Origin: Lepidodermella squamata | Taxonomy: Eukaryota; Animalia; Gastrotricha | Length of the DNA stretch: 64,000 bases | Direction of reading: 5' to 3' | Assembly (NCBI GenBank): GCA_047495785.1 | Contig: JBLDXI010000042.1 | Coordinates: forward strand, 2,728,001 to 2,792,000 | Shown here: positions 1-64,000 of the stretch, one piece after another | How positions within the stretch are numbered: position 1 is the stretch's first letter | Layout of the letters: each line of letters starts with the position of its first letter | Notes under the pieces: model-generated | Database searches by the model: none | Seen by the model: only the letters and a program-made list of their open reading frames with translations | Told to the model about the DNA's origin: nothing | Made by a program: the position numbers and the translations under genes

Positions 1-15
1 ATCGTTTAATTTGTT

Positions 16-1303
16 TTACAAAGGAGCCATCAATGCAAATATTACAATATTTACCAGTATGGTTAGTCCAGTCATCACTAAAAAGAATATCAAGTCTGCT
101 AGCCTAATTCGAGAAATCCGCCACTTGGCATAGCCAAATAGGCAGAGTGATTCGTTGAAACTTTCGATATGAGCTAGATTACAAGAGACTGTTGTGTAGA
201 CAGTGCAGATCATTCCTATGACAATTTGTGCGTCAACATACATAGTTATAAAGGGAGTGACGGATGACTTGGGTATCGTTCCATCGATGACACTCTGTAG
301 GATGAAAAATGCCAGAAGAACTGTTATGCTGTAGCAAGCTCGGTCAACCGCTTCTGGAGGTAGAAATCCGGTTGAGAGCTGAAGTGCCATTAGACAGAAG
401 CAAGGTAAGAAAAGGCTGGATATGTAGAGATGAAACTTTCGCTTGAAGGTGAAATTGAAGAAAATCCTATCATATTCGCCGTCCCATCCACTGTATTTTT
501 GCTGTTTGATTGATGTGTTAACCGCAATCAACTCCCAAATTTCACCCTCATCAACAAAGTCGCCAAGTGCTACTTGGACCTGGATACCGGGGCCATCCGG
601 TTGTAATTGAATCATAAATGTTTCGAAGTAACTCTCAAGAACAATCGAGCATGTTTGAGTATCGAAAGGAAACATCAAGAATCTGATTTTAGCAAGGTTA
701 TCTAGAAAGTGGGAAATAATGTAAACAAATCTACCTTAAATCACAAGTTGAATCAATTGTCGCAACAATTTGCCACGTCATTTTTCCATTACTGAAGATA
801 TACATGGGCGTGTACTCTGATATCCTAGCAACATAGATCTTCAATATTGAAAACTGGCACAAGTTCACTCTTGCTTACTGTGATAGAAAATTGGCATCAG
901 AAGCTGCATTGTTGTGAGTCAACTGAGCTCGCCAGAATTTACTAGCAGTGTCCTGAAATCCTGTAATCGCCGCGTATTCGGCTGTTTCCTCTGTATGCCC
1001 CCATTTCACACAAGGATGATACCATGACAGATCTAACTCGGCAAGAATCGAGAAAATCTGATCGCGGTCGTTGATCTGACGGAAGTCGTATGGCAGCACC
1101 TGGGCTTTGATCACTAACGACTCAGTGTAGTTTATGACAGGGCGAGTTTGATCTAGTAAATTGCATTTCTCGTACAGCCAGTCTTTCAAAATCCTCTCCT
1201 GTGTCAGAAACGATCCATTCTTTGGTGGTCCTATTCGTTCACTTAGGGCTGAGAGGCAAATTAGGACGGAAAAAGTTAAAAATGCTGGTAATACATGCGT
1301 CAT
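16..1303 (-). CDS. Atypical Cys-loop ligand-gated ion channel subunit LGIC-1 (clade A); exons 1303-879, 824-735, 682-16
   Basis: Signal peptide, RPVxN motif, spliced Cys-loop CDLRFLMFPFDTQTC (C-x13-C), four TM helices (M2 DRACYSITVLLAFFILQ); GT-AG introns keep the frame. Confidence 0.9.
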
Positions 1304-2779
1304 GTCACATGACTGCAGATCCATAACGCCGAAAAGTGATCACATACACGTAGCGCGTGTGGGCAGAAATCACTCCCGTTCCAATTTGTACCATATACAC
1401 CTGCTAATTTATGAACGATGATTCCGGTGTTTGATTAGAGATTTCAGCATGCATGAGTAAACATGCCGCTTCAGTATTGCTCAATGCGGCACGTGTGAAG
1501 CGTTCGATTTCGGGCAAACAACTTGTGTCGCGAAGAGCATGCATTGTACCTCGCCAAATTGTTCATTATTCTCTAAGCAATTTTACAAGTTTTTTGAAGA
1601 CAGGCATCAGAACGCGGCTTTCATCAAGAGCATGGGAATTGCATGGCAAGCACAATTTTAGACTTTAGACTTTACAAGAAAGTGAGCGATTGATAAATTT
1701 ATACACAGGGAACTAGCCACGCTCCATATGGTTAATTTTTAGTTTCTGCCTAGTTATTTCGACCTGTGCATATAGACTTCAGTGAAACTAAATCATTCTT
1801 AGTTGTGAAAAGAGAAAAAGACATAATCGGATATCGACCGGTTGTAGGTTGTAGATATGTTGTAGCATAGCTGGAAGTTGAATTTGTTGGTAGCAAATGA
1901 CGCATTGTGAATCAAAATAAATTTAATACGTTTAAAATGTTTCACAGCGATAATAATTTTTTACACGACTTATGTTTTATTCATATGATATGAAGCCGTG
2001 GAAGATCTGTCGTAATTTTTAAACAGCAGCTGGTTGGATACGGATTTCTGACGAAAAGAGGGAAAGTATTGAAAAATTGTGCTGCTTAGTGCTTGCTTAT
2101 AATAGGAACCAACACCCTGCGTCCACTCTAAATTTTCAATTAGGATTAAGTTTCTCGTTCCCAGAATTTATGCCGCATTTCCTCTTTTTATGCTATCATT
2201 GAATAGAAATCTGAAAAACAAATGGAAAAATAGGGAACAAGATGCCTCCTGCGAATTCCCACATGAGCTTTCCCAGAAAAAATTACTTTCAGGTAAGGCG
2301 TGCAATTGTTTATTTTCGTTAGGCATAATTCATTTTTGGAAAAAGGACAAAATAAAAAGATTTTCGTTTCTTTTCGAAAGCTCTGTTTTAACCTTGGAAT
2401 GAGCTCTTATGCCGCGAAGATAACGGTCTTCCAACCCGGAGCGGAGCGTCATTTCGATTTTAAAATTGCTCATAATGCCAATACTTCCAATTGTTTTCGG
2501 TACTGCTCTCATGCTCGAAAGCTTAGATTTTTCCGAAGGTATATATGACGTGAAATTACACGGCATCGGTTATGAAGCAAGAAGCAAGAAGGAGCAAACT
2601 GTCACTACAACGAATATCATTATATTCGTCCTACATATGCCTATGAAGTCTCCAAGAGTGAGGGTGGTAATTATCGTTAGGCACAATTTATCAACCCAGG
2701 CTTTCCTAACAAAAAATAAACAAACACTCAACTCGTTGTTAGTTCCTGATTTTTTGGATTTTCAGTAACAATTAACAAT

Positions 2780-4024
2780 ATGCTTGGATTCCTGATTTTT
2801 CTGTCTTTGATCACCCTTTTAACAGGTCAAACTTTTGTACCTGAGGAGCAGCAATTGAAAAATTGGCTGTATGAAAAATGCAGCTTGGAGACCAATTCCC
2901 GACCTGTCACTAACTACTCCGATAAGCTAACAGTTTCAGCTCGGGTGGTGCCTTACGCATTTCGCGATATAGTCGATCAAGAGCAGACTTTTTCATTGCT
3001 CACGGAGATCGACTTCACGTGGAAGCATCCATGCATTTCTTGGGGCGGAAACTCTTCGGGTAATCGGTATTCGGCAATAGGGCGGATTCAGGATTCAGCT
3101 GAAAAGTTCTGGCGAGTTCAGCTTATGCACAACAATGCCGTAGCCGACGCAAACTTTTTAACAGCGTAAGCTTAAAAAAATAATCTTTTGCAAAATGTTG
3201 CTTATACAATTCTTGTTCAAGGATTGCCAAGTTCACACCGATGTACATCTACAGTGATGGCAAAATGACATGGCAAATTGTCTCGACTGTCGATTCGCAG
3301 TGCGAACTAATGTATGTTGCTATCTTGAAAGAGGACTTAGAACAGCTCATTTCTTGTATATATTTACAGGTTCCTTAAATTTCCATTTGACACCCAGGAG
3401 TGTTCGATTGTGTTCGAAAGTTACGTCGAGTCATACATCGTATCTTTGCAACTCGACGGTCGCGGTGTGGACATGGGCGGTCCTTTGAAAGACTTCATCG
3501 AAGAGGGAGAAATATGGGAGCTGATCAAAGTCAACGCGTCCCTCGGAAAACAAGTCTACCCCGGTTGGGCTGGTGACTACGATCGTGTCTACTTCAAATT
3601 CACATTCCAGCGTAAATACACGCTCTACGTGTCGAGTTTGTTCCTGCCGGCGATCTGTTTGATGGCTCTCCAGATGTCCGCCGGCTGGTTACCACCAAAA
3701 GCAGCAGATCGGCCGTGCTACAGCATTACAGTTCTACTTGCTTTCTTCATTCTGCAGTCCCTCATTGATGGCACCATTCCGAAATCTTCTGTTACCCCTT
3801 ATGTAGCTTGGTATATTGCTGTGCAAATCTTACTAGGAATGATGATAACTGTCTACGCTGCCTTATCATGCGAGTTGGCTCATAAGAAGAGTTATAAAGA
3901 AATGGTTAAGTTGTGCTGCTTTGAAATTACTAAAATTCGGTACCTTGACTTGATGTTCTTCAGCGCGATGTTTTTAGTTGTTTTAATTCTCAACTTTGCC
4001 ACTTTCTATCTGCTATTAGTCTGA
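2780..4024 (+). CDS. Atypical Cys-loop LGIC subunit LGIC-2 (clade A); exons 2780-3165, 3222-3311, 3370-4024
   Basis: Paralog of LGIC-1 with the same two intron positions; Cys-loop CELMFLKFPFDTQEC; M1-M4 present. Confidence 0.92.
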
Positions 4025-4192
4025 ATACTGCGATACGTGAGTCGCTCATAGTCGCTAAAAAACTCATTATTTTCGCATAAATTTCATTTTTTCATATGGC
4101 AGCTAGAGAAGAAACATATAATGTTATAACAAAAATGTCCACAAAATTCTAGAAGAGTCGGCGCTATAAATAAAACTAGACACGCTAACAAG

Positions 4193-4876
4193 CTAGGCTT
4201 GTGCTAATGATTTCGCTTCGGTGTCGGTGGCTTTCCCGTGTTTGCTTTGCTTGGTAGTCGGCGCATCGTAATTTTTGGCCTTCTTCGGACGTCTCCAGCA
4301 GCACCAACAGCATTGCAGGTAGTCCAGGAATTTGAAGAAAAAGTAGACAAAAAACCATTCGAGTGGCTTGCTCGCCAGATATAGAATGTCGCAGCGATTT
4401 TGGTAAGCCCAAGGCATTTTACGGGCCAGGAAGACGCCGAAAACACTTTCGTCAAATGTGATAGGCTTTTGCACATAAGGAGCTCGGGTTATTGATTTGG
4501 TTGAAGTGCCCTGCGCTAATTGATGGGCAGAAATCGGTGATGTCACATTTTGTGGCACCGAAGTATTTGTATCTGGTACAGGAATCAGCTTTTCATCCGC
4601 AATAACTGAGAGCTTATCATCAGATGCCGCTAGTTGTCTTTGAGGAGGTAATGGCGAAACATCCCCACTGCCTGCTCCCAAGTGCTGCTCTTCTTCTTCG
4701 CCTATCACTAAGCTTCCGGTGAGTAGGACAGATAGGACTACTAATGTAGTAACGCTAAGGGGCAGTTTCTCGCGTGGGAAGACGAGTTTGGTAAAAATCG
4801 ACAACAACACCATTGTGATAACTACGACGAATAAAATACCTACGAAAATGGTCAACAGTAAATTGAATTTCGTCAT
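4193..4876 (-). CDS. Uncharacterised single-exon membrane protein (227 aa)
   Basis: ATG-initiated ORF with two N-terminal hydrophobic segments, Ser/Thr/Pro-rich spacer, C-terminal hydrophobic helix followed by CCWCCW and RRPKK. Confidence 0.55.
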   Translation of the reverse strand: MTKFNLLLTIFVGILFVVVITMVLLSIFTKLVFPREKLPLSVTTLVVLSVLLTGSLVIGEEEEQHLGAGSGDVSPLPPQRQLAASDDKLSVIADEKLIPVPDTNTSVPQNVTSPISAHQLAQGTSTKSITRAPYVQKPITFDESVFGVFLARKMPWAYQNRCDILYLASKPLEWFFVYFFFKFLDYLQCCWCCWRRPKKAKNYDAPTTKQSKHGKATDTEAKSLAQA

Positions 4877-5970
4877 TTTGGTGAAATGTGCTCAGAAATG
4901 ATTCTATATAGTAATTGTGGGATAGGCGTAACTTGCGTAAAAGAGGAAATGAGGGTCCTGCTAATATATTAGAATCCCAAGCAGTGTTAGTTTTTCATTG
5001 CTTGGTTTTCACTATAAAATGCACTTATACTCACGTTTCGTTTACAACTGCAATTTATACTGTTCTGAATACGGGCACGATCGCTGCCTGTGGCAATCTA
5101 TCTGATATTAGGAGAGAGTATCGATGGTTAGTTCTACGCTTCGTTGATTTTTCCGTTCGTTTTTTTTCTTGCATATATCACGCGGATCAGCGCGCGCTTG
5201 TTTATACCTGAACGCTTGCGCGCGCGATACGTGTGATTTTTCTGCCTGCGTTTCTTTTTCTCCCGCTGAGATTGACTTTCTCACGCAAAGCGCAGTATTC
5301 TTTCAGAATCGCGCCTCCTTGTCGATAAACAAATCATTAATGCTTTAGCACTTGTGTCAATCGAGTTTGCGAGTGTAGGACAATATGCATTTATGTATCT
5401 CGTGAATTTGAATCCTTATATCATACCGAAGATTTTATTTGAAGGAAAGAAATTGACGGATTTCTTGAAAATAATAGACGAATTTTCGATACGATGGTGT
5501 TATTTACTTATTGTTCAAATCTGAATTCAGAGCTTTTCTGAGATATAGAAGTTGGCAGATTAATTGTTGCCGGCAATTAAAATGGGCCCACCCATAGAGA
5601 CTTTGTGGATATTAGACATCTGCTGAACACGATATCCCATATCCCTTACGCCAATTACGGCTTGAAAGCTGGTCAACCTATGGGATAACTTGTAAAATTG
5701 AATGAAGTAATTAAATGTAAAACTTTTGAAGTTTGACATGAAGCTCACGAGTTGGCTACGAAATTTTTTGTAAAAAGGAGTTTTCACCTCAAAACAAGCT
5801 TGACGAAGATGAGCAGATTGTCATGTATCAAAATCAATGCACTCTCAGCTCGATTCACATGTCCCCACTAATTATTTGTCGCCGATCTCGGCAGGTATCC
5901 TTTATGTCCTTACTCAGTTGAAAGTGCAACCTGCTGGAGATTTTGTAAGGCATCAAAGATATTTTCAAAA

Positions 5971-7560
5971 ATGAGTCGCGTTAAAGATGAGCCGAACTCA
6001 TCACCCCCTCAAGCCGAATCGAGCGTTCGTCTTTGTGAGGTAATTATGATGTTTAATGCAGATTTTCCTCTAAGTATCGAATTTAAGGTTTGCCGTGCAG
6101 TCACTTGCGACAGCATTCGTTGCGGAGTTTACGCATGTGAAGCTTGCAAAGTAACTTTGCTCAAATCGATGATCTCATTTTGCATATTAAACTTACAGAA
6201 ATTCTTTTTGCGAAATCGCAACAACGCTTCCTTGGTTTGTTCAACCGGGCTGAACGGTTGCAACTTTGGCGATGAGAGTGGCAAAGCTTTGGTCAGCGCG
6301 TCCGGAAAGTTCTGGCGCATGTTGTGTGCCAAATGCCGACTGAAACGCTGCAGAGATGCTGGAATGCGTGTAATTCGAGGGAAAGCAAACCCATGTGATT
6401 CTACGGCGCTGATCCCTTCTAATTCAGCTAGCAATGCGAATAAACGAGTAATAGCGCGTGAATCTGGAAAGATAGCTGCAATTAAGTCGGAGGATAGTTC
6501 AACAAATGAATCCGTGATTTCTTTGGACTGTGTTCCCTACGAGATAAATAATGACCGTATCTCTGAGGATCGACTGAGAAGCGTTGTCGTAGCTACCCGG
6601 GAGTTAATGATGGCCTTCGAATCAGTAGGAGGCGGTACATTTTCTGATCATCGGTAACCCATTTTTAAATTTTCTAGCTACCTCTCAGAAACAACAAGAA
6701 CTTGGAGTACTGTTCTGAGATCCCATCTTTCCAAGCAGGCTTACATCATTTTGAAGGGATCGTCCGATCAGTCAAAGCTTTTGTAACCGAGCTGCCCGGT
6801 AATTTTTTGTTCAAAACTAGTTCAGAAATCTATGTGGAGCTTTACAAGGCTACGAAGCACTGCCTGTTGCTGAACGCATTATTTTGTTTGCGAGCGCTAC
6901 GCCAACGATGACGTTGGCATTAACGAATAAGAGGGCGCCAACAATGTGCGGAATGTCGGCCGTAAATGGCAACTGCTTCATCAATCATTTCCCTGAATTT
7001 GAGGTAAAACAGTTTGCTTTCAACTATAACTAAGAGCACTCTTAGAAATTCCTCCCTCGTTCAGTATACCAAGAAAGAATCGAACGACTTGTGGAATGCC
7101 TTCACTAACTGGAATCCATCCCCTCCAGAGTTCTCCCTGCTCATCGCTCTGCTTTTCTATAAAGGTGGATAAATATTCTGAGCTTGCCTCATTCTCATTT
7201 GAACTTTCAGCTTCGGTCGGTTTGAGTTGTTTTGCGGACGCGTCAACTGTGATTCATCAATTTGATTTCGCACTCCGCTCTTATCTAAGTCAGGTATTTG
7301 TCGGAAACAAGCAATATGTCGACAATCGTATCAATCAACTCGGATATTTGCTACAACTGCTACATGAAGCCGGAATCCGCAGAAACTACGCTTATGCCGA
7401 GCTCAAGCAGAGATGCCCTCATTTATTTACCATGAACAGATATTTGGCTGAAATTCATGACAAGAACAGGAAAACCTACAACATTGGAAACGAAGCTAAC
7501 ATTGAACAATGTGATAGCCACGCATCTAGCAGTGGCCTTACATCCAAAGAAAATGCCTAA
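5971..7560 (+). CDS. Nuclear hormone receptor (one C4 zinc-finger DBD + divergent LBD); exons approx 5971-6039, 6088-6150, 6199-6653, 6689-6798, 6849-7003, 7065-7164, 7211-7560
   Basis: Spliced DBD CEVC...GVYACEACKKFF...CAKCRLKRC..GM; LBD signature VKAFVTELPGYEALPVAERIILF; helix-8-like PPEFSLLIALLF. Confidence 0.88.
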
Positions 7561-7787
7561 CTGATTTTGTTAAACCTCTTTGAGTCCTTAGATACATAGT
7601 TTCTAGCATCCACGCTTTAATTATACACTAGCTTTATTTACTTTGTATGCCAATCAGCAGCAAGAAGATTTTATCGACGATGAGAAGTAAATATCCGGGG
7701 GCGCTGCAAGCACGAAAGTGCAGTGATGCGCTACTTTTTCTCGAAGCAAAGCCTTTTTTCTTGCAAAAGAAACACTTGACATCATAA

Positions 7788-9065
7788 ATGATGTACGTGT
7801 GGCGTAGATTACTCAAATGGGTGCTTCTCACCTCAATTTTTGGGTTTTTCATTCTCAGCGGTGATGCATTGAGTATGGAAGAAGCTGATCTCACTGAATG
7901 GTTGGATCAAAAATGTGCTAATTTCAAGAATGTTCGGCCAGTAGAAAAATTCAACCAATCCCTCGCCGTTGAAGTGTCTATGCTGGTCTACAGCTTTCGA
8001 GGCATAGAAGACCGGGAGCAGCAGTATGTAGCCATCATTAATATTGTTCGCCTCGAATTTATATTATTTGTTTCCTCGTAGATTCTCTGTATTAGGGGAG
8101 TGGAATTTCATATGGAAGCATCCTTGCCTAACTTGGGGCGACACTGAAGATTCTGAGCAGTGGCGTGGTATTCCTCGATTGTCCAAGAAGGCTACAGATA
8201 TATGGGTGCCCAGTACACTATTGATGAATGCAGTTGAAGATGTCATGACACTTGAAAGGTGAGTTTTCCAGATTCTTCCCCTATCTATCATTAATTTGCT
8301 GCTCAACATAGCCTTCGACAAAATGGGCAAGTTTACATTACCCGGGATGGAAGCGTTAGATTTCAGGTCATTTCCAAGTTCATTTCGTTTTGCGAACTCA
8401 AGTTGAAACTATTCCCATTCGACACGCAAATGTGTGGTTTTCATCTGGAAGCCGTAGAAATGATGGATCTTATCAACTTCAGTACCCCTAAAGCATTTGC
8501 GACTTTGGAACCAACCTTTACAACGCCTGCCGATGTTTGGGAGCTGGCAAAAGAAGAAAATCAGTTGACGGCAGAAGTTTGGAATATGACCTATGACGGC
8601 TATCCCTTGCCTTGTACTCGCGTTGTATTCCTGATAGCAATGCGACGGAAGCCAATCTTATTCATCCTTACGCGGACCATTCCAAGCCTAGCCCTGCTCA
8701 TCATGATTTTGTTCTCAGCTTTTGTACCACCTGAGATGCCCGACAGACCGGCAATTTGCTTGACAGTAATGCTGGCCTTAACGATTTTGCAAGACTCCAT
8801 AACTGGAGCCATACCTCAGTCCTCAGAAATCGTTTACATGGTTGGTCAAATCATGGCCGAGTCTGCGATTGGCATGGCAACAACTATCTACGCTCTGGTG
8901 GCGTGTGGCATAGCGGAAAAGCAGACATTCAGCAAAACCTACCGCGTTCCAATGTTGGGCAAAATAAGAGCCATCAGGCTGCTTGACGTTGTCGTTTATG
9001 GGTTAATCACACTAGCAGCTTTGGTTATTAACGGGGTGCTGTTCGCATTTCTTTTGATTCAGTAA
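7788..9065 (+). CDS. Atypical Cys-loop LGIC subunit LGIC-3 (clade B); exons 7788-8023, 8082-8258, 8312-9065
   Basis: Signal peptide, Cys-loop CELKLKLFPFDTQMC, M2 PDRPAICLTVMLALTILQD, four TM helices. Confidence 0.92.
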
Positions 9066-9474
9066 CTTTTTTACTAATCGATTGAGCAATCCATTTCCTT
9101 GTTCTTCATTTTCGACTTACCTGAATAAGACCGTCCGCAAGAAAATGTGATAACTTGCACATGAGCAACAATCGAAATATTATTTTGTCTGCAATTCGCC
9201 AAAAATCGCCAAAAATTATCTCAGCTGTTCTTGTGGTCGGTCTATAATCAATAGTCTATTCCAATAAAAGCGTGTTATCTAACCTGCGTTTCCGTAATCA
9301 ACTGAGTTTTTCAATATTATCCACTTTTTATTCATTGGCAACTTCCATAGCTGTTCGATACATGGTTTGATCCGGACAAATGCTCAAACATCCGGTCGTC
9401 TTCAAACGCTATGTTCGTACTACATTAATGTCTGTATGTGATACTGTGAAGCGCACCACGCCTTTTATGTGAAA

Positions 9475-10725
9475 ATGCCGTGCGAAGGGAGAATAGTTCT
9501 TTCTTTGCTTCCAATTTTCTTAATGGTTCGATCAAGCAGCCAATGGACCGTCGAAGAAGCTGATTTGGAGCAATGGCTGGAAAACAAATGCTCCAAGTTC
9601 ATGAATGTTCGTCCAGTGGAAAAATTCAACCAAACTCTACCAGTTGCCGTCACAATGCTGGCTTACAGTTTTCGAGGAATTGAAGACCGAGAGCAACAGT
9701 GAGCTATTCGACTTCGCGGCCAGAAGCTATTAATAACTCCGAATGTAGATTTTCAGTTTTAGGGGAGTGGAATATCGAATGGAAGCATCCTTGCCTGACA
9801 TGGGGTGACACGGCGGACACGGAAAAGTGGAGCCACGTTACCCGCGTTCTTAAAGGAGCAAATGATATTTGGGTGCCAAGTACTTTGCTGATGAATGCCG
9901 TAGATGATGTGATGACTTTTCAAAGGTTGTTTAATTTCCGATAGACTGAAAGTATTCCAAATTTTTAACAGCTTGCGGCAAAGCACGCAAGTTAACATTA
10001 GGAAAGACGGTACTTTACGATGGCTGGTGGTTTCAAAACTCACGGCTTTCTGTTCGTTAAAGCTGAAGAAATTCCCATTTGACGTGCAAATCTGTGGCTA
10101 TCATCTGGAATCAGTGGAAAATATCAAAGTAGTCAGATTTTACGCTCCAACACTATACGTTGATCTCGAAGCCGCATTTACAACACCTGCAGATGTGTGG
10201 GAGTTGACAGCTCGCAAGCAGCAGCTGAAGGCCGAAGTTTTAAACATGAGCTATGAAGGCTATGATTCGCCTTTCACCCGCGTGCAGTTTACTATCGAAA
10301 TGCGTAGGAAGCCCATTCTCTTCATCTTAACGCGGACCATTCCAAGCATAGTGCTACTCATTATGATTCTATTCACGGTTTTCGTACCGCCTGAAATGCC
10401 CGACAGACCCGCGCTATGTCTGACAGTTATGTTAGCCTTGACGATTTTGCAAGACTCCATAACTGGAGCTATTCCGCAGTCGTCCGATTTCGTTTACATG
10501 GTCGGCCAAATCATGGCAGAGTCTGGGGTTGGCATGGCTACTACAATTTACGCTCTAGTGGCTTGTGGCTTGGCCAATAAGGCTAAATCGCATCCTCGCA
10601 TGTTTTATGTTCCCGGAATAGGCAAAATCAGGGGAATACGAATCCTTGACTTTATCGTGTACGGTTTTATCACTGCTACTGCTATCATTGTCAACGGTGT
10701 TTTCTTTGCATTTATCTTGAGTTGA
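9475..10725 (+). CDS. Atypical Cys-loop LGIC subunit LGIC-4 (clade B); exons 9475-9698, 9749-9925, 9972-10725
   Basis: Cys-loop CSLKLKKFPFDVQIC; same intron positions as LGIC-3. Confidence 0.92.
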
Positions 10726-13700
10726 AGTATACTTTGGCAGAAAACTTTGGCTGTAATGCGGGCTGAAACCTATAAGCAAACACTAACTGTGATGAGTTCT
10801 TCCTCCATAATATACATAATATATGCAATTAATTTGCAAGTGAATCTATTCAAATAGAGATGTTCAACCAAAATTACATTTATTCGCACAGGAATGTCCA
10901 AGATCGCAATTCTTTCTTCTATAATGAATTTCAAAAGGCGCAATGAGAGCCTTTGGTTTTGTTTCCTTTGCGTCTGCCGCGAAGACTTAACACCGCCGTC
11001 TTAACGTGCCCCAGAATAACTGTTTGCCTGTCCATTCTGCATGTCCCTCTCGATGATCGTGTTCGTGATAGTGCGCTGGAGCAGCGTTGCCGCCAGACCA
11101 TTCTGTCCTCGCATTTGCAAGCCGTCCAGTGCCGGTATGCAGACAATGTCGTCCGCTTTCTACTGCCGCTGCGCGAGGACATCGAAAGTGTTCGGCCTAC
11201 CGTATCGTCGCACGTTAAGTCACCGGTCTTCCTGCTCAACGGTCGGTTGCCTCCACCCCGACCCGCTTCCTGTCCCACGATATGAATCCCTCTCCTCTTT
11301 TCAAGCGCACACAGTTATTATTAGTAGGCTTATAGCCGACGCCCTAGGATGTTCACATTTTCTCTAAAAATCGTGATGTTGACGGTGTCAGGGAAGGTAT
11401 CATGTAGGTCGACCCATTGATTGACGATCTCATGCATCCTTCGAAAGGGTGCCGCGTCAACCCTGTTCTTCGACGAGTTGTTTTGCGAGCTGTAGCTAAT
11501 GGTGATAGTTCTCGCTCGCTTGTATTCGGCTTCGGGATTTTTTGAAATTCCGAGCGGACTTGGTTCTTCCCCCGACCATTGTTTTGTAAAGATACGTCAT
11601 AACTTCAATTTTGTGGAGTGAAATTGTGGTACAGGCGTCGAGACAGCTGGTATGAAATAGGCGGACGGGCTGGTCTGAGCATTGGATGGCGGACATGCCG
11701 ATGTAGACAGATCGCGGTGCAGTTAGACAGCGGCGGTTTCCAAGCAAGCTGATGGGGGACAACGCGATGATGTTGCAGACCGAGTTTCTTATTACCGGAA
11801 GTTTCGCTCGAATTGTAACGTCGATGACATCGGGTTGATCGGCGCCGGTGATAGACATCCAGGCCGAGACAAACAATGAGACACCCTGGGTTAGTAATTT
11901 GACCGTCTCGTTGTGCCTGGGTGAGATTTGTAACTGGCGAATGATAAATAAATGGTTGATTAAATTTTCGCTCAAGTAAAATCTATACAGTAGGAAAAGA
12001 ATCTGTATTGTTTGATGATTGTTTCTTTCTTGACGTTTTGGTGATTTGTGTTCTTCGTGTGGGTATTGTGTGTGGCTTGCCGGATTTCGGCGATGTTTGA
12101 ACGACGGGGTTGGCGAAAGTTACTCGCGTGCGAAGGTTACACGGCTGATGCACGACCGCAGCGTCAAGATCTGACTTATTTAGCGTGTAGTTTCTGTCGG
12201 CTATTTGAGGACTTTTCAGGCGTCGTCACGCTTGATTGATTTTTCTCGGGTGACGCGGCTGGACGGTGTTGCGGGGACACCGATTGTGGTTGGTCAGGCG
12301 GTACAAGGCTGACCAAGTCCATGCCGAACTGGAATGGTGTTGGTCGCCGGTGGAATCCTGGCGATACTGTCAAATGGCCGGTGTTTTGCATTCGAAATTA
12401 GTGAGCTGGTGTTGACGTTATTATTGGACTGAAATGGTCGATGTTTGACGGTGCTGACATGGAGGAGTGGCGATTATCTTCGTCTGAGGTAGACGGTACT
12501 GGCCCAGTTATTATTGGCGGTGAAGGGATTCTGCAGGGATTCTGCCTGGGCGGTGTTTCAGGCAATTCTGACGCGCTTGGGGTACGTCGTCGCGGTACCG
12601 GTGGCGTTGTTGGCGTTGTAGTCGCCGGCGTCGCGGTTGACGGCGTTGTACTTGCGGTCGTTGTAGTCGGCGTTGTACTCGTAGAAGTTGCCGTTGTAGT
12701 ACATACCCGAACTGGCCGAGGTCGGCCTTTTCGAACTACGGAGTATGTACCCACCCGTCGAGAAATTGTTGTCACGGGTTGGCTCATGAACAATCTGGCG
12801 GCTAAGTGTCTGGCGAAGATCAGGCAGCGGCGGGCGGTCGTGGCGCAGTAGACTTGGCAGCGCTTTTAGCCGACGAACGGGCCGACTGTTGCGCTTGTGA
12901 ATAGCGATCAGCCGTGGGGAAATCGCGCAACCAGGTCAACTTGATCTCACTTGATATCACGGCCGGACAGATCAAAGAAAATGGCGTAAGTAACAGGCGA
13001 AACTCGAGCCACGACGGAATACGGGCCCTTGTAGCGAGAGGCGAATTTCGGTATCACATCGGGCCGGTTACTTGGCACGTGGAGGTAGACAAGATCGCCG
13101 ATATCGAACGGCTCGCAATTGCCTGAACTGCGATCATAGCGCTCTTTCTCACGAGCACGCGCGAGTTGGAAACGAGTTCGAACGTCGTCGAAAGCGCGAC
13201 GGAGTTTGACATACAAGCCGTAGGCATGATTTTCACGCAACTCGTTCTGAGTCTTGGGGTGGGACGCAGGCTTCTCGGCGGAGCGCTGCCAGTCCATAGC
13301 CAACTTGGGCATATGACCCAGCATAAGATACGCTGGTGGGTGGCGATGAGTCGAATGGTGAGACGAATTGTAGCCAGAGCAGCAGGCCTTGACGAAGCGA
13401 CACCAGTCGAGGCGCTGGCCGGGCACGACGATGCAGTTATTCATGACCAAATTCAAGTTTTCGCAATGGCCGTTAGTCTGCTGGTGATAAGCGGAGCTTT
13501 TAATACGACGAATCGCAAACGTATCAGTCACGTCCTCGATGAGCTTGGAGATGAAGTAGCGGGCGTTGTCATTGAGCAAAGCACGCGGGCTACCGAAAAT
13601 AAAGATCCAGTCGAGCATTTTCTCATTCACGGTTTCGGACTTAATATCCGGAATGGGCTCCTCAGCGTGAAGCCACTGAAATGATCGGAAATTATGAGAA

Positions 13701-14371
13701 TATAGCGCATTCCACGACGAGACGTATGGACCGGCTACGTCCCAGGTGAGAAGCTCATTCACGTCATGCGAAAAGATGGGCTCCATCGGAGCACGCGGAT
13801 GTTTCACAGGGTGATCAGGAATTTGACACACCGCGCATGATTTGACGTATTCGGCAGTAATTTCCTCGTAATTGCGGAAATAGAATCGATCTTTTAAGGT
13901 GGATAGGGTGCGTTCAACGCCGAAATGACATTTCTCGTCATGCATAGCGTGAAGCACGGTGACGATGAGATTTTTAGGTACGACGATCTGGTAACCCGAT
14001 TCAGAGGCAGGTGGCGACACAACCAGCCATCAGGCGCTATGAAATATTTGCTACGCTGCTTTAGATTGTGACGAAGGCGGCGTTTCTTGGAGCGACAACA
14101 ACGTCGTCATCGAAAGTAAGATCGGATGTCATAGCGTTGATGGAAGCCGGGAGTGGCGTAGCTCGATCAGGCATACGCGACATCGCATCGGCATTCGCAT
14201 GAGTCGAACCTCGGCGCGTTATTATATTCAGCGGATATTGTTGTAGGATCATTAGGTAGTTGGATAACCGATCTCCGGTGTCCTTCCAGGTATTCAAAGT
14301 ACGAAGAGCAGCGGCGTCAGTAATGACGTCGGTGGTAATCGAATTCGAACCCGGCGAGATGTAAGGCTTAA

Positions 14372-14879
14372 CACTCTATCGGCCGAAGGTTTTCGCGTGT
14401 ACCTTTCCTGTAGCGCCGGGGTTTTTTCGATGTACCTACCAAAAAAGTCGACCCCCAGATTATTATATTTTCTTGAAGGTCACGGAAATCTAAGATCATT
14501 GGTCGATATCCCGGATTTTTCCGGCTCATCCTTATTACGTAATAACAAAAAAACACTTACTCATATTTGAGTATACGGCGCCATCGTGCAAACTGCTTAC
14601 TCACCTATGAGTATACGGCGTTTTCTAGCAAATCTCATTTACTCACCTATGAGTATACGGCATCAGGTCTTACCCAGGTTTACTCTCATATGAGTATACG
14701 GCCTTAAAGCTCAAAATTGCTATACTCACCTATGAGTATTTAGCGCTAGCTTGGAAACATTGCAAGACCAAATTATGCAGCAATCATGTGGTTTTAGGGT
14801 TTGGTTGTTGAAAAGACACTACCAGCGATTTTTTGGAATTTTTTTTCTTGGATAGCGTGCCTTCTAAAAATAAGCTGTT
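14372..14879. mobile_element. Nested non-coding insert in the Gypsy RNase H; probable truncated piggyBac-like DNA transposon end
   Basis: RNase H homology stops at ~14882 (GLGYV) and resumes at ~14368 (KPYI); both junctions are TTAA; left end begins TTAA-CACT. Confidence 0.55.
14557..14740. repeat. Array of five ~23-bp palindromic repeats (consensus TTACTCACCTATGAGTATACGGC) with distinct 17-19 bp spacers
   Basis: Copies start at 14557, 14597, 14639, 14680, 14722; period 40-42 bp; core TACTCA-N4-TGAGTA. Confidence 0.9.
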
Positions 14880-15589
14880 TTAACGTAGCCGAGACCGGAC
14901 CCCGACGCATCAGTCGATAAAATAAATTTATTGTCAAACTGAGGAAAGGCCAAACAAGGTGGCGAGATCCAACGCCTTTTTGAGCTCATTAAAAGCGTTC
15001 TCGGCAGCCTTATTCCAGTGAAAGTTGTTCTTACGTTGTATTAGCTCGTATAACGGAGCTGCGATCATCGCAAAATTCTTGATAAAACGCCGATAATATC
15101 CGGCTAACGAGGTAAAAGCTCGAAGTTCGCTAACCGTCATAGGGACGGGAAAATTCTGGACTTTCGAAACGCGGTCCCGAAAAATAGATAACCCATCCTG
15201 GCTAATAGTGTGGCCAAGATAGGTGATGGAGCGACGAAAAAGTTGACATTTTGAACACTTAATTTTCAAGTTCATTTTACGCATGCGCTCAAGCACGGTG
15301 CGAAGATCATGAAAATGTTGTTCTTTATTCGGGCTAAAAACCAGAATAAGCGGCGACGATGCGGCCCAGTAAACCAGTCATGCAGAACGTGAGCAGACGG
15401 TTCCAATAGGCCGGGGCGGTTTGAGCACCGAAAGGCATTCTATTCATGGTCCAGGACCTTTGGGATGATCTGAACCCTAAATATTGCTTTGAATCTTCGG
15501 AAACTTTCATGTGAAAATAAGCCTGAGAAAATGCGTGCTTTCGACAATAAATCAAACTGCCCCTATCACCTATCACCTATCAAATACAA

Positions 15590-15756
15590 ATCTTCTCGGG
15601 CTACCTAATGATTCCAAGGTATCGGAAAAGCCGCATAGCGAATAGAATGACGAGAGGAATCTGGCAGCTACACGTTTTCGTCTTCTTATGGATTCATCAC
15701 ATTAGCAGCTTTGGTTATATTAGCGGGGTGCTGTTCGCCTTTCTTTCAATTCAGTG
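15590..15756 (+). pseudogene. Relic of the 3' end (M4) of an LGIC-3-like gene
   Basis: 15688-15786 aligns with 8997-9087 (TATGG..ATCACA.TAGCAGCTTTGGTTAT..GGGGTGCTGTTCGC..ATTCAG-stop..ATCGATTGAGCA) with indels. Confidence 0.8.
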
Positions 15757-16246
15757 ACTCGACTTTCTTGTACTGATCGATTGAGCACACCCGTAGCAAC
15801 ATATTGCGCTTGTATCATTAATTATGCCATTAATTATTTGGCTTAATAAACAAGAAACGAGATTTTTCATCGAAAATATTGCAGGGAACAGTTTTTTGTT
15901 CCTTGCTCCTTGTTCCTAGCGAAAAATGTGCATAATTAATAACACAAGATCAAAAAATTTTGCTACGGGCAGCCATTGGCTTGTTCTTTTTTGTATACTT
16001 ACCTGTGTATGAAATAAATGTGGTTTAATTAGCCTTGCATTAACTGAGTTGTCCATTATCATCCAATAAGTTTAGTAGTTAGCAGTTGGCAGCTTCCATA
16101 GCTGTTCTTTACAGACTTCGTTCCGAGCAAACGCTCAAACATCCGCTATTCTTCGAACTTCGCATGCGTATGTACCGCTTTTACTCACCGTATTTAATAT
16201 AGTGAAGGTGCCACACTTTCTTGACTCTGCTATAATGGGTGCAAAA

Positions 16247-17493
16247 ATGCGGGGCGAATCGAGAAAATTGCTTCCTCTGCTTCCAATTTTCTTAATGATT
16301 CGATCAAGTAGCCAATGGACCGTCGAAGAAGCTGATCTGCAGCAATGGCTGGAGAACAAATGCTCCAAGTTCATGAATGTTCGCCCGGTGGAACAATTCA
16401 ACCAAACTCTGCCAGTTGCCGTCAGAATGCTGGCTTACAGTTTTCGAGGAATTGAAGACCGAGATCAAGAGTGAGTTATGGCGACTTTGACTTGCAGCCA
16501 ATAATAACTCCGAATGTAGATTTTCAGTTTTAGGGGAGTGGAATATCGAGTGGAAGCATCCTTGTCTGACATGGGGTGACACGGAGGACACGGAACAGTG
16601 GAGCCACATTGACCGCATTCTGAAACCAGCGAATGATATTTGGGTGCCAAGTACTTTGCTGATGAATGCCGTAGATGATGTGATGATATTTCAAAGGTTT
16701 TTCTTAAATCAGGTAGACTGATAGTATTCTGAATTTTCGCAGCTTGCGGCAAAGTACGCAAGTTTACATTAGGAATGACGGTACTGTACGCTGGATGGTG
16801 ATTTCGAAACTCACAGCGTTCTGTTCGTTAAAGCTGAAGAAATTCCCATTCGACGTGCAAATGTGTGGTTTTCATTTGGAATCAGTGGAAGATGTCGACC
16901 TCGTCAGATTCTACGCTCCAATACACTACGTTGATCTCGAAAAATCCTTCACAACACCTGCAGATGTGTGGGAGTTGACAGCTCGCAAAAAGCATCTGAA
17001 GGCTGAAGCTTTGAACCTAAGCTATTATGGCTATGATTCGCCTTTCACCCGCGTGCAGTTTACTATCGAAATGCGAAGGAAGCCCATTCTCTTCATCTTA
17101 ACGCGGACTATTCCTAGCATAGCGCTACTCATCATGATTCTATTCACGGTTTTCGTACCGCCTGAAATGCCCGACAGACCCGCGCTATGTCTGACAGCCA
17201 TGTTAGCCTTGACGATTTTGCAAGACTCCATAACTGGAGCTATTCCTCAGTCGTCTGATTTCGTTTACATGGTCGGGCAAATCATGGCAGAGTCTGGTGT
17301 TGGGATGGCAACAACAATTTACGCTCTAGTGGCTTGTGGCTTGGCTAATAAGGGTTCGCAGCCGCACATGTTTCATGTTCGCGGCATTGGCAAAATCAGA
17401 GGAATACGAATCCTCGACTTTATCGTGTACGGTTTTATCACTGCTATTGCTATCATTGTCAACGGTGTTTTCTTTGCATTTATTTTGAGTTGA
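16247..17493 (+). CDS. Atypical Cys-loop LGIC subunit LGIC-5 (clade B, recent duplicate of LGIC-4); exons 16247-16470, 16520-16696, 16743-17493
   Basis: Very similar to LGIC-4 in exons, introns and flanks; Cys-loop CSLKLKKFPFDVQMC; alternative ATG at 16235. Confidence 0.92.
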
Positions 17494-17681
17494 ATCATAC
17501 TTTGGAATTAAACTTTGGCTGTAATGCGAGCTGAAACCTAAACAAACACTAGCTGTGATGAGTTTTTCCTTATATACCTACAATTATTTTGCAAGTGAAT
17601 TTATTTATATAAAGCTGTTCAAATAAAATCCCGTGAGAGGAATGTCTAAGATCGCAATTCCTTCACATCGCGAATCGTCAA

Positions 17682-18912
17682 ATGAACTACTTTCCTATTT
17701 TCTTGAGCCTTCTGGCTATCTTTCTGCCAGATCAAGTTCATGGCATTGAAGAAGTCGAACTTCAACAATGCTTGCAAAGTAAATGCTTCAATAGCCTGAG
17801 CGTTAGGCCGGTCACGAACTTCAGTGATCCGCTCCAAGTTGGAGTAACTATGGTTGGCTACAGTTTCAGAGGAATAGAAGATAGAGAGCAAACGTGAGAA
17901 ATGTACGATTACGAAGTGCATTATTACCTTGCCTGCATTTCAGGTTTTCAATTTTCGGTGAATGGAATTTCGCTTGGACACATCCATGTCTGAAATGGGG
18001 TAGCGATAACGAAACAGCTAAATGGGCTCATATCACCATGATGGAAATGAAAGCCAGAGATGTCTGGGTGCCGCCGATAGTTCATCTCAACTCAATGGAC
18101 GACGTCAGCTTTTTCGAAAAGTAAGTTATCGAAATCGATTGAAAGTAGTAAGGAACCTTTTTTCCTTTTGCAGCCAGCGAGAGACAGCTCGGCTCTACTT
18201 CTATGCAACGGGTTCCATTCGATGGTAAGTCATAACAAAGCTGACCTCTTTTTGCGAGCTCCAACTGAAAAAATTTCCGTTCGACTCTCAGACGTGCTAC
18301 GTTACCCTCGAATCTGTCCAGCCTAATAACCTAGTATCATTAAACGCGACTTATGCTGATCTCGAGGATGATTTTAGCGGCGTGGCTGATATTTGGAAAG
18401 TAGTCGAGAATATCAACGCAACCCTGGTCCAGGTGAACTACCGCGGGTACTCCGTCCCCTACGATCGACTGGTTTTCACTGTCAAAATGAAGCGACAACC
18501 GCAGCGTTTTTTGATTACCATGACCTTACCCGGTTTTTTCCTGCTCAGCATGATGTTATGCTGCTTCTTCATGCCCGCTAAAATGCCAGATCGGCCAGCT
18601 GTCTCGTTAACTGTCATGTTAGCCCTAACTATCCTGCAAGACCAGGTTACCAGTTCAATCCCGCAGTCTTCGGAAATCATCTACATGGTAGTTCAGCAAG
18701 TTGCGCTGAACACCATAGGCGTCCTATGTACCAACTACGCAATCATAGCATGCGGCCTGGCTCGGACTTCCCGTTTTGCCCGTTCAGTTTCAACCAGGTG
18801 TTTCGGCAAGATTCAACTCATTAGAATTCTAGACATCTGCTGTTATGGCCTACTCACAGTCGCAGCTGTCGCAATCAACATAACGTGCTTCACGCTGATG
18901 CTTTACTCTTGA
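17682..18912 (+). pseudogene. LGIC-6 (clade B) with one in-frame TAA at 18226-18228; exons 17682-17893, 17944-18120, 18174-18912
   Basis: Reads GSIRW*VITKLTSFCELQLKKFPFDSQTC where LGIC-3 has GSVRFQVISKFISFC; otherwise full-length and open. Confidence 0.8.
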
Positions 18913-19523
18913 TTTATTTTTCCCATAAAAAAATATAACAAAAAAAACGAAAAATAAATTGAGCCGAAAAAAACACACAATGCGAAATCGCCTCAAACTG
19001 CCACAACTTAAACAAATTTTACAAATTAAACACACCTTCTACAACCAATTCGTTCGCGGCGAAAATCCTGATAACATTCGCAATAACAGCCGCGACAATG
19101 AAGACAATAGTCCTACATATGATGCTGCTAATGGTGGACGAGACGGGCCTAGATACGGACGAAAAGTAACTAGTCGCAAACATTTTCAAAAAGAACGGTT
19201 AAGAGCTTGGAAGAACGACACGAGTTTAGAGTTTTCAAGAAAACTGCTACCGGACAAATTTTGTAATGAAAAAATACACGGGAACAACAATATCTTTGTA
19301 ATAATAAATCATTTGCTCGGTGATTAACGACCAGCTAAACACCCCCATGATGTTCCGAGCAAATTTGACTCAGCTCTTCTCATAAATATATCTCACGGGA
19401 TGCACATTTATATTATATCATATAATATATTTTAATCATAACATAATTTTCAACATTCAAGTTTTCTTTGGTTTTATATTACGGCCAAGTTCGATTCAAT
19501 TATTATCGAATTTCAGAGTGGCT

Positions 19524-20889
19524 TTATTTCTTCTTGGGATCGGCCGGCTTAGCTGCAGCGGACGTCGGTTTTGTCGCCGGAGCAGCAGTAGTTGGTTTTG
19601 CGGCCGCTGGAGCAGCTGCCGCCGGCTTCGGCGCAGCAGAGGTCGGGCGCGAAGGGGCCGGGCCTGGTTTCGACATGACCGAGTCAATGTGAGCCTTGAT
19701 CTTCTCGAAGGCGTCGCGACCGCCGAAATCTACATCGCCGTATTCCCACGCGGCGCGGTGCAGACGATCCGCTTCCTCGGGCGATAGAGCGTGACCCTGA
19801 GCATCGGCGCTGAAAACCGATTCTTCCGTGCTGCTGCTGATTTGGACGCCCTGGAAATGAAACTGAGAATTAACAAAGGAATTATATCAAAACGGCAAAA
19901 GCAAGCAAAATTAGTCGGGATATTGTTGCTAAAATTAATTCAGGCTAATAAAAATGCCACCTTAAAATATGCAAATTTAATAGCCATGCAAGCAAAAAGC
20001 GTTAGCCCTCTTTACCTTCGTGGCTGGATTTGTCTAATCATGAATTCAAGTAATAAAACGTAAAATTTCTGAATAAAATGAACAATTTTTAGAGACAAAC
20101 CTCGGCTAGGCGGTGCTTGACGTCACCGTTGTAGACATCCCACCATGAATTGACGAGTTTCTTCGAGTACTCGTGCATGTCAAGATTGGGCGGAATGAGC
20201 GGGTTGCCACTCGCATCCGTCGGCAACAACCAAGGCTTGAGCGCGCCCAAGAAGTGAATCACCTTCAAATTCGCGAAGAAGCGCTTCAGAGCCGGCAAGT
20301 AGCTGTACGCTGCGGCCATGAACGCCGTGTTGTAGACGTAAGGCAGGTGGCGGCTAATGTCCTTGTGGGCCCAGTCGCCGAAAAACGAGTTCAGCAGACC
20401 CTGGTCACCACCGTCGAAGCTACCGTGGCTTGCAGCGAAATCGATCAACTTTTGGTAAGTCGTTTCACTGGGCTTGAAGACAAACACACCCGAGTTGAAG
20501 CAGTCGGGCCAACCGAGGTCAGGAGCGGCCGATAATTCCTCGCGCTGGAAGAGGTCGTCAATGTTTGTTAGCACCAGGGTGTCGGCATCGAGGAAGACAG
20601 CTTTCTGATAGTCAGTCAAGCGCCAGCACGACAATTTCGTGAACGAGCATCCGAGCTCGGGGCGGCCGAGCAGAGCTAGATTGGCCGCGTCTTTCGAGTC
20701 GAAAACATCGACGTAGACCAGTCGGTCGAAAAATCGCTCGAGGCAAACGCGCATCACCGGCGAAACGCCCGTCGTTACCAGGCAGACAATGGCGCGGGTC
20801 GTTCCAGTTCGGCGCAATGAAGCAGCCATAGTAGCAGCTCCGAATGCGTACGAATCATTCGTTGCCAGAGTAACGTAAGCCTCAGCCAT
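19524..20889 (-). CDS. GYG: Glycogenin (GT8); exons 20889-20101, optional 20033-20016, 19850-19524
   Basis: MAEAYVTLATNDSY, FTKL, FLDADTLV, PDCFNSGVFV, SFDGGDQGLLN, HFLG..KPW; C-terminal glycogen-synthase-binding motif AWEYGDVDFGGRDAFEKIKAHID. Confidence 0.96.
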
Positions 20890-21422
20890 TTTTAACCCGC
20901 ACTACAAAATTGCGTACAAATCCTCCTTAAAAAATTCCACAACTCAAATTTTTCGTTACATTGTTGTCACAGCAGTTTAGTTTGTTTCACAAACAAAAAT
21001 ATTTGGCAATGGACAAGATAAAGCATGCGTTAGAGCACAACCCGGAACATAATAATGATAATAACACATTCAGACACCAACCGAATATACGCCATACGCT
21101 TAACTATAGTGCAAACACTGGACTTGGCCTGATAAGAATAGAGTATTTATTCTAGAAAGCCACAGCACTTTTTTCACCTCACTGGTTTGCTTCATAGAGA
21201 ACTGTTTTTTCGAGAATTTTTAAGGCAGAGACCGTGGGGACTATGGCGATGAAACTTAGCAAAATGTTAGATCTCAACGATATCTATATTCAGTAAAATT
21301 CCCAAGTGGTAGATCCCCTTGGTTTCAGAGAAAAGCTGATTTGCGTGAAATGTTCAAAGTTGTACCTGTTCAAAGTTGTACGAGATTACGGTACAGCACG
21401 TGGCGTTTTTCATGCAACTAAC

Positions 21423-21629
21423 CTGAGTAACTGAGTTGAGGAACGTGTAGCCGACGCGGTTGTATTCGACTGAGAATTTGAACACGCCATAAACTTCAGG
21501 CAACTTAAAACGAGCCGAGAAAGCCTTGCCGTTGCGCTTCAGAGCGGTGCGGACAAACGGGTCGATGCGGATGAACTCGAGCTGGACGTCGGTGGCTTCG
21601 AGGGGAGACCATTTTCCGTCAACCAGGCG
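21423..21629 (-). pseudogene. DDOST: Isolated exon-sized fragment of oligosaccharyltransferase 48 kDa subunit (OST48/WBP1)
   Basis: Translates to [69 protein letters not shown], matching the OST48 C-terminal lumenal region; not in the ORF track; no other OST48 exons seen. Confidence 0.85.
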
Positions 21630-21848
21630 TCGGTGCTTTCTCAGCTTTATACGACCATGATAAAAAAAAACAGACGATAACGCGGCCTTTGTCTATTGTT
21701 TTATCAATTTATTATTATTATTATTATTATTGTGAACGTTATTGTATGCGAAATTAGGTCAAACTTTTGATTTTTTGCGGAATAATTTGTTTTGTCGAAA
21801 TATGCATGAGAAATAAAGGTGAAGTTTGAATTACTATTGAGTATTTTA

Positions 21849-23409
21849 TTACACAGTCAGAGTACTCAATTTGATGAGTTTGAGGGCTGTTGCGTATAGT
21901 TTGAGCTCATTCACCGCCTTTCCCTCACTTGCCGGCATATTGGCGGTTGTGGTTAATACCGAAGGCATCACGACAGCACCGATCGAATTTAAAAAATTAC
22001 GAAGCTCCGCGACCAATGAAATTTCTAAAAAAAACAGAAACTCCACCTTAATTTTTTTGTACAGATAATAAGTAAACCTTCGCATGCAATAGCTGTTGGT
22101 TTGGCGTAGAATGGATTGTTTTTTGCCTCGGCGGAACCGTTCGGCAGAAAATGGGTGAAGTTTTGAGCCGCTTTATCAGGCAGTAAGTCACCTCTGACGA
22201 TGATCATGAAACAGTCGCAAGACCACGCTAACTTGCTCATGTCGATATTGTTGCCCTCCATCGGAAGCTTCGATTCTGTAACCACAATTGTTTGAATTAT
22301 GAGTAAAAAATTAAGGGGGGTTAAAGTTAGAAATTACCGAAAAATTCCAAATGCTTGAAAATCGTTCGAAGCTCCTCGACTAAAGATTTTGATTTTTCGT
22401 CCGTTTCGTCTAGCAATATACCGAGGGTAATATTGATATCATCGACGCGAGAAGGAATATCTCTCCTGTAAATTAATTTAAGAAAATTCACATCAATACC
22501 TCTGACAAAAATAGCGAAGTTACAATAATTTATAAATCGATACAGTGGACTCACAAATGTATTTCCTCCTCAAATTCTGGCGTGTTGAACGACTTGTGAT
22601 ATAGCGACCGTCTAGTAATCATCATTGGGTTGTTGTGAATATCAAGTTCTGTAAGACTTTCCAGCTGAGAATTCGTAGTATTGAACGGAGATTCGTTGAC
22701 AATTGACGTCATCGGAGCAACGGAAGGTGTGTCGTGATCTGTTCTATTCCGCCTCATCAGACTCACATCGGTCGCCCAGGGTGACGGCAAATCAGTCTGA
22801 ACAGCCGTATCGACCACTGGGCTGTAAAAGGTTGGAACGTCGTTGAAACGCACGACCACCTGTGAAGTATCGGCATCCATCGGCTCGATACGCCTGGCCG
22901 GGCAAAATGGGCTGAACAAAAAATATTAGCAGGGTGGCTAAAATATCAACGAGCTACTCACCAGACGCCTCCCATTTCCAGTACGACGAACTTGAAAAAT
23001 TAAAAAGTTGCTCAGTTACTCATTTGGTGTTTACTGACTCCACTCTGATTCTCTGTACCATCGCATCGGTTGGCTAGGCATAGCTAATGAGCTGAACTCG
23101 GGTCTCGCAATCGATTAGAACCACGTTAATTTCATGCAAAATCTCGCCGGCGATTAGTCGATGGACATTTCCGGGCACGTTTTTACGGCATAAAATAATT
23201 CTCGGACCGGTGTGTCCTGAGTAAACAAACCAGCTTTAGTTATTTGCTCACATTTTCCACCGCATTATTATTAGTGGTTATCAAGCACCGAATTTTTTAT
23301 AGAAAAAACAATTGATAATTGCGAGAATATTTTTTATTTGGTTCAAAACGCGTTTTTTCGACTTTCATTCAATTCAAAGGGGTCTCTTTCTCACCTGTTC
23401 ATACTTCAT
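21849..23409 (-). CDS. Uncharacterised multi-exon protein (about 8 exons; 5' exons tentative)
   Basis: ORF segments 22551-22919, 22327-22554, 22025-22285, 21849-22085 are separated by short GT-AG introns (last junction checked for phase); tentative N-terminal C-x4-C...CPFC motif. Confidence 0.5.
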
Positions 23410-23803
23410 AGTAGTTGAACACAAAAGTAATCCGTTTATATTCACCTCGAATCGAATTCTCTCAAGCAACAAATAAAAGTCATTTTTTAGTTATATTTTA
23501 CCCAAAAAAAACTTAATGATAATTTCTTGCCAAATTAATAGTTTTTATAGCAAGAGAAAGGCATCGTTTTTTTTTAATATTTATAAGTAGAGAGAGATGA
23601 AGAAAAACAAACCGTAAGACTGATGCAGAAAACAGGATTTTCAAGACATTTTTTTCCAGAAAGAAATGTCCTCAATGTCTTCCACTTGATGCTTGATTAC
23701 TACGGACTTTCAGACGCTTTTGTACTCGACGTAATAGTAAAGTGATTGTGAGATGAATAACATCGGTTTCTTTTTTAATAGTCGATTTTTTTTATATATT
23801 AAA

Positions 23804-25074
23804 ATGACTTCACCACAGCTAGAACGAGTAAACGCACGAAACGCACGAATTCGTCGAGCCGAAACGCGCGGTTTTGAAGCCTATGGACATGCGAAAATGG
23901 GAGCAATCGCCCAAAATGCTTATGCCGATCTTATTAAATTCATGCTATGGCTCAACGATTGCGTGTGTAACAAAGCGATTTCAGCTACGAAAGATTACCA
24001 AATTAGCGATAATATTACTAGCACTAATCGACAGTTTGAGCCGGTTAATCGACGACACTCCGCCCATTCGGTAATCAGGCGTACCGTGAATGGTTTAAGA
24101 AAATGTCGGAAAATTGCGATGAATAACTGAACAAAATGTTGCCGGAAAACGGCGGCTTCCGGCGGTCAAAAGTCGAACTGAAGCCGTATCTGCTCGATGC
24201 CTTTGGAAATTCGACTAGAATCGACTACGGCACTGGGCAAAATGTTTCGTTTCAGACGTTTGAGCGGTACGGAGACAAAGCAGCAACTTCGCAGAACAGC
24301 GAATGCGACAAAACAGCAAAATTTTTTTAATTTTGCGACAAAACAGCGAAAACTTACTATGTAAAAGATGCATCGAGTTTCTGCTGTTATGTCACAAGTT
24401 GAGAAATTTGCTGTTTTGTCGCGTTTGCTGTTTTGGGTATTTGCTGTTATGACGGTCTGCTGTTATGAGCTAAATTTCGTAATTTTCGGGTTGATTCTCT
24501 ATAAAATCGGGTTCTTAAACGATACCGATGGCACTGCATTTCTCCTTCAAGCTTTCGACCAGTATTTACAAATGTGCCGGAAGCTTCAAGTAACATACAG
24601 CTAAATAAAAAATGAATTATCAGTATTATTTTGGGATTATTTAAAATAATGTGAGAAGGCTGGAATCTTGTTCTTTGAATTTTTTCCAATAATTTTAATT
24701 TTTTTCCAATTCTTAGAATGGAACCTGCGGGTATAGCCATGGCGTTTGGTGCTTGGATGACTACCAACTTTTGCCCTTCTTATGGGTAGCATCTCAACTT
24801 CAGGACCACACGTCAATTCTACCATCGAATTTCCCAGAACCAAGCATTTACGACCGCTACTATGCCGATTATTTGTTTCTGAGCGCGATCAGGTACATCA
24901 GGTACGTTCGCCGAACATTCAAACCGGCTATGGAATATATCTGGGGTGCCGAACTGGGCTAAGGCGAACCAGGGCCTTATTAAAATGTATCGAGGCGATG
25001 TGCTAGCCGAATTCCCTATTGTTCAACACATCGTTTTCGGGTCGCTTTTCACCATGGAAAAGCCGCCAAGTTGA
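23804..25074 (+). pseudogene. PTPA: PP2A phosphatase activator (PTPA/RRD) pseudogene
   Basis: Motifs AYADLIKF, FGNQAYREW, FGNSTRIDYGTG, MEPAG-SHGVW.LDDYQ, FPIVQH..FGSL lie in different frames; internal stop, dead donor (AG|CTAAAT at 24601) and an insertion. Confidence 0.88.
24240..24464. mobile_element. Foldback/MITE-like insertion in the PTPA pseudogene
   Basis: Splits the GTG-HE motif; AACAGC-rich left arm (~24274-24326) is inverted relative to the GCTGTT-rich right arm (~24404-24453). Confidence 0.7.
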
Positions 25075-25568
25075 AAATCTAGTCCGATTGACACTCTGTT
25101 CTCACGTTTGAATTTCTAGTGATTTTTGTGAAGTGAATTTAAATGATAATTATTGTAAAAAAAATTGCGAATAAAATAGCGGTGTCCAATTGTCTGGGTT
25201 TCCATATCGATCGATTGGCATACCGGCTGCCCCTGAATAAATTATGACTCGAGCGCAAGGGTGCAGTAGATCTGTTCGATTTGCGAATTAAATCATGTCG
25301 TCTTTTATGCTACACGCGGTATAGTATCATTTTTTAGGTTGCTTGGTGCCCAGTTGCCCCTGTGAAAAAAATGCGGTGATTTTCTGGGAGCAAAAATAAC
25401 ATAGCGTACAAGATTGTTTTTTCTTCATCGCATTCATATCAGACTGAAAGAGTGCGAAAACGCTGCTATTGAGGCGTCTCAAAGACCTGAGGTTACGAGG
25501 TGTGGTGTATTCTTCTCAATTGCAGACTTTACTTTTTGGCTAGATTTTCGCGAATTATCAAGCTCAAA

Positions 25569-26400
25569 ATGGCTATGGACTATAAAACAAATGTTTATTC
25601 CTATCGGCGTGACCCAACAGGCCGGCGAAATGAAAGCAGGTTGGTTAGACCGGAAGCTCCATAATCTTCATAATGTTAAGGCGGATCCATTTTCAGAACT
25701 TCCTATGGCAGGATGCACGACTGGCAGCGTGATGAAGGAATTTTCCAGAACACTTTTCTAGATAAAGGGTAAAGAAAGCTTTTAATGGCAGTTGTGACAG
25801 AATTCGCAAAATGTCTTTGTTCCAATATTTACAAAATCTAGTCGTCCCTACTGTCATGCGGATATGCTGGCTTCAAGAGAAGATCCCAACCAATGGCAGC
25901 CAGTTCGGCCGAAAAAGGTTGTCGAAGTGATGCAAGCTAAAGGAACCCGTCAATTGTTCATATACCGTAACCTTTCAATCATTCTCGAATTTTAAGAAAT
26001 GTACCCTCAATCCTTTATAGACGACCTTAACCCTATCGATCGTAATCCATCGGAAAAGGACAAGGTGACCTGTGGCTGCCGACCCGAAGAGAGCTACGAC
26101 CATTTATTCGGGCCTAGCTGTTACTCGAAGCCAAATTACTTCAACTACGATCATGATAGCAACAATAAGACGCAAAGCGAGTCGATGGTCAACGTCCTGT
26201 GCTCGCCTGATATGCGGCAAAATCGCCGCGCTGCTGCGGCGAGATCTGCCGGTGCGCCGCTGGTGCAGACGAAACGGGAAAGGGAATCGTTAGATGCGGC
26301 TATTCTTGCGGGAATCGACATGCTGCCCCGGCCAAGGCAGCGCATCACTAGGTCTGAAGCTATGGCAATCGAACGCGATAACTGGAAAATGATTCGATAA
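25569..26400 (+). CDS. Uncharacterised ~220 aa protein, about 4 exons
   Basis: ATG at 25569 (MAMDYKTNVYSY...) can be joined by phase-compatible GT-AG introns to ORF 25999-26400; no recognised domain. Confidence 0.5.
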
Positions 26401-28435
26401 GATAGTGGAAAACTGATAGATGAAGGACCCTTCATATTACCTTGTACCTATTTGAATTGATTATTTTCGTGAAAATTGTGAATTATATTTTTATTATAGA
26501 AGTAAATAATTGCACTTGTGCGAGACGTTTTTTTCATTTTTTTGGCTAATTTATTCACCGAGATTATTTGGACAATCTGAAGGGTTAACCAGTTTTATTT
26601 TGAAAAAACGTCCGTAAGGAAAATTAAATAATTTTTTCCAACATTGTCCATATTACGGATGATATAACATAATAAGTTGTCTGCCACAATCAATTTGCCC
26701 AAGGTGTATTTCATGGAGCCACGTAGTATTTTCGAGTGCGTGGGTCGAGTAGCCGAGTTAAAAGGTTTTTTATCTCCAGCTGGACTTACGTGTTAATGAT
26801 AGTTCAATGTTTGTCATTAGAGCCTCGAGTTATCTTCACCACAAGTGCACATCTCATAGGTATCATCAGTCTACTCGTCTTACACGCCGACGTTTTTTTA
26901 TTACGAAAAAACTCGCCACCAGCAATTTAAATTGACCTCAGGGCTATTGATCATTTTCCAGGCGCGACACGTGTGACCCGTCGTAACAGTGCGGGGTGAC
27001 GTGACCTTACGTCTGACTCGTGAACGGATCAAGTAGCTAGTGAGATTATTTCGGACGATTTATTACACCTGAAAAAAAACGCTCGGGGTGTCTAATGATG
27101 ACATGGCACGCGCGCCATTTTTTGCTGCTACACATGCACTGCTCTAGGTGACCAAACATGATACTGAAAGGATCGCACTCCATGACTCAATACTGCGATA
27201 CAATAAACAGATAAACTTCCATTGTCTTCTTTGGCTTGAACACAAGAAACCGCGCGTGTTGTGAGAAAGACGATGATAAGTGCGTTCCGCCTTAATGATT
27301 TCACAACCCTGAAATCAGCGACAAGGTTGATTGATTTGATTAAGCGATTACCTCATCAATACATTTGCGTCGACTTCGTTTCCAAGGACAGTTTACAGAA
27401 ATGAGCTTAATCAGGCGTTTTATTTGATTTTGACCTGTGGCTGATTGATGATGACTGATGATAGGCACTGATTAAGTTCATCCGCGCGCGAAAATCAGCG
27501 CACGCGTCACCTATAATTGAGCGTGTGTTTTTTCGGCAAAAAACAGCTCATAACTGTCATTATCAAGTCATCATTTGTCAACTTGTAATGTTTCTGCTTG
27601 ATTGAACGCGACACACGCCCATGTGTAATGTGACAATAACCATTAATTATTTCAGTTTATTTCACTAGATCGTCTGCGTGTCAAATAGTCTCGAAAAATT
27701 CCAAATAGCGGCGATGATATAATTTCGAAATTAATATACAATATAATTCGGCAAGTAATTCATAAATTATTTTGTTCCGCAGGCAAATACTGTCGAAAAC
27801 CATGTACAACAACAACAACCGCCTTTTCATGCAACAATTTCATACAGCGATAGCAGAGAAGAAGAAGACCATTGAATATTTTACAATATTTCCAGCTCGG
27901 TGATGACAATATAATGATGATGACGATAGGCAAGAGAGAGAAAAAAAACGAGGTAATTTCACGTCAAGACAAGGGAAAGAAAAAAAATGAGCTGCTGAAA
28001 TCATTTTTGTCTAAAATATCATCAAGCTCCATCATCAAAAGCACAACACGTGTTGACGTTCGATTCAGCATCGACCGCCTTATAAATAATAAAATGACTA
28101 CAATAAACACCATTCTTCAAAAAAAAATTAATAAGGAGAGAATTGCGGTGATAAGTAATATACCTTGATATAATTATAATAAAAATTGAGCTGATTTTTC
28201 AAACCCGAGACGCATGCAAAAAACCACAATTAGAGAGCAAGAGGGAAGAGGTATTTTGGTTTTAGTGTTCAACTATCAATTTGGATAAATCACCATTGGC
28301 CAGCGAAAAAATCTTTTTTTTCACTTGTCGCATGGGAAGAATTTCTGTACAAAATTTTGTCGAGCTACCAAAAATTCTGAGCGGGTGAAGAGAGAGAGAT
28401 AAAGAGATGATATAAGTACCGATGAGCGAAATTTT

Positions 28436-29588
28436 CTACCACGGCCGCCACATGGAGCCGGTCCCAGAACCAGCGGTTATTGTAAGCGGGTTCGAGGCTG
28501 GGGCCGAGGAGGCTGGCGCAATCATGAGTAAATCGCCATCGCCGGATGTTGTATTGGCATTATCGGGCGGTACCGATTTTCGGCCGCTTGACGATGCTGT
28601 CGAAGCGGTCGAAGGCGAGCGTTGTTTCGAAGGGCTTGTCGTCGATGTTGACTCGTCGTTATCGTCATCGTCGCCTTCGGAATTTGTCGATTGGTTGAGA
28701 TAAGCGGGCGGGGTAGTCGATTGAGAGTGGCGGCTACTCGCGCTGTTAAGGTGGCTGTTCATGAGGCCGTCGTTGCTGAGACTCGTTGGCGCGAAGCCAG
28801 CGCCGGCACACGCCGCGGCGGCTGCGGCGGCAGCGGCAAACGGGATGAACGAAGCGGGATTATTAACTCCCTGGTGCGGCATATGCTGCGTCATTGACTG
28901 TAAATCGGCGCCTAAATAAAAGAAACAAATTTTATTAAATACAATTTAAATAATTTTAAAATTCGTGAAATTTAAAAATTTCTCTAAATTTCTCTAAATT
29001 CTCTAAATTTCTTTGAAAATTCAAATTTAAATTTAAAATTTTTTAAATTAAAAATCGAATAAGCTGATTAAGGGATCTAAGGATAAGATTTCAAAAATTA
29101 CCTTCGCCATTTTCGATGAGCAAGTGATGAAGAGTAGCGAGGCCGTCCAAGTGTTGCATTTGCTGCGATAATACGTCGAGATGGTTGCCGTTTTGCGACG
29201 ACGGCGGGGAGCCTTCCGAAGAACCGGGCGACGGCGGCATGGTAACAGGAAGACGATTTCGCGCACACATTTTCAGGTACTCGACTGTTATCTCTAAAAT
29301 ATCCGCCTTTTCCAACTTCCGGATACTTCTCTATAACAAAAGGAAAAAAAATCGAGTTACTCATGCGTGAAATTCATTGATTTAGCGTTTTAGTACTTAC
29401 CCTGTGACGAAGTAAAGGTTGAACGATCAAGCGATTCAACTCTTCGATGTGATGGTTAATTCGCTCGCGGCGACGTCGCTCGATCAACGGTTTATTGAGC
29501 TGAAACAAATAATGATGCAAGGTTATTGATGCGGAAAATTGGGTGCGCGTGCACTAGTTACCTTTTTAATAACCGATAAGCGATCCAT
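28436..29588 (-). CDS. hes: Hairy/E(spl) (Hes) family bHLH repressor; exons 29588-29562, 29499-29401, 29330-29102, 28911-28436
   Basis: KKLNKPLIERRRRERIN...KLEKADILEITVEYLK with basic-region Pro, Hes-type intron positions, C-terminal WRPW. Confidence 0.93.
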
Positions 29589-29799
29589 ATCTGATTAAAT
29601 TAACCAGCAGAAAAAAGTGAGCAGCTCGTGCGTATGGTTTTTTTTTCTGACTCGATACAACAGGTATGTCAATAACCTATTCAAAAGGGCGTTACATGAA
29701 TGCATTAGTTCGAATAACAGACATGAAAAAAAAACGTTACGAGATATCTACACCTGTTAAGTACGAAAAAGGCGCGACCCGCGATATTCATTAAGGAGG

Positions 29800-32700
29800 A
29801 GGTAAGTGGTGAGCTTTTTGGCGGCTCGTTTATCCGAGCTTTGGCTCGCGTGTGTAAGGCGATTTTAGCAAATAAAGCAAAAAAAGCGGCTATCACACAC
29901 GCGACCCTAGCACCTGAGAGTGTGTTTATCTTATGTATAATATTATTACTTTCTCCGTTTTTTGTTTCAAAGATATATAACCGCTAGAAGAGGCCAATGG
30001 CGCGGGTTAACGATTTTTATATAGCTCATCGTTTGACATGTGTACATTTAAGTAGTTGGTTGTTGTTCGTAGTAGTTAACAACAATAAAAAAAATTCAAG
30101 GGGCGCCGCGGTTGCTTCTCTTTTAGCAGCTTATAGGCACCCTGCTTGCGTTAATTATTATCATTAAGTGTATATTAGTGATAGTTGTAGTAGTAGTAGT
30201 AGGGGCACTATCTATCTACAGCTCGAGATGTGACGGCTCGCGCGTTGGCGGGTGCAAAAAAATATGTGATGATGATTAAACGTCAAGTGGCAGCGCATCA
30301 TTCACTTTTTACTGTTTAACTGACTCTCGCGGCTGAGCCAAGGCACGCGGCCGCATAAGCGCGCCGATGTTGCGCTCTCGCCGCTCCCGTGCCGGTGACG
30401 AAAAAAAAACGCAAACGCGCTCACGCACTGACGTTTTTATTGCGCTGCTCGAGGCGCGCGCGCTCTAAAACGATGTGATATCATGACGAAAAAATAAATA
30501 AAATTTTAATACGCTCGTGTTAGCCACCTGATGCCACAGGTAAATAAAATTTCGAAACGATAAATAACTGAGTGTGTGTAATTAAGCAAGCGGTTCCTTT
30601 ATAGTTGTTTAGTTGACTTAAGAAGGATAGCCAAGCTCTTTTTTGTGAAAGTGAGCAGTTTTGGCAGCAAACACGCCGCCAAAAGAAACTTGTTATTTAT
30701 CACCAGACGTAGGTAATATAGAGCGAAACCGTAACCATCACAGGATTTACAAGCGCGTGATGCCGCTAAATGGCCGAGTACATATTACAGGTAGTCGCCG
30801 GTGTGAACATTACTCGGTATCAGAGTCAGTCTTGTTGAAAAGTGATGCGACTGCGGTAATTATTTTATATTATTATTTTGCGGTCTATGGCGGCAACGGC
30901 GGCGGCTGCCTTTGACAAAGCCGCGTGTGCGCGCTTCGAAGACGTCGCACGCGGTTTCTCGAGCGCGCAAGTGAGCGCGCGCGCGCGGAAAACACACGAT
31001 AATTATACCGAGAGCCACAGCGCATTTTGACGTGTGCCATCGCTTCGTTTCCCATGCAAGCGACGCCGATGTCAAACAGAGATTATTACTTGACAATTAC
31101 TTCAATAAACAATTAAAATTAATTATTGCCAACTCTGTTTTGAGGTAACGTTTCGCCTGGAACCGCAGACATATATGGAAAGGAAGATCTAGATTCTTAG
31201 TCCAACTTTTGGAAAGCTTGGATTTGGCCTTATATTTTGGCCCAAATAAATATCATAGCAGCAAAATATTGCTTCGAATATATTTGCAGGTAATTTCGGA
31301 CCTACTGGGGTTAGGATTCTAGGGAAAGGCATGGCTACCCTAGTTGGGAAGTTTTTTGGAACTTGTACAGTTTTACAGTCATCGATGAATGAGCCATAGG
31401 TATGGTATATACAATTTAAAATTTTGAAATTTTGAAATTTAAAATATAAAATTCTTAAATTAAATTTAAAATTTAAAAGGCTGTAACGCTATTCAGAGGC
31501 GTATCATGTCATTTGATGATCAAGATCCCACAAATTTTGAACCTCTAGAACCTTCTAAAATAAAATATATAATGATTCTGAAGTTATACAGCCAAGCTTG
31601 AGTACTAAATAGGTATATGAAATCTGGTATCAACCCTGGAAAACGAATAAGTCGAGAAAAATCCTGATTAAGATTTTAATAAGTTAATCAAGTTTCATGT
31701 AGAGTGGACAAAATTGAAATGATATCATATTATCGAGGTGAACATGAGCCGAAAAGGTGATGTTCTGCGGCGCAGAAAATGCGCGCGCGCGAGCAGGTGA
31801 TGATGATAAAATAACATGTATAGCGAAAAGGCTTAACAAGGTTACACAAAAACAGCACACGGCAATAAAAGAAGCTGATGCGAAAAATTCGCCATGTGTG
31901 CGAACAATTTTTAAAGTCTTAGAACCTAGTTAAAACCAACCAACCGGACGTTATTTGCTTAGGTCAACCGGAAGAAATTGACGGCGATTATTGCAGTATT
32001 ACACATAGTATATCTGCTGCTGCTGCTGGCGTTTGCTCGGTGGCGGAATTGTTTTTCTAACGAGCCGCCGTCTTTTCTGCGCGCGCGAGGTGTCGCGAGA
32101 TGGTGGCGGAGAAAAGGCACAAAAACAGGTGTTGGGTCGGTAGTTTTTCGGCGCTGGCAACACGCGCGCGCGCGCGCATTCGGCTCAATTACCGCGCGTT
32201 TGTTGCGCGCGAGTATTTTCTCGAGAGTCAGGAAAAACAAGCAACTGAAAACGGTTAAAACACACAACTCGTTAAAAATTAGCTACAGCGGCTCGGCGTT
32301 TTAATCATCGACGAAAAATTTGCGGGTCAACACTGTGTAATGCGCTTCGCGTTAACAGCGTGTTTTATTGCAGCAGGCAGAACAGGGCCGGGCGACAAAA
32401 AGCGCATTACTAAACAATAACAAGGTGGCGAAAAAGTTGTGTTTGCGCGTGGCGCGCAACAAAACGCGCCGAGTCAATATTGAGGCGCGCACGCACGTAA
32501 AAAGTAGGGTGTTACAACGCGCATTTCGCGTGTCACCATAAAAATTGAGCGCAGTTGATGATGAGCCGTCTTCCGACGACCGCCAGTAATTAATTCGAGG
32601 GCCAAAGCGGCGAGAGACGCGCTTAATCCGCAGCGTGCCGTGGGTTGGCACGCGCGCGGTTCCAAGGCGGTGTCTAAGACAGAGACGATTTATAGCACAT

Positions 32701-33000
32701 TAAACGAATTAACGCACTGGAGGCCGGCGTGATGTTTTATTCACGCGCGCGCGTGAAAAATTCGCGCGTTCGGCTTGAACCGTTCAATTGTTGAAACGTG
32801 CCAAAACGATGCGCGTCGGCCGGCGGTACCTACTTTGATCCCAGCGCGTGTGTGAAAAGAGCCGGTAAAAAGACACTCACTTCGGTCGTCGGTGTCGGTG
32901 TGTCACTTGATGACCCGCGCGTTTCCGCTCACGCGCTTCCATTGTGCGCGCAGGCGCGGCACGCGCGATGAAAAATTGATGATAAAATCGGGCGAAATAA
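29800..33000. promoter_or_regulatory. Gene-free, CG-rich upstream regulatory region of hes with many CACGCG sites
   Basis: CACGCG/CGCGTG at 29847, 29898, 30344, 30754, 30922, 30948, 32161, 32527, 32649, 32742, 32750, 32845, 32930, 32960. Confidence 0.45.
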
Positions 33001-34265
33001 TTCAGTGATTGCAGCCCAAGATGCATGCGAACCGCCTCGTGCGTGACTTACCGCCAAAGTTCATGTTTTCCTAGAGAATAAAATTGTAGAAAACCAACAC
33101 AGCCTGGCGGTTAAAGCAATTCTCGAGTGAAACGCGAGCTAAAAGGTTAATTTGTCTCTCATCTCGAGAATTATTACGAAAATAGGTTGTGATTAGCATC
33201 GAGGTACTTTCGTAAATGGCTAAGATGTCTGTACGATTGCGGTCTGTACAATATATATGCAACGCTTGGTAATAAAACGCTCCAACCAACACTGGCCGAT
33301 CGGCGACGATTTTCGCTGAATACACTGTACTATACTACTACTACTAGGCAGATGCGCTCTTTAACTGCGACACCACCACGTCTTTGGTAGGTACAGGTAG
33401 CTTTCACACTTGGAACATGATGTATTACAACGGCGGCGTGTAACGCGACGCGCTCGGGTACAAGAGATGCGGATTTTATAAGCGCGCATTGTCGTGCGGT
33501 GCACAATTACCCGGCGCATTAAAACCGCTATGATAATTACCCGCAATGATATTATTAATTATTACTATCGCTCCATGTATTATTATTATTATCGCTCCAT
33601 GTACTGTTTCGCAACAATTTTTGTTCGAGAAGTAATAAATTGTTACCTGTGGTTATATTAGGGTGACTAAATCTCTATCGCAACGAATAGGCGATGACGA
33701 GCGAGCAGTAAATCGGCGCTTATTGCGCGTCGCGAGCCGTTATAAAATCTACCTCGAGAAAAACGAAAACTAACGATCAGACTTGCTCGAGGTGGCCCGT
33801 CATCTCGTTAGGTGTCGCACAACGCCGTTACCTATACAACGTGTCCCATGCGTAACGCAGTAAAGAAAATACACGGAAATAAAGGGTTCAGAAACTCTAA
33901 AATGAGAGACGAAGTCACATCTCAAGTCCAGAAATTGTTTAGAAAAATTAAAAAATCACGAAAATAGTAATCAAGTATGTCACTTGTTAATGGGATTAAA
34001 AAAGTCCAGAGAAATTTGGTCCAATCGGGTAAAATACCGAAAGTTACCGAGCCAATGACCATCGGGTTTTTCCGGGTATTCTTCGGTAAATTTTTAATTT
34101 TTTTTCGGTTAAATCGCGGATAAAAGATGGAACATTTCCTCGGTAGGTTGCATTTTTCCAAAAATTTGCCAAATAAAAAAATATCTGCTCAACTTCTGGG
34201 ACACGCTCTACCCTTGTAACCTCAAAATAAGATGGAAATCCTGCCATTTTTATTGAACAAAAGCC

Positions 34266-34688
34266 TCAGATATCCAAATAATAGTAATCATCGCGATTAT
34301 TTAGGTCGTTCTGCGATAATTCAACACGAGCTAAATTTTTTAGATAGCCGCGAAAATCGTTGCTGTCGTCGATGATTGTACGGAATTTCGTCATCCCAGT
34401 AGCAGCGATAGATTTTTTGCTCATTTTCGGCGCCGCTGAATAAGGAGATCGGCAAGAGTTGAGCTTCAAGCACGGCTTGCAGTCTTGTAACAGCCGTCGA
34501 CAGTCGTCGGTTGTTTGACACGCGCCTTCTTTCGTTTTGTAGCAGTGATAGCCGGGCAGGACGCCGCAGGCTGACCAGCATCGACCGCTCGATTTATCAC
34601 AGCCAAGTTGCATACCGCAATTTGTCGCCATAGTAACGCCAATGATAGCAGCGGGAACGAGAAAAATGTAAAATTCACCGGTTCTCAT
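34266..34688 (-). CDS. Secreted 10-Cys peptide precursor A
   Basis: Single exon; signal peptide, then CGMQLGCDKSSGRCWSACGVLPGYHCYKTKEGACQTTDDCRRLLQDCKPCLKLNSC and a C-terminal extension; paralog at 36671-36997. Confidence 0.8.
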   Translation of the reverse strand: MRTGEFYIFLVPAAIIGVTMATNCGMQLGCDKSSGRCWSACGVLPGYHCYKTKEGACQTTDDCRRLLQDCKPCLKLNSCRSPYSAAPKMSKKSIAATGMTKFRTIIDDSNDFRGYLKNLARVELSQNDLNNRDDYYYLDI

Positions 34689-35934
34689 AGTTCTCGGCAG
34701 TGCATACAAAATATTCAGAATATTTTTCTATTTGTGAAAAAAACAAAAATTGAGGAACAAACATACAATTTGGCAGAGCATTTTATAGTGTTATGAAATC
34801 ATAAAAATTTTTAAAGTGGGTTTTCCAGTCATGCGTGGCTTTGCATTGCTCACCGATTTTTTTGTACAACTGAAGACTTGGAACGGATGACAACAACAGA
34901 TTACTGCACCGATTAATTCTTTAAATATTCTACTGGCCTTTGGCATTTTTCTGTGGCGGGGTTTTCGCAAAAGGTATAAAAAACGGCGACTTAGTATAGT
35001 GACGTATTTTTAGACTTGAATGTAAAAATTCAGTGCGAAGCGATTATTCGGTGCAATAACATCGAATTTGTAAACTGCTTCAAGCTATCAATCAGTTGAT
35101 GGGTTTACGGTTTACGCTCGCAATTATGTAAGGAAAACGTAAAATGAGACACCCACCTTCTTCACGCCTCCTCAGACAGAGGCGTGAATGATTGCGCAAG
35201 TTTACAGGATAATTTTCCCATATATTTTCAACACAGGAAAAACTTTTTTCATCGCGTAATGTTTTTTCATCGAAAACCAATGTGACCTGGAATAACCGAC
35301 ATGGAACCGGCCTATATTCAAACTCTGTCAATCATCACTGCTCAATCACTTATTCGAGGTGCTTGTAAATTCCGATAGTTTTATTCATTCTCAGCTCCAG
35401 TCGACTCTAAAATCCGTGCCGACGAGTTATAGCAGGAATCGGTTCATCAAAATGACGTCCATTGACCTAGAAATGGAATCATACCTTCTATTTACTTTCT
35501 GGTTCAAGAATAACCTAGATCCTAGAGAATCTAATAATAGAGCCCTTAATTCGAACAATTTTGTGTGGTCGGTGATTTTTCATTAAGGGAATAAAAAATA
35601 GCTCCTATTGGTTCAAAAATGTAGTCCTCCTAGCTTGTAAAATACAAAAGGACAACGTTGCGCTCGCGACAAGCGCGATTCAGGCGACCATGAGTAGTTT
35701 TCTTGAGGTAATTTTTGTTGTTGTAATGAATGTTGAGAAAATAATGTTTACAAATTCGGAAAGTTCGCTTCAAACTACAGTCGCGTACCTATTTTTTTTA
35801 TTTTCTTTTAATTATTTTCTTCTAAATTCAGAAAAAGTCGTTTAACATTCAAAATGCTCGAAATCAAGCAAAAACGAACCATTTTCCTGCGCGCAATGCA
35901 AAATTAATGTACTTATTAATTTTTTGGAAATGAA

Positions 35935-35980
35935 GTAGTATGGGTAGTAGTAGTAGTAGTAGTAGTAGTAAGTAGTAGTA
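35935..35980 (+). repeat. Imperfect (TAG)n microsatellite
   Basis: gtagtagtag... run. Confidence 0.85.
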
Positions 35981-36670
35981 TCTTGAGGCGAACTTTTCGA
36001 ATCTGTAAACAGTTTCCCGAAATTCCCGAAATTCTCTGAGAATAAAACACGCACAATTCGCCCATATACAGCAACAGTTGTGTACTTGTGTAAACCGGAG
36101 TGTACCTATAAACCGGAATTTCTCTAAGCCGGACGGATTTCAGTGGCTCTTGCAGAAAGTGTGCACTTAACATGACAATTTGTCGCTTAAAAAACAGGAC
36201 TTTTTCTAATTTTTATACGTGGGAAGGTTAAAAAGTCTGGTTCAGACATTTTTTCTTTGTTTTCGCCATTTTTCAAGCATCAGTTCCGCTTGTTCCAGCT
36301 TCATTTTGAGCAATTTTTTCGAGTGGTGTCACGAGGTGGAACCATGGCAACGAACGAGAAACGTGTGCTCTTTACAAATATTGCATCGCAAAGTTCGATG
36401 GAACTGGTTTCGAGTCGGATATTTCAGCTTGCCTGATGAAATAATTTACATCCTTTTTCAATGAAGCATTTTGCAATTTATTCAGATATTTCACTGAACT
36501 TCTTTGAAACATTGAATTGAAGAGACTATTATTTTGTTTTTATCATGTCACAAATAATATTCGAATGTCAAGGATCACAAGACTAATTTCATCAGTAGAA
36601 GTATATTCTGAAATTTGAACAACATAATTACGCACCGAAAATGAGTTTTCTTTATCCCAACGTAATAACT

Positions 36671-36997
36671 TCACGCGTTGTAAAGCCGGCAAGAAATTGT
36701 GCTGCGGCCCATACAAACCGGGCAGCCCTGCAGGAGGGTGCGGCAGTCGCTGTTGCGCCGGCACGTTGCCACGTGGGTCTTGAAGCAGCGGTACCCAGGA
36801 AACACACCACATTCCGACCAGCACCGGCCATTGCTCGAGTCGCAGCCGTATCGATGACCACAATTCACCATTGACTGGCCGATTGCTTGCGCTGGTCTAG
36901 CTCCTGGCAGCAAGAAGTTGAGTGACTCGACGCCGGGAAGGATAGCAGCGGCGGCTATCACGACAATGAGGCAAACAGCGACCGGAGTAGAATTCAT
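36671..36997 (-). CDS. Secreted 10-Cys peptide precursor B
   Basis: Signal peptide, short pro-region, CGHRYGCDSSNGRCWSECGVFPGYRCFKTHVATCRRNSDCRTLLQGCPVCMGRSTISC. Confidence 0.82.
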   Translation of the reverse strand: MNSTPVAVCLIVVIAAAAILPGVESLNFLLPGARPAQAIGQSMVNCGHRYGCDSSNGRCWSECGVFPGYRCFKTHVATCRRNSDCRTLLQGCPVCMGRSTISCRLYNA

Positions 36998-37934
36998 TTT
37001 TTCCCTCAGCGATGTTAAATTAAAGAAAAAATGAGCGGTGAAAATGATTGTTTCAGCGGCGTAATTGTGCCGGCTTTTATAAGCTCGAATTTCAAAATAT
37101 TATCATGAAAAACCGCGTCATATCCGAAGCCGTTGTTTTTTTCGCTCACCGGCTTTTTGAACCGTGTCGCGAATCTGTAATGAAGTGTTTTTTTAGTTTT
37201 TTTATCGAAGCTCACCGCAGGTGTATAACTTTAATACGGAAAAATAATAGGCTTCACTACTGTTTTTTGTGTGGATTCTGAGCGCGTGGGATTAGGGATA
37301 ACATTTATTGTTTCTATTTTCTATTTTCAAACAAACATGTGGGAATAACAAACAAAAATACGGCCGGTAGGGCTCAACGGTGTGAGAAAAATTCGGGAGC
37401 GGCAGAGGGGTTAGGCGGTGCTTTATGGAAATGCTGTTAATCATTTTGCTCAAAGGTCGAAGTTGAAGGGTTAACGATATTCACGTGAACATTAGAACCC
37501 GCAAAAAATCAACAAATTCTAAAGCTGTCCGCGCGGGTTTTCAAGCAGGTTTCATTCCGGGTACCCAGGGAAAAATAAATGCGAATCATATCCGTCTGGG
37601 AGACTGTCTTACAGAAAACCCTCTTTAATCCCAAACTAAAATTAACTTCATAAATAAAAAAAGCAATATTTTCTCGCGACTCATTTTACTCGATTAAAAG
37701 TCAGACATCGACTTTCCAGCAGTGCGATAAAGGTAGGCAATCAGCGTAGATATGAAATATGAGTATAGATATAACAATCTTTTGTACAATCTGAGCTTAA
37801 TGGTAGAAATAGTAATCGTAAAGATAAAATCAACATGGTATTATCGATGTATTAATTTGAGACGCATCGGGCTGATGAGGAAGACGAAAAAAAACTAAAA
37901 ATTATTTTGAGCAAGTTCGCGTTGAGCATTGAAA

Positions 37935-38882
37935 TCACTGGCAGCTATTTGAAGCTTCATCGGTCCATTCAGTCTGGTCGCCACTTTCTGTCGATTCAGC
38001 GTCAGACATTTCAGCATCTTCATTTTTAGAAGCAACGTGTTCCTGGTCAAACGATTTCGCACCAGCCTCGACCAGCGATTCGAAGGGGCTAGCAGTGAAC
38101 TGCTGCTGAACTTCCGCAGGTCGGTTCTCGACGACGACTGGCATGTGAATCATGACTGGTTGATGCGCAAGGTCGGGTTGAACGAACGAGGCGACGGGCG
38201 GTAATGGCGAAAGCGGGGCACTAGGCTTCGATAGTTGCTGAGCCAACGTCGGCATCATGGCCAAGGTCTGAGCAGTCTCCTCACGTTTTCGCCGCAGCTT
38301 TCCTTCGAGGGCACGACGATTCTGGAACCACACTTTGACCTGAAAAAAAATTCGAATAATAAAAATCCTCCTTAAAAATATTATTGCGATACAAACCTGG
38401 CGTTCAGTTAAGCCGAGAGTCCGTGACAGTTGCGCTTTTCGATCAGTGGTGATGTACATGCAAGAGCGGAACTCGACCTCGAGTGAACAGCGCTGAGCTT
38501 CCGAGAAAACAGCCCGCCGGTATCTGGCTCGACCCGACTCATATGAAGCATCTGGATTTCGTCGCCGTTTCGCCGGTTTCGATTTGGCCTTGGCATCTTC
38601 AGTCGATGATTCGTCAGGAGCAGCTAATTGCGGTCGATGTAATTCCGCGAGATTTGAATTTGGCACAAGGCGAAAACTTGGCAGCAGGGCGGGGAAAGCC
38701 GGCTGGGTGTGGGCGCGGGGCGGGAATTGAGACGACGCGAAATCGGGATGAAACTGTTCGGCAGTCGGAAACGGTTGAGGAAACGGTGTCGAGAAAAACA
38801 AGGGCTGCTGCTGCTGTTGTTGATTTTGTTGCTGCGGTTGATTTTGCTGATAAGCCGACGAAGGCAACTGAAGGTACATCAT
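37935..38882 (-). CDS. cdx: ANTP-class homeobox protein, divergent caudal/Cdx-like; intron 38396-38340
   Basis: Homeodomain RYRRAVFSEAQRCSLEVEFRSCMYITTDRKAQLSRTLGLTERQ|VKVWFQNRRALEGK; YIT..RK and NRRA.E.K are Cdx-type; orthology uncertain. Confidence 0.75.
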   Translation of the reverse strand: MMYLQLPSSAYQQNQPQQQNQQQQQQPLFFSTPFPQPFPTAEQFHPDFASSQFPPRAHTQPAFPALLPSFRLVPNSNLAELHRPQLAAPDESSTEDAKAKSKPAKRRRNPDASYESGRARYRRAVFSEAQRCSLEVEFRSCMYITTDRKAQLSRTLGLTERQVCIAIIFLRRIFIIRIFFQVKVWFQNRRALEGKLRRKREETAQTLAMMPTLAQQLSKPSAPLSPLPPVASFVQPDLAHQPVMIHMPVVVENRPAEVQQQFTASPFESLVEAGAKSFDQEHVASKNEDAEMSDAESTESGDQTEWTDEASNSCQ

Positions 38883-39499
38883 TATAATCGCGACCAGCAA
38901 AAAATATCGACGGTAATAAAGCGTCTATTACAGAAATAAAAATCATACGATAGTAAATGATAGCAATCAAAAGGACGACGATGGCCACATCCGAGTACTA
39001 TCACACACACACGAACGTAATGTCGAGTAACGAGTAATAAGTGCGCGCGGTGCAATTATGAAACGTAACTGGGCAATAATGACCTGATTCAGCGTCTTTG
39101 GCGGCTTTTATTACTCCACAACGCGCGGACTGACCTCGGCTGATCTTAAAGGCGGCGACTCTCTTTCATTTGACTCGGCTGTTTTTCAAATTACGCGCCC
39201 TCAATCTGGCAGGTTAACAGCTTTGCTTGCTTTTTTTTTTACCAATAAAGGAGACTTTCGTGATTGATAAGAAATAAGTAAAAATTAGGGGCAAAATGTG
39301 TTGTCACGCGTCGAAGAGAAAAATCGAGGCACCAAGGTTGATGTTTCACTGTGTCTACGCAAAAACTGTCCATCATCGCTGTTAAATCACGCCGTGGGGC
39401 GAAAAATCGAACGTGCTACTTTTAAGGCGGAACATTTATTAATTTCCAACTAATCTGCCAGTTGAATTATTCGTCTCGTTTATGACAATATAAACTGGA

Positions 39500-39895
39500 A
39501 TGATTTCACATTATAGGCATTCATCGCTCAGTTTTCAATGCGACAACTTATCAGATGAAGATCTCATCCTTGATATCGAACGCGCCGCCGAAGCGCTGAA
39601 ATATTGGGACATGTGGCTGGAAGAAGTCATCAGCCTATTTCAGGTACCTCTGCACATTTCACTGGAAGACGAAACCAGTGATGCTGCGATCTTAGCCGTG
39701 GAGCTACGGTCAAAGCAAGTTGTGATGAGCGAAGTTTTAAGACGCATCAATTTCGATTGTAAAGAAGCAAGAAATGCGATAAAACGTGTCAAATCAGGCT
39801 CTGACGTTCCACCTGAGACGATCTGCGAATCTCCTAGCTCATCACTAAGTTCACTAGGCGACCCGGTAAGACTGCCGAAGATGATAACCAATTGA
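39500..39895 (+). CDS. Possible small uncharacterised protein or exon
   Basis: 131-aa ORF with protein-like helical composition; no motif recognised. Confidence 0.3.
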   Translation: MISHYRHSSLSFQCDNLSDEDLILDIERAAEALKYWDMWLEEVISLFQVPLHISLEDETSDAAILAVELRSKQVVMSEVLRRINFDCKEARNAIKRVKSGSDVPPETICESPSSSLSSLGDPVRLPKMITN

Positions 39896-40081
39896 TTTCA
39901 ACATGTTTTTGCGTTTAGTTATGTTACGTTGAACCAGCAAAAACCAATAGTAACCAAGTTGGAAATTTCACTGATTTTGCCGATGAGTTAAAAAAATCAA
40001 AACCCCGCCGCAAAAATGTTAAAAAATTGTGCAGAATTCTATAATTATTTATTGAAAATAATAAAATGTTATCAGGAAAAA

Positions 40082-42639
40082 TTAGTAAAGGTTTATAGTG
40101 TTCAGTATCCAAGGAAGGGCTTTGCAAACCCTTCCGAAAATGTTCGGATATCCTTGCACATTGCATCGGCCATTCGAATCAGCCGCGACCCAGGACGCAA
40201 CGCCAATGATGAAAGAGCTATTCTTAAGCTGGCAGGTGAGTGCTCCACCGCTGTCGCCGAAACAAATCGACTGAGGACTGCCGTTTCCCGAACAGAGCTG
40301 GGCATCAGACAAAGGAACCTGCCAAGCTACAGCACAGTCGTTCGGAGAGCGCAATTTCATTTTTACAGATCGAGGCACGGCTGGAGCTGCTCCACCTAAA
40401 AAAGCTTGAAATTACCTCCATTTTAAATTTATTTATTTTCTTACTTTCGATTAACCCCCAGCCGGCTATTGAGCCTTCGGTACATCCGTCAATAGTCGCG
40501 CTGTAGTAACTGGTACCTTTTCGGCACGAATCATCACTCGGCAGATTGATAGGCCGAATGTTTTTCGTAGAATTGACAGATTTAACGAGTTTGATCATCG
40601 CAAAATCGTAGTTGAGCTGAAAGTCGTAGTTGATGTGTCGAACTATCCACAGCCACTGAGGATTCAATGCGCCTGGCTCCAGGCTTTTCGTGATATCACG
40701 CTGTCCGAGGTAAATTTTTATACTATAAGAGAAATGTTAACAACCGAGACCAATAGCTTCAAGGGCTTACTCTTGAACGTTGACGAAAGTTGGATAGGCT
40801 TTGTCGGTGATGCAATGAGCAGCAGTGAGGATCCAATTGTTTGAGATCAAACTGCCTGTACAGGATACTATAAGGCCGTTCGAGAATGATATCTTCAGGT
40901 AAGCCTGAAATTAGAGCAGTGGATAGGTAGAAAATGCTAACGGACGATACGAATGCAGGACAATGTTAAAAATAAGTATTTAAATACTCTAAAAAATTTA
41001 AATTCAGAAATTTTGATGTCCCATGTCACATCACGATCTCTGGTTTTCTAATTTAAAATTTTTAAAATTTATTAAAAATTTTTTAAATTGAAATCTTAGT
41101 TTTCATTTCAATTTTAATTTTTAATTTTTAATTAATTTTCAATAATTTTTCTTAGCATTTTATCGTTGAAGATTAAATAGAGTTTACCAGCCACGGCGCA
41201 TCTTTAAGCTGGATGTCCGCTCCACCGTAAATTCCAAGTTGAGGCAACTGCGAATCCTCCCTCGCCGCAAGCTCGGCTTCCTCATCGGAAACATGGGGCG
41301 ATTTCAGCTTGTTGTAAACACGCGGTATCAAGCCCGCCGATTGCATCGCCTCATTTCCATCAAAATGAGCCGCTATTTCGTTGTCGGTCATAGCGTGAAG
41401 GCTAATCAGCAGCTCGTCAAAGTCGAACGCGAATAAGCTATCGCCACCGATCACGTACGGGCAGTGGCTTATTTTTAAGCTGGAACCAGGTTCAAATTTC
41501 GTGGTATTCACCAACTTCGCATCAACGAAAACCTCCAATTTTCCGACATCGCCGCTGAAAATCACGCAAATTTGAGTAAATTTTAAGCTGGATGAATCCA
41601 AGCTCAGTGCAACGTTTAAATTTTCACGAATTGATCTAATCGTTATATCGAGCTTAAGTCCAGAAATCAGGGTTATTTTTGCGGAATTATCGTTGGATAA
41701 TATTGAACCAGCGCAATTTTCGATATTCTCGCATCGGAAGAAAAAGCACCAAGAAGCCTGCGAACCCAGCGCGACAGATTTCATTCCAGGTATTTCGATT
41801 TTACCTAGCTGAGACCCGTTAAAATATGCCGAACCGTACCCGCGAGCGACGTGAGATTTATTGAAATTTTCAATATCAACCCCGCCGGTTGGAAAAGTTG
41901 AGTACTTGCTGCTGGAAGAGTCGCGGAAATCGTCTTCAAACGCCATGTAAAGCAAACACTGTCGGCTTGAATCTGTCTGATTAGTTTCAACGTAAGTCGA
42001 ACAAGAGCAGTCGCTGATCGAAAATACCGTCCCTTCTGGGCAGTTAAAGGAAACGTTATTCCCCATAAGGAACGAGCCACTATTAGGACCAGGGTAAAGA
42101 ATGCTACCGGAACTATCTCGGCAAAATGAGCCATCGGGTGAAGTTTCGGGCGGCGTGAAATCTGCAGTTTGGTTGCTATGGAAACCGTTCTGGCAGGGAT
42201 CTTTGCAAGTAGAATTTTCATCGAAAACACAGCTGCAGTTCGATGATTCGAAGAAGGTTCCGAAAGGGCAGCACATCGGGTGTGAAATTCCGTTGGAACA
42301 TGAGAAGTAGGATGAGCAGCTATCAGGGTTAGCGAAACACCTCAAACCTGAATTGCTGCAAGCGTCGTAGCAGGATCTTTTCGGGTCCTCAGGGGCGCAT
42401 TGAAGAATTTCATCGCGCCAACTCTGCCCGGCTGGGCACTGCCGTAAGAAACCGATTGAACTTGTTTCATTCAGGTAAAAACACTGGTAATACGTGTGAC
42501 AATTGTCAGGATTTGCGTATAAATCCTTTGAGTTTCTACGGTTTTTACAGGTGAAGCAAAATAACGCATCTTTTGAGGCTAAAGTGTCACCCAATATCAA
42601 AACCGTAACAGCTAAAGCCAGCAAGAAATTTGGTAACAT
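40082..42639 (-). CDS. Secreted modular S1 serine protease: chitin-binding type-2 (CBM14)-like repeats + ConA/LamG-like domain + trypsin-fold domain; exons 42639-41188, 40904-40771, 40722-40445, 40395-40082
   Basis: Signal peptide; peritrophin-like Cys motifs; IYGG..APWL spliced to WILTAAHC, YDFAMIKL and ICFGDSGG (intact triad); intron phases checked. Confidence 0.88.
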
Positions 42640-43096
42640 TTTTCATTTTGAATATGGTTTAATCGTGAAATCTTTATTTCGTAAAAATTAGGCCCAAGCT
42701 GGTGCTAGATACACTTGCAGCGCGTGGCTAGGTTAAAACGACAAATAATTTTGAAATAAAATAAAATTTTATTCTCAAGGTTTATCTTATTTTTTTTAGC
42801 ATTTTTTCGAAATCGGTCAAAAATAATTTCTAATGCGAATTGAAGACATTGCAATATGAAGTTAGGTGACACGTTATAACACGATAACAGCTATCAGCAT
42901 TAATGGTGTTGTAATCCTCGGGAAAAAACTCCAAGATATGACTGCTAAAGACACATTCACACGCGAAAGAAAAATCTAGGTAGTCCGTAGTAGTCAGGTC
43001 AGGCGTTTTTTCACCTCATCATCAAACTTCATTTAACGTGGTCTTGACGCGGCTTTTACATCAAATTTTCCTCGAAATTTAATTTCTGTGAATAAA

Positions 43097-43776
43097 ATGG
43101 CGACTAAAACTTCCATCTACATTGTCTATTATTCGATGTATGGCCATGTTCGGAAATTGGCCGAAGCTGTGAAAGCAGGTCTGGAGAAGGTCGACGGGGT
43201 CGAGGCTAAGCTTTTCCAAGTTGCCGAAACTTTGCCGAAGGAAGTTTTGGAGAAAATGCACGCGCCGCCTAAATCCGATGACCCAATTATCACAGCCGAA
43301 GAGCTGGCTAAAGCTGACGGCGTGTTGTTCGGAATCCCGACTCGATTCGGCTCAGCCTGCGCTCAAATCAAGACATTCATGGACTCGACTGGGCAACTGT
43401 GGTTTACCGGAGGTTTGCAGGGCAAACCGGCTGGAATTTTTGTAAGCACAGCCACGCTTGGCGGAGGCCAGGAAACTACGGCTATGACTTTCATCGGCCA
43501 TTTTGCTCATCACGGAATGCTTTTTGTGCCGACAGGTCGGAGAAAGTTGTAAATTTGTTGCTAGTAATGTAATTTGCTGTTATTTCAGGCAATAGCGATG
43601 CCTTTAAAGGTTTAAATGAAGTTCGAGGAGGTTCGCCCTGGGGAGCTGGTACCTATTCCGGCTCTGATGGCTCTCGCATGCCGTCAGAAGCCGAGCTTCA
43701 ACTTGCCTCTGACCAAGGAACGAATTTCGCTAAAACCGCCAAGGCCTTGAAGATTGGACGAGCTGCTTCAGCCTAA
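43097..43776 (+). CDS. wrbA: WrbA/FQR1-family NAD(P)H:quinone oxidoreductase copy 1; exons 43097-43535, 43589-43776
   Basis: YYSMYGH FMN loop, GIPTRFG, GGGQETT, HHGM, GGSPWGAG. Confidence 0.95.
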
Positions 43777-45526
43777 ACCCATCGCATGATTTTTTTGTCC
43801 GATTTGACCTGATTAAATGACATTTCCAAATTTAAAATTTTTAAGCCTGCCATGAACTGATTGTAATTTTTGTTGGGAAGAATAAATTTAGCTCCGGTGT
43901 AGCTTTAAACAGCTGATTTTTTAATATTTTCTATGCGTATTGCCTTCAATAAAGAATTTCTAATTATCGTGTATAAATTTTTCGAATTTTGGTGAAAAAA
44001 TAAACATTAGGTCTTACCGTTTTAATGATGTTTTTCGAGGTTTTTAAAATTAAGTCCCAATTCAGAAATAGGTCAATTATGGAACAAAGTTGTGTTAGGT
44101 GAGCCCTGATTTATCGTTAAAATTTGGTGATTTTACGATGTTTACCTGATTTTTAGCGCTTATTTGCATATGCATTAAATATAGCATTTCTTTAAAATCA
44201 AGTATTGCTCCAATCACACTGGGACTTACGCCATTCGAAAGCTCAAGAGACGGGGAATTTTATGCAACAAACCCTGTGACTTTATGGAGTTACCAGAATT
44301 AGCACAGAAGTTTTTCCGCAGTACTGAGTCGCAGTATTTTCAGATGCCTCTCGCTGATAGCCGCATTCTCATTTTTTCATCTGAGACATCGCCGGGTATA
44401 GGCGACAGAACTACTTACCTCAAACAGATGGCACAATGCTTTTGATGCACAGAAAAAAAAACTTGCATTATAGTTATCATTATCATGCACGCCCCCTTGA
44501 CTAGGTGAAGATGCAAAAAATTAGTTTACACCATCATCTCTTTCCATTCTGGGCAAGTCGTTCTCTCTCCCACCATCCACCCCGTGCGATATTCGGTCCA
44601 TTTTTCGTCGCACACTCCGATGTATACTGGCATGCTGGCGTCTTGGGCGGTGAAATCCATGCGTATTTGCGCAGGCAGAACACAAACAGACCACTATACT
44701 GCCTGCTTTAAAAGCCCTGACGTGAAAAAACAGCCTACATGCAGTAGTTAGCCGCTACATGACATGGCGCGTATGTATATCTGTATATCGTCATGCGCGG
44801 TGAAAAAAGTACACGAAACGACGTTTCGAGGTAAATCGAAAAATCGTATTTTTCAACTTTGAGAATATCGTCACATCAAAATTACCAGAAAGAATCGTCA
44901 AGAAGGATAATCGAACCCGCTCTTTCGAATGGCGCAATTCGTTTTCTTGTAGGATTCGTACTTTTTGCGCCACAGGTAGAAATGAACATCTATAGCTTTT
45001 TTGGTTTTTTTTTGCGGGTGAACACATGGTTTACGAGCGCCTCTTGTTTAATTCTTCGCGACCCCCACAATTTCAATGCTCAGATTTTCATTTTTATTTT
45101 TTATCATAAAATCGGAGCCTGACGAATCCATTTGCAACTTGTTCGTAAAGTGCCAAGGCTGTTTGCTAATGGAACTAGTTCGTGCTTATCGGCGTGTATT
45201 AGCTATGAATCATTCGCACTGGTGATTATTGATTTGAGCTATTTATTTATCTATGGAGCTATTGTATAAACAAGGGCCGCCAATAATTTTTACGATGCAT
45301 TCATTTTTGTGTGAGAACATACATTTAGTGCGTGGACTTGGCCCGTAGAAAAAAACGACCTCGTTAAAGGAAGAACCCAGTGGACATTTCAATGGGGTCT
45401 TTTGATCAATAAAGAATTTCGAAACCGGGTTGTCAAATTATTGTAGAGCGTGATGAGTTGATCGCGAATCCGTAAGTAATTTTCGGCCGGGTATGGACCT
45501 AGCACTTCTTCCGCGCGCATTATGTG

Positions 45527-45776
45527 ACCACTTTTTAGGCGGGAAACCGTTTGTTATCTGATTGGCTCATTCAAATGAGACGCGGGCGATTCAAACAAGC
45601 ATTTTTTTTCATGAAAATCGAGCTTTTCTGTCAAGGTTGCACGCGATTTGGTGAAAATAGCGCGCGAAAATGGAGTAAAAGCGTTGAAAATCAAAGACAA
45701 CTGCTCGTTCGAATCGCCCGCGTCTCATTTGAATGAGCAAATCAGATAAAAAACGGTTTGCCGCCAAAAAAGTGGT
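45527..45776. mobile_element. MITE with long imperfect inverted repeats
   Basis: ACCACTTTTT.GGCGG.AAACCGTTT..TATCTGATT.GCTCATTCAAATGAGACGCGGGCGATTC is mirrored at ~45708-45776; absent from the paralogous region upstream of copy 3. Confidence 0.8.
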
Positions 45777-45941
45777 TCCGCCAAAAGACGAATATGTAAA
45801 CCGATGTTTTATTAGACTCAGCTCTAAATTCTCGAATGTCTAACCTATTTTAGCTCTTTGAAAATTCTAAAAATATTCTCTTTTTTTCTTATCTTTTTCT
45901 TAGCTCTCCTATTTATTATAAAGGCTTGATTATAGGAAGAA

Positions 45942-46633
45942 ATGGCGAGTAAGACTCAAATTGCGATCGTCTATTATTCGATGTATGGCCACGTCCGAAA
46001 GCTTGCTCATGAAATTAAGAAAGGCGCCGAAAAAGTCGGTAATGTTCAAGTCACGCTGTATCAAGTTCCGGAAACCTTGCCAAAAGAAGTGCTCGAAAGA
46101 ATGCATGCGCCGCCTAAGCCTGATGATAGCATTGCCACACCCAACGACTTGAAGAAAGCCGACGGTGTTTTGTTCGGCATTCCGACTCGCTTCGGCAGTG
46201 CTCCAGCGCAGATGAAGTCATTCATGGACTCAACTGGCCTTCTGTGGACCCAAGGCGGCCTGGCTGGCAAGCCAGCTGGTACCTTTTTCAGCACTGGATC
46301 TCCGGGCGGTGGCCAAGAGACAACCGCCTTGACTTTCACTACGCATTTCGCTCATCACGGAATGATCTACGTCCCTCTAGGTAAAATTATTAAATTTTTA
46401 ATATTAAGGAGGATATTTTATTTTTATTTTGCTTTTCAGGATATGCTAATCCTGGCCTACAAAATTATAAGGAAGTTCACGGAGGTTCGCCGTACGGTGC
46501 TGGCACGTTTGCAGGCGACGGCTCTCGCCAACCTTCTGCCCTTGAACTTTCCCTTGCCGAAACTCAGGGTGAAAATTTTGCGAAAATAGCGAAAGCCCTC
46601 AAGCTCGGCAAGGAAATTGCTGATAAAAAATAA
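45942..46633 (+). CDS. wrbA: WrbA-family quinone oxidoreductase copy 2; exons 45942-46380, 46440-46633
   Basis: Same motifs; intron after VPLG. Confidence 0.95.
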
Positions 46634-46796
46634 CCTGGCTACACTTTGTATAATCAATTTCTTTTATATTATCTAAGCAGTGTTTGTGGTGAGATGCCAT
46701 ATAATTCAGTCCATCTTATTATCCTTAGTGCACGTTCGAAAGTAGCTGATCTATCAGCTTTATAGGCGATGTTAAAATAAACATTCTAATCATGTA

Positions 46797-47096
46797 CATT
46801 GTGTTTGAGGTTGTAAGTTGAAAAAAATCCGCACGCTGATTGGTCAGTTGGCTCGTATCCATGACTCCGCCTTGCTACTTGATCGTGCGATCCATAAAAT
46901 GTTTGCAAAAAATATCTTTTTATGAATGGTTTTACGCATTTGTTGGAAACGCGTGCTACGATACGGCCTTCAAAAAATAATAAAAGCCACAAATTATATA
47001 GATCGCACGATCAAGTAGCAAGGCGGAGTCATGGATACGAGCCAACTGACCAATCAGCGTGCGGATTTTTTTCAACTTACAACCTCAAACACAATG
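46797..47096. mobile_element. 300-bp MITE with ~96-bp apparently perfect TIRs, flanked by TA (Tc1/mariner-like target)
   Basis: 46793-46892 is the reverse complement of 47001-47100; TA at 46795-6 and 47097-8. Confidence 0.88.
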
Positions 47097-47495
47097 TACA
47101 AGATCTCGAGGAAGTTCATGGTGCCGCACTTATGCAGGCGACGGCTCTCGCCGACCAACTACCCTTTAACTTTCTCTAGCCGAAAGGAATCTCGCTAAAA
47201 CTGCCAAGGTCTTGAAGATTAGACGAGCTGCCTCGGCTCAAACTCACCGCATGATTTTCTGTCCAATTTGACCTAATTAAATGACTTATTCGAATTTCCG
47301 AAATACTATTTGTAAGCCTGCTATGAACTTATTGCAATTTTTGGGGAGAAATAAATTTGAGCTGAAATCAAGTTTCACACAATTAATTAGTTCGCTTTCT
47401 ATTTATATATACCCTTCAGCCTGGGGTGCTGCCGGTGTCTTATCAAGCGGGTAAAGTTCCGATGCAACCGACTGAGCTGGAACTCACACTTGGAT
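47097..47495 (+). pseudogene. wrbA: Mosaic wrbA exon-2 relics
   Basis: GAGGAAGTTCATGG..GCAGGCGACGGCTCTCGCC (copy 2/5 type), then a copy-1-type 3' end and UTR, then a copy-4-type piece TCAGCCTGGGG..GAGCTGGAACTCA. Confidence 0.8.
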
Positions 47496-48573
47496 TTGCC
47501 AGGCCGCTTTTTCTGGAATCCAGATTTGCTCTGGAAGGCAGCAGCTTGCTCATCAAAGTGAACGCGTGTTCCCTATAGGGGAATCGCTTGCCCCTATGAT
47601 GAAGACAATAGGTATACTACACGTGTGATCAATTTTTGTCTCATCCTTATCACGGGGTGGGCGACAGAACGGCTTACCTAGAACAGATGGCGTAATGCAC
47701 AGAAAAAACGCCATTACGCCATTCATTCCCATTCTAGGCAAGTCATTCTGTCGCCCACCTGCAATATATGACCCATTTTTTTTGTCGCACACTCCGATAT
47801 ACATGTCCTATGCCGGCATGTTTGAGTCTTAGGCGGTCAAATAATCCATGCGTATTAGCGCATGCAGAACAAACTCGAGATCAATAAAAACGAATATTTC
47901 AACTTTGAGGATCTCGTCACATACGTACCAGTTTGAATTATCACCGATGCTGCAAGAGGGGTATATTAGAACCCGCTCTTTCGAATGGCGCAATCCGTTT
48001 CTTTTTGGGATCGTACTTTTTGCGCCGCTATATGAACGTCGCTTTTTTTGTTTTTGCGTGAAAACATGGGTTGCGCGCAGGTTCGATTCTTCGCGACCTC
48101 CAATGGTTTTTAATGCTCAGATTTTCAATTTTTATTTTTATTTGATAATTAGGGGGCATGATCAACTCTTTTCAAAATTTTGAACTAATTTTCGTCAAGT
48201 GCCAGCCTTGTCAAGTGCCGCGATCGCGCCTATCAGCGTGTGCTAGCTATGAATCATTCACCTGATTATTTGAGCGATTTATTTATGTATGGAGCTGCTC
48301 TTGCAAAATGCGGTCAAAAAAATGCGCCAAAATTTTTTACGATGCATTCATTTTTCGCGAGGACTTTTCCCGTCGATAAAATGACCTCCTTTGGACTACG
48401 ACCCCAGCGGACATGCTCTTTTAAACCCTGAGAAATTATGAAACCGGGTATTCAAATTATTGTAGAGCGCGATGAGTACCTAGATTACGAATTTGACAAA
48501 GAAATTTTTTTCCGCGCGAAGTGGACCGATTGTCTAGCGTCTAGCTACTAGACTGCGCTCTTAATTTGCGAAT

Positions 48574-48627
48574 AAAATAAAAGAAAAAGATGAGAAACTC
48601 GAGTTTCTCATCTTTTTCTTTTATTTT
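48574..48627. repeat. Perfect 54-bp spacerless palindrome
   Basis: AAAATAAAAGAAAAAGATGAGAAACTC|GAGTTTCTCATCTTTTTCTTTTATTTT. Confidence 0.92.
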
Positions 48628-48683
48628 TCCGACTATTTCATAGCTCTCATATTTATCAGAATCACTTTATTTTATTGGAAGAA

Positions 48684-49835
48684 ATGGCGAACAAGACTCA
48701 GATTGCGATCGTCTATTATTCAATGTACGGCCACGTCCGAAAGCTTGCTCAAGAAATTAAGAAAGGCGCCGAAAAAGTCGGTAATGTTCAAGTCACGCTG
48801 TACCAAGTGCCGGAAACCTTGTCAAAAGAAGTGCTCGAAAAAATGCATGCGCCACCCAAGGCCGACGACCCGATTGCCACGCCTGATGACCTCAAGAAAG
48901 CCGACGGCGTTTTGTTCGGCATTCCGACCCGCTTCGGCAGTGCTGCGGCGCAGATGAAGGCATTCATGGACTCGACTGGCGGTCTGTGGATGCAAGGCGG
49001 CCTGGCTGGTAAACCGGCTGGTACCTTTTTCAGCACTGGCTCACCGGGCGGTGGCCAAGAGACAACCGCCTTGACTTTCACTACGCATTTCGCTCATCAC
49101 GGGATGCTCTACGTCCCTCTAGGTAAAATTACTGAATTTTTTAAATATTATGGATGAAACAAAATGGTAATTCGACCGACGACGTAACCCATATTTTCAA
49201 ACCCGCCAAAATATTTCTTTTCGGATAGAGAGCATCAACAACTAAGAAACTTAGCTCTTGTGATTTTTTCTTCGACGCAATGGCGAGGCTACAAAATTCA
49301 AAAACTGAAACCCACGCCAAATCATAGCAACGGTAGTCAAGGGGATTGTTCTCGCTACCTGTAGCGTTTCCTGGCGTGATATGCATAGTGAAGGTAAATC
49401 TTAATGGTCCCAGTATTCATGCACATAGTCTCGGCCTAGAATCGTCGATTTTTCATTTCTAAGAATTCGGATATAACCCCCAAAAGTAGGTATTTTCGGA
49501 CAGGTCAAACCTGCATTCCAGTCGATACTGTCTCCAAAATTTGCACCATCGTAGTCAGCGTGAAACATGGGTTGGGTCGTCGGTCGAATTACGCAATGGA
49601 TGCTTTTAATATTTTTCAAACTGAGAGTCTCTTCTGCTTTTTAGGACGTGCTAGTCCTGCACAAAACCCCAATGAAGTTAATGGGGGTTCGCCATACGGC
49701 GCTGGCACGTTTGCAGGCGACGGCTCTCGCCAACCTTCTGCCCGTGAACTTTATCTCGCCGAAACTCAGGGTGAAAACTTTGCGAAAATAGCGAAAGCCC
49801 TCAAACTCGGCAAAGAAATTGCGGATAAAAAATAA
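48684..49835 (+). CDS. wrbA: WrbA-family quinone oxidoreductase copy 3; exons 48684-49122, 49645-49835
   Basis: Same motifs; intron enlarged by an insertion. Confidence 0.93.
49167..49592. mobile_element. Non-autonomous TIR element in the copy-3 intron
   Basis: ~30-bp TIR GTAATTCGACCGACGAC..AACCCAT.TTT; sister copies 2 and 5 have a 59-nt intron here. Confidence 0.78.
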
Positions 49836-50196
49836 ACTGACTTACAGTTCGTCGTGCGCATGTCCTAATTGCGCGATAACGATGAAACATTGGTCTAATG
49901 ACCGGTGTCATTCGATCCGCCGTGATCGATCCGCCGTGATGACCCTTAGTTTTGCATCGGTGATATAATTTACTGAAATTTCAAGAAATAAAGCTGTTCT
50001 TTCGTTTTGGAAATGAACCCTCTTGGACATAGGACTATATACCGTGCGCGCCGTACACGACGAGTTCTTAATCATGGCTGGACTGTGCTATTTTTTCTTC
50101 TGTGTTCGAAAATAGCTGAACTCTCAGCTTTATATAGGCGATGTAAAAATAAGCATGATGTGAATTTTGCTGTCCCATTAAATTGTTCATGCTGTT

Positions 50197-50460
50197 AGAA
50201 GCCGAGCCCCAACTTGCTACTGCGACCAAGGAACGAATTTCGCTAAAGCAATGCTTTGAAAATCTGATGATCCGCTTCAGCCTAAACCCGTTGCATGATT
50301 TTTTGTCTGAGTTGACCTAATTAAATGACATTTCCAAATTTCCTTAGAATTTTTAATCCTGCGATGAACTGATTGCAATTTTTTTCAAAGAAATAAATTG
50401 AGCTCCTATGAAGTTTCAAGCAGCTGATTTATTTTGTTTTCTATTTATATACCCTTCAGT
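50197..50460 (+). pseudogene. wrbA: Relic of a copy-1-type wrbA 3' end and UTR
   Basis: AGAAGCCGAGC..AACTTGC..GACCAAGGAACGAATTTCGCTAAA..GCTTCAGCCTAAACCC matches 43686-43950. Confidence 0.8.
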
Positions 50461-50677
50461 AAAGAATTTCATCGAATTATTCATGGCGTATGAATTTTTC
50501 ATGCCGTGTTTTCATGTGCGCAAAATCGTATATGCCGCGCACGCGACATTCAGTATAAAAACACCCGCATCGCGTAAAATCGACCTATTTTGAAGCACCT
50601 TCGGCGCACAAAAGGACCGGTTATTCCGACCTCACTGTTTTACTCTGAAAAATAATTAGCGAATATTTCGTGAAAAA

Positions 50678-51363
50678 ATGTCTGATAAGGTGAAAATCGC
50701 GATAGTCTACTACTCGATGTACGGCCATATTCGAAAAATGGCTCAAAGCGTGAAAAGCGGCGTTGAAAAAGTCGGCAACGTCGAGGTGACTCTGTATCAA
50801 GTCCCCGAGACCCTACCGAAAGAAGTCCTCGAAAAAATGCACGCCCCGCCGAAAAGCGACGACCCGATCGCGACTGGGGATATTCTGAAAAGCGCCGATG
50901 GCATTCTATTCGGAATTCCGACTCGATTCGGATCAGCCTGCGGCCAGATGAAATCGTTCATGGACTCAACCGGCGCGCTTTGGATGACAGGCGCTCTTCA
51001 AGGCAAGGCCGCTGGGATATTTTTCGGATCTGCTATTCAAGGCGGTGGCCAGGAAACAACAGCCCTAACGTTTATGACACATTTCGCTCATCACGGCATT
51101 GTATTCTGCCCTCTTGGTAATTTTTTTGTAAAATTCAGAAATTTATTTTTAATTATTTTATTTCAGGAAACGCCAGCCCGGCAATGGGGGATAACAGCCA
51201 GGTGAGGGGCGGATCAGCCTGGGGCGCCGGTGTTCTTGCGGGCGGTGACGGTTCCAGGCAGCCGAGTGAGCTGGAACTCAACCTTGCATCGATTCAGGGC
51301 GAAAATTTCGCCAAGACTGTAACTGCGCTGAAAATCGGCCGAGAATTGGTTGACAAAAAATGA
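50678..51363 (+). CDS. wrbA: WrbA-family quinone oxidoreductase copy 4; exons 50678-51116, 51167-51363
   Basis: Same motifs; complete spliced ORF. Confidence 0.95.
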
Positions 51364-51998
51364 ATTTTCCTTATCAGACTTCAGGACTGGAATATTTATT
51401 ATACCAATGAACTATTATGATATATTAAATCTGTGATCAATTTCTGTCCCATCACCTTATCACTTTTTCTGGAAAATGTAATTCAGAGTCAAAAATAAAC
51501 ATTACGGTCTAATGAATACAATTTTTTATCAAAAACTGAGTCGCAGTCTTTTCAGAGGCTGATTTATGCCGCTCGCTGATAGCCGCATTCTCATTTTTTT
51601 CATCCGAGATAGATGACCTATTTTTTTTGTCGCACACACTCCGATGTGTATGTCCTATGCCGGCATGCTGGAGTCTTAAGCGGTCAAAATGTGTATTTAC
51701 GCATGCAGTACAAAAACATACCGCTACTGCCTGCTATAAAAGCCCTGGCGTGAAAAAAACAGACGTAGCTTGCCGCTGCCTCACCTGGCGCGTATATATA
51801 TGTTGTAGACCACCGCGGGAGTAGGCTATTGATTGCAGAACGAGCTAGCAAATATCACGCAAATATAAGCTTTCTATTCAACTAGTGGTCTACTCTAATT
51901 CAGCGAGTTTCTTACCTATTTTCGGGCTTTAAAAATCTGAAACTTCTCCTTCCTTAGTTTCGATATTATATTGATTTATCACTTGATTATTGGTAGAA

Positions 51999-52690
51999 AT
52001 GGCGAACAAGACTCAAATTGCGATCGTCTATTATTCGATGTATGGCCACGTCCGAAAGCTTGCTCTAGAAGTGAAGAAAGGCGCCGAAAAGGTCGGCAAT
52101 GTTCAAGTCACGCTGTACCAAGTTCCGGAAACCTTGCCAAAAGAAGTCCTCGAAAAGATGCATGCGCCGCCCAAGGCCGACGACCCGATTGCCACGCCTG
52201 ATGACCTGAAGAAAGCTGATGGCATTTTGTTCGGCGTTCCGACTCGCTTCGGCAGTGCTGCGGCGCAGATGAAGTCATTCATGGATTCGACTGGCGGTCT
52301 GTGGATGCAAGGCGGCCTGGCTGGCAAGCCGGCAGGTACCTTTTTCAGCACTGGATCTCCAGGTGGTGGCCAGGAGACAACCGCCTTGACTTTCACTACG
52401 CATTTCGCTCATCATGGAATGCTCTACGTGCCTCTAGGTAAAATTTTTAAATTTTTAATATTAAGGAGGATATTTTATTTTTATTTTGCTTTTCAGGATA
52501 TGCTAATCCTGGCCTTCAAGATTTCAAGGAAGTTCACGGTGGTTCGCCGTACGGTGCTGGCACGTTTGCAGGCGACGGCTCTCGCCAACCTTCTGCCCTT
52601 GAACTTTCCCTTGCCGAAACTCAGGGCGAAAATTTTGCAAAAACAGCGAAAGCCCTCAAACTCGGCCGGGAAATCGCCGAGAAAAAATAA
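51999..52690 (+). CDS. wrbA: WrbA-family quinone oxidoreductase copy 5; exons 51999-52437, 52497-52690
   Basis: Near-identical to copies 2 and 3, including the intron of copy 2. Confidence 0.95.
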
Positions 52691-53233
52691 ACTGGCTTAA
52701 GTTTATAATTACAAATGGACTGTCACATGTTTCTCAGTTCCAAGCTTCTATTCATAAAATGTTTCTGTATCTATCTGAGCAGAGTTCCTTTTGTGGTGAT
52801 ATTCACTATAATTCAGTCCATATGTTCATCCTTACTGCGTTCGAAAATGGCTGATCTCTCAGCTTTATAATATGTATAGGCGATGTTAAAATAAACATGA
52901 TGTGAATTGCACTTGCTGTCCTATTAATTTTTTCAAGCCTTTCACGGCGAAATTGATCTCGAGGTACCTCAAGTAAAAACATGCTGATGTCGCTGCAATT
53001 TGATACAAGGTCAGATTTTTGAAGATTACAGCTTTAATTGAGGTGAGCTCATCATCCTCTCTGCTGAGTATCTAATTTCTTAGCAGAGGCCGGAAAAAAT
53101 CGATCAATTTTCAGCCGCGCTATATAAAGCCGTGTGAAAAGGCTCATCACTCGCCATAACAAATTCTCTTAAATTAAACACAACCGCAATTCTTGACAAT
53201 TTTTGCCGTGATACCTTGATTTTCGAAGAAAAA

Positions 53234-54026
53234 ATGACCACTACTAAAATTGTTATTATTTACTATTCGATGTACGGCCATATTCGTAAAATGGCCGAGG
53301 CTGTTAAAGAAGGCATGGAGAAGGTAGCTGACGTAGAGGTGACTCTGTACCAAGTCGCTGAAACGCTGCCCGATGAAGTGCTCGAAAAAATGCACGCGCC
53401 GCCGAAATCCGATGACCCCATCGCAACGCCTGAAGTTATGAAGGACGCTGATGGCATTATGTTCGGAATTCCGACTCGATTTGGATCAGCCTGTGGGCAA
53501 ATTAAGGCGTTCATGGACTCGACTGGCGGACTGTGGCAGTCTGGCGGTGTGGCAGGAAAGCCTGCTGGGACATTTTTCAGCTCGGCTCTTATGGGAGGCG
53601 GTCAGGAGACAACTGCCCTGACTTTCCTAACCCATTTTGTTCATCATGTAAGTCACAATTTTTGCCCATAGGATTTCCCAAATAATACGACTCTTTGATT
53701 TACAGGGCATGGTGTACGTGCCTTTGGGTAAGATTATTTACAATTTTTGAGAAATATTTCTTCAATGCGTAAATTTTCAGGTGGAGCAGCTCCTCTTTCC
53801 AACATGGATGAACCTCATGGTGGTAAGATATTTGCTGTATATGGCCGATTTTTTTCTAATTTTCTGCGAATTTTCAGGCTCTGCTTATGGTGCGGGTACT
53901 ATTACGGGTTCGGCTGGCACTAGAATGCCGAGTGAAATCGAAACTACCGCAGCGACGCTTCAGGGTGAAATATTTGCTAAAACTGCCAAAGCTCTCAAAC
54001 TTGGCCGCGAAGCTCTCGAAAAATGA
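53234..54026 (+). CDS. wrbA: WrbA-family quinone oxidoreductase copy 6; exons 53234-53647, 53706-53727, 53781-53822, 53878-54026
   Basis: Same motifs; three introns, including 22-nt and 42-nt exons. Confidence 0.92.
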
Positions 54027-54734
54027 GAAGCATGCAGGCGATATAAGTACTGCCAGCCCACTACCGTAACTGGTTCAATTTCAATTATTGCTGTAATAAC
54101 CAATTTGCTATGGTAGAAATGATGAGCATTTTCTTGTTTCGTGACTTGTTTAATTATCCAGTTGCATGTAATAACAATTTTGTGGATTAAATTCTGACCT
54201 GAAAAATAATGAGATTGATACCAGCAATTAGGTCAAAGTTATTAGACGCGGCGCACCCGTTTTGTCTAGCCAGACTTAAATAATACAGTACTTTTTAATG
54301 ACACGTGGCATCTTCAAACCAGTACACTCAGCCCCCGCGTTGTATGCCAAAAATCATCCGCCTTAACTTTTATTCATCCTTCAATTTTCGAATCGCTTTT
54401 TTTACCTTGAATTTTCGGGCTGGTTTCTTTTTCAACTTGACATACCTAGATAACAATTCTTGTCCGTTGATTTATTTAAAAACATCAAGCTACCGGGATG
54501 CAGAGAAGCACGTATCTAGAAATTAAGGAGGATGATGCCGCTCGAAATTGTTTTTTTTCGAGCCACAAGCTCTAAAGAGTTGTTGTTTTCAGAGTGTTGT
54601 CAGACAGTTGTCAGGTTATACAAGATTGTTATTGAATCTTCTTTTATCAACCCAATCCAGTTTTACTATCATTTCGAGCTTATTAATAATAGATTCAACT
54701 ATATTTATTTTTGAATTATTTTATTCTGATAAAA

Positions 54735-55516
54735 ATGACCAAGGCCAAGATTTTCGTCGTGTATTACTCATTGCATGGCCATATTCGAAAAATGGCCGAA
54801 GAGGTGAAGAAAGGCGTTGAAAAGGTTGCCGACGTGACTGCCAGTCTCTACCAAGTCGCCGAAATTCTGCCAAAGGAAGATTTAGAAAAGATGCATGCCG
54901 CGCCGAAAGCCGACCACCCAATTATCACGCCGGATGAACTGGCAAATGCTGACGGCATTCTGTTCGGATTCCCGACTAGGTTCGGCGCTGCTCCTACTCA
55001 AATTAAGGCCCTATTAGACGGAACTGTTGCTCTTTGGAAAACTGGCGCCCTTGTAGGGAAACCTGCCGGGGTTTTCTTTGGGTCTGCGATTCAAGGTTAA
55101 AAATGCAAAATATTGCTGAATAGATTTCAAATCTGGATTTAGGTGGCGGCCAGGAAACAACCGCCCTGACTTTTGTCACGCAGTTTGCTCATCACGGCAT
55201 GGTATTTGTTCCGATGGGTAAATTTGTTCAAATTTTCTCCGATTCAGGAATTTTTGTGTTTCCTCCTATAGGTTACACCCACCCTGCCTTGGGAAATATG
55301 ACTGAAATTCATGGCGGTGAGTCAGCTTAAAATTATTTGATGTCTCAATTTATATCTGAAACTCTAGGTTCGCCTTATGGAGCTGGGACTCTTTCCGGTT
55401 CTGATGGGTCGCGCCAGCCCTCCGAGCTGGAACTTACGTTAGCCGCCCATCAAGGCGAGAGCTTCGCGAAATTTACCAAAGCTGTTGTAACCGGAAGAAA
55501 TGTCCTCGCTAATTGA
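54735..55516 (+). CDS. wrbA: WrbA-family quinone oxidoreductase copy 7; exons 54735-55095, 55143-55217, 55272-55316, 55368-55516
   Basis: YYSLHGH, GFPTRFG, spliced QG|GGQETT. Confidence 0.92.
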
Positions 55517-55673
55517 GCTGGTCTTTCAGAATCTTTCCCGATTAAAAAACGGTCTCTTCTTATTTGTCTGCGCATGCGTTATGTGATGTAACAATCAAGC
55601 TTTCGAGCAGCTTATTAGCGACTAATAAATCTAAGATTCTTGGTTCGCTCATTTTTCAATTTTAATCTCGAAA

Positions 55674-56948
55674 ATGACAAAGACTCAAGTTTTCATCGTT
55701 TACTACTCGATGTATGGCCACATTCGAAAACTGGCCCAAGAGATGAAGAAAGGCGTTGAAAGCGTGCCGAATGTTGTAGCCACGATGTACCAAGTAGCCG
55801 AAACCCTGCCCCAGGAAGTTCTGTCGAAAATGAAAGCCCCAGAAAAATCAAACGATCCGATCATTCAGCCGCAGGATCTGGCAAAACCCCACGGGATCCT
55901 GTTTGGAATACCGACGCGTTACGGTGCTGCTCCGGCTCAAATCAAGACTCTAATGGATGGGACTGGTGCGCTTTGGATGAATAATGGCTTAGTTGGGAAG
56001 CCGGCTGGGGTTTTCTTCAGCACAAGCACCCTTGGTGGCGGGCAGGAGACAACGGCCCTGACTTTTGTCACCCAATTGGCGCATCATGGAATGGTTTACG
56101 TTCCCTTGGGTATGGCACTCTCGTTTAATTTCAACATTTTAATTTTATTAAAATTTCGTCGTGAATTTTATGTGTAAATTTCCTAAATTATTGAAAATAA
56201 GCAAAATTAGATTTGAGCGGCTAGATTTTTCGAGTTTGCGATAACTCGAGTTTGGATAACTCCAATTATCGATTTCAAAAATTAGTGATTTCTCCGATCT
56301 TAACTGGAAGCCAATAATATCTTGGTTTCTACCTAGCTGATGGTTAGCTAAAATGAAAAATCCCTAGGTCATGAATTTTGATCAGTATCGATCAAGAGCA
56401 AAGAGCAAAGAATCCGAAAAATTTAGTACTAGAACCTCGAATTTTACGAAACAAATATTTACGACCTTCTGATAATTAAAAGTGAGGTTTTGTGAAATTT
56501 CGCGAAAATCAACATTTTTTTATTCTTATTGGCCACTAAAATTAACGTTGATTCTCTGACCTCGTTGATAATGAGCCTTCTCATTTCCTTTTAATTGCTG
56601 ACCATTATTAATTATAGCTTGCTTTCTTTCCTCAAGTTAACAATAATTATGATAATTTTCGACTTAACACCCTTTATTTCCTCTGCTTTCACAGGCTACA
56701 TCAATAAAGCACAGATGAACATTGACGAGGTTCACGGCTCGAGTGCCTACGGCGCTGGAACAATCGCCGGTCCGGACAACGCGCGACAGCCGTCGGCTCT
56801 CGAACTTTCGATCGCGCGCACGCATGGCGAACATTTTGCTAAAATGACACGCGCTCTTATGCTGGGCCGCGAGGCAGCTGACAACGAGCGCAAGTTGAAG
56901 CGCGACGAAGATAACCCATCTGAGCGCAATCCATACCAAGATTCATAA
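55674..56948 (+). CDS. wrbA: WrbA-family quinone oxidoreductase copy 8; exons 55674-56109, 56695-56948
   Basis: Same motifs; ~20-aa charged C-terminal extension. Confidence 0.92.
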
Positions 56949-58934
56949 AATGGCTAAATTTCGCCCTGATAAACGCATTTGATTGATGCGGAACTATGAC
57001 ACCAAATAAACTTTTCTAACTCGTCCCAAAACTAATTTTTCTAAAATTAAAGAATAAACATGTTCGGTTCAAGATTTTAATATCGATTCAGACAATAATA
57101 TCTGCCTTTACTTTTGCCGGTAGTTTTCTGTTAAAATATTTGACATCAAGCTGTCCAGCGAAAATATGTTCTATTTATCGAGCAAATGTCCTGATTTTAA
57201 CCTATTTTTCGACCCAATTTTTAGTGAAAAAGTGCGCGCTTAAGCTGCACGTTTATTGACCCATTATTGCGCATTAATTTGGACCTATTTTCGCTACTAA
57301 TCGGCGGTGTTGTTTTTGGGCGCGGCGCTGTCACAATAATAATAACTGCTTGTTTTTGTCGCGCAAATACAAATGAATTCCTCATTACGCGCGCGCGCAC
57401 ACAATCGCCCGCGGCCGAAAGTGTACCCGCAAATCCTGCTGCGCCCCCTTGAGTTTGTTTAGTTACATATTTTTTCGATCCGAACTACAACAAGTGTATA
57501 ATCACACCTTGTAGATTGTAATGCAAACTTTTTTGCGGTCTTTTTTTACATTTGATGCGTGCATTTTGATCGATCGCTTTTTACGCGCGCGATCTGTATT
57601 ATATGCAAGTCGCATAATAAAAGTATTATACCCGCATGAAACGCGACCGATTCGTAGTAAGGAGTAGTAGTGGTGAGAATGGAGGGCGGCGCGGCGCTAA
57701 AAATCGATTTGCTATATAGATATAATGTAATAATATTTTATTTGCGTGTACATTGCCGCGCGTTGAAAATCGATGCGTTTTTCATTCGCACATGCATCGC
57801 GCGCCTTTTTCGCTAATACACGCTCGCGCTATGTCGCATAGGCAGTAAAAGCTGCTATAAGTCGCCCCTTATAGAACTGCTGCTGTTCCTGCGCCCCGGT
57901 TGACGATGGCGTTGTTTCTCATCGTCACGCACACGTTTGATATATCGCGCGCCAAATTTTATATATACAACGCGCCCTTCGTTTCGCCTAAAATATATAT
58001 TAGTATTATTATTCATGCATTTCACGGCCGAATATAATATTAATACAGACAAAATATGGACACATTATACAACTCCCAAAGTCGCGCTGTAATAATAGCA
58101 ATAATATATATCGTATAAAAATAGTCAAGTCTCCTTCGGCCAGCCTCTCGTTCCCTACTTGCTACATCCCGCTATACGTCCTCGTCGCCAAATAAAAAGT
58201 TACAAAATGAGAAAAATATTGAAATTAGATGCTCTTTCCTTTCGCATTATTATTATAACTTGCGTCTCTTAGGCGGAGAAAAATATCAATCAGAATAATA
58301 GTATTATTGAACAATTCAATCTTGCTGATTTCTGCTTGTTGAATGTTACTATCAAAAATAACGTCATTTTCCCACAGCTAGACAAATATTATACTATTGT
58401 CAATATTGTAATAGTAGTTTATCATCTTCCGATTCTTCAAATAATAATAATATATTCAAGATTTCCCAACCAGAAAGCCGCCCTCTAAGCTGGGTGTAAT
58501 AGCCCTAGTTTATAACACTTTATGCACATTTTATGCGCATAAATTTGTTTGCTAAAATCTTGCGGCCAGTTCACATGAGTTATAGTTTTGTTTTTATTTG
58601 CAATTTCGGCGATTTTCATGGAGCGTAGAAAATTTTATTATATAGAGGTGTCAAAATCAATGCGCTTTTTTTCGTTCGGAAGCCGACTTGAAAATTTTTT
58701 CCCCTCACGCAATCGACCGAATTGCGGTCATTTTCTGCTCAGCCTCTATATCGATTTTCACATTTTTTTCAACCGACTAGAGCGTGTTTTTCTATTAGTT
58801 GAATCTGTTTTTTTCTGTACAATATCTCGGAAAATCTTTCAAGGCCCGACCGTTCAAGGCCTGGCGAGATGAAGCGACGGGCCATTTTCGTTAACTGATA
58901 TTTGAAATTGCCTGATCGAATCTGATTCTTCGCA

Positions 58935-61900
58935 ATGACCTCCGTCAAGGTTGCTGTTCGTGTTCGGCCGTTCAACAACCGCGAACTCGCGTTGAACGCA
59001 AAATGCGTCATTTCTATGACCGGCCAGTCTACAAGTACATTTTACCATAAAATTTGGATGATTTTTTATAAATATTTTTTTACAGCGATAAAAAATCCTA
59101 AGGATGAGAAGCAAACAAAGGTCTTTACCTACGATCACTCCTATTGGTCCTTTACTGATGTGAGTATTATCGGAGATTTTTTTCAAATTTTTAAATGATT
59201 TTTCTTTGTTTAGACGAAAGATCCTCATTTTGCCAGTCAGCGCCAAGTTTACCGCGATATTGGCCAGGAATTTCTCGAGCATGGCTTTGATGGCTACAAC
59301 GTTTGCATCTTCGCTTATGGCCAAACCGGTGCGGGTAAAAGTTACACGATGATGGGCCGGTCGAGTGACCCGAAAGAGGCTGGAATAGTGCCTCAATTAT
59401 GCCGCGATCTCTTCCAGCGAATCAACGCAGCACAGGCATCAGACGCCGACCTTCGATTTTCCGTCGAAGTCAGTTACATGGAGATCTATTGCGAGCATGT
59501 TCGCGATTTGTTGAACCCGGCTAGTAAAGGCAATCTTCGAGTTCGCGAGCACCCGTTACTCGGGCCCTACGTCGAAGATCTAGCTAAGCTGGTCGTCACC
59601 TCATATGATGATATTCAAAATCTGATGGATGAAGGCAATAAAGCGAGAACGGTGGCTTCGACTAACATGAACGAAGCGAGTAGCCGGTCACATGCTGTTT
59701 TTACGATAATTCTAACGCAACACAAATACGACGCCGGGATGGGCATTTCAGGCGAGAAGGTGTCTAAAATCAGCCTGGTCGATCTGGCTGGCAGTGAACG
59801 GGCCGAGTCGACTGGGGCGAAGGGTGTCCGTTTAAAGGAGGGTGCCAATATCAACAAATCTCTCGTCACGCTTGGCAAGGTCATCTCGGCTCTGGCGGAA
59901 CTTGCTGTAAGTTCGATCATAGATTAAGGTGGATTTTACGCGTCATTTTTTTCGAACGAAAATAGGGTGCTGATCAGGTGGGTATTTTGTGCTTGTGGAA
60001 ACCTTGGATTTTGCATGAATCAAATAATTGCCCTATACAAAAATTAGAAAAAAATTATTGATGTTTTTTGCTCACCTTGTGTGGTTTTGTTGCATTTTTG
60101 CCCTCTTGATTAATTTTTGAATTTTTTTGAAATTTAAATTTTTTTTGCAGAGCAAGAAAAAAGGCGGTAGTGCTGGGAAGCCGAAGCAGGACTTCATCCC
60201 TTACCGAGATTCGGTGCTAACATGGCTGCTAAAGGAGAGCTTGGGCGGCAACTCGAAAACGGCAATGATTGCCGCAATCTCGCCAGCCGACGTCAACTTC
60301 GACGAAACGTTATCCACCTTAAGATACGCTGATCGGGCTAAACAAATTGTTTGCAAGGCCGTTGTTAACGAAGACGCGAATGCTCGCATGATTCGCGAAC
60401 TTCGCGATGAGGTCGAGCGATTGCGGCAATTGCTGCGTATCAAGGGTATTGACGTTGAAATGGAGTCGGTGCCTGGCCAGGGTTCGCCCGAACAGCCCAC
60501 TGCGCCGGGTATTAGCCCGCCGTCTGATACACCGGCGAAGCAGCTCGTCGACACTGCGACTGATAATTTAAGCAGTTTGAACCCAGATGTGAAGAAACCG
60601 TCGACTTCATCTCAGAAGCGAGTTTCAGTCACGCGTTTAGCTAGCGTGTCCGGGCCTGGAGGTTCAACGACGAAGGAAGAGCAGGATGCGATTGAGCGGT
60701 TGAAAGTTAACGAGAAGCTGATTAGCGAGCTCAATGAATCTTTCGAGGATAAGGTCCGCAGAACGGAGAGATTGAAAAAAGAGCGACTGGTCGCACTTCA
60801 AGAAATGGGCATCAATGTTGTCCGAATGGAAAGTGGTGTCACCCTTGGAATCTGCTCACCCGATGTAAGCACCTTACTTCAAATTTTAATTTCCAAAAAA
60901 ATAATCATTCATTTTTATTTTGAATTTTCTGAAATAAATAAATAAATTTAAAATTTTGAAATTTTGAAATTTTGAAATTTTGAAAATATTAAATTTCGAA
61001 AATGAAAAAATTTGAAATATCGACAATTTGGAAATTAAAAAATTTAAACTTCATATTTTTCCATTTTCAATTAATTTGAATTTTCTTGTGAATAATTTTT
61101 CAATTTATTTTACCTCTAAATTTAGACACCTCACCTGGTCAACCTCAACGAAGATCCAGTTATGTCCGAATGTCTGATTTACTACCTAAAAGAGGGTCTA
61201 ACCCACGTTGGCCGATCGAGCACGAATCAAATCCTGGATATCGTGCTCAATGTTGACAGCATCCTTCCGGAGCACTGCGAGTTTGAAAACATCGACGGCA
61301 AAGTCACGCTAACGCCTTGCCCAGGTGCTCAGTGCTACGTGAATGGCCAACTTGTCACCACCCCAACCGCGCTCATGTCCGGGAATCGCGTTATTCTCGG
61401 CAACAATCACGTTTTTCGCTTCCAAAATCCGAAAATGGCCAGGGAACAGGCGCAGCTGAGCGGCGCGAAGCCTGATAAAGAGCAAGCTATCGACTGGTCA
61501 TACGCCTATGCCGAGCTGTTGGAGAAACAGGGCATTGACATGCGGAAGGAGATGGAGGAGCGGCTGCAGGCCCTTGAAGACCAGTACCGGCGAGAGCGCG
61601 AGGATGCGGAGATTTTCTTCGAGAAGCAAAAACGTGATTACGAACGCAAAATTCTAAGTCTCCAACAGGAGGTTGAAATGAGCCGGTCTATGATGTCCTC
61701 CAGTATTTTATTCGAACAAAGTAGTGCTTTCGATGAAACTGAACAAGGTTCGTATTTTTTAAATTCTTGAAAAATTAAAATTAAATTGAATTTTAAAATT
61801 TTAAAATTAATATTAAAAGTTGAATTCAAATTTTTATTTTAAGGTGATAAAATCGATGTTGACGCGGATGAAGTTCGAATTCTTGGCGAAAGAGAGCTGC

Positions 61901-63790
61901 AACTTGCTTCCTGGGCTTTTCGAAAATGGCGCTATCACCAACATACCTCTCTACAGGTAAAAATGATGTTTGAAAATTTTTAGGCATGCTAAAAAATGCG
62001 TGAAATAATTTTTTTCGAAAAATCTTACAAGAATGAGAGCTTTATTAAACCACGATTTGTTCGAATGCTATAATATAATTACCTACTTGATTTGTATATG
62101 ACTCACCCGAAAAAAACTGCGTGTTTCACAGCCACTTTGAAATGCATTTTTCATTCATCAAATAAAGGACCATTTAGACACGAAATGGTTGGAAAAATCG
62201 ACCAAACTCAAGGTCAGTCAGTCGCCACCGAGCTTTTTTCGCTGTGTATAACCGCCAATCTTCGTCGTTTTTTTTATCATATCCAATATAAAATAATGAT
62301 AAAATAATACCGTTTTATTTGGTTTCGTCTTGACGTTTTACACACATATTATTGCCCTTTTACCTCTAATAATAGCAAAACTTTGACCCAATGTTGTTGA
62401 AATGAGTCGAAATTATAAACTGGTGTAAAATTAGCGGAACCCCAGACCGTGTCGTGTGTTATTTATTTGCACTTGAGTTTTACCTGTTGTGTTGCTTTAT
62501 CACAATAATTGTAAAAAAAATCCCCTACAATTTACTGTGGGAATATGATAACAATTCTGCTTGAAATTTAATTTGATTTTTACTGTGATTTTCCAGCGCG
62601 AAATGCATACGAATGTCGCTGCGTTGAAAGAAGCCAACGTCATTAGCGTTGAGCTGCAAAAGCTGGTCGAGTTTCAGTACACAATTCTGACTGATACGAC
62701 CTACTATCCGATTCCGCCTGACCTCATTCCAAACGCCTTGGAGGAAAAGCTGGTTTTAAATCAGGCAGCCAATCAAATTTTGTCTCCTGGTAAGCTTTTT
62801 CAAATAAAAAAATTTGGAACAATTTAGGAAGATTTGCACCACTAAAATTCAAGTTCAAGTGTTTTGAGAATTCGGGGATTTCGAAATAATTTAATGTTTT
62901 TTAAATTTTTTAAAATTTAATTTTTTTCCAATTTTATTATCAAATTGTAAGATTAAATTCTAACTGGTTCGTATTCAATAAAATTTCGAATTTTGAATTT
63001 TAGTGAGCACCTATGGTGGAAGCGGAGCTGGAAGTGGTCAAACTACTCCAATTGTGGCCTCTGTGACGAATCGACCCCCGGTCAGCGTAGTCGCCGTTGA
63101 AGTTAAGGACATGAAAAATCAATCCCGGCACTTCTGGCCGCTTCAAAAGCTGCGCGAGCGGTTGTCTCGCATGCGAGAACTGTACGAACGCGAGACAGAA
63201 ATAGGCATCGGCTTATCGATGGAACCTATCACAGGGTCAGACCCCTTTTACGACCGCTTCCACTGGTTCCAGCTCATAGGCCGCGGGCTGGTTTTTATCA
63301 GTAATCTACTGCTTCGAGTCAGCCTGATGCAACGAGTCACCCTAGTCGACCACCATGGCCAAGCTATTGGCACTGTAACGGTGGCTCTTCAACCTCTAGA
63401 TCCTTCCGAAGTTTCAAAAAATCCCTTTGTTCTCTCGTTCCAGCCTAAATCCGGTTCTAATAAGGTAAAAAAATCGATTGTGTTCGGTAATTCTAGAGAT
63501 TTCAAACTAATTTCTAGTCTGCTTCGAATTCACCGTCCAACTCGCCTATGACGACGGATGTTGTCGCGACGTTCCAGCCTCAGCAGGACCCGGCTTCGGC
63601 GGCTAAAAGTGCGCTTCCCGTCAAAAGCTACTTCCGCATCACTATTGTGACGCTGTGCGGTCTTTCGCCCGATTTCGCCGACGTGTTTTGCCAGTTCGGC
63701 TTCATGGGCCTTCCCGAAGCCACGTTCATGACCGATCCGCTGCGCAACGAGGAAAAAGGAGGATCGCTTGGATACTACCACAGCCAAGAC
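58935..63790 (+). CDS. unc-104: Kinesin-3 motor UNC-104/KIF1A, multi-exon, 3' end beyond the window
   Basis: [34 protein letters not shown] domain, [36 protein letters not shown]. Confidence 0.95.
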
Positions 63791-64000
63791 GTACATTTAT
63801 TTTTCGAATTTTCAGTTATTTTTTTAGTTGGTAGAAAAATCAAAGACAATTCTTGGAGATTTTCAAATAAGTTAAATTTTGTTGGTAAATTTTTTCTGAA
63901 AATTCGAAACGCACCATTTTTGGCTAATTTTTGAAATTTGAAATTTGAAATTTGAAATTTGAATATTTTTTGAAAAATCAAATTTTAAGGTGGATTTTTT

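Follow-up and report, generated by a model that had tools for sequence, protein, structure and literature searches.

The analysed window comprises 64,000 nucleotides of the genome of the gastrotrich Lepidodermella squamata (contig JBLDXI010000042.1, positions 2,728,001 to 2,792,000). Between positions 43097 and 56948 it carries eight intact genes for WrbA/FQR1-type (type IV) NAD(P)H:quinone oxidoreductases, all in the same orientation (+) and encoding proteins of 208-229 amino acids. In all eight copies the reading frames are open and the introns are of the GT..AG type, mostly 47-59 nt in length. Two exons each make up c1 (43097-43535, 43589-43776; 208 aa), c2 (45942-46380, 46440-46633; 210 aa), c3 (48684-49122, 49645-49835; 209 aa), c4 (50678-51116, 51167-51363; 211 aa), c5 (51999-52437, 52497-52690; 210 aa) and c8 (55674-56109, 56695-56948; 229 aa including a C-terminal tail), while c6 (53234-53647, 53706-53727, 53781-53822, 53878-54026; 208 aa) and c7 (54735-55095, 55143-55217, 55272-55316, 55368-55516; 209 aa) are each split into four. 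The c3 intron measures 522 nt and contains an insert, roughly 430 nt long, that has inverted ends of 30 nt. The array also holds two degenerate c1-like 3' fragments on the same strand, one corresponding to exon 2 and carrying an in-frame stop and gaps (relic A, 47110-47238), the other a frameshifted 3' end (relic B, approximate limits 50190-50290). Upstream lie a homeobox gene with a homeodomain (37938-38900) and a chitin-binding/LamG gene with CBM_14 and Laminin_G_3 domains (41173-42639), both on the reverse strand, and downstream a KIF1-type kinesin gene with Kinesin_assoc, FHA and KIF1B domains (58934-63793, forward strand, continuing past the window). The array genes match the neighbouring animal genes in GC and GC3, and the GC content agrees with the 43% published for L. 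squamata (PMC11660948). Gene models and domain matches thus agree with the initial annotation, which had described eight intact, co-oriented, intron-containing copies plus relics between metazoan-type genes. Self-complementary stretches occur between some of the copies. The antioxidant-response-element core TGACNNNGC shows no enrichment (30 observed versus 23.5 expected), and the upstream regions of the copies have no 9-mer in common.

The proposed membership in the WrbA/FQR1 family is supported by curated equivalog models, Pfam domains and conserved residues. Exon 1 alone of c1, c4, c5, c6 and c8 scores 142-163 bits against TIGR01755 (cut-off 132.5 bits) and 156-174 bits against NF002999 (cut-off 141 bits); c2 and c3 share 91-96% identity with c5, and the first exon of c7 (120 aa) reaches 112 and 121 bits, respectively, staying under the cut-offs because it is only a fragment. 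FMN_red (PF03358) is the top Pfam match in all six copies scanned, with Flavodoxin_2 (PF02525) second in c2, weaker in c1, c4, c6 and c7 and absent in c8. Conservation was judged against 82 non-animal homologues, among which 40 columns are shared by 93% or more of the sequences. Thirty-six of these near-invariant columns are retained by seven or all eight of the copies, including the SxxGH phosphate loop, PTRxG and the Trp that has been placed in the catalytic site (PMC10451263). The family-invariant FMN and active-site residues that we checked (SxxGH, PTRxG, Trp, GGQE, HHG, GGxxxG) were found in place, and the motifs cited in the initial annotation occur in c2, c3 and c5. Two near-invariant residues are changed in c8 (Asp74 to His, Gly162 to Ser). 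The Tyr at E. coli position 143, which follows the conserved intron and which we take to be an active-site residue, is replaced by Asn in c1 and c4, by Arg in c3 and by Gly in c6.

Among known systems, the plant enzymes FQR1 and QR2 (Camelina FQR1 P0053, Triphysaria QR2 P0010) resemble the array copies in length (about 200 aa), in identity (63-70% over exon 1), in their motifs and in the equivalog models they match. The array copies differ in falling outside the streptophyte clade, in a C-terminus of the KALKLGR type, in their arrangement as eight tandem genes with short host-type introns and in the replacement, in four copies, of the Tyr following the conserved intron. The type IV signature is likewise common to E. 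coli WrbA (PDB 2R96, 3B6I) and the yeast and Candida proteins Pst2, Pst1, Pst3 and Ycp4 (PDB 5MP4). The solved structures closest by sequence match to P0001, a metatranscriptome protein of the same clade as the array copies, are WrbA, PnpB and Pst2, and the matches to WrbA and Pst2 (E 1e-56 to 1e-60) predict an FMN-type flavodoxin-like fold. The Candida flavodoxin-like family is also multi-gene, with four members that have antioxidant roles (PMC4556627) as compared to eight in the array; bacterial and fungal sequences form separate clades, and no association with membranes or eisosomes is known for the animal copies. The mammalian DT-diaphorases NQO1 and NQO2 catalyse the same two-electron reduction of quinones with NAD(P)H that is predicted for the array proteins; however, they constitute a distinct, FAD-binding family assigned to Flavodoxin_2, whereas the array copies match FMN_red best. 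The Candida quadruple mutant is rescued by NQO1 as well as by E. coli wrbA (PMC4556627).

The copies differ from each other by 8-42% at the protein level and in their sets of introns. Within the young trio c2/c3/c5, dN/dS is 0.14-0.17 at a dS of about 0.3; the remaining pairs give dN/dS values of 0.10-0.17. All copies are under purifying selection. As most pairs are saturated at synonymous sites, the array must be old. The amplification put forward in the initial annotation is real, comprising eight differing genes, and of considerable age; its adaptive nature, proposed there in terms of quinone and redox detoxification, is a hypothesis.

Independent read sets, DNA run X1 and, from a 2015 study, RNA run X2, were compared over positions 50950-56949. 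The DNA run spans this whole region (c4-c8). RNA contigs of c4, c5, c6 and c7 are spliced exactly at the predicted junctions and bear poly(A) tails; all three introns of c6 (poly(A) at about 54144), the first intron of c7 and the intron of c5 (poly(A) at about 52911) are seen removed. No X2 RNA contig matching c8 was found in this region. The 5' end of the c5 transcript bears 17 non-genomic nucleotides, a leader-like sequence that is absent from the 5' UTR of the P0001 transcript (L005).

We searched for further members of the clade by word-indexed protein searches (best 120 matches listed), by a profile search run exhaustively over 1.8 billion representatives and by scanning metagenome contigs from JGI. 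Only two were found, P0001 and the product (P0122) of a single orthologue on L001, a metagenome scaffold of a related animal. The L001 gene carries the same phase-1 intron and lies directly upstream of the orthologous KIF1-type kinesin, as in the window, and c7 is its sister in the tree. The JGI scan returned no relative above 66% identity, and a protein-atlas feature search gave bacterial clusters only, without informative taxa. Four microbial-mat contigs (L080, L081, L084, L085) were rejected as clade members, having their intron elsewhere and being placed outside the clade. Among the best 120 matches listed per protein search, the only animal-labelled relative is a frog record, which is placed among seed-plant and fern rows in the tree and is probably plant contamination. 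The gene is present in three holozoan protists, whose identities are backed by EukProt accessions: Chromosphaera perkinsii (EP01135, P0285), Sphaerothecum destruens (EP00126, P0363) and Pigoraptor vietnamica (EP01136, P0356). Their proteins belong to the same family and are 60-62% identical to members of the animal clade (62% for P0122, 61% for P0001); their placement changes with sampling. Our literature search turned up no report of either WrbA or FQR1 from an invertebrate, and quinone reductases and horizontal transfer are both absent from the L. squamata genome paper.

In the phylogenetic trees the eight copies, the L001 orthologue and P0001 form one clade (support 100/97) inside the eukaryotic radiation; the surrounding part of the tree is poorly resolved and holds a mixture of sequences from algae and stramenopiles. 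In two of three trees Chromosphaera branches closest to this clade, with weak support for the sister relation (70/87), and in the third it is part of a polytomy; with metagenome rows added it shifts to the oomycetes, and the backbone of the tree is poorly resolved. Approximately unbiased (AU) tests were run on a 50-row subset of the 92-row set. Uniting the animal clade with the three holozoan protists costs 14.8 log-likelihood units relative to the free tree, an arrangement that the test does not reject (p=0.12). The initial annotation had left the choice between horizontal acquisition and patchy retention; the three holozoan homologues, together with an L001 orthologue that has the same position and the same intron, strengthen the retention side, and we favour retention from a pre-animal ancestor, that is, vertical descent as inferred from these data. 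Because no other animal carrying the gene appears among the best 120 matches listed, below which more divergent animal homologues may rank, such descent needs many independent losses.

Of the acquisition scenarios, only a transfer of great age, with a non-plant eukaryote as donor, stands beside retention. An ancestor of the gastrotrich lineage may have received the gene from an alga, a stramenopile or another protist that it ate, followed by intron gain, drift in composition and amplification, which we regard as a real possibility, albeit one short of probable. The position of the clade near algal and stramenopile sequences and the lack of any other animal among the best 120 matches listed would fit such an event. 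However, in none of four trees is the animal clade nested within a donor group, the gene occurs in three holozoan protists, one of which branches closest to the clade in two of three trees, the joint clade with all three survives the AU test, and the gene is older than a species split that saturates synonymous sites. A land plant or streptophyte alga as donor is suggested by the 65-70% identity to plant FQR1 and by the many plants among the best matches, but proteins of oomycetes, haptophytes, ichthyosporeans and other protists are equally similar. Streptophytes form a clade of their own (98/86), and their union with the animal sequences costs 27.7 log-likelihood units and fails the AU test (p=0.0087), making a plant donor very improbable. 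The likeness to FQR1 pointed out in the initial annotation is thus genuine without denoting a plant clade, and is explained by the entire eukaryotic family being 60-70% identical. Bacteria are the classic home of WrbA. The abundance of the family in bacteria and the bacterial clusters returned by the protein-atlas search might point to a donor there, yet a branch with 100/97 support divides the bacterial rows, including a named deltaproteobacterial type IV NQO, from every eukaryotic row and bacterial metagenome matches are only 41-55% identical, so that we give this origin even less credit. The clade lies outside streptophytes and apart from both bacteria and fungi, so that the phylogeny speaks against a plant donor and gives no support to a bacterial one. 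Contaminating DNA, or a copy number raised artificially by chimeras arising during amplification, could be suspected given that the published assembly derives from MDA-amplified DNA (PMC11660948) and that some copies are separated by self-complementary stretches, but is scarcely credible for an array that sits between animal genes on a single contig, has short host-type introns removed in independent 2015 RNA and is spanned from c4 to c8 by a second DNA data set, and the protein divergence and unlike intron sets of the copies show that they are not collapsed or inflated repeats.

Taken as a whole, we consider it reasonably probable that the locus is an old, transcribed, eight-gene type IV tandem family that was vertically inherited, was lost in most animal lineages and encodes putative cytosolic enzymes. 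Under vertical inheritance, a gene of the eukaryotic branch would have passed from the unicellular ancestors of animals into the animal lineage and would have been lost in most other animals. The gene already stood beside the KIF1-type kinesin before the split from the L001 relative and would then have multiplied through unequal crossing-over in units of one and two genes, with purifying selection acting on all copies and the loop beside the active site diverging among them. By homology, each copy should bind FMN, form the oligomer typical of the family and transfer two electrons from NAD(P)H to quinones, a mode of reduction by which semiquinone radicals would be avoided. Putative roles are quinone detoxification and antioxidant protection of membranes, and we expect the biochemistry to be ordinary.

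Type IV quinone reductases have been described as bacterial, fungal and plant enzymes, and their absence from mammals is the reason why they were proposed as antifungal targets (PMC4556627). The presence in one animal of eight such genes maintained by selection, four of them seen spliced, together with a syntenic orthologue in a relative and homologues in unicellular holozoans, broadens the distribution known for this family. It further cautions against reading a plant donor from high identity to plant proteins alone, and provides a specific example with which to ask how frequently the 'non-animal' enzymes of small invertebrates have survived rather than been transferred. For the animals themselves, it is conceivable, though rather doubtful, that gastrotrichs, perhaps alone among sampled animals, kept or very early acquired this enzyme and diversified it into a set of eight, in which paralogues distinguished by the residue at the pocket Tyr position and by the loop next to it would handle different quinones or other electrophiles from the algae, bacteria and detritus that they eat, and that this set fills the role that NQO1 has in vertebrates.

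Open reading frames in all six frames, together with tblastn searches that used exons of the copies themselves, located eight first and eight last exons between 43097 and 56948, all on the + strand, and gene models built from the exon-junction sequences bear out the eight co-oriented, intron-bearing WrbA/FQR1-type copies (c1 to c8) with accompanying relics described in the initial annotation. A single phase-1 intron, placed behind the conserved V-P-x-G, is found in c1-c5 and c8, while c6 and c7 have three introns apiece: the V-P-x-G site common to all eight copies, a second site ahead of S-P/A-Y-G that the two share, and one additional private intron in each. Every intron has GT..AG borders, and 11 of 13 are 47-59 nt long, usually ending in TTTCAG. 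Two introns are longer, a secondary condition: that of c3 (49123-49644, 522 nt) contains an insert, ~430 nt in size, bounded by 30-nt inverted ends at 49167-49196 and at 49563-49592, and for that of c8 (56110-56694, 585 nt) there is a contig from the public DNA run X1 without 476 nt (56120-56595). The proteins, 208-229 aa in length, are probably cytosolic, since they have no N-terminal extension; c8 ends in a charged tail of ~20 residues.

The assignment to the WrbA/FQR1 family is upheld by several lines of analysis. FMN_red was the Pfam result in all six copies scanned, and the first exon of c1, c4, c5, c6 and c8 was by itself enough to exceed the curated equivalog cut-offs for type IV NAD(P)H:quinone oxidoreductase (NF002999 and TIGR01755). 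For P0001, a metatranscriptome protein that groups with the copies, the closest solved structures are 4LA4 (PnpB-type NQO), 2R96 (E. coli WrbA) and 5MP4 (yeast Pst2), with E values of 1e-56 to 1e-60. In an alignment with 82 non-animal homologues, 40 columns are conserved in 93% or more of these; 36 of the 40 are retained in seven or all eight copies, amongst them a Trp of the catalytic site (PMC10451263). The clearest exception is the residue directly behind the conserved intron, aligned with E. coli position 143, which is Tyr in 94% of homologues and Asn in c1 and c4, Arg in c3 and Gly in c6. The ~12 residues that follow are the family's most variable part, a loop that in E. coli WrbA probably lies along the pocket for the substrate. 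In c8 an invariant Asp is replaced by His and a near-invariant Gly by Ser. By homology alone, c1-c8 are predicted to function as quinone reductases.

Two public runs contain the stretch, X1 and an independent 2015 run, X2, and both were placed on 50950-56949. The X2 contigs skip exactly 51117-51166 (c4) and 52438-52496 (c5), all three c6 introns and the first c7 intron, and carry poly(A) runs past 52911 and 54144. X2 thus has the character of RNA, and c4-c7 are transcribed, with splicing as in the gene models; within 50950-56949, c8 has no X2 contig. Over c5 there is also a variant X2 contig, with 10 differences in 181 nt to c5, 12 to c3 and 25 to c2, which hints at expression of c3 too. X1 DNA covers all 30 bins of 50950-56949, with a depth over c5 several-fold above that of its neighbours, which is no copy number here and is expected if words of the near-identical c2, c3 and c5 pile up. 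At the 5' end of c5 (51978-51998), an X2 contig has 17 letters, AATTTGATTTGTGTCTA, preceding 51995 that are absent from the window, and an AG is located 2 nt upstream of the ATG; this non-genomic end is consistent with spliced-leader trans-splicing. The c8 start follows the c7 stop after only 157 nt (55516-55674), a spacing that could reflect a shared transcript if the organism uses spliced leaders. The eight copies have no promoter word or antioxidant-response element in common.

The host is an animal, in which the quinone reductase genes look native. Flanking genes of metazoan type, also proposed at the outset, were recovered on both sides: a homeodomain gene and a gene with CBM_14 and Laminin_G_3 domains upstream, and a KIF1-type kinesin with Kinesin_assoc, FHA and KIF1B domains downstream (58934-63793). 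The copies' GC (0.50-0.53) and GC3 (0.45-0.57) are the same as those of the flanking animal genes. The GC of the window is in keeping with the 43% of the published Lepidodermella squamata assembly (PMC11660948). An exhaustive profile search found P0122, a 151-aa ORF on L001, a metagenome scaffold of a related animal, which reads into an intron at the same site (V-x-L-G). The full gene (L001 2309-2744 and 2810-3009) is intact and lies immediately upstream of a KIF1-type kinesin with the identical domain series (L001 4844-11479), whose exons are ~70% DNA-identical to the window kinesin. This kinesin, kept in position and order between window and scaffold, is a useful anchor for genome comparison. 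L001 carries one copy only, with 2.3 kb of copy-free sequence up to the contig end. Its gene is sister to c7 in trees (99/94); c8 and P0001 are the next branches outward, and the second half of the clade consists of c1-c6 in a 50-row tree. Since the L001 gene is nested in this way, the c7/c8 group and the c1-c6 group, at least, seem to have separated before the two species did.

The array is old and every copy is under purifying selection. Among c2, c3 and c5, dS is ~0.31-0.33 and dN/dS 0.14-0.17; in the remaining pairs dS is >1.7 or saturated, with dN/dS of 0.10-0.17 where computable. The expansion claimed in the initial annotation is upheld. Two relics are c1-like 3' fragments, one containing a stop (47110-47238) and one frameshifted (near 50190-50290). 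Self-comparison of the array revealed that flanks were duplicated together with the genes and that the c1-c2 spacer is similar to those preceding c3 and c5, a likeness consistent with repeated rounds of unequal crossing-over in which the unit comprised two genes, the c1-like one decaying later. The introns of c2 (46381-46439) and c5 (52438-52496), 59 nt each, show one difference while the first exons are only 89.5% identical, which is suggestive of local gene conversion or of a mosaic history. Three hairpin-forming, self-complementary stretches are located between copies, at 45527-45776 (77%), 46789-47104 (83%) and 48574-48627 (100%). The presumed source assembly derives from MDA-amplified DNA (PMC11660948), which is prone to palindromic chimeras, and these stretches may be mobile elements or artefacts.

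As to origin, the best matches of c5 (63-70% identical) come alike from plants, oomycetes, diatoms, haptophytes and unnamed eukaryotic transcripts, and with a profile of the divergent copies and P0122 only P0122 and P0001 outrank these among the matches listed. The same profile retrieved a protein of the ichthyosporean Chromosphaera perkinsii, and a search with the latter added Sphaerothecum destruens and Pigoraptor vietnamica, all three holozoan identities being confirmed by EukProt accessions. The gene also occurs in early-diverging fungi, an amoebozoan and Rhodelphis. A FastTree phylogeny of 275 rows (SH-like support 95) and an IQ-TREE mixture-model tree of 92 rows (70/87; animal clade 99/91) both place Chromosphaera as sister to the animal clade (c1-c8, the L001 gene and P0001). 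In the 50-row tree the animal clade (100/97), Chromosphaera, Sphaerothecum and a mixed algal group branch as a polytomy, with streptophytes (98/86), fungi and bacteria placed elsewhere; in a 59-row tree including metagenome sequences the clade holds (97) and Chromosphaera shifts to the oomycetes. The AU test rejected animal plus streptophytes (p=0.0087) and did not reject animal plus the three Holozoa (p=0.12). Given these results and the shifting placement of Chromosphaera, the backbone is weak; a holozoan affinity is compatible with the data. Three JGI metagenome or metatranscriptome contigs (L007, L008, L010) encode a tight group of eukaryotic WrbA-type proteins with long Pro/Ala/Glu-rich N-terminal extensions, which adjoins early-diverging fungi in a quick tree; the C-terminus of L007 is almost the same as that of c5, and L008 and L010 differ (AGR-type tails).

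Because the gene is found across eukaryotes, the closest unicellular relatives of animals included, retention with losses is a sufficient explanation, and we regard it as the somewhat favoured reading. The initial annotation had offered horizontal acquisition or patchy retention, and was right to list the latter as one option. An old transfer from a protist to an animal appears less likely; in its favour, no further animal with the gene was found among the best 120 or 150 matches listed, many of them unnamed, and divergent animal homologues may exist beyond these. The sole animal-labelled match among those listed, a frog record, falls among seed-plant and fern rows and is taken for contamination. 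A bacterial donor is excluded by the position of bacteria in the 50-row tree, and a plant donor by the AU test and the separate streptophytes. To the extent that the FQR1-like look was taken to point to a plant source, that reading was mistaken. The array adds a new and expanded animal member to a well-known family of enzymes.
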